Source: Candidatus Nanosynbacter sp. BB002
GTDB taxonomy: Bacteria; Patescibacteriota; Saccharimonadia; Saccharimonadales; Saccharimonadaceae
Length of the DNA stretch: 32,000 nucleotides
Reading direction: 5' to 3'
Assembly (NCBI RefSeq): GCF_037013405.1
Contig: NZ_CP146064.1
Coordinates: forward strand, 570,001 to 602,000
Shown here: one piece after another, positions 1 through 32,000 of the stretch
Numbering within the stretch: position 1 is the first letter of the stretch
Layout of the letters: each line of letters opens with the position of its first letter
Made by a program: the position numbers and the translations under genes
The notes under the pieces: model-generated
Seen by the model: only the letters and a program-made list of their open reading frames with translations
Told to the model about the DNA's origin: nothing
Database searches by the model: none

Positions 1-206
1 AGGCCAAGGGTCAACAGAATTGCTGGCAGCGACAAGATGATAATGATCGGTTTGAGCATACTGTTGATGACGGAAAATATCAAACCAGCTAGCAGAAACG
101 TCAACAAGCCACCATCCGACATGGTGCCTAAAAGTCGCAACGATATCCAGATGCCAAATGAGTTCATGGCCCATCTGAATAAAAATACAAAAAATTGCCG
201 TTTCAT
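1..206 (-). CDS. YvlD-like / phage holin family IV (DUF360) small membrane protein, N-terminal part; 3' end runs off the window
   Basis: Not in the ORF track because it is cut by the window edge. The reverse-strand ATG at 206..204 opens a frame that stays open to position 1: MKRQFFVFLFRWAMNSFGIWISLRLLGTMSDGGLLTFLLAGLIFSVINSMLKPIIIILSLPAILLTLGL. The segment S-x-x-N-x-x-LKPI-x-IILSLP-x-x-LLTLGL matches the hallmark of B. subtilis YvlD-type proteins. Confidence 0.65.
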   Translation of the reverse strand, partial: MKRQFFVFLFRWAMNSFGIWISLRLLGTMSDGGLLTFLLAGLIFSVINSMLKPIIIILSLPAILLTLG

Positions 207-259
207 CACACTGCTACTTATTATAATAATCTGTTCGCATTTTCACAAGAGCTCGGCTG

Positions 260-610
260 TCAGGAACAACCACCGTCACTCACGTCTGAGCTCTTACTAG
301 TGATGTGCATTTTTTGAGAACCACGTGTCGCCTCAATACAGAACTCTTTCCCATCAGCACCCTGGATGTATACATGAACGGGGCCACCGTTATAATTTGG
401 TATTGATGCGCCAGCGGGTAGTGTTGGATAGGCATTGTGAAAATTGCGGTATTGCTCCATAGCCTGCGCTGCACTTTTGAGGTCAGCCGTGATAGCATCG
501 CGCAATGACTTCTGGCGCCAATTGCCGTAGCTGATAATTCCGATAGTGGTCAAAATGGCTATGACTGATATCATAACAAGCACTTCTATAATAGTAAAAC
601 CGCGTTTCAT
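260..610 (-). CDS. Type IV pilin / pseudopilin-like protein (prepilin-type N-terminal cleavage/methylation domain)
   Basis: ORF 260..628; the best start is ATG 610 (MKRGFTIIEVLVMISVIAILTTIGIISY). This is a class III signal peptide: short basic leader, G|F cleavage site, Glu at +5 and a hydrophobic helix of about 20 residues. Two C-terminal Cys (EFCIEA, GGCS) fit a disulfide-bonded pilin D-region. Confidence 0.8.
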   Translation of the reverse strand: MKRGFTIIEVLVMISVIAILTTIGIISYGNWRQKSLRDAITADLKSAAQAMEQYRNFHNAYPTLPAGASIPNYNGGPVHVYIQGADGKEFCIEATRGSQKMHITSKSSDVSDGGCS

Positions 611-616
611 ATTGTT

Positions 617-625
617 AGTATAGCA
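617..625 (-). promoter_or_regulatory. Extended -10 element (TGcTATACT) 6 nt upstream of the pilin ATG
   Basis: The minus strand reads TGCTATACT-aacaat-ATG, with no Shine-Dalgarno in the gap. It sits in the 23-nt spacer after the uvrC stop. Confidence 0.45.
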
Positions 626-633
626 CAAGCGTT

Positions 634-2247
634 TTAGTTATTGGTACGCTGTGCCGTAATATATTTGTGGACGATTTGAGCACGCGACTGGCCAATCACC
701 GACGCTAGGTCATCTTCTGTGGCACTGACAACATTACGGAAGCTACCAAATTTTTTCAGCAATTTAGCGCGAGTTTTTGGCCCAATGCCAGGAATTTCCT
801 CTAGCTGATTTTTCGTTTGCTGCTGACGCTTCAGCGCCGTGTGATAACTCACGGCAAAGCGGTGCGACTCGTCACGGATGCGCTGAAACAGTTTGACGAT
901 GTCAGTTGTCGCAAGGGTATTCTCGTCCGCCGTCGGGCGTTCGTTGCGAGTTTGCTCCATGCTAGCTCGTAAGTTTTTTGAGTGCGAACTGGCGTTACGC
1001 TGGCCTGGGTGTAAATTCACCACATAAACCTCACCGTCTTCATGGATAGCGATGTCCGCCCGCGGCTGCGACTGAGCCTGCTCAATAAACGTGGTATCAA
1101 TCTGCGAACCAGTCTTGTGCACTAATAATTCTTCCTCGCGCTTGACGATGCTGATGATCGGCACAGTGACGCCACGCTCATCACGCGCTTTGATAGCCGC
1201 CGCTAGCTGGCCTTTGCCGCCATCAATCAGCAGCAGATCAGGACGACCCCAGCTTTTTAGATGACGCTCACTCAGCCGGCGAAAAATCGTCTGATAGATA
1301 TTGCCGGTATCATCATTTCTCTCGCTAACTTTGAATTTGCGGTACTCTGCCCGGTCGCTCGCGCCATTGGTAAATACCACCATACTGGCGACAACTTGCT
1401 GGCCGCTCATATGCGAAATGTCATAGCCCTCGATGCGTGCTGGGATACCGTTTAGGCTCAACAATTTTGCCAAATCAGCCAGCGCCTTGTCTTTAGAAAT
1501 ATCCAAAAATTCTTTGTCGCCAAAACAAACCCGCCGCTGCAACTCCTGCATGGCGCGTAGCTTATTGCGAAGATCAGCCGCCCGCTCAAAATCATGCAGC
1601 CCAGCTGCCGTTTTCATGTCGCGCTCCAGCTCAGCAGCGATGGCTTTACGATTACCCTTGATGTAGCTGATGAGTTTGCGTAAATTAGTTTTGTAGATAG
1701 CCGATCCATCACTCAGTCGCGGGCTCAAACCTAAATCTTCATCCAACTTCGACTGCCCCGGACGGCGCTGCCTAGTTAAATAGGGAAACACCCGCCGCAA
1801 ATATCGCAAGGCTTTTTTCAAAGCAAAGCCATTATAAAACGGGCCAATGTATTCCGCACTGTCATCAGCTGGATTACGCGTAAAGCTGACGGTCGGCCAC
1901 TCACTTTTCATGTCGATTCGCACATACATCTGCGATTTATCATCGCGTAGCAGTACGTTGTATCGCGGCATATAGCGCTTGACCATCTCGCTTTCCAGAA
2001 ACAAGGCATCAACTTCGCTTTCAGTCTCAATCCAATCCGTATCAGCGATTTCCGCCACCAACGCCATGGTTTTATTGTCCCGCCCACGCGAATCTTGAAA
2101 ATACTGACGCACGCGGTTTTTCAGCACCGCCGCCTTGCCCACATAAATAATCTCACCGCCGGCTGACTTATGAAAATAAACGCCCGGGGTGCGTGGTAGA
2201 GTTTTGAGCTTGGCTTGCAATGGTTGATTCACCTTTTTATTATACAT
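634..2247 (-). CDS. uvrC: Excinuclease ABC subunit C (UvrC)
   Basis: 537 aa. N-terminal GIY-YIG motif (GVYFHKSAGGEIIYVGKAAVLKNRVRQY), UvrC endonuclease core, and a C-terminal helix-hairpin-helix (LEEIPGIGPKTRAKLLKKFGS). Confidence 0.95.
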   Translation of the reverse strand: MYNKKVNQPLQAKLKTLPRTPGVYFHKSAGGEIIYVGKAAVLKNRVRQYFQDSRGRDNKTMALVAEIADTDWIETESEVDALFLESEMVKRYMPRYNVLLRDDKSQMYVRIDMKSEWPTVSFTRNPADDSAEYIGPFYNGFALKKALRYLRRVFPYLTRQRRPGQSKLDEDLGLSPRLSDGSAIYKTNLRKLISYIKGNRKAIAAELERDMKTAAGLHDFERAADLRNKLRAMQELQRRVCFGDKEFLDISKDKALADLAKLLSLNGIPARIEGYDISHMSGQQVVASMVVFTNGASDRAEYRKFKVSERNDDTGNIYQTIFRRLSERHLKSWGRPDLLLIDGGKGQLAAAIKARDERGVTVPIISIVKREEELLVHKTGSQIDTTFIEQAQSQPRADIAIHEDGEVYVVNLHPGQRNASSHSKNLRASMEQTRNERPTADENTLATTDIVKLFQRIRDESHRFAVSYHTALKRQQQTKNQLEEIPGIGPKTRAKLLKKFGSFRNVVSATEDDLASVIGQSRAQIVHKYITAQRTNN

Positions 2248-2263
2248 TTTTCTAGGCTAGTAA

Positions 2264-2272
2264 TGTTACAAT
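2264..2272 (+). promoter_or_regulatory. Extended -10 element (TGtTACAAT) 7 nt upstream of the HAD gene ATG
   Basis: Reads TGTTACAAT-tagtaat-ATG(2280) with no SD. It lies in the 32-nt divergent spacer shared with uvrC. Confidence 0.4.
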
Positions 2273-2279
2273 TAGTAAT

Positions 2280-2909
2280 ATGTCGCAGACGAAAAACCCA
2301 CACCACTCCATCAAAGCCATCGTCTTTGATCTTGATGGTGTGTATTTCAACAAAGGCAAGGCTGAATTCCTGAGCAGCCTCACACGCTACGGCGTTGAGG
2401 AAGCGAGCGCCAAGTCGGTCTTTCTGACGAGTCAGCACATGGCTGATTATAAACTGGGGAAAATCGATGACAATGAATTCTGGACGTGGGCAGAATCGCA
2501 GTGGCATACAGGCCTGTCTAATCATGAGCTTATAGAGCTGATGCTTGATGGCTATGTGATAGATGAACGCGTTGCGCAACTGGCGACAAGGGTTCAACAT
2601 GCGGGCTACAAAACATTGATCTGCTCCAATAATTTTCCAGCTCGTATCAACGGCCTGGAGAGAAAGTTTGGTTTTCTACAGCAATTTGATACAGCAGTTT
2701 TCTCATATCAAGTTCATGCCGCTAAACCGTCAACCGAGATTTTCGCCGAATTGCTGCGTCGCTCTGGTCGCCAACCACAAGAGATAGTCTACGCTGATGA
2801 CAAGCCAACTGCACTCACTGGTGCGAAGGATCTTGGCATTAACACACTGGTTTATACTGATTTTGATACATACCGTGACGACCTCCAAGAGCTGGGAATT
2901 ATTTTATGA
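2280..2909 (+). CDS. HAD-superfamily hydrolase (subfamily IA-like)
   Basis: 209 aa. Motif I IVFDLDGVYF (DxDG), motif II-like LICSNN, and a C-terminal K...YADDK acidic motif. Confidence 0.85.
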   Translation: MSQTKNPHHSIKAIVFDLDGVYFNKGKAEFLSSLTRYGVEEASAKSVFLTSQHMADYKLGKIDDNEFWTWAESQWHTGLSNHELIELMLDGYVIDERVAQLATRVQHAGYKTLICSNNFPARINGLERKFGFLQQFDTAVFSYQVHAAKPSTEIFAELLRRSGRQPQEIVYADDKPTALTGAKDLGINTLVYTDFDTYRDDLQELGIIL

Positions 2910-2923
2910 TATCGCAACCGGGT

Positions 2924-3283
2924 TTAATGCCAGCCTAGCAGTTCAGTGAACGACTTCTGCGCGCTAACACATTCACCCAACTCAATGCTCGTAACTGGCA
3001 AAGTAATATTATGCGCGAGCAACAATCTGCGCACTTCTTCCTGTTTGTTATATGGCACCTCTATGTGCGAGATATCAGTGATAGCTATTCGCTTGTCGGC
3101 ACGCGCTTCGTAGTAACGCATTGGTTTTTCTAACTCTACTTGTGAAGCAAGGTGCTTAATGCCAATGAGTATTGGATAGTTACCAGGAATATCACTACCT
3201 AAACAAAAGATATCCCACACATCACGCGCCTGTCTATTCACCTTCTTACCCCATGTGTTGTCACCATGTTCATCATGCGACAA
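2924..3283 (-). CDS. Hypothetical protein (119-aa ORF, TTG start); possibly the out-of-frame 3' continuation of the fragment upstream
   Basis: An open frame only, with no motif I recognise. It overlaps the 3273..3542 ORF by 11 nt in a different frame. The first in-frame ATG is far internal. Confidence 0.35.
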   Translation of the reverse strand: MSHDEHGDNTWGKKVNRQARDVWDIFCLGSDIPGNYPILIGIKHLASQVELEKPMRYYEARADKRIAITDISHIEVPYNKQEEVRRLLLAHNITLPVTSIELGECVSAQKSFTELLGWH

Positions 3284-3542
3284 GCTGCGCCATGTTTTCC
3301 AGCACCGCCTGGCTTAGTCCGCCAAACACTTTTGCCTGCGTCATGATATTTACTGCGTTCGTTAATTTCTCTGCCTGCGCCTTGCCGACCAATTTGTAAT
3401 CATCAACGTCATGCAGCCAAGCCGTCAACAGCACTTCTTGCAAATCCACTGGCTCACTGCACTCGCTAGCAAAACGCTCTGCCAGCAGCGCCAGAACCGG
3501 CGTGGGTATTGAACGGAATGATTGTTTTGCCGACAAAGTCAT
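3273..3542 (-). CDS. 89-aa ORF fragment with an HD-like signature (LLTAWLHDVDDYKL); probably a gene remnant
   Basis: It contains an LHDVDD motif resembling the HD dyad of HD-domain phosphohydrolases, but lacks the upstream His. An in-frame stop lies 3 codons above its ATG. Its 5' part overlaps the flavodoxin fragment in another frame. Confidence 0.3.
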   Translation of the reverse strand: MTLSAKQSFRSIPTPVLALLAERFASECSEPVDLQEVLLTAWLHDVDDYKLVGKAQAEKLTNAVNIMTQAKVFGGLSQAVLENMAQLVA

Positions 3543-3857
3543 ACTTTTCTAAAAAAGTATTGATGATCATCGGCGACTCGCCCCACCAAATCGGATAGCC
3601 CAAGAAAATAGTATCATGAGCAGACAAATCTACCTTGCCTTGGAATGCTGGCCGCGCGTTTTCGGCTTTTTCACGCTTGGCAACTTCAGTACATTCTTGA
3701 TAATTATCCGGATACGGATTCACCGGCTCCAGCTTGAAAACGTCGATTTTATCGCCGAAATAATCCTTGATATAACCAGCAATTACCTCCGTATTGCCAA
3801 CTTCAGTGTCATCAACACCGTAATTTTCGCCCGCCCGCGAGAAAATGTTAGTAGCAT
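3466..3857 (-). pseudogene. Flavodoxin-family (flavodoxin_4-like) gene, frameshifted after codon 3-4 and truncated after the THAGSG loop
   Basis: A strong SD AAGGAGG (3870..3864) and ATG (3857..3855) give MLLT in one frame. The homologous sequence (N)IFSRAGENYGVDDTEVGNTEVIAGYIKDYFGDKIDVFKLEPVNPYPDNY...IFLGYPIWWGESPMIINTFLEKYDFVGKTIIPFNTHAGSG is in the adjacent frame, which has no start codon. The frame stops 10 codons after GSG, whereas family members carry about 45-50 more residues. Confidence 0.6.
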
Positions 3858-3908
3858 ATTATACCTCCTTACGTAACCATTATAGCACTACGTAGTGTGC
3901 GGCACGAA

Positions 3909-4256
3909 TCACCGCTCTAACCACTGCTGCAGCACTACCGCCTGATTATGCTCGATATCTTTAGCACTGTATAACAGCGTAACAACTGGATGTTTTTGCC
4001 ATTGTTGTTTAAGAGTGGCGGCTACAGAACTAGCATCCAGCTCTTCGGTATAACGCGACCTAAACCCTACAAATTTTTCCGGATCATGACCGAACCATTG
4101 GCGCAACTCGTTAGTCGGTGCGATATCTTTTGCCCATTCGTCTAGCGCTGCTCGTTCTTTACTGATACCGCGCGGCCATAATCGGTCAACCAGCACGCGG
4201 TAGCCATCGTCCGATTCTGGCGATTCGTAAATTCGTTTAATTTTATAAACTGTCAT
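3909..4256 (-). CDS. DUF488 (YeaO-like) protein
   Basis: 115 aa. RIYESPESDDGYRVLVDRLWPRGISKERAALDEWAKDIAPTNELRQWFGH is close to E. coli YeaO (DGYRILVDRLWPRGI...LDEW.K...PS.ELR). Confidence 0.9.
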   Translation of the reverse strand: MTVYKIKRIYESPESDDGYRVLVDRLWPRGISKERAALDEWAKDIAPTNELRQWFGHDPEKFVGFRSRYTEELDASSVAATLKQQWQKHPVVTLLYSAKDIEHNQAVVLQQWLER

Positions 4257-4834
4257 GACAGCACCTCCTTAACTATAGTTTGTAGAGCTGGAATGACATC
4301 CGATTCAAACCAGGGATTACGTTTGCGCCAGCCAATATTGAGCGGCGATGGATGAACCAATGGAAAATAATCTGGCAAATACATATTAAAGTCCGCCACA
4401 GTTGCTGTCAAATTATGCTTGGCGCAGCGATCAAGATAATATTTTTGCGCATACGAACCAACCAAAATTGTCAATCGCACATTCGGCATCTGCGTCAATA
4501 AGCACGGGTGCCATTTCCTAGCAAAGTCCAAGCGCGGCGGCAAATCACCGTGCACTCCCCTGCCTGGATAATAAAAATCTATCGGCATCAACGCAAAGAG
4601 ATCGGGATTGTAAAACTGCTCATCCGTTACGTTCAGCCATCGCCGAAGTAAACGACCGCTAGCATCATTCCACGGCTTTAGCGTTTGCTGAGCAATTCGA
4701 CCTGGCGCCTGCCCAACTAGTACAACTCGCGAACTTGACGAAGCAGAATACACAGGCGACCAGCCTCTATTAGCAAAATCAGCATTCATTGGATCGGCTG
4801 CAATCTGATCATATAAAAGCGGTTTAGCCTGCAA
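4253..4834 (-). CDS. Uracil-DNA glycosylase superfamily protein (family 4/5-like motifs)
   Basis: 193 aa. Motif A is VVLVGQAPG and motif B is HPSPLN. TTG start, with an alternative internal ATG at codon 16. The stop overlaps the DUF488 start (ATGA). Confidence 0.8.
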   Translation of the reverse strand: MQAKPLLYDQIAADPMNADFANRGWSPVYSASSSSRVVLVGQAPGRIAQQTLKPWNDASGRLLRRWLNVTDEQFYNPDLFALMPIDFYYPGRGVHGDLPPRLDFARKWHPCLLTQMPNVRLTILVGSYAQKYYLDRCAKHNLTATVADFNMYLPDYFPLVHPSPLNIGWRKRNPWFESDVIPALQTIVKEVLS

Positions 4835-4869
4835 TGTAATATACTTTCGTTTGTAATCCGAGTTAATAA

Positions 4870-5265
4870 CTATTCTGTCGTCACACCATCAAAATCTTCT
4901 TCGTTAACTTCCGCTTCTTCGCGTGTCGCCCGAACAATGCCATCTTTGTGATGTGCTGGACTATAAATCGTGTAGAGCTTAAGTGGCTCTTCGCCAATAT
5001 TTATCACATTGTGCTCAGCACCTGCTGGCACGATAATAGCACTGCCGTCAGACACAGCATACTCATTGCCATCAATCAAAACCTTACCCTGACCTGCCTC
5101 AAATCGGAAGAATTGATCATTCTCCTCATGAACCTCTGAGCCAATTTCACCGCCAACTGGCAGACTCATCAATACCAATTGACAGTGCTTCGCCGTATAA
5201 AGCACCTGACGAAAATTATTATTCTGCACCGTCAATTCTTCAATATTTCCATTAAAACCCTTCAT
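4870..5265 (-). CDS. Cupin-domain protein
   Basis: 131 aa. Cupin motifs G-x5-H-x-H/E (GGEIGSEVHEEND) and G..IIVPAGAEHNVIN. SD AGGAGGA lies 5 nt upstream of the ATG. Confidence 0.85.
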   Translation of the reverse strand: MKGFNGNIEELTVQNNNFRQVLYTAKHCQLVLMSLPVGGEIGSEVHEENDQFFRFEAGQGKVLIDGNEYAVSDGSAIIVPAGAEHNVINIGEEPLKLYTIYSPAHHKDGIVRATREEAEVNEEDFDGVTTE

Positions 5266-5290
5266 AAAAATCCTCCTTTTAACTTAATTT

Positions 5291-5620
5291 CTACTTTGCG
5301 GCTTTCTCTAAAGCATCGATCAGCGTTTGCTTCGGTTTCATGCCAATCAGCTCCTCAACAATTTCACCGCCAACAAAAACCTTCATATTCGGAATACCTT
5401 GAACACGATAGTCCATAGCCAACTGCGCATTCTCCTGGCTGGCTTCAGTATCAACTTTGACGACATCAAACTCAGTTTCTTCAGCAATTTGGTGTAAAAT
5501 TGGCGCCATCGCTCGGCACGGCGGACACCACGGCGCCCAAAAATCAACCAGCACTGGCTTGTCGCTTTTTAGCACTTTCTCTTCAAATTCTTGTTTTGTT
5601 GTAATCTCATATAACGCCAT
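5291..5620 (-). CDS. trxA: Thioredoxin (active site WCPPC)
   Basis: The best start is ATG 5620 (MALYEITTKQEFEEKV), preceded by AGGAGGA. The active site reads DFWAPWCPPCRAMAP and the thioredoxin fold length is about 109 aa. The ORF-track start at 5668 has no RBS. Confidence 0.9.
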   Translation of the reverse strand: MALYEITTKQEFEEKVLKSDKPVLVDFWAPWCPPCRAMAPILHQIAEETEFDVVKVDTEASQENAQLAMDYRVQGIPNMKVFVGGEIVEELIGMKPKQTLIDALEKAAK

Positions 5621-5657
5621 TATTTTCCTCCTTTGCTCATATTCTATTATACAGCAG

Positions 5658-6422
5658 CTACACGCCAAATGAACAAAATCTTATCACATCAACCACTATA
5701 TGTGCACCTATGGCCGAACTAACATCGCGCTTTCGTTGCATGACGGCAAACGGCAGACCAAACAATAGCGCCAACGCCAGGACGCTACCCAGCGCAAAAT
5801 TAGCTGTATTAAAATGAAGCAAGACGTGAGGCAATATCATAACGAGATAGCACAAAAAATTATCTAATTTTGACAGTAATCTATCCTTAATGAAATAGAT
5901 GCACGTAGCAAAGAAAAAGAAGCGGAAAATAATTTCTTCCGAAATACCAGCACGCATGGCGTTTAAGAACCATTCTGGCTTGAGCGAAAAAGCAATATTC
6001 CAAGAAATTTTTGCCAGGAGAATATTGACGGTTCCCAGCGCCAATCCTACCAATAGGGCAAGGCAAATTGTTTTTAGTATTTCTTTTTTGTTGACCATTT
6101 TACAGAGGACAATTGCATGCTTACTTTTCTTGAGCACACTAACACCTCCAACATACGCAACAGCAGAGCACACTCCCATGAACATACTGGATGGTGCAGC
6201 CAGACAGCCTAAAATTACAGCAATGATAACATCAGTTCTAGAAACATTTTTGTTCCTTACGATAAATAAAACTGCCAATAAAACAACAACCAAAAACCAC
6301 AGGATGTTAAGCTTTTGTGGATTTAGTAACGTTATCGACCACAGCGCCACAAAAAAGAGGTTGATACCGAGCAGTACTCGTGTTGAAGATCGGTGTAAAA
6401 CTACAGCATGTTCTTGACTCAT
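5658..6422 (-). CDS. CPBP-family intramembrane glutamic protease (CAAX protease / Abi-like)
   Basis: 254 aa, polytopic. Motif 1 EEIIFRFFFF (EExxxR), motif 2 LPHVLLHF (FxxxH-like) and a distal GAHIVVD. Confidence 0.8.
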   Translation of the reverse strand: MSQEHAVVLHRSSTRVLLGINLFFVALWSITLLNPQKLNILWFLVVVLLAVLFIVRNKNVSRTDVIIAVILGCLAAPSSMFMGVCSAVAYVGGVSVLKKSKHAIVLCKMVNKKEILKTICLALLVGLALGTVNILLAKISWNIAFSLKPEWFLNAMRAGISEEIIFRFFFFATCIYFIKDRLLSKLDNFLCYLVMILPHVLLHFNTANFALGSVLALALLFGLPFAVMQRKRDVSSAIGAHIVVDVIRFCSFGV

Positions 6423-6428
6423 GGCATA

Positions 6429-6437
6429 ACTATATCA
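6429..6437 (-). promoter_or_regulatory. Extended -10 element (TGaTATAGT) 6 nt upstream of the CPBP ATG
   Basis: The minus strand reads TGATATAGT-tatgcc-ATG(6422), with no SD. Confidence 0.4.
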
Positions 6438-6559
6438 TATACTTGTACAACATGTATGAACTTACCAGAGAAGGTGAGTTCCTCTAAATCCTCACGTTCG
6501 CAATAGTTAACCTACCAGCGAACCACTGAATACAGAAACTAACCAAAGGAGTATTTACG

Positions 6560-8329
6560 TTGACAAAAGTATCAAACAAAGAAATATTAGGCCTGTTCTG
6601 GCGAATATCACGGCCCTACAAGCATCGGCGGAATTTGACTATTTTCTTTACAATCATCACACTTGCCATCACAATTTTTGTTGGCCCGCTGATTATTGCA
6701 GAATTGCTCAACACCATCCAAAGCGGTCAACTAAACAACACGGAGAAACTATGGAAATTAGTCGCACTCTACGGCATGAGCGAATTATGGTCAAATGTCA
6801 TTAGCTGGCGCTTAGTCCTATATCTCGCTTGGACATTCGAAACTGCCCTACAACGTGATCTATACGCACGGTGTTTTAGCAAACTAACCAACCAAACGAT
6901 GTTTTTTCATGCCAATAAATTTGGCGGTTCACTTGTCAGCCAAACCAACAAATTAAATGGCGCAGTCGAACGTTTTTGGGACACAATTATTTGGTCAATT
7001 TTGCCGTTGGTAATTTCCCTGGTTGGCTCGATCATAATTTTGTCAACTCTGCTGTGGCAATACGCCGTATTTCTCCTACTATTCTCAATCATATTTAGCA
7101 TTGTTGTCTACTTTGGCTCTCGACCGATGGCTAAGCTGAACGAGACAGAAGCCAAAGCCAGCAACAAAGTGAGCGGACAATTAGCCGATGCTGTTTCAAA
7201 CATTTTGGCCGTAAAATCGTCTGGTGCCGAGGCGCTGGAACAGCAACGCTTTGCAAAGACCGTTACATCATGGCGCGGCGCCAGCCTGGGTACCATGCGC
7301 GGGCTCCTAAAAGTCAGTACTGTGTATTCAACCATTAATATAACGATAAAAATTGGCGCCATAGCCTTTGCGATATACGCCGCCCAGCACAATGTAGTGT
7401 CAGTAGCGGCGGTTTACCTCATCATCACCTATACTGGCAGCGTAGCGCACGAGCTGTGGAATATGAACGGCATTATGCGTAGTTATAACCGTATCCTTGG
7501 TGACGCTCACGATATGGTGGAAATTCTGACCACGCCGACGACACTGGTCGATCAAAGTGACGCAAAGCTTGCTGTCACACGCGGTAGCATCAACATGGAC
7601 AACGTGACCTTTACTCATGATGAGGGCGAGGGTGACACGCTGTTTCATGCTTTTTCTCTTCGCATTCAGCCAGGTGAAAAAATTGGCTTGGTTGGATCAA
7701 GTGGGTCTGGCAAGACTACCTTGACTAAACTATTGCTACGGTTTGCTGACATCGACTCGGGAGAGATTACCATTGACGCGCAAAACATCGCTGAAGTCAC
7801 CCAGGCAAGCCTGCGTGAACAAATTGCCTACGTGCCGCAAGAGCCGTTACTATTTCACCGTTCGGTGCGTGAGAATATCGCTTACGGTCGACCTAACGCA
7901 ACTGATGCTGAAATTGAACGTGCCGCTAAGAAAGCTGGTGCCTATGATTTTATCGTTAAATTACACGATGGCTTTGATACCATGGTCGGTGAGCGCGGCG
8001 TGAAACTATCAGGCGGACAACGACAGCGCATCGCCATCGCCCGGGCAATTTTGAAAGATGCACCAATCCTGATTCTTGATGAAGCAACCTCAGCCTTAGA
8101 CTCAGAGTCAGAAGCGCTAATCCAACAGTCACTGGAAACATTGATGAAGGGTCGAACCTCAATTGTCATCGCCCACCGCTTATCAACCATCGCCAAACTG
8201 GATCGCATCATTGTTCTAGAAAATGGACGCATCGTCGAAGACGGTTCACACGAGCAGTTGCTTGCCAAAAAACGTAGCGTTTATGCCAAACTGTGGGCAC
8301 GACAGTCCGGCGGATTTATCGAAGATTAA
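6560..8329 (+). CDS. ABC exporter, fused permease/ATPase half-transporter (MsbA/type I exporter-like)
   Basis: 589 aa. Six-TM N-terminal domain, then Walker A GSSGSGKTT, signature LSGGQRQR, Walker B ILILDEATSALD and H-loop IAHRLST. TTG start with AAAGGAG 8 nt upstream. Confidence 0.93.
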   Translation: MTKVSNKEILGLFWRISRPYKHRRNLTIFFTIITLAITIFVGPLIIAELLNTIQSGQLNNTEKLWKLVALYGMSELWSNVISWRLVLYLAWTFETALQRDLYARCFSKLTNQTMFFHANKFGGSLVSQTNKLNGAVERFWDTIIWSILPLVISLVGSIIILSTLLWQYAVFLLLFSIIFSIVVYFGSRPMAKLNETEAKASNKVSGQLADAVSNILAVKSSGAEALEQQRFAKTVTSWRGASLGTMRGLLKVSTVYSTINITIKIGAIAFAIYAAQHNVVSVAAVYLIITYTGSVAHELWNMNGIMRSYNRILGDAHDMVEILTTPTTLVDQSDAKLAVTRGSINMDNVTFTHDEGEGDTLFHAFSLRIQPGEKIGLVGSSGSGKTTLTKLLLRFADIDSGEITIDAQNIAEVTQASLREQIAYVPQEPLLFHRSVRENIAYGRPNATDAEIERAAKKAGAYDFIVKLHDGFDTMVGERGVKLSGGQRQRIAIARAILKDAPILILDEATSALDSESEALIQQSLETLMKGRTSIVIAHRLSTIAKLDRIIVLENGRIVEDGSHEQLLAKKRSVYAKLWARQSGGFIED

Positions 8330-8334
8330 CATAA

Positions 8335-8361
8335 AAAGCGGCTACATGAGATAGCCGCTTT
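8335..8361. terminator. Bidirectional rho-independent terminator between the convergent ABC and giant-protein genes
   Basis: AAGCGGCTA (8336..8344), loop catgaga, TAGCCGCTT (8352..8360): a perfect 9-bp stem. It is flanked by an A-run upstream and T-rich sequence downstream, so it can serve both strands. Confidence 0.75.
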
Positions 8362-8384
8362 ATTATTGAGCTGTGACAGCTGGT

Positions 8385-11300
8385 TTAGCGTCGGCGTTTG
8401 ATGATTATCCAGGCGCCAGTAGCAACGACCGCGATGGAACCGAGAGTGATTACGATGGCGTTACTACCCGTGTCAGCTAGTGCATTTGATGCTTTCTTCG
8501 CAATCTTAGCAACTGGGTTGTTGCCGCCACTATTGGCATTTTGGTTACCATTCTGAGTAGCGTCCTCTTCTTCGTAAATACCAACTGGGTCGATGATAGT
8601 GCCGTTTGCTATACCGTCACCGTCACCAAAGCCGCCGTCAGTCAAATCATAAGCAATAGTGGTGTATTTGCCATCTGGCGTATTACCAAAGGTAACTCGG
8701 CTGGTGATGTCTTGGTATACTCGACCATTCATTATCTTACCAATTGTCAGACGGTTCGTGTTAGCATAGCGACGACTTAATGTTAAGGTTACGCGAGCTG
8801 TAAAGCCAACCGCAGGAGCTTGGTTGTTACAGTTAATCGTGAAGTCCACTCCTTCGCGAAGCACACGGTTATTGTAGCGATCCGGCGTTGAAGCTGTCTG
8901 TGCTGTCGCCAAGTTGTAACAAGAGTTTCCAGATGTCTCTAATGTCAAAGAACGGTGATATGGCTGTGCAACAGTCATCTTGTTCCGTGGAGCCTGAGGT
9001 CCCGGGATGACAATTGCATTCAACCGATTTTCCAGTGCAGTTCTCTTAGCGGTATCCTGTACGTTTGCCACCAAAGCTCTTGCGGCATTCACTGCAGCTT
9101 GAGTTTTGCTACTTTCAGCCTGAGCAACTGCTTGTTCAGCGGCTGTTTGGGCGTCTGCTTCCTTCTTCTTGGCGTTAGTTACTGCCGTGTTGAGGTCGTT
9201 GGCTGCTTTCTGGATGGCAGTAGCAGCTGGGTTTGGTTGCTTCTCTACTTCTTTGGCTTTGGCGAGAGCTTGCTTGACGGTAGCGTCATTGGTAATGTAG
9301 GCCGGTTCTTTCTCGGCGTTGGCGATGGCGGTGCGGAGGGCAGACAGGTCAGGACGGAGGGCGTCAAGTTTTGCTTGCAGAGCTGCTTTGGCAGCGTTGA
9401 GCTCGGCAACAGAAGCACCGGCGTTGGCAGCAACCTGCTCTGCTTGGGTGACTTGTGCTGCTACGGCGTCCTTGGTTTCTTGGGACATGCCGGCAGTGGT
9501 TGCTGGGTCTTTGGCCTTGGTTATCAGGGCGGAGAGAGCGTTGCGAGCAGCGGTGACGTTAGCGGTTACCTGGTTGAGGCGATCCTGGAAGGCTTGTTTC
9601 TTCGTTGGGTCTTGGACGGCAGCTACCTTGGCGTTGGCGCTGGTAACATCGTCTGGATCCTGGTTGTGTTCAGCCTGAGCAACTGCTTGTTCAGCGGCTG
9701 TTTGGGCGTCTGCTTCCTTCTTCTTGGCGTTAGTTACTGCCGTGTTGAGGTCGTTGGCTGCTTTCTGGATGGCAGTAGCAGCTGGGTTTGGTTGCTTCTC
9801 TACTTCTTTGGCTTTGGCGAGAGCTTGCTTGACGGTAGCGTCATTGGTAATGTAGGCCGGTTCTTTCTCGGCGTTGGCGATGGCGGTGCGGAGGGCAGAC
9901 AGGTCAGGACGGAGGGCGTCAAGTTTTGCTTGCAGAGCTGCTTTGGCAGCGTTGAGCTCGGCAACAGAAGCACCGGCGTTGGCAGCAACCTGCTCTGCTT
10001 GGGTGACTTGTGCTGCTACGGCGTCCTTGGTTTCTTGGGACATGCCGGCAGTGGTTGCTGGGTCTTTGGCCTTGGTTATCAGGGCGGAGAGAGCGTTGCG
10101 AGCAGCGGTGACGTTAGCGGTTACCTGGTTGAGGCGATCCTGGAAGGCTTGTTTCTTCGTTGGGTCTTGGACGGCAGCTACCTTGGCGTTGGCGCTGGTA
10201 ACATCGTCTGGATCCTGGTTGTGTTCAGCCTGAGCAACTGCTTGTTCAGCGGCTGTTTGGGCGTCTGCTTCCTTCTTCTTGGCGTTAGTTACTGCCGTGT
10301 TGAGGTCGTTGGCTGCTTTCTGGATGGCAGTAGCAGCTGGGTTTGGTTGCTTCTCTACTTCTTTGGCTTTGGCGAGAGCTTGCTTGACGGTAGCGTCATT
10401 GGTAATGTAGGCCGGTTCTTTCTCGGCGTTGGCGATGGCGGTGCGGAGGGCAGACAGGTCAGGACGGAGGGCGTCAAGTTTTGCTTGCAGAGCTGCTTTG
10501 GCAGCGTTGAGCTCGGCAACAGAAGCACCGGCGTTGGCAGCAACCTGCTCTGCTTGGGTGACTTGTGCTGCTACGGCGTCCTTGGTTTCTTGGGACATGC
10601 CGGCAGTGGTTGCTGGGTCTTTGGCCTTGGTTATCAGGGCGGAGAGAGCGTTGCGAGCAGCGGTGACGTTAGCGGTTACCTGGTTGAGGCGATCCTGGAA
10701 GGCTTGTTTCTTCGTTGGGTCTTGGACGGCAGCTACCTTGGCGTTGGCGCTGGTAACATCGTCTGGATCCTGGTTGTGTTCAGCCTGAGCAACTGCTTGT
10801 TCAGCGGCTGTTTGGGCGTCTGCTTCCTTCTTCTTGGCGTTAGTTACTGCCGTGTTGAGGTCGTTGGCTGCTTTCTGGATGGCAGTAGCAGCTGGGTTTG
10901 GTTGCTTCTCTACTTCTTTGGCTTTGGCGAGAGCTTGCTTGACGGTAGCGTCATTGGTAATGTAGGCCGGTTCTTTCTCGGCGTTGGCGATGGCGGTGCG
11001 GAGGGCAGACAGGTCAGGACGGAGGGCGTCAAGTTTTGCTTGCAGAGCTGCTTTGGCAGCGTTGAGCTCGGCAACAGAAGCACCGGCGTTGGCAGCAACC
11101 TGCTCTGCTTGGGTGACTTGTGCTGCTACGGCGTCCTTGGTTTCTTGGGACATGCCGGCAGTGGTTGCTGGGTCTTTGGCCTTGGTTATCAGGGCGGAGA
11201 GAGCGTTGCGAGCAGCGGTGACGTTAGCGGTTACCTGGTTGAGGCGATCCTGGAAGGCTTGTTTCTTCGTTGGGTCTTGGACGGCAGCTACCTTGGCGTT

Positions 11301-14300
11301 GGCGCTGGTAACATCGTCTGGATCCTGGTTGTGTTCAGCCTGAGCAACTGCTTGTTCAGCGGCTGTTTGGGCGTCTGCTTCCTTCTTCTTGGCGTTAGTT
11401 ACTGCCGTGTTGAGGTCGTTGGCTGCTTTCTGGATGGCAGTAGCAGCTGGGTTTGGTTGCTTCTCTACTTCTTTGGCTTTGGCGAGAGCTTGCTTGACGG
11501 TAGCGTCATTGGTAATGTAGGCCGGTTCTTTCTCGGCGTTGGCGATGGCGGTGCGGAGGGCAGACAGGTCAGATTTTGGCAGTGTTGCAGTCACGTGTAG
11601 TGTTCCAGAGAAAGCAAACGGCTTACCATTGATAGTTATCTGCTTGTTCCAGTTGGCCTGCAACGCATGCGGTTGACCGTCATATACTGGTGCCGCCACT
11701 TTTAATTTACCAGCTGCTTCATTGACCAAAGTGGCCGTATTCTCAATGGCAATTGGCGCGCCAGCTGCATCCTTCAAAGGCGAGCTGAACACTTCAGACT
11801 CAGTAGTCATACTACCCTGCTGGTTTTCTAGCTTCAAAGAGGTAAGGTGGTTCAAACCCGCGAGAGGCTGTGCATTCATGATCGTACTGTAGTCTAACCG
11901 CAGTTCAGTAAGTTGAGTCATTCGTCCAATTGCAGCAATCTCATCCTCGCTCAGCTGCCCCCCAGTCAAGCGCAAAGAGGTCAGAGCCGGTGCACCAACA
12001 AGAGATTGAGCATTGACAACTTTAGTCTTTCGGCCATAGTCATAGAAAGAGATTTTCTTTAGCGAGTTTTTACTACCTGCAAATGTTGATAGGTCTAACG
12101 TCTGATTGGTACCGCTCATCGAGACTTGCTCGAGCTTGTTCAGAGACGACAAAGGACTATAGTTCGTAACAACATTTTCCGACAAGTTCACACTACGCAA
12201 CTCAGACAAGCCAGCCAGCGGTTGAATATCAGCAACCTTGTTGCCTGACAGCTGTAATGCGCGCAATTTAGTTAGGCCAGAGAGCGGCTGTAAATTGGTA
12301 ATTGCGTGATTGCCGAGTGATAGCTCAGTGACATTTTTAGCGTACTCCAGACCAGTCAAATCCTTAATCCTCTGGTCTTCCGTGATATTGCCAGTATTAT
12401 CGACATACATGCGATCAATGGTTAGCATTTCTTGAGCAGTAATCGCTTGAGCATCACTACGGGTTTTCCCTGAGATTTCAGCTAACCTCTTGTTCAACAA
12501 CTGGCGCAACCTGGCATCAGGGATGTTAACGCCCTGCGCTGCCGGAGGCTGTGGAGGTGTCGGAGAATTGGTTGAATCCATATAAGCATTTACCAAAGCA
12601 CCTCGGTTTACCGCCACACCAGGCCTTACGTGTTGGCCGCTTGGGTCAATTGCTGATGCAACCTCAGCTGACAATGGCTTACCTGAACCAATCGCCGGAC
12701 TGCCTGCCTTCAAGTTGTAGTTACTCTTACGGTAGTCGGTGTTCTGTTCAGCTTCTTTGATGAAGTATGGGTTGTTTGCGCGTGTACCAAACAGGTCGAA
12801 CGAGTGGGTGTCGCGACCATCAATTGACGACCTTACGCGGCTATCTTTAGCGATGTCTTTCACATTAGCAAACAAAATATCAAGGCGGTTCGGCACATCC
12901 GCTAAGTCCCAGGTCATGATCGTGCCTTCATTTTGCAAGCTACTGCGGTAGTAGGCGTTGTAGTCAAAGCCCTTGAACATGTCATTTGTATAGGTGCCTG
13001 GACCAGTGTGGTTTGGGCCACCAGTGCTCCTAACAGGGTAGGACCACAGTGGCGCGCCAGTGTCACCAGAGATGACTGCACGAGATGAGATGATGTTATT
13101 GTACATCTCTAGACCAGTCAAGTTCCAGCTCAGACCCTTGCCAGCAGACCACGACTCGAGCGATTTACAAATTTGTGGATTATTACGATCTCGCTCATTA
13201 CAACCGTCAGTACGAGCATCCTCATTCAGCATGATAGGTCGGTTGGTTCGAGAGATAGTGTTATTGTATACTTTGGAGTTCGAACTACTCGATACGCCAA
13301 TACCCGCACCCGAGCCCTCAATAATGTTTGATGCGATGATTGTGCCATCTGAAACCTCATCAAAGATCGCTGTTGTCGTGTTGATGAAGAAGTTGTTGAC
13401 AATTTTTGCTTTGATGCAGCCTTCATCACACCAGACACCCGCTGTACCATTGCGCACATAATAGTCGTTGCCAGTTGAAGCAGGATTCTTTGAGTTATCA
13501 ACCACATTACCTCGGAACGTAAAGTTCTCAATGTGCGTCACTTTTATCTCAGAAACAGTACACCACGCCAAACAGACTGAACCATTGGTCAGATAATTTG
13601 CTGCGTTGTTCTCTGTAAAGATGTTATTTTCAAATGTTGTATTGTGCGCACGGTTAGCTCCTGCACCATTACCACCATTGCCGATAAATTTGTTATTAAC
13701 GATGCGCGCACCTTGTGCATCAGTATTGAAACCGACTGAGGAGCTTTGCGTAAAGATAGAGTCTTGGACGACTGAGCCACGACCATTTACCACGATCATA
13801 CTGGTCCCAACCTGATCTTCGGCCAAGTCACGATCCCAAGACCAACTCTGTACTGGTGAGTACTGTGCAACATTGATAGCTTTCATCGTGAAATTAGAGC
13901 CATCATCAGCCTGACGACCACCAACAGAGAAAGCGCGTGCTCGGTTGGTAATCTCTGTAGTACCGCTAGATGGGTCAGAGCCAACATAATATGTCAAATC
14001 ATCTTCTGTGCCAACGTTAAAGCCTGCTCGATTATTTGTTGGATCTTTCAAAGTAGTTGGGTTTTTGTCTTCAACGTAAAACTTTCCAGGGCCAACCTTG
14101 TTTTTTGCATCGACTTGTTCCAGTGGTTGATCGTCGATAAACATCTGCTCTGGGTAAGCAGCCATACCTTCTTTGGATGGGTTGGGGTTGACCGTACAAA
14201 CACGACAGAAATTACGGAATTTACCCGTAGTCTTCCACATGTTGCCTTCTTTAGTCCATCGATCTGCCGATACAATATCGCTACCCTTCATCCAGACTTC

Positions 14301-14669
14301 AGCATGAGGGGCAGCCTGGAAGGTAATATTTTTCTTCGTGACAAAGAAATGCGGCTCTCGGTAAGCGCCGCTCTTAGCTACAACCGTTCCTCCATCAGAA
14401 ACAGCCTGTAAGCCTCGCCTAAAGGTCGCGAACGGTCGCGCTTCGGTACCATTCCCAGAATTGTCATTACCATCTGGCGAAATCCATGCCACATTGGTTG
14501 TCGGCACTGGATAGTTGGTATCCATCGCTTTATATTTTTTGTGGACACTAGCCGCTTTTGCCATAAACGGACTTGTTAGAACCAACGCGAAAACCATCAC
14601 AACCGCAGCTGCTGGTATCGCTAGTTTGGCGACACGTTGATTCCTTCTTGATATACGAAGACGTACCAT
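8385..14669 (-). CDS. Giant (2094 aa) secreted, cell-wall-anchored surface protein: signal peptide, right-handed beta-helix, LRR, helical tandem-repeat stalk, C-terminal beta domain, LAXTG sorting signal
   Basis: A single uninterrupted ORF. The N-terminus MVRLRISRRNQRVAKLAIPAAAVVMVFALVLTSPFMAKA|AS is Sec-type. See the sub-features for domains. SD GGAGAGGGAG lies upstream. Confidence 0.9.
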   Translation of the reverse strand: MVRLRISRRNQRVAKLAIPAAAVVMVFALVLTSPFMAKAASVHKKYKAMDTNYPVPTTNVAWISPDGNDNSGNGTEARPFATFRRGLQAVSDGGTVVAKSGAYREPHFFVTKKNITFQAAPHAEVWMKGSDIVSADRWTKEGNMWKTTGKFRNFCRVCTVNPNPSKEGMAAYPEQMFIDDQPLEQVDAKNKVGPGKFYVEDKNPTTLKDPTNNRAGFNVGTEDDLTYYVGSDPSSGTTEITNRARAFSVGGRQADDGSNFTMKAINVAQYSPVQSWSWDRDLAEDQVGTSMIVVNGRGSVVQDSIFTQSSSVGFNTDAQGARIVNNKFIGNGGNGAGANRAHNTTFENNIFTENNAANYLTNGSVCLAWCTVSEIKVTHIENFTFRGNVVDNSKNPASTGNDYYVRNGTAGVWCDEGCIKAKIVNNFFINTTTAIFDEVSDGTIIASNIIEGSGAGIGVSSSSNSKVYNNTISRTNRPIMLNEDARTDGCNERDRNNPQICKSLESWSAGKGLSWNLTGLEMYNNIISSRAVISGDTGAPLWSYPVRSTGGPNHTGPGTYTNDMFKGFDYNAYYRSSLQNEGTIMTWDLADVPNRLDILFANVKDIAKDSRVRSSIDGRDTHSFDLFGTRANNPYFIKEAEQNTDYRKSNYNLKAGSPAIGSGKPLSAEVASAIDPSGQHVRPGVAVNRGALVNAYMDSTNSPTPPQPPAAQGVNIPDARLRQLLNKRLAEISGKTRSDAQAITAQEMLTIDRMYVDNTGNITEDQRIKDLTGLEYAKNVTELSLGNHAITNLQPLSGLTKLRALQLSGNKVADIQPLAGLSELRSVNLSENVVTNYSPLSSLNKLEQVSMSGTNQTLDLSTFAGSKNSLKKISFYDYGRKTKVVNAQSLVGAPALTSLRLTGGQLSEDEIAAIGRMTQLTELRLDYSTIMNAQPLAGLNHLTSLKLENQQGSMTTESEVFSSPLKDAAGAPIAIENTATLVNEAAGKLKVAAPVYDGQPHALQANWNKQITINGKPFAFSGTLHVTATLPKSDLSALRTAIANAEKEPAYITNDATVKQALAKAKEVEKQPNPAATAIQKAANDLNTAVTNAKKKEADAQTAAEQAVAQAEHNQDPDDVTSANAKVAAVQDPTKKQAFQDRLNQVTANVTAARNALSALITKAKDPATTAGMSQETKDAVAAQVTQAEQVAANAGASVAELNAAKAALQAKLDALRPDLSALRTAIANAEKEPAYITNDATVKQALAKAKEVEKQPNPAATAIQKAANDLNTAVTNAKKKEADAQTAAEQAVAQAEHNQDPDDVTSANAKVAAVQDPTKKQAFQDRLNQVTANVTAARNALSALITKAKDPATTAGMSQETKDAVAAQVTQAEQVAANAGASVAELNAAKAALQAKLDALRPDLSALRTAIANAEKEPAYITNDATVKQALAKAKEVEKQPNPAATAIQKAANDLNTAVTNAKKKEADAQTAAEQAVAQAEHNQDPDDVTSANAKVAAVQDPTKKQAFQDRLNQVTANVTAARNALSALITKAKDPATTAGMSQETKDAVAAQVTQAEQVAANAGASVAELNAAKAALQAKLDALRPDLSALRTAIANAEKEPAYITNDATVKQALAKAKEVEKQPNPAATAIQKAANDLNTAVTNAKKKEADAQTAAEQAVAQAEHNQDPDDVTSANAKVAAVQDPTKKQAFQDRLNQVTANVTAARNALSALITKAKDPATTAGMSQETKDAVAAQVTQAEQVAANAGASVAELNAAKAALQAKLDALRPDLSALRTAIANAEKEPAYITNDATVKQALAKAKEVEKQPNPAATAIQKAANDLNTAVTNAKKKEADAQTAAEQAVAQAESSKTQAAVNAARALVANVQDTAKRTALENRLNAIVIPGPQAPRNKMTVAQPYHRSLTLETSGNSCYNLATAQTASTPDRYNNRVLREGVDFTINCNNQAPAVGFTARVTLTLSRRYANTNRLTIGKIMNGRVYQDITSRVTFGNTPDGKYTTIAYDLTDGGFGDGDGIANGTIIDPVGIYEEEDATQNGNQNANSGGNNPVAKIAKKASNALADTGSNAIVITLGSIAVVATGAWIIIKRRR
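8388..8480 (-). other. Sortase sorting signal, LAXTG type (LADTG + hydrophobic span + KRRR tail)
   Basis: The C-terminal 31 aa are LADTG-SNAIVITLGSIAVVATGAWIII-KRRR. LADTG is encoded at 8480..8466 (cta gct gac acg ggt). Confidence 0.8.
9114..11572 (-). repeat. Tandem coding repeat, period 555 bp (185 aa), 4.43 copies, apparently 100% identical at nucleotide level
   Basis: Identity starts at 9114 (ttcagcc) and ends at 11572. Repeat landmarks fall at 9116, 9671, 10226 and 10781. All translated frames in the ORF track repeat letter-for-letter (62-aa and 119-aa shadow ORFs x4, plus the 881-aa shadow ORF). The unit is DLSALRTAIANAEKEPAYITNDATVKQ...AALQAKLDALRP. Confidence 0.95.
11815..12533 (-). 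other. Leucine-rich repeat (internalin-like, ~22-residue LRR) region of the giant protein; boundaries approximate
   Basis: Repeating LxxLxxLxLxxNxIxxIxPL units: LTGLEYAKNVTELSLGNHAITNLQPLSGLTKLRALQLSGNKVADIQPLAGLSELRSVNLSENVVTNYSPLSSLNKLEQVSMSG... Confidence 0.8.
12570..14492 (-). other. Right-handed parallel beta-helix (pectate-lyase-fold / PbH1-repeat) region of the giant protein; boundaries approximate
   Basis: Typical entry motif ISPDGNDNSGNGTEARPFATFRRGLQAVSDGGTVVAKSGAYRE. Further on there are Asn/Gly-rich coils (IVNNKFIGNGGNGAGANRAHNTTFENNIFTENNAANY, KVYNNTISRTN, EMYNNIIS). Confidence 0.7.
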
Positions 14670-14720
14670 CCCTATTTTTCTCCCTCTCCTCAGTTTTGTG
14701 TATTAAAACTACCTGCCACC

Positions 14721-14750
14721 AGTGTAGCATGAGCGATTTCATCATGTCAA
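14721..14750 (-). promoter_or_regulatory. Candidate promoter of the giant surface-protein gene: TTGACA-18 nt-TGcTACACT
   Basis: On the minus strand the -35 TTGACA is at 14750..14745 and the extended -10 TGCTACACT is at 14729..14721. A leader of about 45 nt follows, carrying GGAGAGGGAG before ATG 14669. Confidence 0.5.
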
Positions 14751-14751
14751 A

Positions 14752-14780
14752 TTGTCAACTACTGTTTTTTGTCCTATAAT
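14752..14780 (+). promoter_or_regulatory. Sigma-70-type promoter of the DedA gene: TTGTCA-17 nt-TATAAT, 8 nt before the ATG (leaderless-type)
   Basis: -35 at 14752..14757 and -10 at 14775..14780, with an exactly 17-nt spacer. ATG is at 14789 and there is no SD. Confidence 0.65.
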
Positions 14781-14788
14781 AAGTACCT

Positions 14789-15463
14789 ATGATGCACGCT
14801 TTCGTAGACTTTATTATTCACTTTGGTATTATTGCCGTTTTATTTGTTATATTCGCCGAGTCAGGCCTATTGTTTGGGTTTATTTTCCCTGGCGATAGCC
14901 TGCTATTCACTGCTGGCTATATGGTACAACAACACATTTTGCCAATCGACATTTCGATATTCGTGCTTTTACTTATCATCGCGGCCATTGCCGGAGATTC
15001 AGTTGGTTACACCTTTGGCCACAAGGTGGGCCGAAAACTGTTTGAGCGGAAAAACTCACGCTTGTTCAAACGTAAATATCTCATTCAAGCTGAAAAATTT
15101 TATGAAAAACATGGCGCCATCACAGTCATCTTGGCACGATTTGTGCCCATTGTCCGCACGTTTGCCCCAATCGTAGCCGGCGCAAGCAAAATGCATTATC
15201 GAACCTTCTTGCTCTTCAACGTCATTGGTGGCATTTTATGGGCTTCGCTATTCACTTACCTGGGATTCTTTGCTGGCAAGGCACTGACTGAAGCTGGCAT
15301 TAACGTTGAGGTCGCTGCCCTGATTATCATTTTCCTGTCAGTCCTGCCAATGATCATTCACGCGCTCAAGCAAGAATCCACCAAAGCAGCCCTCAAAAAA
15401 CAGTTATCTGTCCTGTTTTCAAAAGACAAACAGCCAAAGTCGGCTGCTAAAAAGCGCAAGTAA
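14789..15463 (+). CDS. DedA-family (VTT/SNARE-associated domain) membrane protein
   Basis: 224 aa. AESGLLFGFIFPGDSLLFTAGY and ARFVPIVRTFAPIVAG are characteristic DedA motifs. Lys-rich C-terminal tail. Confidence 0.88.
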   Translation: MMHAFVDFIIHFGIIAVLFVIFAESGLLFGFIFPGDSLLFTAGYMVQQHILPIDISIFVLLLIIAAIAGDSVGYTFGHKVGRKLFERKNSRLFKRKYLIQAEKFYEKHGAITVILARFVPIVRTFAPIVAGASKMHYRTFLLFNVIGGILWASLFTYLGFFAGKALTEAGINVEVAALIIIFLSVLPMIIHALKQESTKAALKKQLSVLFSKDKQPKSAAKKRK

Positions 15464-15487
15464 TTCATCTAAACTCGAGAGTCCATC

Positions 15488-18304
15488 TTACGTAAGCAAT
15501 GGCTTGAGATATTTGCCCGTGAACGAATCTGCGTTTTTGGTAATGTCTTCTGGCGTTCCGCTGGTGACAACCGTCCCGCCGCCCATACCACCTTCTGGAC
15601 CCATATCAATGATCCAGTCTGCTGATTTGATAACGTCCAAATTATGCTCAATTACAATCATGCTATTTCCGCCTTCGACAAGCTTATGCAAAATCCCCAA
15701 CAATCGCTTAACGTCAGCCGAATGCAACCCAGTGGTTGGCTCATCCAAAATATACATGGTTTTACCCGTCGAGCGTTTTGACAGTTCAGTCGCCAATTTG
15801 ATGCGCTGCGCTTCCCCGCCAGAGAAGGTGGTTGCTGGCTGACCCAAACGAATATAACCTAAGCCAACTTCCACCAACGTCTCAAGTTTTCGGTGAATAG
15901 ATGGAATACTGTCAAAGAATTCGGCCGCTTGCTCTACTGTCATTTCCAATACATCAGAAATAGTGTGTCCTTTGTAGGTAATTTCCAATGCTTCACGGTT
16001 ATACCGTTTACCTTTACACTCGTCACACATCACATACACGTCTGGCAAAAAGTGCATTTCAATTTTTATCACACCATCACCCTGACAATTTTCACAGCGA
16101 CCACCCTTGACATTAAAACTAAATCGGCCTGCCTTGTAACCGCGAACGTTAGCTTCTGGCGTGGCAGCAAATAATTCACGAATTGGCGTAAAAATACCCG
16201 TGTAGGTGGCTGGGTTGGAACGCGGTGTGCGACCAATTGGCGACTGGTCAATCACAATCGCTTTATCTAACAGTTTAATGCCGTCAATGCGGTCGTGCTT
16301 GCCTGGCACCGCTTGAGACCGGTTGAGGCGAGCTGCCAGCTCCCTCGCCACAATGTCATTAACCAAGGTTGACTTACCACTACCAGACACACCAGACACC
16401 ACCGTCATTAATCCCAAAGGAAACGCCACGTCAATATTTTTCAAATTATTTTCCTGAGCACCACGCACTATGAGCTGCTGATCTTGATTTGGCTTCCTGC
16501 GCTTTTTTGGTACTGCAATTTTCTCTGCACCACTCAAGTACCGACCGGTGATGCTGTCTGGATTTTTCGCTACTTCCTCAGGCGCTCCCATGGCGACGAT
16601 TTGCCCACCCTTTGAGCCAGCCCCTGGCCCCATGTCGACCAAAAAGTCACTTTGACGAATGGTATCTTCATCATGCTCCACTACCAGCACCGTATTACCA
16701 AGATCACGCAAGCGCTTCAGAGTATCAATCAATCTATCATTATCTCGCTGGTGCAACCCAATGGATGGCTCGTCCAGAACATACAGCACCCCCTGCAAAC
16801 CGGAACCAATTTGCGTAGCCAGCCGAATGCGCTGAGCTTCTCCACCGCTCAAGGTGTTAGCTGCTCGGCCCAGCTCCAGATAGTTCAAACCAACATTACT
16901 CATGAAGCCCAACCGCGCGTTGATCTCCTTTAATATCAGCCGCGCGATCGTCGTTTCCTGCTCTGTCAATTTGAGCTTGTGTGTAAATAAGTCCAACGCA
17001 TCATCAACACCCAAGTCACAAACATCAACAATATTGAGCCCGTGAACTGTCACTGCCAAGACTACTGGCTTGAGCCGGGCGCCTTTACAAACATAGCATG
17101 CCCGCTCGCGCATAAATCGTTCAATATCTTTGCGCATAAATTCACTGTCAGTCTCACGGTGCCGGCGCTCTAAGTTCGGGATCACCCCTTCATAGGTTGT
17201 GTCATAATGCCGACCACTACCAAGCTCGATGTGATACTTTTGCGCCCCTGTCCCATACAAAATTGTCTGTTTAGCTTCATCAGACAGTTTCTTAACAGGC
17301 GTTCGCACACTAAAGCCATGCGCCTCGGCAACGGCCATGATTTTTTTCATATAGAAATTGTCGACATTGACGCGGTTGTACGGTCTGATGGCTCCTTCAG
17401 CGATAGTCAAATTGTCATTAAACACCAGCTCCGGATCAATCTCCATGCGACTACCCAAACCAGTACAGCTTGGACAAGCTCCCTGGGGTGCGTTAAAACT
17501 AAACAGTCGTGGTTCCAGCTCAGGAATATCCTCCTCAGGATGATCAACACAGGCATACCGCTGCGAAAACGTTCGTACCTGATCGTCATCGGCGTCCAAA
17601 ACCTCCACAATTCCCTGACCTAATTCCAAGGCTTGCTCGACGCTTTGAGACAAGCGACCAGCCAATTCACTGTTCAATGCCAAGCGGTCAACTACCAGCT
17701 CAATTGAGTGCTTATAGCTCTTCTGTAGTTCTGGAAATTCGTCCAAGGCATACACCACGCCATCAACCCTAACACGAGCATAACCCAGCCGACGGTATTG
17801 CTCAGGGATGTGCGCAAATTCACCTTTTTTATTTTTGACGATTGGCGCCAGCAGTAAAATCCGGTGCCCGTCATACTGCTTGATGATTTCTTGGATGATG
17901 GCTTCGGTGGTGCGCCGCGACACTGCTTTGCCACAAATTGGACAGTGCGGCACACCGATGCGCGCAAACAACAGTCGCAAATAGTCGTAAATCTCAGTCA
18001 CTGTCGCCACCGTCGAGCGTGGGTTACGGCTGGTTGATTTTTGGTCAATCGAAATAGCTGGACTCAAGCCATCGATGCTATCAACATCGGGTTTATCCAT
18101 CGTTCCCAAAAACTGCCGAGCATACGAGTTCAAGCTCTCCATATAACGGCGCTGGCCCTCAGCATAAATCGTGTCAAACGCTAGACTTGATTTGCCTGAA
18201 CCACTCAGGCCAGTAATGACCACGAACTTATCGCGCGGCAATTCCACGCTAACATTTTTCAGATTGTGCTCGCGAGCACCTTTAACTCGAATAACCTCCG
18301 GCAT
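15488..18304 (-). CDS. uvrA: Excinuclease ABC subunit A (UvrA)
   Basis: The best start is ATG 18304 ([54 protein letters not shown]). It has two ABC modules ([18 protein letters not shown]; LSGGEAQR x2) and zinc-finger Cys clusters. The ORF-track start at 18400 adds 32 non-conserved residues. Confidence 0.96.
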
Positions 18305-18313
18305 AGCCGCTCT

Positions 18314-18319
18314 ATTATA
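18314..18319 (-). promoter_or_regulatory. -10 hexamer TATAAT 9 nt upstream of the uvrA ATG
   Basis: The minus strand reads ggTATAAT-agagcggct-ATG(18304), with no SD and an A-rich upstream tract. Confidence 0.35.
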
Positions 18320-18426
18320 CCGGTTTTTTATCTTTTTTTCCAGACATTGCCTAAATATTGTATTATACATCACCACATATTGCTTATGATTGCAAGTCAA
18401 GCTTTTATCTGTTACAGTTACAATAT

Positions 18427-18810
18427 ATGCGAAGGTTGAGTGTTTACTTACTACTAATTATTGGTGCAGTTTTCATCACACCCATACTTTTCGACCAGCT
18501 TTGCATGTTCGTGTTTCTTGGCAAGCTTCCGTTTTTGAACGTTAATTTGTCAGCTAATTCCATGATTATTTTCTGGATCGCCCTTGTGCCAATCTGCCGC
18601 ATTTTGCGAGCAGCCATTCCGGTATCATTTGACGATATCAAAGAACTCATCCAATACATTTCCCGAAAACACATAAACAACAGCGTGTTGTACCAGAGCC
18701 ATGATCTAACCTTGCTATTTATCTATCTGACGCATGAAACCAAGAAAGCAAAAACGAGCGAGCCAGACACCCCTATGGGCGCCCAAAAGCTTGCTCCATC
18801 TTTAACCTAA
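18427..18810 (+). CDS. Hypothetical small membrane protein
   Basis: ORF 18358..18810; the ATG at 18427 gives [32 protein letters not shown]..., with two predicted TM helices. No recognisable family. Its 3' end overlaps the convergent sbcB stop by 4 nt. Confidence 0.4.
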
Positions 18811-20219
18811 ACGATAGGCAGCACCGCTTCTACCCACAACTGTAGTTCCTGTAAAATGAACTGCTGTTCGTCGGTCGCTGTCGGCGCCAAACGCTGCAAG
18901 GCTGCCATAAATTGCGGTAGTTGCGTCTGCAGGCGCTGAGCCCGCCACGTTTCCCACTGCGCCAGGTCATCTTCGCTGAGTGAGCGCGGAAAGTTGCGGG
19001 CTTTGTAGTGGAGTAATAATGGCGTCAACCGCTCGTCCTGAAATTCTGGATGAAAATCAGCTAGCTCGCGCTCATCGGCATTGCGTACCGCTTCTACCCG
19101 CAGGCGGTCACGGTCGTTCAAAAAGCCATCATATAACTGTGCTTCTGGATCGGGCAGTTTTTTGAAGGCTGGCTTGTTTTCAAAAATAGTCCGTAATTTT
19201 TCGGCAAAGTCCGGATGATTCAGTAAGATGTGTTGATGCTGCTGAATAGTCTCTGTACTAAGCGAAATTTTCTGCCAGCCATCACCTTGTTCCAGCACAC
19301 CCAGCGGCGCCACCGCCGGACAACGATTGTATTGTAATTCTTTGACCGGTAATTTGACGAAATACTCAGCTTGCCGCTCCTCCCACGAGGCAAATAGTTT
19401 TGCTGACAATTCCTCCACGCTCAGCCCAACAAACGGCGTTGGATCGTACCGCAGGTCATAGACAACCACGCCACCGTTTCGACTGGTTGTCAGTGGAAAA
19501 GCCACCGTGGTTTTAGCAAATTCTTTATCGTAACGCCCGCTGGCGTAAACAAACGGTTTTTTGTCGTCCACATTGACCAGCTGCTGGACTACTTTTTTGT
19601 CACGCATTTTTAGTAAATAGTCATACAGCTGCGGCTGTTTTTGCTTGATCAATTTCGTCACGGCAATCAGCGCCGTTACGTCCGCCAAGGCGTCATGGGC
19701 ATTTTCGTGCGCAATACCGTTGGCGCTGGTGATCAATTCCAAGCGGTTACTTGGCTCACCTTTAGCATCAAGTGGCCACTTGATCCCCTCTGGCCTGAGT
19801 GCCCTGGTCAGTCGCACCACATCCAGCATATCCCAACGCGATCGACCTTCCTTCCAGCTCCATTCATACGGGTCATGAAAATTACGCCACAACAAATGGC
19901 GAATGAACTCATCGTCAAATCGAATATTATTAAAGCCAACCGCAATAGTATCCGGCGTGAAAATCTCCTCGCTGAGCATCCGCGTAAACTGCGCCTCGCT
20001 GTAGCCTTCCTCGACCGTTTTTTGCGGCGTGATGCCGGTTACCATCAGCGCATCAGGACTCGGCAGTGTATCATCATTCAGCGTCACCAGCAAATTGTAC
20101 GGCTCGCCAATCGGCTCAAGGTTCATATCCGTCCGCTGCCCAGCAAACTGCATGATGCGGTCTTGCCGCGGATTCAGCCCGCTGGTTTCGAGGTCGTAGA
20201 AGAAGAATGTTTGCGCCAT
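18807..20219 (-). CDS. sbcB: Exodeoxyribonuclease I (ExoI)
   Basis: 470 aa, collinear with E. coli SbcB. Shared segments include TFFFYDLETSGLNP..DRIMQFAGQRTD (Exo I motif), GFNNIRFDDEF, YDPYEWSW..GRSRWDMLDV.R...ALRPEGI.WP, HDALADV, NRCP..AP, and a C-terminal LLHYKARNFP. Confidence 0.93.
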   Translation of the reverse strand: MAQTFFFYDLETSGLNPRQDRIMQFAGQRTDMNLEPIGEPYNLLVTLNDDTLPSPDALMVTGITPQKTVEEGYSEAQFTRMLSEEIFTPDTIAVGFNNIRFDDEFIRHLLWRNFHDPYEWSWKEGRSRWDMLDVVRLTRALRPEGIKWPLDAKGEPSNRLELITSANGIAHENAHDALADVTALIAVTKLIKQKQPQLYDYLLKMRDKKVVQQLVNVDDKKPFVYASGRYDKEFAKTTVAFPLTTSRNGGVVVYDLRYDPTPFVGLSVEELSAKLFASWEERQAEYFVKLPVKELQYNRCPAVAPLGVLEQGDGWQKISLSTETIQQHQHILLNHPDFAEKLRTIFENKPAFKKLPDPEAQLYDGFLNDRDRLRVEAVRNADERELADFHPEFQDERLTPLLLHYKARNFPRSLSEDDLAQWETWRAQRLQTQLPQFMAALQRLAPTATDEQQFILQELQLWVEAVLPIV

Positions 20220-20224
20220 GATTA

Positions 20225-21130
20225 TTAATCGTTGTTAATTGCCGCTATTGCTTCTCGAGCAAGAAACCGTTTAGAGCGCTCAGGGCCAGGTATGAGATCT
20301 TTTTCTCCGTGCGACAAATTGTACACATCCAGCTTCAATGCCTTTGCAGCATCCGAGCGCGTATCATCTCTCCATTCCCTAATGATAGGTGAACGAAGAG
20401 TCTCGTCCACTGATGCCTGAGGGTCAACCGACGCTTCTATAAGTACCTCTTCTGGCACATGAATCCTACCGTCTTCCCAGCGCAATTTCAGATGGTTTAA
20501 TGCAATCAACTGTTCAACGTTCTCCCCAAAATAATCAGATACAGCAGGAGTGCGCAGCTCAGCACCCGCCAGGGCCAAATGTACATTGTACGCCCCGCCC
20601 AGTTTATGATAAATTTTCTTCAATTCTTCCGCGCTCAACGCAGGTTGTTCCTCTGGTCTCACATAGTCGGCCTTCGTTGCGTCAAGCCAGTCAGCATAAT
20701 ATCCAGCCGCCTTTTCAGAACCAAACTGTTTCTTTTTAAGGCCAGCCAATACATACTGTGTCAATTTGCCAACTGGCCCATCAAGCAGCGATTCAACATT
20801 TCCCTTACGAACTTCTACCGCTAGGCGCCCGACGTATTCTCTAGGCTGATTTTTCAAATAATGATCACCACTGAGCGGCTCCTCACCCCGCAACGCTCTG
20901 AGAATATCGTTCTGTGCGTCCTTAAAAGCCACATGCCTCCGGACGTTGGGACCAAAATGATGACGACGTACCGCAGGAGCAAACGTAAGCTCCAACGAGG
21001 TCAACCCGACAGCCCCAACCGCCCCTACGGTGGCCTCTCGATTTGATTTATATGCAATTTTGTTTTCCAGTCGCCCGATCTCCCAATAGCTCGGTACGGT
21101 CATCTGCCGCTCTGTGTTACTACTACCCAT
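20225..21130 (-). CDS. Hypothetical protein (301 aa), co-transcribed with sbcB (5-nt spacer)
   Basis: Clear SD GGAGG (21139..21135) 4 nt before ATG 21130. There is only a faint local resemblance to the GR-x-Y-x-P-x-E-x-L segment of squalene/phytoene synthases (EDGRIHVPEEVL). That is not enough to assign a family. Confidence 0.6.
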   Translation of the reverse strand: MGSSNTERQMTVPSYWEIGRLENKIAYKSNREATVGAVGAVGLTSLELTFAPAVRRHHFGPNVRRHVAFKDAQNDILRALRGEEPLSGDHYLKNQPREYVGRLAVEVRKGNVESLLDGPVGKLTQYVLAGLKKKQFGSEKAAGYYADWLDATKADYVRPEEQPALSAEELKKIYHKLGGAYNVHLALAGAELRTPAVSDYFGENVEQLIALNHLKLRWEDGRIHVPEEVLIEASVDPQASVDETLRSPIIREWRDDTRSDAAKALKLDVYNLSHGEKDLIPGPERSKRFLAREAIAAINND

Positions 21131-21164
21131 GATACCTCCCCGTCTGATTAGCGATTTATACCTA

Positions 21165-21173
21165 ATTATACCA
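21165..21173 (-). promoter_or_regulatory. Extended -10 element (TGgTATAAT) upstream of the 301-aa gene / sbcB operon
   Basis: The minus strand reads TGGTATAAT, then a leader of about 27 nt containing GGGGAGG, then ATG 21130. Confidence 0.45.
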
Positions 21174-21190
21174 CTATTGACGATGACAAG

Positions 21191-22573
<1,383 letters not shown>

Positions 22574-23692
22574 TTAATGAATATAATTATAAGCGCCTGG
22601 GTTGGTCAACTCACGATGAGTGATGACATTATAGCCAGCGAAGTTCATGTCACTCACAAACACCCGACCGTTCTCAACCCTGTCAACGATTCCAACGTGT
22701 CCGTAGTAGCCACCTGAGCTCTGGAAGATAGCACCCGGAGCTGGCGTCTTGTTGACCGTAAAACCAGCAGCACGTGCACTCGCAGCCCAAGTATTGGCGT
22801 TACCCCAGAAGCTACCGATTGGACGACCAAGTGCCAAGCGTCGCTCATATGAGTACCATGTACAGTTACCTGGTGCGTATCGGTTACCAACAGAAGCAGC
22901 GACGTTACCGTAACTTACGCCACTATAACCAGAATGACTATTACTGCTTCGTCCACCGCGCGGTGCGACATACCCTGGACGCTCATTTTCTGGCAGCTCA
23001 CCACCAGGCAACACGATGCGCGTATTTACCGTTGGCTGTGCCACGCGATCTAGTGAGTTATACAATAAGACTCGCTCAGCATCAACCTTATACTTTGAAG
23101 CGATAGCTGCGATGGTATCACCTTCCTTAACAGTGTAAACCACACCATCAACTTGTGGTACCAACAGTGTCCTACCCGGTTCAACAGCGTCAGAGGTCAT
23201 ATTGTTTGCCCAACGCAGCGTTTGAGTTGAAATCTTGAACTTGGCAGCAATTTTAGCTAAATCATCACCCGGCTTAGTAACATATTCGGTAATACCACGC
23301 TGAGACGACGTTTCCGGTTGGATAAGCTGCGGCTTAGAGATAACCTCTGCGTCAGTTTGAGCTAACTGCTTCTGGATTTGCAAAGAAGTAGTTGCTTCGC
23401 GCAAGTCACCAGCAGATGGTAAATCAGTAGCCTCTGCTAAACTAGCGACAGCGTCAGCCACTTCCAATTGATCGACTGACATTTTTTCCTTACTTGTGGT
23501 TGTAGACTTTGGATTTGGGTTGGCAACCTGAGACTCTTGGGCGGAAACCTCCACTCCAGTAACCCCGGTCCCCTGATGATAATTATTAATAGTCAAAAAT
23601 GAAACAATAAGTGCAAATAGGGCTACATAGATAGAAGCTGACCGTACTCGCGCTAGACGACTCTGTCGAGTCTTTGATGTGTTACGAATAAT
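22574..23692 (-). CDS. Secreted/membrane-anchored peptidoglycan hydrolase: signal anchor + 2 x LysM + CHAP amidase/peptidase domain
   Basis: LysM1 is YVTKPGDDLAKIAAKFKISTQTLRWANNM and LysM2 is YTVKEGDTIAAIASKYKVDAERVLLYNSL. The CHAP domain has Cys in GNCTWYSYERR and His in YYGHVGIV. The canonical-start ORF is 22574..23596 (TTG). I extend to ATT 23692 because the frame stays open and encodes the missing signal anchor (see finding). Confidence 0.85.
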   Translation of the reverse strand: MIRNTSKTRQSRLARVRSASIYVALFALIVSFLTINNYHQGTGVTGVEVSAQESQVANPNPKSTTTSKEKMSVDQLEVADAVASLAEATDLPSAGDLREATTSLQIQKQLAQTDAEVISKPQLIQPETSSQRGITEYVTKPGDDLAKIAAKFKISTQTLRWANNMTSDAVEPGRTLLVPQVDGVVYTVKEGDTIAAIASKYKVDAERVLLYNSLDRVAQPTVNTRIVLPGGELPENERPGYVAPRGGRSSNSHSGYSGVSYGNVAASVGNRYAPGNCTWYSYERRLALGRPIGSFWGNANTWAASARAAGFTVNKTPAPGAIFQSSGGYYGHVGIVDRVENGRVFVSDMNFAGYNVITHRELTNPGAYNYIH

Positions 23693-23889
23693 CGTTCTCC
23701 TGCATTGACGTTACCGCCAGTGCTACTACCATAATGAGTCTTTCTTCTCGCAATAGAACAGGATACGTTGTCGACCTAATAATTAGTGATATTTCATAAA
23801 CGATTAGTTTTGTGCTGTATCCGTACGACCGTTTTGGTAGGCTCAACCTCAGACAGCCAAAACAAAGTTAACTGTTCATGGTTAAGCTG
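23693..23889 (-). promoter_or_regulatory. Long (~200 nt) 5' leader of the LysM-CHAP gene; candidate cis-regulatory RNA
   Basis: This is the distance between the consensus promoter at 23896..23924 and the SD/start region. It contains a 7-bp hairpin (GTTTTGG 23863..23857 with CCAAAAC 23837..23831) and a long-range GGATAC/GTATCC pair (23822..23817 with 23766..23761). I recognise no riboswitch consensus. Confidence 0.35.
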
Positions 23890-23895
23890 ACATCT

Positions 23896-23924
23896 ATTAT
23901 AGTCTATATTGACATTTAAGTCAA
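23896..23924 (-). promoter_or_regulatory. Consensus sigma-70-type promoter TTGACT-17 nt-TATAAT
   Basis: On the minus strand the -35 is at 23924..23919 and the -10 at 23901..23896, with an exactly 17-nt spacer. It starts 25 nt downstream of the mltG stop. Confidence 0.65.
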
Positions 23925-23948
23925 AACATTTTTAGAAAATACATTTTG

Positions 23949-25013
23949 TCAAGATTGCTGACATTTTTGATGACAATGCGCCTTGGTATTAGCAGTGTGC
24001 TCGGCATCTGTTTTAGCAAAATAGGTTACATTATCATCGCCACTGAGGAAAAAGAGGTAATCTGTCTGTGCCGGGTCAGCAACCGCATTCAGTGCACTTA
24101 GCCCGGGAGTAGCTATCGGTCCCGGCGGCAACCCTTTGTGCACGCGAGTATTGTATGGGGAGTCAAGCTGCGTATCACGAGTGACACCCATCTTGTCAGC
24201 AGCATACTGATAGGTCACATCCGACCCTAAGTTCATGCCGGCTTTCATCCTGTTATAAAATACGCTAGCAATCTTTCGCTGATCTTCACAGACTTCAGTA
24301 CCTACACCGCAGCCGATTGACTCTTTCTGAACGATAGAAGCGAGCGTTATACCCTGATACAGCGTCAATCCGCGTTTTTTGAACTTTTCTTCCAAATTAT
24401 TTTTTCTGGCTACTTGATCAAACTCTGCTAATGCACGCTGAATTGCCGATTTGGCGGTTGCATCACCGCTCATAAAATACGTATCACCATAAACAAACCC
24501 TTCAAGATCAGCTCCTGCCGGGCGTGATTTGAAGACATAGCTATCGTAGTCAGCCTTAAAGGCGGATTCAATATCGGCATCGTTATATCCAGCTTTTTTG
24601 AGGGCGCTTTCGACTGAGCGATAATCTTTTCCGCGTAACGTACCGTCAGGGTAGAAGCGAACAGCCATCTCATCAGATTGACCGTCGATCAGATGTTTGA
24701 TGATCTCAGGTGTTGACTGCGATGGCTTAACAGCATACACGCCGACGTTAAAACGAGCATCAATTCGCTTCAATTTGATATAGCCCAAAAATGCGTACCG
24801 ACTGCGGATAAGTTTCTTTTCTTCCAGAGCAGATGCCACCTGAGGAGCTGTCATGCCGCTGGTGATATTGACCCGCGTTACTGTCTGGTCGCCTGTGTTT
24901 ACTGCCGAAAGATTGTGTATATACCAACCAGCTCCAGCTGCAGCAGATAAACCGAGCACTGCCACCAAGCCAGCTACCACAATCATCCATTTTCTCGACT
25001 TACGAATCTGCAT
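23949..25013 (-). CDS. mltG: Endolytic murein transglycosylase MltG (YceG-like)
   Basis: The best start is ATG 25013 (MQIRKSRKWMIVVAGLVAVLGLSAAAGAGWYI), an N-terminal TM anchor. YceG core: LASIVQKES (catalytic Glu), VFYNRMKAGMNLGSDVTYQY, YNTRVHKGLPPGPIATPG, YLFFLSGDDNVTYFAKTDAEH. Confidence 0.9.
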   Translation of the reverse strand: MQIRKSRKWMIVVAGLVAVLGLSAAAGAGWYIHNLSAVNTGDQTVTRVNITSGMTAPQVASALEEKKLIRSRYAFLGYIKLKRIDARFNVGVYAVKPSQSTPEIIKHLIDGQSDEMAVRFYPDGTLRGKDYRSVESALKKAGYNDADIESAFKADYDSYVFKSRPAGADLEGFVYGDTYFMSGDATAKSAIQRALAEFDQVARKNNLEEKFKKRGLTLYQGITLASIVQKESIGCGVGTEVCEDQRKIASVFYNRMKAGMNLGSDVTYQYAADKMGVTRDTQLDSPYNTRVHKGLPPGPIATPGLSALNAVADPAQTDYLFFLSGDDNVTYFAKTDAEHTANTKAHCHQKCQQS

Positions 25014-25410
25014 AGTGTACCTCCAAATAATCCTGCAAAATGATGCTGGCAGCCTCAGCGTCAATCTCACCTTTATCTTTAACGCGACCTAACCGACGTT
25101 CAGCTTCAACGCTACTGAGCGACTCATCTTGATAAACCAGCTCAGCATCAAGCTCAATCTCAGAAAAACCATCAACAAACTGCTCTACAAAAGCTGTCTG
25201 TTTGGTTGGTTCGCCCGACTGATTGCGCGGATAGCCAACGACAATGATGTCAATATCATGACGTAATACTGTTTCCGCCAACTTGGTAAAAATCTCATCA
25301 TTATTCTCCAGCCAACCAAACGGCACAGCGATTCTGACTGAGGTATCAGCCATAGCCAAACCAATTCGTCGTTCACCGACGTCTAGTGCCAGCAAATTCT
25401 TACCGGCCAT
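25000..25410 (-). CDS. ruvX: Holliday-junction resolvase-like / pre-16S rRNA nuclease RuvX (YqgF)
   Basis: 136 aa. LLALDVGERRIGLAMAD, IIVVGYPRNQSGEPT, DESLSSVEAE. It overlaps the mltG start by 14 nt and the upstream gene's end by 11 nt. Confidence 0.92.
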   Translation of the reverse strand: MAGKNLLALDVGERRIGLAMADTSVRIAVPFGWLENNDEIFTKLAETVLRHDIDIIVVGYPRNQSGEPTKQTAFVEQFVDGFSEIELDAELVYQDESLSSVEAERRLGRVKDKGEIDAEAASIILQDYLEVHYADS

Positions 25411-27025
25411 TATCCAATTTAAATTCTATACTAATATGTTTGTCATTATTTGGCACAGTGCGTACCCAAAACGGTGAGAATTTCGTATCAACATCTTGCA
25501 CGCCTTCAATTGATTCAAGGCTAGACTGGACATCACCATAGTTCCGACCTTTTACCTGCTCCTTGACTTTGTGCTCATCAATCTCTGGGCCAATCTTTGC
25601 ATTTGCTGTTAATCGAACTTGCACGGCATTGTTGCGCTCACTGTACTGCGCAAATTTTACCTCATTAGACCCATCATTATAGATCTTCTGGTTCTTCTTG
25701 CTACCAATCTCTTTCTTGAGCGTGTCCTCCAAGAACTGCTTCATATCAGAGCGATCAATACCCTGCATACTGGCTGTCACCGTTGTTTTCAACTGAACTG
25801 TACCACTGGCTTCATGGTCAACCGCCACTGAAGGCGTAGGGTTTGAGCGAGCCTCTTGGTAGCTTTCATTGATGACGATGCTTGAAGATGGGAATAGTGC
25901 TTTGACTGCTGATTGCAGTGAAGCGTCTTTTTGGGCGTCAAGCTTAACTTTAGCTTTGGCAACATCATCAGCCGACACCACAGTCACTTCCCGACTCGAG
26001 CCGCCACTCATTGCGGTGCCCGCCGCCGAAAAGCCGCTCACATTTGAAGAGTAGCTTCGTGACGATAGATTGTATTCACTACCAACCTGAGTTGCTTGCA
26101 CCTTGACGGTTGCCACCGATTGGATGACACCGCCAGGACCAATTGAGGTGCCCGACAAGCTGGCTGGCTCTGTGCTGACAAACGTATAATCGCCCGACGA
26201 GAAGGACGTTCCAGCCGGAATTGTTAGCGTCAAGCTTGATACCGATGTTCGAACAAGGTGCATCGTACCACTTGCTTTTTCACCAACCTTTTTCTTGCCC
26301 GTAGGAGTAAAATCAACAGAGATTTCTTTCTTTTGTTCTTGACGCAATGACTTGATGGTATTGTTAGCAGCATCAACTTTGCCATCTTGCTTTAATGTGA
26401 CTGATTTATCAACGGTAGAGGTGGTCGTTTTGGCTGTGATCACCACTGTAGCATGCGGCGCAAACCAAATCGCCCAAACCATGAACAGAACAAATAGAAC
26501 GATGCCGCCGCCAATCAAGACTAATTTTTTGCGGAAAACATTAAAATCTGGGACTTTTGGCTTACCTTTGCCTGCTGGCTTAGCAGGTTTTGCTGGCTTT
26601 GTTGGCTTTTCATCCTCGGCTATAGCTGCATCGATAGCATCATCAGCCTTATTTCGTGCTTTTGGCGTCACCTTATCAGCCAATTCACCGACCGGTATCT
26701 CACTACCGTCAATCACATCATCGCCATCATCAATATCGATGGCTGGAATTTCCGCAATCTCTGGGCGAGACTGCAATGTCTTGGCCACTGGGATGCGGGC
26801 TGCGGCTGCCAAACCACTGAGCGCCTGGTCACTGGTAATCAACACGATTCGCTTCTCGGCATTCTCCGCCGCACGATTTAACAATCTCATATTGACCGCG
26901 CTCTGCAATATACCAACCCGTTTAGGAGGCACCAATGCAACGATACGCGCCTTTGAATCTTTTATCTTGCTGACGATGTTGGTGATATCGTCTTCAACAT
27001 CGATATAGATAACGTCTTTGTTCAT
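25400..27025 (-). CDS. Bitopic membrane protein of unknown function (541 aa): conserved-looking ~95-aa cytoplasmic N-domain, acidic then Lys/Pro-rich linker, one TM, ~340-aa Ser/Thr/Val-rich ectodomain
   Basis: N-domain: MNKDVIYIDVEDDITNIVSKIKDSKARIVALVPPKRVGILQSAVNMRLLNRAAENAEKRIVLITSDQ. Linker: KPTKPAKPAKPAGKGKPKVP. TM: LVLIGGGIVLFVLFMVWAIWFAP. The ectodomain segment ASGTMHLVRTSVSSLTLTIPAGTSFSSGDYTFVSTE...VKVQATQVGSEYNL recalls regions sometimes labelled baseplate-J-like; this rests on memory only and is low confidence. The ATG follows the ftsA-like TAA directly. Confidence 0.75.
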   Translation of the reverse strand: MNKDVIYIDVEDDITNIVSKIKDSKARIVALVPPKRVGILQSAVNMRLLNRAAENAEKRIVLITSDQALSGLAAAARIPVAKTLQSRPEIAEIPAIDIDDGDDVIDGSEIPVGELADKVTPKARNKADDAIDAAIAEDEKPTKPAKPAKPAGKGKPKVPDFNVFRKKLVLIGGGIVLFVLFMVWAIWFAPHATVVITAKTTTSTVDKSVTLKQDGKVDAANNTIKSLRQEQKKEISVDFTPTGKKKVGEKASGTMHLVRTSVSSLTLTIPAGTSFSSGDYTFVSTEPASLSGTSIGPGGVIQSVATVKVQATQVGSEYNLSSRSYSSNVSGFSAAGTAMSGGSSREVTVVSADDVAKAKVKLDAQKDASLQSAVKALFPSSSIVINESYQEARSNPTPSVAVDHEASGTVQLKTTVTASMQGIDRSDMKQFLEDTLKKEIGSKKNQKIYNDGSNEVKFAQYSERNNAVQVRLTANAKIGPEIDEHKVKEQVKGRNYGDVQSSLESIEGVQDVDTKFSPFWVRTVPNNDKHISIEFKLDNGR

Positions 27026-28288
27026 TTATATTTTAAGTAATCGATTAATTTTATCCATTAAGCCATTAGCATCTTGGCCACTTACCATTGTATCATATCC
27101 TACGCGCAGCAAGCCCATCGCTGTCACAAATGTGTGGTCAGTGATATCACCTGTTGTATCAGTAATGCCGACCACCTCAGACGGTTTGATGCGCTGAACT
27201 ACTGGCTTCTTTGTGAATGGTAGCTCCTTATACCACGGCTCACTCCCCAAAGCGTCAACCAATTTTTCCAAACTGGCGCCTCCACCACACAGTAAAATCC
27301 TATTTGGCAAATGATCAACACTATCAAACTCGCTTAATGCCAACTCTACCCCGGACAGCCATACCTCAAGGGTCTTATCAATCGCACTATCAAGCCGTTT
27401 CTTGACCGACGGCTTGACGTACTCATGACCAAGATTGAGTTTTAATTTTTCAGCATCTTTATAACTGAGATCAAGCTCCGTGGCAATTGTTCTAGTGAAA
27501 CTGCGACCACCGATGCCAAACATCCTGGTGCCTTCCACGCCACCGTCATTGACCACGGCAATGTCGGTCGTTCCACCACCAACGTCTGCTAAAATTGCAG
27601 TAAATGAACTATTGGCATCTGTCCCCAGCACGCTTCTACTGACCGCAAATGGCTCAGCCGCTACCGCTATCAGCTCTAGCGCCAACTCATCAGCCACCTT
27701 TTCCAGCGCACCGATGTGCACCATTGGCGCAAACGCCGTATAGATCTGCACTGCCACGTCTTTGCCCTGAAAACCGATTGGATTTGACACCTTATAGCCA
27801 TCAATGTGCAAGCTCACCAGGGCCGAGTTGACCAATTTCACTTCGACGTCTTCATTGCCAGTTTCCAGCGCGATCTGTGCTTGAGCTTTGCCTTGTGCTC
27901 GCTCCTGAACTTTTTCGATGATAAATTCCATCTCGGCAACGTCCAACGCTCGTTCTGGCTGCGGACGACGATAGCGGATGGTGTTCGTCATACCTTTGAC
28001 CAATTCTCCAGCGATGCCAATCACGACGCGTCGCGCTTGGACACCCGCCTTTTCCTCAGCTTCCGCCAAGGCTGCTTCACAGTTGGCAACTACGCCAGAT
28101 ATGTCGGCGATCGCTCCAGAGTGCATATCGCCCAGCTCTTGCTGCTTGCGACCAACACCAATCACTTCGATGACATCATTTCGCACTTCAGCGATCAAAG
28201 CCTTAACAGCTTCTGTACCAATATCTAGACTAACTAGTAGATCTCGTTCTTCTTTGTCGGTTTTTTTGAGCAAGTCTTTTAGTACCAT
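27026..28288 (-). CDS. ftsA: FtsA-family actin-like ATPase with C-terminal amphipathic helix
   Basis: 420 aa. Phosphate-1 LVSLDIGTEAVKALIAEV; IGVGRKQQELGDMHSGAIADISG; AEEKAGVQARRVVIGIAG; phosphate-2/adenosine ILADVGGGTTDIAVVNDGG...FGIGGRSFTRTIA...YKDAEKLK. The C-terminal GLMDKINRLLKI resembles the FtsA membrane-targeting helix. No ftsZ is adjacent. Confidence 0.75.
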   Translation of the reverse strand: MVLKDLLKKTDKEERDLLVSLDIGTEAVKALIAEVRNDVIEVIGVGRKQQELGDMHSGAIADISGVVANCEAALAEAEEKAGVQARRVVIGIAGELVKGMTNTIRYRRPQPERALDVAEMEFIIEKVQERAQGKAQAQIALETGNEDVEVKLVNSALVSLHIDGYKVSNPIGFQGKDVAVQIYTAFAPMVHIGALEKVADELALELIAVAAEPFAVSRSVLGTDANSSFTAILADVGGGTTDIAVVNDGGVEGTRMFGIGGRSFTRTIATELDLSYKDAEKLKLNLGHEYVKPSVKKRLDSAIDKTLEVWLSGVELALSEFDSVDHLPNRILLCGGGASLEKLVDALGSEPWYKELPFTKKPVVQRIKPSEVVGITDTTGDITDHTFVTAMGLLRVGYDTMVSGQDANGLMDKINRLLKI

Positions 28289-28295
28289 ACCCTAA

Positions 28296-28324
28296 ATTAT
28301 ATACTGCTGATGCTTTTTGAGCAA
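28296..28324 (-). promoter_or_regulatory. Promoter of the ftsA-like operon: TTGCTC-17 nt-TATAAT, 7 nt before the ATG
   Basis: On the minus strand the -35 is at 28324..28319 and the -10 at 28301..28296, then ttagggt and ATG 28288, with no SD. It lies in the 46-nt gap after the alaS stop. Confidence 0.55.
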
Positions 28325-28334
28325 ACTTTATAGC

Positions 28335-30239
28335 CTATTTTAGTACGGCTTTTACGCGTCGCACACCGGCAGAGCTGGATTCTTCTTTGATTATCTTAAA
28401 TCGTTTACCGTTTGGTGTGCCGTCATCATCCTGAGCCAATTGACCAGTGTGGTCTACGTGCGGACCACCGCAAATTTCGAAGCTGACTCGCTGGTCACCC
28501 TCGCCCATCTGATAAACCTTGACAGTATCGCCGTAGCGGTCACCAAAGGCACCAACTGCGCCCATGTTGAAAGCTTCCTCGGTTGGGTATTCAGTATAGC
28601 TAACAGGCAAGTCAGCGTCAATCCAAGTGTTAACTAGTCTCTCCACCTCGTCCAGCTGTTCACGCGTAACTTTGGCGTCATTGTTAAAGTCAAACCGCAG
28701 ACGTTCAGCAGTGATATTACTGCCGCGTTGCATGACGTGGTCGCCCAATACTCGCCTTAGTGCTGCGTACATCAGATGATTCGCCGTATGCAGTCGACGG
28801 TGTGCCATAGTCTGACCTTCCAGCCCACCTTTAAATGTACCTTTGGCGGCAGTTTGAGAACGCTTACGCTGCTCCGCCATACAGGCATCAAATTCCGCCT
28901 TCCAATCTGCCGCGAGCTGAATATGATGACGCTTGGCAATCTCGACACTCAGTTCATATGGGAAGCCATACGTATCATGCATAGTGAAGATCTCTTGACC
29001 TGTCAATCCGTCAGCAATAAAGCTCAACAAATGCTTCGTACCCTTAAGTAACGTGCGGGCAAAGGCTTTTTCTTCCTTCATCAGTGTAATGATAATCTTA
29101 TCGCGCTGTTCAGCCACCTCTGGGAAATCTTGAATATACAAATCAGCGATGACCGGCACAATTTCCTCGAAAAATGCATCCTGAATGCCCAATTCGTGCG
29201 CAAAACGAATCGCCCGGCGCAACAAACGGCGCATCACATAGCCCTGCTCCTTGTTACTTGGCACGCAACCATCAACCGCCAAAAACGTCGCCGCTCGCAA
29301 ATGATCAGCGATCACCCGCATAGCCTCAGTATGCTCTTCGTACTGTTTGCCGCTCAGGTCTTGTAATTTTTCAATGATCGGCCACATCAAGCTAATTTTA
29401 AAGACATCTGGATCATCGATAGCCGCCGCCGCGATACGCTCCAGGCCCGAACCATGGTCGATATTTGGCTTATCTAACGGCTCAAATACGCCATCGGCCA
29501 CCTTTTTGTAGGCCATAAAGACGTTATTGCCAATCTCCATAAAGCGTCCACAGTCACAGTTTGGATGGCAATGCTCGCCAAAACTTTTATCGTGCTCAAC
29601 CGAGGTGAACTCATAAAACATCTCGCTATCCGGCCCGCATGGATCCCCAATTGGCGTAGTTTCCGGCCCGCCATTGCGACTCCACCAGTTTTTGCTGCCA
29701 TCATAGTAAAAAATCCGCTCACCTGGTTTAATACCGCGTGCATAACCAGTTTCTTCTGAGCCGATATCAGCTTGACCGCTACTTAAACCTGCTTTTTCGT
29801 ATAGTTCCGCCCAAATTTCCGCCGCCTCAGTGTCTTTCGGGATATTATAGCGCTCATCACCGATGTAACAGGTGACGTAAACGCGGTTCATGTCTAGTCC
29901 AACCTCTTCCGACAAGAATTGCCACATCCAATTGATCTGCTCTTTTTTGAAATAATCACCCAAACTCCAGTTACCGAGCATCTCAAAAAAGGTCGTATGG
30001 CGATTGTCGCCAATGTCATCGATATCTTGGGCGCGCAAACAAGTCTGGCTGTCAACGATACGGTTTCCCTCAGGATGCTTGGCCTCGCCCAACAGATAAC
30101 TAATCATCGGCTGCATACCAGAGCCGGTAAATAGCGTAGTTGGGTCGTTGTGCAACACCAGCGGTGCTCGATTGACAACAGCATGACCATTGCTTTTATA
30201 AAAATCGAGGTATTTTTTACGGATATCTTGAGCTTTCAT
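28335..30239 (-). CDS. alaS: Alanine--tRNA ligase, short form (catalytic + tRNA-recognition + editing domains; no C-Ala domain)
   Basis: 634 aa. N-terminus IRKKYLDFYKSNGHAVVNRAPLV..DPTTLFTGSGMQP. Editing-domain zinc motifs HTANHLMYAALRRVLG (HxxxH) and CGGPHV (CxxxH). The protein ends at GVRRVKAVLK, the segment that closes the editing domain in full-length enzymes. Confidence 0.93.
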   Translation of the reverse strand: MKAQDIRKKYLDFYKSNGHAVVNRAPLVLHNDPTTLFTGSGMQPMISYLLGEAKHPEGNRIVDSQTCLRAQDIDDIGDNRHTTFFEMLGNWSLGDYFKKEQINWMWQFLSEEVGLDMNRVYVTCYIGDERYNIPKDTEAAEIWAELYEKAGLSSGQADIGSEETGYARGIKPGERIFYYDGSKNWWSRNGGPETTPIGDPCGPDSEMFYEFTSVEHDKSFGEHCHPNCDCGRFMEIGNNVFMAYKKVADGVFEPLDKPNIDHGSGLERIAAAAIDDPDVFKISLMWPIIEKLQDLSGKQYEEHTEAMRVIADHLRAATFLAVDGCVPSNKEQGYVMRRLLRRAIRFAHELGIQDAFFEEIVPVIADLYIQDFPEVAEQRDKIIITLMKEEKAFARTLLKGTKHLLSFIADGLTGQEIFTMHDTYGFPYELSVEIAKRHHIQLAADWKAEFDACMAEQRKRSQTAAKGTFKGGLEGQTMAHRRLHTANHLMYAALRRVLGDHVMQRGSNITAERLRFDFNNDAKVTREQLDEVERLVNTWIDADLPVSYTEYPTEEAFNMGAVGAFGDRYGDTVKVYQMGEGDQRVSFEICGGPHVDHTGQLAQDDDGTPNGKRFKIIKEESSSAGVRRVKAVLK

Positions 30240-30247
30240 ATCTGTTA

Positions 30248-30256
30248 ATTATAGCA
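30248..30256 (-). promoter_or_regulatory. Extended -10 element (TGcTATAAT) 8 nt upstream of the alaS ATG
   Basis: The minus strand reads TGCTATAAT-taacagat-ATG(30239), with no SD. It begins 8 nt after the rpsP terminator. Confidence 0.5.
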
Positions 30257-30263
30257 CAACATA

Positions 30264-30288
30264 AAATCGCCCCAAAACGAGGCGATTT
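30264..30288 (-). terminator. Rho-independent terminator after rpsP
   Basis: The minus strand reads AAATCGCCTC-gtttt-GGGGCGATTT, about 10 bp with one G-U pair. It is followed by TTTTATGTTG. Confidence 0.7.
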
Positions 30289-30304
30289 CAAATAGCTTAT
30301 ATGA

Positions 30305-30667
30305 TTATTCAGCGGATTCTTCTACTGGCTCTTCAACTGGAGCTTCTTCTTTCGGCTGGTTTTTGCGTAATTTTTCCGGGTTACGGATGGCTTTGTGCTT
30401 GTCAGCAGTTGGTTCTTTAACCCACTTTGGCAATGTGACGCCAGCTTCTTTCAACAACTTAACAACACGTGGTGTTGGCTGAGCACCATTGTCCAAATAT
30501 TTTTGTGCCAATTCAACCTGAATATTTGCTACTTTTGTGTGTGGATTGTAGCTACCAACATAGGCGACAACGCGACCGCTTGATGGGTGGCGCTGCGCTT
30601 CCTGTACAGCTAGGCGGTAGACTGGGTAGCCCTTGCGACCCAAACGTTGCAAACGAATTGCTAACAT
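30305..30667 (-). CDS. rpsP: 30S ribosomal protein S16 with charged C-terminal extension
   Basis: MLAIRLQRLGRKGYPVYRLAVQEAQRHPSSGRVVAYVGSYNPHTK is canonical S16. An extra Lys/Glu/Pro-rich tail of about 35 aa follows. Confidence 0.95.
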   Translation of the reverse strand: MLAIRLQRLGRKGYPVYRLAVQEAQRHPSSGRVVAYVGSYNPHTKVANIQVELAQKYLDNGAQPTPRVVKLLKEAGVTLPKWVKEPTADKHKAIRNPEKLRKNQPKEEAPVEEPVEESAE

Positions 30668-30745
30668 ATACTTATCTTATTCCTTCTCTTACACTCTTAG
30701 GTTAATTCTTATTCTGTACCAGTGTACACTATTTTACTGCATGCG

Positions 30746-31798
30746 TCAATCTGTTTGGATAATCCCGCCGCCCAAACATTCCTTGCCGTCATATAGCACG
30801 GCTGATTGGCCTGGTGCGACGGCACGCTGCGGCTCAACCAGCTTCACTGCCACTTTCTCGCCAGCGTCGTTCATGTGCGCAACTTCCGCATCAATCAACG
30901 GCGCCCGGTGTCGCACCCGAACCTGATAGGCGCCGTCTTTTGGCGGCTGGCCAATCCAGTGAACGTCAGCCAGTGTCAACTCTTTACGCCAGAGATTTTC
31001 ATTATCAATTGAGCGCGACACGTAAACTTCGTTCTTCGCCATATCCTTGCCAACAACATAATACGGCAAGCCGCCACCAATATTTAGACCATGCCGCTGC
31101 CCCAAAGTGTAAAATATCGCCCCATCGTGCCGACCAACAACCACACCTGTTTGCTGATCGATGATATCGCCCGGACTCGTCTCGACATATTCTGACAAAA
31201 ACTCGCGAATCCCCACTTGCCCGACGAAGCAAATCCCCATCGATTCCTTTTTACTAGCCGTCCACAAGCCCCGCTCTTTGGCCATCTCGCGCACCTCAGC
31301 CTTGGTAAAATCACCCAGCGGGAACATGGTCTTTGCGAGTGCCTCCGACGTCACCCGGTAGAGGAAATAGGTTTGGTCTTTATTGTCATCACGAGCTTGC
31401 AGCAAGCGCCCCTCGTTCGTCCTAGCATAATGCCCCGTCGCAATATACTCCGCACCCGCTGCCAACGCCGCCTCCAAAAACAACTTAAACTTCACCTCTT
31501 GATTGCACATCACATCAGGATTTGGCGTGCGACCCGCTTGATATTCGCGAATCATATAGTCAACGACATTTTGCTTGTACTCTTTTTGAAAATCGAACAC
31601 CTGAAAATCGATCCCCAGCCCCACCGCCACGCGCTTGGCATCAGCCACATCTTCTGCCCACGGACAATGCATGCCTGGCAGATCTTCCGACCAGTTTTTC
31701 ATATACACGCCAGTCACCTCGTGGCCTTGCTCAACCAATAGCGCTGCCGCTACCGACGAATCAACGCCGCCCGACATACCGACGAACACCCGAGCCAT
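30746..31798 (-). CDS. mnmA: tRNA 2-thiouridine(34) synthase MnmA
   Basis: 350 aa. PP-loop VGMSGGVDSSVAA, GVYMKNW, catalytic Cys regions (PNPDVMCN, SMGICFVG), and C-terminal GQSAVLYDG..CLGGGII. Confidence 0.95.
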   Translation of the reverse strand: MARVFVGMSGGVDSSVAAALLVEQGHEVTGVYMKNWSEDLPGMHCPWAEDVADAKRVAVGLGIDFQVFDFQKEYKQNVVDYMIREYQAGRTPNPDVMCNQEVKFKLFLEAALAAGAEYIATGHYARTNEGRLLQARDDNKDQTYFLYRVTSEALAKTMFPLGDFTKAEVREMAKERGLWTASKKESMGICFVGQVGIREFLSEYVETSPGDIIDQQTGVVVGRHDGAIFYTLGQRHGLNIGGGLPYYVVGKDMAKNEVYVSRSIDNENLWRKELTLADVHWIGQPPKDGAYQVRVRHRAPLIDAEVAHMNDAGEKVAVKLVEPQRAVAPGQSAVLYDGKECLGGGIIQTD

Positions 31799-32000
31799 CA
31801 GCGTGTTCCTCCAATGGTAAACAAGCCAATTTTGATCAATTCACCAACTGCCAACCACCAACCCCACGGCGTCAGCCACCACAAATCACCCCAATGTTTA
31901 TCACGACTGACTGGGTGTGACAGTACTTCCACCCCAGGCACCTGCGCCGCAAACTCAGACCGAGCTCGTTGCATATGATAACCACTAGTCACCAAAATGA
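31798..32000 (-). CDS. DUF218 (YdcF/SanA-like) protein, C-terminal part; 5' end lies beyond the window
   Basis: The frame is open to the window edge. (I)LVTSGYHMQRARSEF is the conserved DUF218 motif (LVTSxxHMxRA). The stop TGA overlaps the mnmA ATG by 1 nt (TGATG). Confidence 0.7.
   Translation of the reverse strand, partial: ILVTSGYHMQRARSEFAAQVPGVEVLSHPVSRDKHWGDLWWLTPWGWWLAVGELIKIGLFTIGGTR

What the first reader, a model, noticed from the sequence alone, without database searches (positions are those of the whole stretch)
8385..14669. Giant LAXTG-anchored beta-helix + LRR + stalk surface protein: candidate adhesin / host-contact protein
One 6.3-kb ORF takes about 20% of the window. It combines five parts:
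- a Sec signal peptide
- a pectate-lyase-fold beta-helix of about 640 aa, a fold typical of polysaccharide-binding or polysaccharide-cleaving proteins
- an internalin-type LRR block with a following beta segment (..VYDGQPHALQANWNKQITINGKPFAFSGTLHVTA..)
- an Ala/Gln/Lys-rich helical stalk of about 820 aa
- a Cys-containing C-terminal beta domain ending in DGGFGDGDGIANGTIIDPVG, a metal-binding-like acidic Gly loop, just before the sorting signal

The layout places a possible glycan-active head and a protein-binding LRR at the tip of a long spacer covalently attached to the wall. If the genome is a reduced or epibiotic lineage, as other genes hint, this is the kind of protein expected to mediate partner or host recognition. 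I know of no characterised protein with this exact domain order.
Basis: partly seen in the sequence, partly recalled or inferred. Interest (0 to 1): 0.72.

Follow-up and report, generated by a model that had tools for sequence, protein, structure and literature searches.

The report
Wall-anchored sugar-cutting protein of an epibiont
This gene from a tiny mouth bacterium that lives attached to other bacteria encodes a long wall-anchored surface protein whose tip looks like a working sugar-cutting enzyme next to a binding module; it is a good but not essential candidate for contact with partner surfaces, and its stated length is an assembly estimate.

Summary
The ORF is real: 8385..14669 on the minus strand, 2094 aa.

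The window is from Candidatus Nanosynbacter sp. BB002, an oral Saccharibacterium (TM7) grown on Actinomyces. RefSeq calls this protein only a 'choice-of-anchor U domain-containing protein'.

- **Head.** It is not just a 'pectate-lyase fold'. Its closest solved relative is the GH120 beta-xylosidase XylC. XylC's Lys358, nucleophile Asp382 and acid/base Glu405 align with K376, D415 and E438, which are near-invariant in 142 relatives.
- **Binding module.** The LRR block plus beta segment is a complete internalin domain.
- **Stalk.** It is 4.43 tandem 185-aa units. They are 100% identical in DNA, but the genome was assembled from 2x150 Illumina reads only. The copy number, and so the 6.3 kb length, is inferred rather than read.
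- **C-terminal domain.** It is the known choice-of-anchor U domain, followed by LADTG.

Relatives are common in oral Saccharibacteria and under strong purifying selection. The syntenic orthologue in Southlakia epibionticum, which lacks the LRR, is non-essential in published Tn-seq.

Verdict: an anchored glycosidase/adhesin, a new variant of a known kind. Its target is unknown.

The parts
8385..14669 (-). Whole coding sequence, 2094 aa. Identical to WP_338520590.1 of Candidatus Nanosynbacter sp. BB002.
14721..14750 (-). Promoter-like site: TTGACA, 18 nt, TACACT, with TG before the second hexamer. An AGGAGAGGGAG Shine-Dalgarno-like run lies at 14680-14690.
   Evidence: Consensus match only.
14553..14669 (-). 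Signal peptide, aa 1-39, with A-K-A before the predicted cut.
   Evidence: Read from the sequence. No predictor was run.
12573..14552 (-). Beta-helix head, aa 40-699: a GH120-like glycoside hydrolase domain. Predicted catalytic residues are K376 (13542-13544), D415 (13425-13427) and E438 (13356-13358).
12534..12572 (-). Pro/Thr-rich linker, aa 700-712.
11841..12533 (-). Internalin-type N-cap plus about nine leucine-rich repeats of roughly 22 aa, aa 713-943.
11580..11840 (-). Ig-like inter-repeat beta-sandwich that completes the internalin domain, aa 944-1030.
9114..11570 (-). Stalk: four full 185-aa (555-nt) units (11016-11570, 10461-11015, 9906-10460, 9351-9905) plus a 79-aa partial unit (9114-9350). 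All are identical in DNA. The units are helical and of FIVAR/Ebh type. The copy number is an assembly inference.
8988..9113 (-). Diverged helical hairpin that ends the last unit, aa 1853-1894.
8577..8987 (-). C-terminal beta domain with C1917 and C1947 and the DGGFGDGDG..DPVG motif. The choice-of-anchor U match covers aa 1950-2031.
8388..8480 (-). Sorting signal: LADTG (8466-8480), hydrophobic span, KRRR tail.
8335..8361 (-). Terminator-like hairpin (11-bp stem followed by a T run) 24 nt after the stop codon. The gene looks monocistronic.

Best explanation
This is a sortase-anchored surface enzyme-adhesin of an oral Saccharibacterium.

**How the protein is built and placed (inferred unless marked shown).**
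- After Sec export, the LADTG signal is cut and the protein is linked to the cell wall, probably by a class E sortase.
- The choice-of-anchor U domain sits next to the wall.
- A rod of FIVAR/Ebh-like helical units projects the two working modules some tens of nanometres outward. This is a rough estimate by analogy with the Ebh rod.
- The number of units sets the reach. It is nominally four and a half here, but that figure is not directly sequenced.

**The tip (fold and conserved residues are shown; activity is inferred).**
- The tip carries a GH120-like beta-helix.
- I predict it is an active retaining glycosidase, with D415 as nucleophile, E438 as acid/base and K376 positioning the nucleophile.
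- An internalin domain next to it binds a ligand.

**Proposed function (inferred).**
- The pair binds and trims a glycan on a neighbouring surface.
- The most likely target is the cell-wall polysaccharide or matrix of its Actinomyces host or of the plaque biofilm.
- The protein helps close contact or sugar harvest, but it is an accessory factor and not required for growth on the host in the laboratory.
- The substrate is probably not xylo-oligosaccharide, because XylC's sugar-binding residues are not kept.
For: **Anchoring.**
- Signal peptide, LADTG, membrane span and charged tail are present.
- A class E sortase exists in the related S. epibionticum.

**Head.**
- With a profile of 56 relatives, XylC (3VST, GH120) matches at E 3.3e-33 in one alignment that covers XylC residues 3-507.
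- Foldseek ranks XylC first (E 4.2e-17, TM 0.50), followed by GH141 and GH136 glycosidases.
- XylC's K358, D382 and E405 (roles from PMC3507262) align with K376, D415 and E438. The Asp-to-Glu spacing is 23 residues in both proteins, in W-x-D and E-V-S motifs.
- In 142 diverse relatives K376 is kept in 140, D415 in 141, E438 in 141, W413 in 142 and R486 in 135.

**Internalin domain.** TM 0.85-0.87 to InlH and InlB, including the Ig-like part.

**Stalk.**
- The model is all-helical.
- Seven of 10 orthologous units hit Pfam FIVAR, best E 2.6e-11.
- The best solved-structure match is Emb (E 0.0016).
- ECOD maps the S. epibionticum orthologue to Ebh-type domains.

**The gene is functional.**
- dN/dS is 0.03 for the head, 0.07 for the LRR and 0.05 for the Ig-like part, with dS of 0.2-0.5, across 20 close relatives.
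- The gene has its own promoter-like site and terminator.

**Context from papers.**
- Host cell-wall glycans affect Saccharibacteria binding (PMC11623550).
- Essential envelope proteins of S. epibionticum carry glycan-binding domains (PMC10633639).
Against: **No direct evidence.** There is no biochemical, expression or localisation evidence for this protein.

**Weak link to GH120.**
- Identity to XylC is only 16%.
- XylC residues E353, H360 and W383 of the -1 sugar subsite are not matched, so the substrate is unknown.
- I could not inspect model coordinates, so the geometry of the D415/E438 pair is unchecked.

**Genetics argues against an essential contact role.**
- The syntenic orthologue SEML1_0645 is non-essential, with rising read counts in Tn-seq.
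- Loss of the class E sortase in that species gives a growth advantage.
- That orthologue lacks the LRR, so the test is indirect.

**Other points.**
- About 28 related species carry a 952-aa form with no stalk or anchor, so anchoring is not needed for every function of the head.
- The stalk length is not verified.
Confidence: 0.6

Rival explanations
1. Nutrient-scavenging exoglycosidase. The anchored head mainly releases sugars from salivary, dietary or matrix glycans for the epibiont's own fermentation. It would work like the LPXTG-anchored glycosidases of Streptococcus pneumoniae or Bifidobacterium. The internalin domain and stalk would serve only to position the enzyme.
For: - The orthologue is dispensable for growth on the host in rich medium.
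- The head family is widespread in free-living bacteria: 963 clusters at E <= 1e-30, including Actinomyces, Desulfovibrionaceae and Nonomuraea.
- Secreted 697-aa and 952-aa forms exist.
- Patescibacteria are thought to live on products of their glycoside hydrolases (PMC11665869).
- The characterised GH120 member XylC is exo-acting.
Against: - No sugar transporter or catabolic gene lies next to the gene. The neighbours are an ABC exporter, DedA and UvrA.
- An internalin domain and a long stalk are costly extras for a simple scavenging enzyme.
- This reading overlaps with the best explanation rather than excluding it.
Confidence: 0.25
2. Non-catalytic adhesin. The beta-helix is only a binding scaffold, as in the pneumococcal LPXTG adhesin PfbA, and the protein simply sticks the epibiont to a partner.
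For: - PfbA appears among the fold matches (E 6e-5).
- Beta-helices are common in adhesins.
Against: - The Lys, Asp and Glu that match XylC's catalytic set are kept in 140-141 of 142 relatives from many phyla. That is hard to explain without catalysis.
- PfbA is a far weaker match than the glycosidases (TM 0.24 against 0.50).
- dN/dS of 0.03 makes the head the most constrained part of the protein.
Confidence: 0.08
3. The head is a polysaccharide lyase or epimerase rather than a hydrolase. This would fit the reader's 'pectate-lyase fold' and suggest cleavage or modification of uronic-acid polymers of the biofilm matrix.
For: - Profile matches to AlgE4 mannuronan C5-epimerase (E 3.1e-12) and to the PL6 alginate lyase AlyGC (E 7.8e-7) cover central coils.
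- Pel9A and a rhamnogalacturonan lyase match the N-terminal cap.
Against: - These matches are 20 or more orders of magnitude weaker than the XylC match.
- They are partial, whereas the XylC alignment runs through the whole catalytic core with the hydrolase residues conserved.
Confidence: 0.05
4. The 'giant' size is partly an assembly artefact. The true BB002 protein may have fewer or more stalk units than 4.43, for example the 1539-aa form seen in metagenome assemblies. The perfect identity of the copies may not be biological.
For: - The assembly used Illumina 2x150 reads only, with Unicycler, which sets repeat multiplicity from read depth (PMC5481147).
- The array is 2,459 nt of identical 555-nt units.
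- All 10 complete relatives are 1539 aa, and 9 further contigs stop at or inside the repeat.
- In other lineages the units are only 38-57% identical to each other.
Against: - A multi-copy call implies raised depth over the unit, so more than one full copy is likely.
- L080 also shows near-identical tandem units of a shorter kind, so recent unit duplication does occur in this family.
- The 1539-aa forms are themselves the minimal path through the same repeat graph and are equally unverified.
- This concerns length only, not the identity of the protein.
Confidence: 0.4

Closest known systems
GH120 beta-xylosidase XylC of Thermoanaerobacterium saccharolyticum (PDB 3VST)
   Same: - Right-handed beta-helix catalytic domain. 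It is the best match by sequence profile (E 3.3e-33) and by fold (E 4.2e-17).
- Lys, Asp nucleophile and Glu acid/base sit at aligned positions with the same 23-residue spacing.
   Different: - Only 16% identity.
- XylC is a cytoplasmic, stand-alone tetrameric enzyme.
- Its -1 subsite residues E353, H360 and W383 are not conserved here.
- This head is exported and fused to an internalin domain, a stalk and a wall anchor.
Listeria internalins (InlB, InlH): internalin domain made of N-cap, LRR and Ig-like inter-repeat region
   Same: - Same three-part fold, TM 0.85-0.87, with repeats of about 22 residues.
- Also found in wall-associated surface proteins.
   Different: - About 21-25% identity.
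- Here the domain is internal, placed after an enzyme rather than at the N-terminus.
- Its ligand is unknown and unlikely to be a mammalian receptor.
LPXTG-anchored multidomain glycosidases that double as adhesins (S. pneumoniae BgaA, StrH and NanA; Bifidobacterium AgaBb GH110 and the LnbX GH136 beta-helix enzymes) and EndoS (GH18 plus LRR). The link to these is from my own knowledge, apart from the fold hits.
   Same: - Catalytic head, binding modules and a wall anchor.
- Beta-helix glycosidases of GH110 and GH136 appear among the fold matches.
- The EndoS LRR model scores 26.1 bits, just under its 27.9 cut-off.
   Different: - Different GH family.
- The combination with a complete internalin domain, a FIVAR/Ebh rod, a choice-of-anchor U domain and LAxTG was found only in Saccharibacteria, among the 80 best of 181 matching genome loci.
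Ebh/Emb giant rod adhesins of Staphylococcus and Streptococcus (FIVAR-GA helical repeats)
   Same: - Tandem helical-bundle units that form a spacer.
- Profile match to Emb 6GV8 (E 0.0016).
- FIVAR hits in orthologous units.
- ECOD assigns Ebh-type domains to the S. epibionticum orthologue.
   Different: - The unit is 185 aa with its own layout.
- The window's own unit does not reach the FIVAR model.
- There are far fewer units than in Ebh.
SEML1_0645 of Southlakia epibionticum ML1 (listed as hypothetical protein in Wang et al. 2023, PMC10633639)
   Same: - Same chromosomal position: ABC exporter, the gene, VTT/DedA, UvrA.
- Beta-helix head, helical units, C-terminal domain and LANTG anchor (seen in the matching 1141-aa gene of L079).
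   Different: - No internalin domain.
- Shorter stalk units; 1141 aa in total.
- Experimentally non-essential.

Membership tests
Glycoside hydrolase family 120 (CAZy) | Significant sequence and fold similarity of the catalytic beta-helix to XylC | tested here: met
   - hmmsearch with a 56-sequence profile: E 3.3e-33, 118 bits, XylC residues 3-507.
- Foldseek ranks XylC first, E 4.2e-17, TM 0.50.
- The single window sequence reaches only E 1.3e-7, on the N-terminal cap.
Glycoside hydrolase family 120 (CAZy) | Catalytic nucleophile Asp and acid/base Glu (XylC D382 and E405), plus the Lys that positions the nucleophile (K358) | tested here: met
   - They align to D415, E438 and K376 with the same spacing.
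- They are kept in 141, 141 and 140 of 142 relatives.
- The alignment is by sequence only. The 3-D geometry could not be checked.
Glycoside hydrolase family 120 (CAZy) | XylC -1 subsite residues for xylose (W113, Q289, E353, H360, W383, R450) and beta-xylosidase activity | tested here: inconclusive
   - R486 may correspond to R450 (kept in 135 of 142).
- E353, H360 and W383 have no conserved counterpart.
- Activity cannot be tested with these tools.
Glycoside hydrolase family 120 (CAZy) | Assignment by CAZy's own family model | not testable with these tools
   - No CAZy or dbCAN library was available.
- At 16% identity the head may fall outside GH120 proper.
Internalin domain (Listeria type) | Helical N-cap, a run of roughly 22-residue LRRs and a fused Ig-like inter-repeat domain | tested here: met
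   - The model (pLDDT 95) shows the cap helix, strands every 22-26 residues and a beta-sandwich at model residues 232-317.
- InlH 1H6U: TM 0.85, rmsd 3.4 A. InlB variant 4AW4: TM 0.86-0.87.
- LRR_4 and LRR_8 are above their cut-offs.
NEAT-domain internalin-like proteins (NCBIfam NF033190) | Whole-protein score above the curated cut-off | tested here: not met
   69 bits against a cut-off of 1275. Only the LRR part matches.
Sortase substrates with an LPXTG-type sorting signal | N-terminal signal peptide; C-terminal L-x-x-T-G motif, hydrophobic span and basic tail | tested here: met
   - LADTG at aa 2064-2068, then 21 hydrophobic residues and KRRR.
- TIGR01167 scores 17.6 bits against 15.9 on the C-terminal fragment.
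- Orthologues have LADTG, LAATG, LSETG, LSDTG or LANTG.
Sortase substrates with an LPXTG-type sorting signal | A cognate sortase in the same genome. Class E sortases prefer LAxTG (my own knowledge). | not testable with these tools
   - No sortase lies in the 32-kb window.
- The related S. epibionticum has a class E sortase, SEML1_0711, and a second, essential sortase, SEML1_0327.
Choice-of-anchor U domain (NCBIfam NF041766) | Score above the curated cut-off, and a position just before a C-terminal sorting signal | tested here: met
   - 46 bits against 32, at aa 1950-2031, which is 32 residues before LADTG.
- RefSeq names the protein after this domain.
FIVAR / Ebh-type helical repeat | Match to Pfam FIVAR (PF07554), or to solved Ebh/Emb modules | tested here: inconclusive
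   - The window's own unit has no FIVAR hit at E <= 1.
- Seven of 10 orthologous units do hit, best E 2.6e-11.
- The unit profile matches Emb 6GV8 at E 0.0016.
- The model is all-helical.
Pectate/polysaccharide lyases (PL1, PL6, PL9) | Similarity across the catalytic coils, with the lyase catalytic base and calcium ligands | tested here: not met
   - Pel9A matches only the N-terminal cap (E 1e-3 to 7e-5).
- PL6 lyases match about 100 residues at E around 1e-6.
- The fold class is shared, but family membership is not supported.

The most novel reading that the evidence does not exclude
The head belongs to an uncharacterised glycosidase family related to GH120. Oral Saccharibacteria would use it much as a phage uses a tailspike. 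Held on a stalk whose length changes by gain and loss of repeat units, it recognises and cuts a specific cell-wall polysaccharide of the Actinomyces host, and so shapes host range or the step from loose to intimate attachment. The gene for the head also moves between epibionts and their hosts. A high-GC Propionibacterium-like contig carries a lower-GC copy, and Cardiobacterium copies sit in the same clade.
Probability: 0.15. Interest if true: 0.8.

Novelty: new variant of a known kind. Interest (0 to 1): 0.45.

Why it matters
How ultrasmall epibionts recognise and hold on to host bacteria is largely unknown. Type IV pili and a few glycan-binding envelope proteins are the only leads, and host wall glycans are already implicated.

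This protein gives a concrete, testable candidate:
- It is a conserved, strongly constrained, wall-anchored enzyme with named catalytic residues.
- It occurs in a strain that can be cultured with its host.
- It comes from a group where gene knock-outs are now possible.

It also points to a large family of beta-helix proteins, distantly related to GH120, none of whose sampled members carries more than a generic database name. The published Tn-seq result limits expectations: any role in host contact is likely accessory, redundant or only visible in the mouth.

Tried and rejected

- Tandem Repeats Finder found nothing, because the 555-nt period exceeds its 500-nt limit. The repeat finder and a period scan showed the array.
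- Pfam on the window's own stalk unit gave only coiled-coil noise: TBCA_PH, syntaxin, DUF1664. PADLOC LmuB and JetC hits and NCBIfam SMC and Rad50 hits are the same low-complexity effect.
- My first unit alignment (A4) used a circularly shifted copy and was redone as A5.

**Ideas considered and set aside.**
- A phage tailspike origin. Viral beta-helix proteins match (best E 6.6e-12), but less well than XylC, and the gene sits among housekeeping genes.
- Diversifying selection on the LRR as a sign of a host-range determinant. It was not found.
- Copy-number polymorphism between strains (2094 aa against 1539 aa). I dropped it as a claim, because short-read assemblies cannot count identical 555-nt units.
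- The long plus-strand ORF 8955..11600 as a gene. It is an antisense shadow of the repeats.
Full report
**1. The observation**

An uninterrupted ORF runs from 14669 down to 8385 on the minus strand: ATG start, 2094 codons. Upstream lie a promoter-like site (TTGACA, 18 nt, TACACT, at 14750-14721) and a purine-rich ribosome-binding stretch. An 11-bp hairpin with a T run follows 24 nt after the stop codon, so the gene looks monocistronic.

The neighbours are housekeeping genes:
- UvrC, a HAD hydrolase, a UDG, a CAAX protease and an ABC exporter on one side.
- A VTT/DedA protein, UvrA, an exonuclease and Obg on the other side.
- Further on: a LysM-CHAP hydrolase, YceG, FtsA, AlaRS, S16 and MnmA.

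**2. Where the window comes from, and a caveat on length**

The protein is identical over all 2094 residues to WP_338520590.1. RefSeq names it 'choice-of-anchor U domain-containing protein' of Candidatus Nanosynbacter sp. BB002, on an 804,253-bp contig. That is the published genome size of this strain. BB002 is an oral Saccharibacterium isolated on Actinomyces sp. HMT-171 F0337 (PMC11737083). A lysM-TM7 RNA at 23697-23842 independently points to TM7.

The same paper states that the genome was assembled from Illumina 2x150 reads only, with Unicycler 0.4.8. This matters for the stalk:
- The stalk is a tandem array of 4.43 copies of a 555-nt unit, with no mismatch inside the array over about 1,900 compared positions.
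- No read or read pair spans 2,459 nt of identical units.
- Unicycler sets the multiplicity of repeat segments from read depth (PMC5481147). How it then writes out a tandem loop is my own recollection.
- The count of four full units is therefore an estimate. The perfect identity of the copies is what one gets when a single graph segment is written out several times.

Related short-read assemblies show the same limit. Of 20 loci at 94-98% identity:
- 10 give a complete 1539-aa protein with 1.43 units, which is the shortest path through the repeat.
- 9 contigs stop at or inside the repeat, most of them about 50 nt into a unit.
- 1 ends earlier, at a stop inside the LRR region.

Any copy number keeps the frame. 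The protein's identity is safe, but the figures '6.3 kb' and 'about 820-aa stalk' are provisional.

**3. The parts**

*Signal peptide (aa 1-39).* It has a basic n-region, a hydrophobic core and A-K-A before the cut. This is read from the sequence; no predictor was run.

*Head (aa 40-699).*
- Pfam gives only generic Beta_helix and NosD hits.
- The model, built on 13 sequences, has pLDDT 84 and pTM 0.88.
- Its best solved match is the GH120 beta-xylosidase XylC, 3VST (Foldseek E 4.2e-17, TM 0.50). GH141 BT1002 and GH136 lacto-N-biosidases come next. Lyases, epimerases, tailspikes and the adhesin PfbA are much weaker.
- A profile of 13 relatives hits XylC at E 1.6e-18. A profile of 56 diverse relatives hits it at E 3.3e-33, in one alignment over XylC residues 3-507.
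- The XylC paper assigns Asp382 as nucleophile, Glu405 as acid/base and Lys358 as the partner of Asp382 (PMC3507262).
- In the alignments these fall on D415 (motif W-C-D), E438 (motif E-V-S) and K376. The Asp-to-Glu spacing is 23 residues in both proteins.
- In my alignment of 142 relatives, D415 and E438 are each kept in 141, K376 in 140, W413 in 142 and R486 in 135.
- XylC's sugar-binding E353, H360 and W383 are not matched, so I would not predict xylosidase activity.

I conclude that the head is a probable active retaining glycosidase. It is homologous to GH120 but distant from it (16% identity).

*Internalin domain (aa 713-1030).*
- The model of aa 713-1217 has pLDDT 95.
- It shows a cap helix, about nine strands spaced 22-26 residues apart, and a beta-sandwich.
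- It superposes on the complete internalin domains of InlH and InlB with TM 0.85-0.87 and rmsd 2.3-3.4 A.

*Stalk (aa 1034-1894).*
- Each 185-aa unit is predicted as a small three-helix module followed by long helices of 39 and 32 residues and two more helices.
- The window's own unit misses the Pfam FIVAR model, but 7 of 10 orthologous units hit it, best E 2.6e-11.
- The unit profile finds the Emb rod protein 6GV8 at E 0.0016.
- ECOD maps the S. epibionticum orthologue to Ebh-type 'bacterial immunoglobulin/albumin-binding' domains.
- All family members with a stalk end in a partial unit, and the number of full 185-aa units ranges from 0 to 4.
- In other lineages the units within one protein are 38-57% identical. 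L080 has near-identical shorter units.

*C-terminal domain and anchor.*
- The C-terminal domain matches NCBIfam choice_anch_U at 46 bits against a cut-off of 32.
- LADTG, a 21-residue hydrophobic span and KRRR follow.

**4. Relatives, position and selection**

- The head family is large: 25,114 cluster representatives at E <= 0.001 and 963 at E <= 1e-30. The named members I sampled are all labelled generically. They come from Actinomyces, Desulfovibrionaceae, Nonomuraea, Cardiobacterium and Saccharibacteria.
- Among the 80 best of 181 matching genome loci, every copy that carries the internalin domain is in Saccharibacteria.
- Four architectures occur:
  - head only (about 690 aa);
  - head plus internalin domain without stalk or anchor (952 aa, about 28 species);
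  - head plus stalk plus anchor (1020-1141 aa);
  - the full form (1480-2094 aa).
- The position between the ABC exporter and DedA/UvrA is kept in the close relatives L001-L021. It is also kept in L079 and L080, whose gene lacks the internalin domain. The internalin-bearing homologues at 47-51% identity lie elsewhere in their genomes. The internalin module has therefore been gained, lost or swapped.
- Among 20 close relatives dS is 0.2-0.5, while dN/dS is 0.03 (head), 0.07 (LRR) and 0.05 (Ig-like part). The whole N-terminal half is under strong purifying selection. There is no sign of diversifying selection at the domain level.

**5. Evidence from published experiments**

- The Tn-seq table for S. 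epibionticum ML1 lists SEML1_0645 as a 3,426-nt 'hypothetical protein'. It has Beta_helix and NosD hits and Ebh-type domains. It lies between an ABC exporter with L25 on one side and VTT/DedA with UvrA on the other. Its length equals that of the syntenic gene in L079 (1141 aa). I take it to be the positional orthologue.
- SEML1_0645 is called non-essential at P0, P1 and P2. It carries 172, 217 and 203 insertions, and normalised reads rise from 8,683 to 11,499.
- The same table lists a class E sortase, SEML1_0711, as non-essential and then growth-advantage. A second sortase, SEML1_0327, is essential.
- The authors note that several essential envelope proteins carry glycan-binding domains and may target host glycans.
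- Others report that host wall glycans, especially rhamnose-containing ones, affect binding of N. lyticus, and they propose close-range adhesins acting after the pili.
- Hosts remodel wall polysaccharide synthesis when infected.

**6. What it most likely is**

Shown:
- the ORF;
- the domain folds and their order;
- the sorting signal;
- the conserved catalytic-type residues;
- the lineage;
- the strong constraint on the protein.

Inferred:
- covalent wall anchoring, probably by a class E sortase (the LAxTG preference is my own knowledge);
- a rod of a few tens of nanometres, by analogy with Ebh;
- glycosidase activity with D415 and E438;
- ligand binding by the internalin domain;
- a target on a neighbouring surface.

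The Tn-seq result and the free-living relatives mean that sugar harvesting is a serious alternative to host contact. The two roles need not exclude each other, as with pneumococcal anchored glycosidases (my own knowledge). A purely structural adhesin head and a lyase or epimerase head are less likely, given the residue conservation and the ranking of matches.

**7. Comparison and novelty**

- Wall-anchored multidomain glycosidases and internalin-type surface proteins are well known in Gram-positive bacteria. Helical FIVAR/Ebh stalks and choice-of-anchor domains are known too.
- New here are the combination in one chain and its restriction to oral Saccharibacteria. Also new is the assignment of the head to a GH120-related family, with no characterised member that I could find, and with named catalytic residues.
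- The protein is already in RefSeq under a non-committal name. Its orthologue has been screened genetically without comment.
- I rate it a new variant of a known kind, of moderate interest.

Noticed in passing
window 8955-11600 (+), and 9319-9678, 9874-10233, 10429-10788, 10984-11343 (+): An 881-aa ORF and four 119-aa ORFs spaced 555 nt apart lie antisense to the stalk repeats. They are shadows of the Ala/Gln/Lys-rich repeat (GC 57%, strong GC and AT skew), not genes.
   Followed up: partly
window 23697-23842 (-): A lysM-TM7 RNA (Rfam RF03005, 118 bits against a gathering score of 61.5) lies just upstream of a LysM+CHAP peptidoglycan hydrolase gene at 22574-23596 (-). It is a TM7-specific candidate cis-regulator of unknown ligand.
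   Followed up: no
L078 9971-12064 (contig CALHWB010000005.1, 'uncultured Propionibacterium sp.'): A stand-alone 697-aa copy of the beta-helix head (P0013, 56% identical to the window's head) sits in a contig whose flanks are 64-66% GC, while the gene itself is 57% GC. This suggests transfer between oral Actinomycetota, which are the host group of Saccharibacteria, and lower-GC donors. In a rough neighbour-joining tree it falls among the Saccharibacteria copies.
   Followed up: partly
P0079, P0081, P0097 (Cardiobacterium; no locus fetched): Oral Cardiobacterium species carry the same head at about 50% identity, fused to WG beta-repeats instead of the internalin domain and stalk. This is a second sign that the head moves between unrelated mouth bacteria.
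   Followed up: partly
L048-L076 (for example L048 10001-12856): About 28 Saccharibacteria species have a 952-aa form that ends right after the LRR region, with no stalk, C-terminal domain or anchor, and no DGGFGD motif anywhere in the locus. It is presumably a secreted version.
   Followed up: partly
window 14789-15463 (+): The divergently transcribed VTT/DedA neighbour has an orthologue, SEML1_0646, that is essential in S. epibionticum Tn-seq (ES at P1 and P2). That is unusual for a DedA protein.
   Followed up: no
window 13416-13427 (-), aa 414-418: The predicted nucleophile D415 sits in W-C-D-E-G-C. C414 and C418 are kept in 110 and 112 of 142 relatives. Other Cys pairs are 155/158, 366/370, 490/501 and 1917/1947. 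These may be disulfides in an exported protein.
   Followed up: no
window 20225-21130 (-) and 25400-27025 (-): A 301-aa ORF has no family match and is the most variable neighbour (88-100% identity among close relatives, 42% in L079). A 541-aa ORF has a Baseplate_J hit just under the cut-off (20.7 bits against 21.1).
   Followed up: no

Follow-up and report, generated by a model that had tools for sequence, protein, structure and literature searches.

The surface-protein gene and its domains

The window, that is the whole stretch of 32,000 nt analysed here, contains on its minus strand a gene for a large surface protein, in which a putative signal peptide, a beta-helix, a leucine-rich repeat (LRR) domain, a candidate repeat stalk, a choice-of-anchor U domain and an LADTG anchor follow one another (Table 1). 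Full-length homologs with 46-96% identity are encoded in Saccharibacteria MAGs, and the order of the neighbouring genes is conserved. The homolog loci are assigned to Saccharibacteria or Nanosynbacter MAGs, the one exception being L081, labelled Propionibacterium; cluster member RKV96427.1 belongs to ‘Candidatus Saccharimonas sp.’.

Table 1. Features of the surface-protein gene, in window coordinates
Feature	Coordinates	Strand	Basis
Whole gene, surface protein, 2094 aa	8385..14669	-	ORF list and translation
Putative Sec-type signal peptide, aa 1-39	14553..14669	-	read from sequence
Right-handed beta-helix region, N-terminal, ~aa 43-702	12564..14543	-	Pfam; limits approximate
Internalin-like leucine-rich repeat domain, ~aa 715-960	11790..12527	-	Pfam LRR_4, LRR_8
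Array, 4.43 identical 555-bp units	9114..11572	-	lag-555 identity, repeat search, junction motif
Codon-aligned full units	11016..11570, 10461..11015, 9906..10460, 9351..9905	-	
Terminal partial module, aa 1774-1888 (A1 + variant A2')	9006..9350	-	phmmer, alignment
Terminal module, array-identical part	9114..9350	-	
Choice-of-anchor U domain, aa 1950-2031	8577..8822	-	NCBIfam NF041766
Sorting signal, sortase-type wall anchor	8388..8480 (LADTG 8466..8480)	-	read from sequence

The putative signal peptide combines a basic n-region with a hydrophobic core, and residues A39 and A40 hardly vary across the aligned family; cleavage between AKA and AS is probable. The region that follows matches Beta_helix PF13229 (33.9 bits, cutoff 25.9) and NosD PF05048 (29.8 bits, cutoff 23.6) in Pfam and is a putative head domain that would bind or cleave glycan. 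For the adjoining LRR domain, the family profile reaches E = 4e-62 against Internalin A, with further internalins also matched. At the opposite end of the protein, the choice-of-anchor U domain scores 42.1 bits (E = 1.1e-10), above the curated NCBIfam cutoff of 32 bits, and LADTG precedes a hydrophobic segment and a KRRR tail, with L2064, T2067 and G2068 invariant in 12 homologs. The NCBIfam model LPXTG_anchor reaches 14.3 bits on the window protein, just below its cutoff of 15.9.

The repeat array and its terminal module

Base-by-base comparison at a lag of 555 nt revealed a single perfect run of 1904 nt (9114..11017), which defines the repeated tract listed in Table 1: 2459 bp, or 4.43 copies of 555 bp, with 0 mismatches and in frame with the minus-strand gene, exactly the nucleotide-identical array that the original prediction had placed there. 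Within it, a 240-nt A segment occurs five times and a 315-nt B segment four times in tandem, without any difference among the copies of either. A repeat search returned five copies at spacing 555, four of them 100% identical and the fifth 86% identical over 300 nt, while a junction motif occurs four times at the same spacing in the window versus 0 times in 100 shuffles. Beyond the tract, lag-555 identity amounts to 0.5-0.7 over ~90 nt towards lower coordinates and otherwise corresponds to a background of ~0.25. A perfect self-match of 1904 nt cannot have arisen by chance. Tandem Repeats Finder produced no output for the array because its longest period is only 500, and the direct lag-555 comparison was used instead.

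Since the gene lies on the minus strand, the partial copy at 9114 is the C-terminal one. After AEQAVAQAE it switches, as the first reading of the sequence had it, into a diverged relative of the internal segment (terminal SSKTQAAVNAARALVANVQDTAKRTALENRLNAI versus internal HNQDPDDVTSANAKVAAVQDPTKKQAFQDRLNQV). The accompanying suggestion that an old, decayed unit flanks the array is refuted, because all family members finish in the same partial module: with the unit as phmmer query, the last match in every homolog aligns to unit positions 1 to ~115-152, and the last sub-segment of the module is of a conserved ‘KTQ/KTAQ’ type across family members. The first 79 aa of the module are homogenised with the array, and its last 36 aa (9006..9113) form a distinct subtype conserved in the family. 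Internal A2 and terminal A2' share 47% DNA identity, and the identity break of the array coincides with this drop in homology. The terminal partial module is thus ancient and conserved, and not a decayed remnant.

Long stop-free plus-strand ORFs cross the array, and it could be supposed that the repeat is not coding per se but belongs to a mobile element or to a plus-strand gene (ORF 8955..11600, 881 aa), or forms a non-coding array. Such an explanation is hardly credible, given that the minus frame runs into flanking domains with significant family matches, that homologs with as little as 46% identity still conserve the unit in their protein sequence, that differences between genomes are mostly synonymous in the minus frame, and that the minus-strand translation of unit 4 with the terminal module is modelled by AlphaFold2 with a pLDDT of 96.5, whereas the plus-strand ORFs merely repeat along with the array. 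The 881-aa ORF and the 119-aa ORFs on the plus strand were rejected as antisense shadows of the array, and the mobile-element or non-coding reading was likewise discarded.

Related genomes, concerted evolution and copy number

The nearest genomes available for comparison represent other species, with flanks at ~91-93% DNA identity. Compared with the window unit, theirs deviate at 19-29 of 555 nt, as against 0 differences within the window array, which bears out the earlier view of the lack of divergence as a sign of recent expansion or homogenisation. Only 3-7 of these differences change an amino acid, so that the unit is under purifying selection. In all 12 complete relatives compared (12/12), the two 240-nt A copies of each genome are identical, yet nine A haplotypes, with a median of 7 differences, are distributed among these 12 genomes. 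Identity within genomes together with difference between them shows that the A segment evolves in concert in at least 12 related genomes. Distant homologs possess 1.43, 2.43 or 3.43 diverged copies with a period of 552 bp and ~65% DNA identity, and the presence of these diverged arrays indicates that the repeat unit itself is old.

The distant arrays are also an argument for regarding the array as static, namely as a fixed-length spacer that results from one recent triplication-type event, undergoes no ongoing change and plays no role in length variation: with 1.43 to 3.43 stably retained, diverged units, they suggest that the family can work at fixed lengths. Concerted evolution of A across at least 12 related genomes, however, requires repeated recombination and not a single event, and five A and four B identical tandem segments are ideally suited to unequal exchange mediated by RecA. 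A static array is therefore unlikely.

The copy number is a separate matter, as the original prediction had recognised in describing the array as a classic place for assembly collapse or expansion. This proved apt: all 15 complete relatives (15/15) follow the minimal 1.43-copy path, although these are short-read assemblies of other species, so that collapse confounds the count, and the contigs of 16 further relatives stop precisely at the array borders, either 55 nt into the array or after one unit plus 55 nt. Breaks at exactly these places show the clade to contain a genuine exact repeat no shorter than the k-mer. A second contig with at least two full identical units was found neither in 16 protein clusters nor in 83 loci nor in the JGI metagenome contigs. 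Likewise, a pattern describing two B-to-A junctions 555 bp apart, with a middle anchor, gave 3 matches in the window (positive control), 0 in the 83 loci and 0 in the JGI metagenome contigs. The single-junction control pattern matched 8 contigs, and thus the clade is present in the collection, but solely with 1.43 copies or truncated. The small cluster member P0027, a 1148-bp contig, proved to be an N-terminal fragment and no repeat-only contig, and therefore yielded no information on coverage.

These observations bear directly on whether the array is an assembly artefact, in which case there would in reality be fewer (e.g., 1.43) or non-identical units, and loop over-expansion or smoothing during polishing would account for the sequence. 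The uniform count of 1.43 copies in 15/15 complete relatives agrees with such an artefact, as does the lack of an identical protein in a collection of 15 billion. Short-read (de Bruijn) assemblers, however, are generally known to collapse repeat loops and not to expand them, and the minimal route through the assembly graph yields precisely the 1.43 form. Moreover, the breakage of contigs from 16 relatives at the array borders speaks for a real exact repeat in the clade, and the A segments, identical within each genome yet different between genomes, mark perfect identity as a genuine property of the locus. An artefact is accordingly improbable, although the perfect identity could in part be a product of polishing with multi-mapping reads. 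The figure of 4.43 copies in the window assembly is presumably the right count, and the repeat number would be expected to vary within populations, giving length variation of the Periscope type. For MAG catalogues of the family this means that, in the clade with identical repeats, the repeat number is only a lower bound: approximately half of the relatives' assemblies are broken at the array and approximately half run along the minimal path, so that the real protein length is hidden in them.

Fold of the unit and a candidate stalked adhesin

The 185-aa unit had been predicted to begin with a FIVAR-like pattern, and this is upheld by orthologous segments, which exceed the Pfam cutoff in the homologs P0004 (42.3 bits, 7 stretches), P0005 (41.6 bits) and P0007 (34.4 bits); the window unit aligns over its first ~60 aa with the best of these stretches, such as P0005 1021-1079. 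The window unit itself has no Pfam match: FIVAR (PF07554, threshold 29.2 bits) was found neither in the whole window protein at E <= 0.1 nor with the isolated 185-aa unit even at E <= 10. Coiled-coil families (SMC, DUF1664, TolA and others) recovered with the isolated unit in Pfam and NCBIfam were dismissed as compositional noise. The AlphaFold2 model of unit 4 together with the terminal module (pLDDT 96.5) consists entirely of helices, including long ones at 43-81 and 100-132 that bridge the segment boundaries. On this model, the unit appears to consist of three consecutive three-helix bundles (FIVAR-like, GA-like, FIVAR-like) sharing long helices.

The most relevant structural matches are the staphylococcal giant proteins Ebh and Embp. 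Foldseek with the unit model retrieved EbhA 2dgj (probability 0.98, TM 0.35-0.40), 4kjm and Embp 6gv8, all with weak E values of 0.06-0.1, and Embp 6gv8 was the top sequence-profile match of the unit profile, at a marginal E = 0.0022. As far as the models allow, the window stalk resembles Ebh/Embp in being all-helical and built of three-helix bundles with long shared helices. The similarity is nonetheless weak (E = 0.0022, TM 0.35-0.40, 18% identity), and the FIVAR-GA repeat module of Ebh/Embp comprises ~126 aa, versus 185 aa with an apparent three-bundle layout in the window protein; the unit thus is of a similar fold class but is not of the same family. Ebh/Embp carry dozens of diverged repeat copies, whereas the window protein has few, identical ones, and they differ from it both in the head, which here comprises the beta-helix and LRR, and in the C-terminal choice-of-anchor U domain. 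The Listeria internalins (InlA, InlB) are strongly matched by the LRR of the window family, and InlA is likewise LPXTG-anchored; nevertheless, internalins have neither an N-terminal beta-helix nor a helical FIVAR-type stalk, so that the likeness is limited to the LRR.

The closest conceptual counterpart is the group of Periscope Proteins, e.g., SasG/Aap, Rib/alpha C and Sgo_0707 (Whelan et al. 2021, PMC8201768; reviewed in PMC9704523), among whose stalk folds FIVAR and three-helix bundles are already counted (PMC8201768, PMC9704523). Like the window protein, they are single chains, wall-anchored, with N-terminal functional domains and long, in-frame, identical or near-identical DNA repeats; homologous recombination has been proposed for them, and their arrays, too, lie beyond short-read assembly. 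Judged by sequence, the signal-like N-terminus and the LADTG tail would provide the surface attachment expected of a Periscope Protein, and the N-terminal beta-helix and LRR would serve as its anchor-distal functional domains. The DNA-level identity of repeats longer than 50 residues is present as well, in 185-aa units at 100%. A rod-like stalk, as in Periscope Proteins, is predicted for the window protein by the all-helical model and its resemblance to the EbhA rod 2dgj. Some differences should be mentioned. Periscope Proteins are defined by strain-to-strain variation in repeat number, which for the window protein is a prediction. The apparently composite unit of 185 aa, modelled as three helical bundles, contrasts with the domains of 50-165 residues in the Periscope review, and the hosts are Saccharibacteria (Patescibacteria/CPR) in place of pathogenic Firmicutes and Proteobacteria. 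The Periscope Protein idea is thereby extended to Patescibacteria, and the kind of biology is a familiar one. Nothing on the window protein emerged from literature searches for repeat-bearing or sortase-anchored surface proteins of Saccharibacteria.

Taken with the domain architecture, the tract probably forms the recombination-homogenised stalk of a fibrillar adhesin that sortase anchors to the wall of an oral Saccharibacteria (TM7) epibiont. A rigid helical rod of array units would hold the beta-helix and the internalin-like LRR head off the cell wall, and homologous recombination between copies, by unequal crossing-over or gene conversion, would keep the units identical; RecA-mediated unequal exchange between tandem repeats is established for Periscope Proteins (PMC9704523). 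The substrate would be the 240-nt A segment, which starts every unit and recurs in the terminal module. From a starting state of 1.43 copies (L-A-B-A-R), unequal exchange between two A segments would gain or lose whole in-frame A-B units, each added unit copying one and the same B segment, which would explain the absence of divergence among new units. Homogenisation would end at the point where A2' of the terminal module is no longer homologous.

Epibiotic growth of cultivated Saccharibacteria, which are attached to Actinobacteria, requires several adhesins (PMC10633639); their pili may precede ‘close-proximity cell-surface adhesins’ (PMC11623550). The head of the window protein would presumably bind the surface of an actinobacterial host. 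Conserved and syntenic in an oral Saccharibacteria clade and having the anatomy of a variable-length fibrillar adhesin, the gene is a candidate contact factor. It is tempting, though decidedly tentative, to hypothesize that in epibiotic Saccharibacteria a recombination-driven, variable helical stalk sets the reach of the head to the host, its variability being systematically masked, since nearly all public genomes of Saccharibacteria are MAGs from short reads, in which the array collapses to 1.43 copies. By analogy with Ebh, each 185-aa unit might then correspond to a stalk step of ~9 nm, and, should the stalk indeed be variable, changes in its length could contribute to host range or to the evasion of host defences.

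Extent of the array and architecture of the adhesin

When the window was compared with its own sequence shifted by 555 bases, a single unbroken identity run appeared at 9114..11017, so that the tract 9114..11572 (2459 bp) comprises 4.43 head-to-tail 555-bp copies with 0 mismatches; a separate repeat search of the window also returned five copies at a spacing of 555. The coordinates, copy number and sharp borders of the original prediction proved exact, lag-555 identity outside the array being at background except for ~90 nt below 9114, where it is 0.5-0.7. Tandem Repeats Finder did not call the array in the window, because its longest period is 500. As 555 = 3 x 185, gain or loss of units always preserves the reading frame. 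Across 9001..12000, GC content is 0.54-0.57 against ~0.47 in the flanks, and the plus strand shows a GC skew of +0.13 to +0.24 and an AT skew of -0.23 to -0.45, a shift in keeping with the repeat's biased amino-acid and codon composition. The plus-strand ORFs opposite the array were rejected as genes, since they repeat with it and have no independent support; they are interpreted as antisense shadows of the Ala/Gln/Lys-rich coding repeat.

Features of the adhesin and other ORFs in the window
Feature	Position	Strand	Detail
Adhesin ORF	8385..14669	-	2094 codons, contains array
Sec-type signal sequence	N terminus of adhesin	-	read from sequence
Right-handed beta-helix region	after signal sequence	-	PF13229, PF05048
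Leucine-rich repeat (LRR) domain	after beta-helix	-	PF12799, PF13855
Full repeats	aa 1034-1773	-	185-aa units
Partial terminal module	aa 1774-1888	-	directly after repeats
Choice-of-anchor U domain	after terminal module	-	NF041766, 42.1 bits, cutoff 32
LADTG, then hydrophobic segment, then KRRR	C terminus	-	sorting-signal layout
ORF opposite array	8955..11600	+	881 aa
Four identical ORFs opposite array	9319..9678, 9874..10233, 10429..10788, 10984..11343	+	119 aa each
Type IV pilin-like ORF	260..628	-	adjoins uvrC; N_methyl motif; ComP_DUS, 26.2 bits, cutoff 27.3
HAD-type hydrolase-like ORF	2280..2909	+	209 aa, by eye
ORF	2924..3283	-	no Pfam match
Rce1/CPBP-like intramembrane protease ORF	5658..6422	-	254 aa; PF02517, 29.1 bits
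Large ORF	25400..27025	-	541 aa; weak Baseplate_J match only, E = 2.8e-4, 20.7 bits, cutoff 21.1
Large ORF	27026..28288	-	420 aa

The LRR domain is strongly internalin-like (family profile against InlA, E = 4e-62). At the C terminus, the L, T and G of LADTG do not vary among 12 homologs, and the NCBIfam LPXTG model scores slightly below its cutoff. A 1172-aa homolog, P0012, matches only ~34% of the query; it lacks the LRR domain in the precomputed Pfam list, has two A1-A2 modules and no B segment (the last 315 nt of the unit), and is a shorter architectural variant.

Predicted fold and probable homogenisation of the stalk

The unit had been described as opening with a FIVAR-like pattern, which holds for its homologs: FIVAR (PF07554) passes the gathering score in the homologous protein clusters P0004, P0005 and P0007, with 5-7 stretches per protein, and the best of these align with the first ~60 residues of the window's unit, whereas that unit searched in isolation has no Pfam match. 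Unit 4 and the terminal module were modelled together with AlphaFold2 from an alignment of 11 family segments. The model is of very high confidence (mean pLDDT 96.5) and all helical, with helices at 3-13, 17-20, 23-37, 43-81 (long), 84-94, 100-132 (long), 142-160 and 166-181; the same succession then begins again. From the secondary-structure string, each unit can be read as three predicted three-helix bundles linked via shared long helices. Foldseek against the PDB placed CAMP factors at ranks 1-3 and EbhA (2dgj) at rank 4 (probability 0.98, TM 0.35-0.40), with staphylococcal 4kjm and Embp 6gv8 further down; the weak E-values (0.06-0.1) are what a long rod would be expected to give. The top match of the unit's sequence profile was Embp 6gv8 (E = 0.0022). 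FIVAR in the homologs, the helical model and the Ebh/Embp matches together point to a predicted stalk built, in FIVAR/GA fashion, as a "string of three-helix bundles", although the 185-aa unit falls outside the 126-aa Ebh/Embp repeat family.

A phmmer search seeded with the unit found one, two or three full units per homolog, and all homologs end in a partial module equivalent to unit positions 1 to ~115-152; more distant clades have a 552-bp period and copies with a DNA identity of only ~65%. The terminal module closes with a sub-segment of a separate "KTQ/KTAQ" subtype that is conserved family-wide, so the segment flanking the array is a conserved terminal module and not the old, decayed unit originally proposed. 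Of this module, the first 79 residues are homogenised with the array in the window, and the identity break at 9113/9114 sits where DNA homology between internal and terminal sub-segments falls to 47%.

Compared with the units of 12 complete relatives, the window's unit differs at 19-29 of 555 nt, of which only 3-7 change an amino acid, so the unit is under purifying selection. This divergence between species approximates the rate of ordinary coding DNA, against 0 differences among the window's copies, and the contrast supports the earlier reading of zero divergence as recent expansion or homogenisation. With 0 differences at 1904 compared positions, adjacent-copy divergence lies below ~0.16% (95% Poisson bound), a few per cent of that between species. 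A comparison independent of copy number uses the A segment, the 240 nt that start both the unit and the terminal module: the two copies are identical within the genome in 12/12 relatives, while the 12 genomes carry 9 haplotypes, 1-11 differences apart (median 7). Identity within and difference between genomes amount to concerted evolution, for which the copies must have recombined repeatedly. If A segments exchanged unequally, whole A-B units would be gained or lost, and identical new ones would result with no further mechanism needed. The array is best explained as a helical stalk that expanded recently, was homogenised by recombination and belongs to a sortase-anchored adhesin.

Copy number and the Periscope class

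The warning that such arrays may collapse in assembly is well founded for the relatives, which are SPAdes-type short-read assemblies, judging by contig names. Each of the 15 complete relatives is assembled with exactly 1.43 copies (1539 aa = 2094 - 3 x 185), the minimal path through the de Bruijn graph loop of the repeat. Another 16 contigs are cut exactly at array borders: the five contigs L018-L022 end after 55 nt of the array, L015 at the end of A, L005, L006, L009 and L010 after one unit plus 55 nt, and L084, L085 and L089 on the final base of the second A; L086 and L090 begin on the array's first base, and the NCBI fragment RKV96427.1 ends 23 residues into the array. Since any n.43 copies give the same graph, these assemblies cannot give n. 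In a DNA pattern search, two unit junctions 555 bp apart occurred in the window and in none of 83 loci or the JGI metagenome contigs, the control pattern of a single junction being found in 8 contigs; the window is the only instance of more than one full identical unit visible among those searched. Assemblers normally do not expand loops, and we therefore think that the count of 4.43 derives from long reads or coverage-based resolution.

Periscope Proteins are wall-attached single chains with an N-terminal functional domain and a rod-like stalk made up of tandem repeats of high identity, whose number is altered by homologous recombination and whose arrays short reads fail to resolve (PMC8201768; PMC9704523); FIVAR (4kjm) and three-helix bundles are already among the listed stalk folds (PMC9704523). 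The anatomy of the adhesin matches this class: putative surface attachment, repeat identity and a distal functional domain can be read from its sequence and the rod-like stalk is predicted; variation in repeat number between strains, also a Periscope feature, may exist here too. The literature search returned no paper on such a protein in Saccharibacteria, and the adhesin is a new case of a known kind of protein in an unusual phylum. In cultivated strains multiple adhesins are required for epibiotic growth (PMC10633639), and close-range adhesins are proposed to act after pilus-mediated contact (PMC11623550). Stalk length may vary among Saccharibacteria populations, and public MAGs may systematically under-report such variation.

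Relatives and gene neighbourhood

The nearest protein cluster, P0001 (96% identity, 170 members), includes an NCBI entry "Candidatus Saccharimonas sp."; the window's own protein was absent from the protein collections searched. A scan with one genome per species returned 80 loci, all but one from Saccharibacteria/Nanosynbacter MAGs, many oral. The exception, L081 (CALHWB010000005.1), from a MAG labelled "uncultured Propionibacterium sp.", carries a homolog of the N-terminal beta-helix region at 56% identity and is probably a Saccharibacteria contig present through binning contamination, host-epibiont transfer being a possible alternative. The adhesin lies in a conserved gene order: YceG, LysM-CHAP, Obg, ExoI, UvrA, a VTT/DedA protein, the adhesin, an ABC transporter, thioredoxin ... 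UvrC and the pilin-like gene, whose position is kept in relatives (L001 21049..21399). With flanks 91-93% identical to the window, the closest loci are from sister species, not strains.

Among these, the Rce1/CPBP-like ORF, in a low-GC stretch (0.40-0.42) flanked by the ABC transporter and thioredoxin genes, is a presence/absence polymorphism: the alignment skips ~740 bp there in L001, L007 and L017 and is continuous in L004, L012, L013 and L014. A second variable islet, ~2232..3289, holds the HAD-type hydrolase-like ORF and its neighbour; it is aligned in L012 and L013 and unaligned in L001, L004, L007 and L017, which have only ~430 bp there. At ~18810..18816, between the ExoI-like and UvrA genes, L004, L012, L013 and L014 carry ~1.77 kb of extra DNA relative to the window.

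Follow-up and report, generated by a model that had tools for sequence, protein, structure and literature searches.

What are two genes, one for an FtsA-like ATPase and one for a 541-aa bitopic protein, doing between alaS and ruvX-mltG in Candidatus Nanosynbacter sp. BB002, a member of the Saccharibacteria (TM7), and what might the pair be for? A search of the literature found no functional study of it. The features of the locus are given here with their positions in the window (the whole 32,000-nt stretch of DNA that was analysed).

28335-30239, minus strand: alaS, short form, 634 aa, the upstream neighbour (NF002436, 599 bits)
28319-28324, minus strand: -35-like hexamer TTGCTC (read directly from the sequence)
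28296-28301, minus strand: -10 hexamer TATAAT, 7 nt upstream of the FtsA-like ATG (read directly from the sequence)
27026-28288, minus strand: putative FtsA-like actin-fold ATPase paralogue, 420 aa (matches to PF14450 and to FtsA structures in the PDB)
27029-27064, minus strand: predicted C-terminal amphipathic helix of the FtsA-like protein, GLMDKINRLLKI (hydrophobic moment)
25400-27025, minus strand: gene for the 541-aa bitopic partner (ORF read; TAAATG junction)
26741-27025, minus strand: predicted N-terminal cytoplasmic alpha/beta domain of the partner, aa 1-95 (AF2 pLDDT 89-95)
26546-26740, minus strand: predicted disordered linker of the partner, aa 96-160 (pLDDT <50 for residues 96-155)
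26462-26545, minus strand: predicted single TM helix of the partner, aa ~161-188 (AF2 helix 161-188 and Kyte-Doolittle)
25403-26461, minus strand: predicted extracytoplasmic, beta-rich Baseplate-J/gp6-like module of the partner, aa 189-541 (Foldseek against the PDB and BFVD)
25000-25410, minus strand: ruvX (YqgF; PF03652, 1.3e-28)
23949-25070, minus strand: mltG (YceG; PF02618, 1e-65; TIGR00247, 189 bits), likely start ATG at 25013
22574-23596, minus strand: LysM-CHAP peptidoglycan hydrolase, the downstream neighbour (LysM, 1.3e-20; CHAP, 1.4e-18)

Transcription and translational coupling

The ORFs and junctions of the pair read as the original prediction gave them, and its position between alaS and ruvX-mltG is seen both in the window and in the loci of relatives. 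At 27025/27026 the partner's ATG directly follows the TAA of the FtsA-like gene (TAAATG), the zero spacer that had been described. Two further overlaps were absent from that account: the partner stop overlaps the ruvX start (ATGGCCGGTAA), and ruvX in turn shares its last 14 nt with mltG, taking the ATG at 25013 as the likely mltG start. The overlaps therefore point to four translationally coupled genes, namely FtsA-like, partner, ruvX and mltG.

A promoter of the pair's own, TTGCTC-17-TATAAT, had been proposed and is present at 28324-28296, before the FtsA-like gene. Its -35 hexamer agrees with the consensus at only 3/6 positions, which is why the site was absent from the consensus promoter scan. 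The -10 box is conserved: 52 of the 57 distinct upstream regions from Saccharibacteria relatives have TA[TAC]AAT 4-17 nt before the FtsA-like start. Chance would place it in about 8% of the regions by our own estimate, so the promoter is probably real, and the mRNA is probably leaderless or near-leaderless. The locus would then be an operon of four translationally coupled genes, transcribed from a leaderless-type promoter of its own.

The pair had also been placed upstream of two wall enzymes. It is coupled to mltG; LysM-CHAP has its own promoter-like site (TTGACT-17-TATAAT at 23924-23896, found in the promoter scan) and a lysM-TM7 RNA leader upstream of it at 23697-23842. On these signals, LysM-CHAP appears to be a separate transcription unit from FtsA-like-partner-ruvX-mltG.

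Conservation and fitness data

The order FtsA-like, partner, ruvX, mltG is kept in 80/80 of the Saccharibacteria loci examined and recurs in three further deep lineages at 30-33% identity, so the two genes are together in every relative examined. The distance from the FtsA-like stop to the partner start is -4 to +14 nt in all 80 loci. The alaS adjacency is looser than the rest of the order, because extra genes intervene in some loci. Judged from this gene order, the pairing of FtsA-like gene and partner is not chance, and the FtsA-like-partner-ruvX-mltG locus appears to be a fixed feature of Saccharibacteria. The co-location with ruvX-mltG could nevertheless be historical and not functional.

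Southlakia epibionticum ML1 carries the same locus (SEML1_0657 alaS, 0656 FtsA-like, 0655 partner, 0654 ruvX, 0653 mltG), and published Tn-seq calls for this strain are available at three time points as non-essential (NE), essential (ES) or growth defect (GD). The partner orthologue is called NE/ES/ES (reads 373, 34, 24) and is thus essential after outgrowth. The FtsA-like orthologue is called NE/NE/GD (reads 2427, 660, 221), a late growth defect. MltG is non-essential (NE/NE/NE), a point against the link to wall remodelling discussed below. Both orthologues of the pair are flagged as core and as Patescibacteria-enriched families. The phenotype of the partner is much stronger than that of the FtsA-like gene, which argues against an obligate one-to-one complex. 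Partner insertions may also act in part through polarity on ruvX, which overlaps the partner gene and is essential.

The FtsA-like protein

The assignment of the first gene to the FtsA family is upheld. It scores 59.9 bits (4.3e-16) against Pfam FtsA PF14450, exceeding the gathering score of 31.8, and its best PDB matches are FtsA 7q6f/7q6g (7q6f at 8e-16). Its score against the FtsA equivalog TIGR01174 is 126.4 bits, under the cut-off of 175.85. A Pfam search gave no SHS2 (PF02491) match at E <= 0.01; the alignment to 7q6f runs through the 1C region, and SHS2-domain proteins are the top structural matches of the orthologue in Wang et al. Across 16 diverse orthologues, the nucleotide-binding motifs DIGT, DxGGGTTD and CGGG do not vary. 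The expected C-terminal amphipathic helix is also found: the final 12-mer has a hydrophobic moment of 0.64 (rank 4 of 409 windows), and the tail xIKDKLNRILRI is conserved across loci. This conserved, aromatic-free tail could also serve to bind a protein instead of the membrane.

One explanation is that this is the divisome FtsA itself, displaced from ftsZ, in which case the partner would be a late division protein of the FtsN or FtsQ kind. Both the HMM and the PDB searches put FtsA first, the amphipathic helix fits, KEGG gives the orthologue K03590/FtsA, and a TM7x paper lists TM7x_02800 as ftsA, far from ftsZ (TM7x_00785). TM7x_02800 is probably this FtsA-like paralogue. Neither the window nor any of the 80 loci contains ftsZ. 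A search for a canonical ftsA-ftsZ locus elsewhere, as the original prediction suggested, was successful among the relatives examined: the complete genome of S. epibionticum has a separate ftsA-ftsZ (SEML1_0174/0175), in which ftsA has an SHS2 domain and adjoins ftsZ and both genes are essential, whereas the orthologue of our gene tolerates insertions. The FtsA-like gene is therefore best read as an extra paralogue, and its protein appears to be an accessory relative of divisome FtsA. An ftsA (C-terminal fragment)-ftsZ-nrdR arrangement is present on a separate contig, and over 71 aa the C-terminus of the canonical FtsA shares only 28% identity with the FtsA-like protein. Together with the TIGR01174 score below cut-off and an FtsQ-like protein elsewhere in S. 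epibionticum (SEML1_0275), this makes a displaced divisome FtsA very improbable.

PilM binds the cytoplasmic N-terminus of its bitopic partner, and the pair might likewise be a PilM-type alignment module of an envelope machine (pilus, competence or secretion) in which the partner replaces PilN/PilO. The FtsA-like protein does match PF11104 PilM_2 (5e-9, above the gathering score), and published tables carry the Prokka name 'pilus assembly protein PilM' for the orthologue. One ectodomain subdomain of the partner orthologue is classed in ECOD as the 'pilus binding domain of G3P' fold. Against this, the score for pilM TIGR01175 is 44.2 bits where the cut-off is 133, and in TM7x and S. epibionticum the type IV pilus (T4P) is encoded elsewhere, at loci with their own PilM/N/O (the S. 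epibionticum PilM is SEML1_0104). There are no pilus ATPase, platform or pilin genes among the 80 loci, where the neighbours are housekeeping and wall genes. We know of no PilM protein with a C-terminal amphipathic helix, and count this against a PilM-type module as well; on balance we hold it to be quite unlikely.

The bitopic partner

An AF2 model of the partner (pLDDT 84.7 overall) recovers the four parts that had been proposed, with an N-domain (1-95), a linker, one TM helix and a beta-rich ectodomain. The residues T15, K20, S42 and K58 of the N-domain are invariant in the family alignment, and Ser42 lies at a helix N-cap. HMM and fold searches, which were to place this domain, gave no confident structural relative: Foldseek against the PDB found no significant fold (best E 0.028, to unrelated beta-alpha-beta segments) and a profile search against the PDB found nothing. 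The linker is acidic (net -8), then basic and Pro-rich (net +6; 8 prolines in all), and ends in a conserved KVP(D/N)F juxtamembrane motif with P159 nearly invariant. Hydropathy peaks in the TM helix (Kyte-Doolittle maximum 2.77 at residue 168), and positive charge lies on the N-terminal side of the helix.

The original prediction could assign the partner to no characterised family, and no such family with an unrelated function claims it, but the ectodomain now has relatives. Its Foldseek matches in the PDB are baseplate structures (8kea_d, 6e-6; 9euf_I, 9.5e-6; and 9rku; probability 1.0), and against BFVD it matches Baseplate J-like proteins with E down to 5e-7. The TM-scores to baseplate structures are low (0.15-0.23), and the arrangement of domains therefore differs. 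In sequence, the partner scores 20.7 bits against PF04865, just under the gathering score of 21.1; 6/37 family members match PF04865 at E <= 0.01, and some match the PF21110 GlxA barrel. The orthologue already bears an NCBI-style annotation as 'baseplate J/gp47 family protein'. By its modelled fold, the whole ectodomain is a Baseplate-J/gp6-like module, whose invariant residues are mostly Gly, Ala and Asn, none catalytic-looking. Such modules in phage baseplates are non-enzymatic, oligomerising scaffold pieces, and phage J/gp6 proteins hold fibres.

This Pfam and fold similarity to Baseplate J would also be expected of a prophage or tailocin baseplate remnant that has no joint function with the FtsA-like gene. 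The partner had no PHROG match and no relative among 2.9 million viral contigs, and phage tail genes were found neither in the window nor in the loci examined. It has a TM helix, its cytoplasmic domain is conserved, and its disruption has a fitness cost. It also appears, from the alignments, to be under class-wide purifying selection. A remnant is effectively refuted by the conservation of the partner in a fixed operon, and we give it next to no credence. Among PADLOC anti-phage defence models, the partner had no match and the FtsA-like protein a 14-bit match only.

Across the family loci, the FtsA-like protein has a median identity of 77% and the partner N-domain one of 73%, against 45% in the ectodomain and 38% in the linker. 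The cytoplasmic parts (the FtsA-like protein and the N-domain) thus appear co-conserved while the ectodomain appears to evolve fast, a pattern that would suit a mainly surface or host-contact protein whose ectodomain holds or senses a surface structure and signals inward, via the N-domain, to the actin-like ATPase. Saccharibacteria are epibionts, many essential Patescibacteria-enriched genes have envelope functions, and the ectodomain fold is related to that of baseplate adaptors. ECOD, in addition, classes the orthologue's N-domain as SpoIIAA-like (STAS, a signalling fold) with a probability of 0.888, and the domain has the invariant Ser42 at a helix N-cap. The STAS assignment was not reproduced by our Foldseek search, in which STAS 2ka5 ranks 44 (E 0.42). 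Furthermore, the partner has no adhesin-like repeats, and its gene is universal in both the environmental and the host-associated lineages among the loci examined, in a housekeeping operon. We therefore regard a host-contact protein as unlikely.

Discussion

Patescibacteria account for a large part of the diversity of bacteria. Here an FtsA paralogue and a membrane-anchored baseplate-J homologue, universal in Saccharibacteria and costly to lose, lie beside wall-cleaving enzymes. The pair offers a concrete way into the growth, budding and division of these tiny epibionts, and one that is open to genetics now that S. epibionticum can be transformed. The analysis also corrects two automated labels of the orthologue, 'PilM' (Prokka) and K03590/FtsA (KEGG), which can mislead transcriptome and comparative studies.

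The best reading, which we favour tentatively, makes the pair an accessory actin-like scaffold that is linked through the membrane to remodelling of the wall. The FtsA-like protein would bind ATP, be held on the inner membrane face by its C-terminal amphipathic helix and engage either the 95-aa N-domain of the partner or the KVP(D/N)F motif. The partner would carry positional information across the membrane to its extracellular Baseplate-J/gp6-like module, and this module, presumably oligomerising, may organise or hold back the remodelling of peptidoglycan by MltG and the LysM-CHAP hydrolase as the cell grows, buds or forms a septum. MreB, MreC, RodZ and SepF are not listed in the S. epibionticum genome tables, which makes it plausible that an additional scaffold helps to place the wall.

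A bolder version of this coupled scaffold seems rather doubtful to us. It would be a second, FtsZ-independent FtsA-type scaffold of Saccharibacteria, and its dedicated partner an exapted homologue of the phage baseplate wedge (gp6/J) that forms an extracellular ring or lattice in the wall and marks where MltG and CHAP open the peptidoglycan for swarmer budding or at the host-contact pole. If true, a baseplate protein would here serve a cell-biological purpose that has not been described in any bacterium.

The closest relatives of the ectodomain are Baseplate J/gp47/T4 gp6 proteins (PF04865), to which its ~350 aa align domain by domain. Unlike them, the partner is membrane-anchored, extracytoplasmic, fused to a cytoplasmic domain and found in a cellular housekeeping context, and it shares only 10-20% sequence identity and low global TM-scores with them.

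The logic proposed for the pair is like that of FtsA-FtsN, PilM-PilN and MreB-RodZ. With FtsA, the ATPase shares the actin fold, an insert where FtsA has its 1C domain, the nucleotide motifs and the C-terminal amphipathic helix, and as with FtsA/FtsN it is linked to a bitopic protein with a cytoplasmic N-terminus, in this case by gene adjacency. It differs from FtsA in its score below the equivalog cut-off, the missing SHS2 Pfam match and its place away from ftsZ; moreover, a relative has a separate essential FtsA, and the FtsA-like orthologue is dispensable at the early Tn-seq points. FtsN, for its part, has a short peptide plus a SPOR domain, whereas in the partner a folded N-domain is combined with a Baseplate-J ectodomain. 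As in PilM-PilN, the gene of an FtsA-family ATPase directly precedes that of a bitopic protein; here, however, there is no pilN/pilO fold and no pilus gene nearby, the pilM equivalog score is far under its cut-off, and the ATPase has its own predicted membrane-binding helix. The ATPase is of the FtsA type, unlike MreB, and the partner is unrelated to RodZ in sequence or fold and has no HTH. In architecture, the pair nonetheless resembles MreB-RodZ: an actin-like protein goes with a bitopic protein that begins in a folded cytoplasmic domain and continues through a charged or proline-rich linker and a single TM helix to an outer domain rich in beta structure, and the genes are linked to MltG-type wall enzymes.

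Gene order and translational coupling

The 21-32 kb part of the window is a series of minus-strand genes from mnmA to obg, in which the FtsA-like gene and the gene for its bitopic partner lie between alaS and ruvX:

30746-31798, minus strand, mnmA
30305-30667, minus strand, rpsP
28335-30239, minus strand, alaS (short form)
27026-28288, minus strand, FtsA-like gene (420 aa)
25400-27025, minus strand, partner gene (541 aa)
25000-25410, minus strand, ruvX
23949-25070, minus strand, mltG (likely ATG at 25013)
22574-23596, minus strand, LysM-CHAP hydrolase
21191-22510, minus strand, obg

The zero-spacer coupling claimed for the pair can be read directly in the sequence, where the FtsA-like stop is followed at once by the partner ATG (TAAATG). 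Two overlaps are new relative to the original prediction: the ruvX ATG overlaps the partner stop (ATGGCCGGTAA), and the likely mltG ATG (25013) overlaps the ruvX stop. Together with the junction, these overlaps make the FtsA-like gene, partner, ruvX and mltG four translationally coupled genes.

Plus-strand ORFs run antisense to the pair (26352-27008 and others in 25400-28300; 218, 140, 105 and 87 aa). Their translations are low-complexity and rich in Ala, Ser, Thr and Pro, and we regard these ORFs as shadows cast by the minus-strand genes. A 301-aa ORF (20225-21130, minus strand) that separates obg from an exonuclease I-like gene (18807-20219) has no match in a Pfam search; the flank annotation of related loci places it at the same position in the closest relatives only.

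Conservation of the locus

We scanned one genome per species with a partner-family profile, kept the best eighty loci and annotated their flanks using the window's own proteins. All eighty have the order FtsA-like, partner, RuvX, MltG, with LysM-CHAP and Obg usually coming next, and in 80/80 the partner start lies -4 to +14 nt from the FtsA-like stop. Their titles name Saccharibacteria or Saccharimonadales, except that three carry the label of another phylum and a few carry none. Representatives with only 30-33% identity (P0251, P0270 and P0235) retain the same gene order, the P0270 contig beginning at the partner gene, with the FtsA-like position not visible there. Adjacency to alaS is looser, with one to four additional genes before the FtsA-like gene in several lineages, so the invariant unit is FtsA-like, partner, ruvX and mltG. 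The pair first noticed in the window, and its synteny near ruvX-mltG, are thus confirmed as more than a chance association. In one deep-branching relative (locus L083, 1700-3238), RuvX and YceG/MltG are called as one fused product of 512 aa, which may be a hint of a functional link or a gene-calling artefact.

Our first homologue search was dominated by oral TM7 proteins 98-100% identical. Among 50%-identity representatives, searched exhaustively, 5118 clusters of partner homologues reach E <= 1e-3, and 586 of these reach E <= 1e-30; save for a few fragments, the 150 best are all about 520-600 aa and align end to end. Searching from a divergent member (P0269) returned Saccharibacteria-labelled proteins only, save one labelled 'Nomurabacteria'. 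Evidence beyond Saccharibacteria consists only of two earlier studies' flags, which mark both genes as core, Patescibacteria-enriched families (Wang et al. 2023, PMC10633639; Meheust et al. 2019). The pair is not discussed in the text of Wang et al. (PMC10633639), in Meheust et al. (2019) or in the literature we searched; its genes are already catalogued and functionally uncharacterised.

The FtsA-like protein is a paralogue

The FtsA-like protein matches Pfam FtsA (4e-16), and its closest solved structures are FtsA (7q6f, 8e-16), with PilM behind (1e-8). With the equivalog model TIGR01174 it reaches 126 bits, short of the 175.85 cut-off, and with the pilM model 44 bits. The nucleotide-binding motifs DIGT, DxGGGTTD and CGGG are invariant across sixteen diverse orthologues. 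An amphipathic helix (moment 0.64, rank 4/409) makes up its C-terminal 12 residues, whose sequence, xIKDKLNRILRI, shows unusually high conservation.

The complete genome of Southlakia epibionticum ML1 has the same locus, its genes being equated with those of the window on their agreement in order, size and annotation. There alaS is SEML1_0657, the partner orthologue SEML1_0655 is labelled 'baseplate J/gp47 family protein', and RuvX (SEML1_0654), MltG (SEML1_0653), LysM (SEML1_0652) and Obg (SEML1_0651) follow (Wang et al. 2023, PMC10633639, Tables S1, S2). The original prediction had missed this label, the 'PilM' label on the FtsA-like orthologue (SEML1_0656) and the Tn-seq data described below.

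Away from this locus, SEML1_0174 is a canonical FtsA with an SHS2 domain, adjoining FtsZ (SEML1_0175) (PMC10633639). The published flank for the ftsZ deletion supplied its C-terminus (...SKKSGGFIKTLLSKFKP), which shares only 28% identity with the FtsA-like protein of the window over 71 aa. A search with the C-terminal 90 aa gave five matches, all fragments, and the related contig of one carries an ftsA (C-terminal fragment)-ftsZ-nrdR arrangement. The second, canonical ftsA-ftsZ locus envisaged at the outset is thus found in relatives and, judged by these comparisons, the FtsA-like protein is not the divisome FtsA. That it is a displaced true FtsA, as its Pfam and structure matches might suggest, is very improbable.

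The Prokka label 'PilM' would fit a PilM-type module of another envelope machine, a reading we consider quite unlikely: the pilM score is low, and the pilus PilM of S. epibionticum is a different gene, SEML1_0104 (PMC10633639). In the Saccharibacteria strain TM7x, PilM1 and PilM2 belong to pilus loci (TM7x_00415-00475 and TM7x_03095-03145). The TM7x transcriptome paper reports 'ftsA' as TM7x_02800 and ftsZ as TM7x_00785; the arrangement in S. epibionticum makes it probable that TM7x_02800 is the FtsA-like paralogue of the window rather than the divisome FtsA.

The partner has a Baseplate J-like ectodomain

An AF2 model of the partner is confident (mean pLDDT 84.7, 37-sequence alignment) and reproduces the topology proposed from the sequence. 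Residues 1-95 form an N-domain (beta-alpha-beta-alpha-beta-alpha), and residues 96-155 a disordered linker, acidic first and Lys/Pro-rich after, at whose end stands a conserved KVP(D/N)F motif, its P159 nearly invariant. A single TM helix (161-188), with positive charge at its N-terminal side, leads to a beta-rich outer part of 350 aa.

The original prediction could not assign the partner to a characterised family; sequence models agree, and the ectodomain fold does not. The protein has no match among NCBIfam models, PDB sequences, PHROGs or PADLOC models, and a defence-system reading was rejected on the PADLOC result. On Pfam Baseplate_J it scores 20.7 bits, slightly under the 21.1 threshold, and some family members also match the GlxA beta-barrel family. 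In the PDB the closest folds belong to baseplate wedge proteins, those from cyanophage A-1(L), phage phi812 and Agrobacterium phage 7-7-1 (probability 1.0, with E from about 6e-6 to 2e-4). Among viral models, proteins named 'Baseplate J-like' come first, with E as low as 5e-7 and 340-430 aligned columns. The low TM-scores indicate subdomains arranged otherwise than in baseplate proteins. As modelled, the whole ectodomain nonetheless corresponds to a complete J/gp6-type protein, a clear result of the fold comparison. This is in line with the ECOD parse for the S. epibionticum orthologue, which comprises gp6 domain III, a beta-barrel and a G3P-like domain (PMC10633639). A baseplate fold might suggest a prophage remnant, a reading that we reject as scarcely credible, with no PHROG match and no relative of the partner family in 2.9 million viral contigs.

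The same parse labels the orthologue's N-domain SpoIIAA-like (STAS) (PMC10633639), a label that our modelling could not reproduce. The N-domain alone folds confidently (pLDDT 89), yet Foldseek gave nothing below E = 0.028, with a STAS protein first at rank 44, and a sequence-profile search of the PDB gave no match. Its invariant residues are T15, K20, S42 and K58.

For the sixty-seven loci with a partner below 60% identity to that of the window, median identity is 77% for the FtsA-like protein, 73% for the partner N-domain, 63% for the TM helix, 45% for the ectodomain and 38% for the linker. The cytoplasmic pieces are therefore similarly strongly constrained, and the outer part is faster-evolving. 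A surface or host-sensing protein signalling inward could also show this pattern; we think it unlikely for a partner in an invariant unit with ruvX and mltG.

Promoters and leaders

The promoter predicted for the FtsA-like gene, TTGCTC-17-TATAAT, is present at 28324-28296, 7 nt 5' of the ATG. A consensus scan did not list it because the -35 matches the consensus at only 3/6 positions, and promoter-like sites in the region were no commoner than in shuffles. Phylogenetic footprinting appears to rescue the claim: a TA[TAC]AAT box, often reading TGGTATATAAT, lies 4-17 nt 5' of the FtsA-like start in 52/57 distinct upstream sequences (chance expectation about 8% by our own rough estimate), and the surrounding sequence is without conservation. 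The short distance from box to start would give a leaderless or nearly leaderless transcript. The -10 box often adjoins or overlaps the start codon, e.g. GGTATATAATG (loci L001-L080; 28289-28301 in the window), which suggests that in Saccharibacteria this operon is commonly transcribed without a leader.

Upstream of LysM-CHAP is a near-consensus promoter-like TTGACT-17-TATAAT (23924-23896). Downstream of it, in the 5' leader, sits an Rfam lysM-TM7 RNA (RF03005; 23697-23842, minus strand, 118 bits, E 1e-22). Because of this promoter-like site and RNA leader, LysM-CHAP counts as a separate unit, probably under post-transcriptional regulation.

Tn-seq in S. epibionticum

Published Tn-seq calls (NE, non-essential; ES, essential; GD, growth defect) place the partner orthologue at NE/ES/ES, a class II essential gene, with forty-eight insertions in input DNA falling to 25, 7 and 2, and reads falling from 373 to 34 to 24 (Wang et al. 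2023, PMC10633639). The FtsA-like orthologue is NE/NE/GD (reads 2427, 660, 221), RuvX NE/ES/ES, MltG NE/NE/NE and LysM GD/ES/ES (PMC10633639). Partner insertions may have some polar effect on ruvX, which overlaps the gene, and the insertions tolerated in the upstream FtsA-like gene argue against strong polarity. The genome tables hold no MreB, MreC, RodZ or SepF; they contain an FtsQ-like protein, one FtsW/RodA-type protein and PBP2 (PMC10633639).

A giant ORF elsewhere in the window

A 2094-aa ORF (8385-14669, minus strand) with NosD/beta-helix and leucine-rich-repeat matches is probably a surface or adhesion protein. It has five tandem copies at 555-bp (185 aa) spacing, four of them 100% identical across a 300-nt reference segment. 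The period exceeds the Tandem Repeats Finder maximum of 500, and the copies were found by another repeat search. These repeats produce the pronounced GC and AT skew seen at 9-11.6 kb.

A candidate scaffold for wall remodelling

The original interpretation is partly supported: synteny, coupling, topology, promoter and the second ftsA-ftsZ locus bear it out, and it overlooked the Baseplate-J ectodomain. We tentatively favour an accessory scaffold, in which the FtsA-like ATPase at the inner membrane face would hold the partner's cytoplasmic end through a putative contact, and the pair would place or restrain wall remodelling during growth, budding or septation. This reading is favoured for its fit to a known design, the co-translation with ruvX and mltG, and the adjoining, separately regulated LysM-CHAP gene; a main weakness is the unequal Tn-seq phenotypes of the two orthologues. 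The interest of the pair is moderate in general and clear for the cell biology of Patescibacteria.

An actin-fold ATPase on the inner face that holds the cytoplasmic end of a wall-acting bitopic protein is a recurrent bacterial design, as in FtsA-FtsN, PilM-PilN and MreB-RodZ. The anatomy of the pair fits this design. In this pair an FtsA paralogue bearing an amphipathic tail of its own fills the ATPase role, and the bitopic protein has a folded N-domain inside and, outside, a homologue of a non-enzymatic, ring-forming piece of the phage baseplate.
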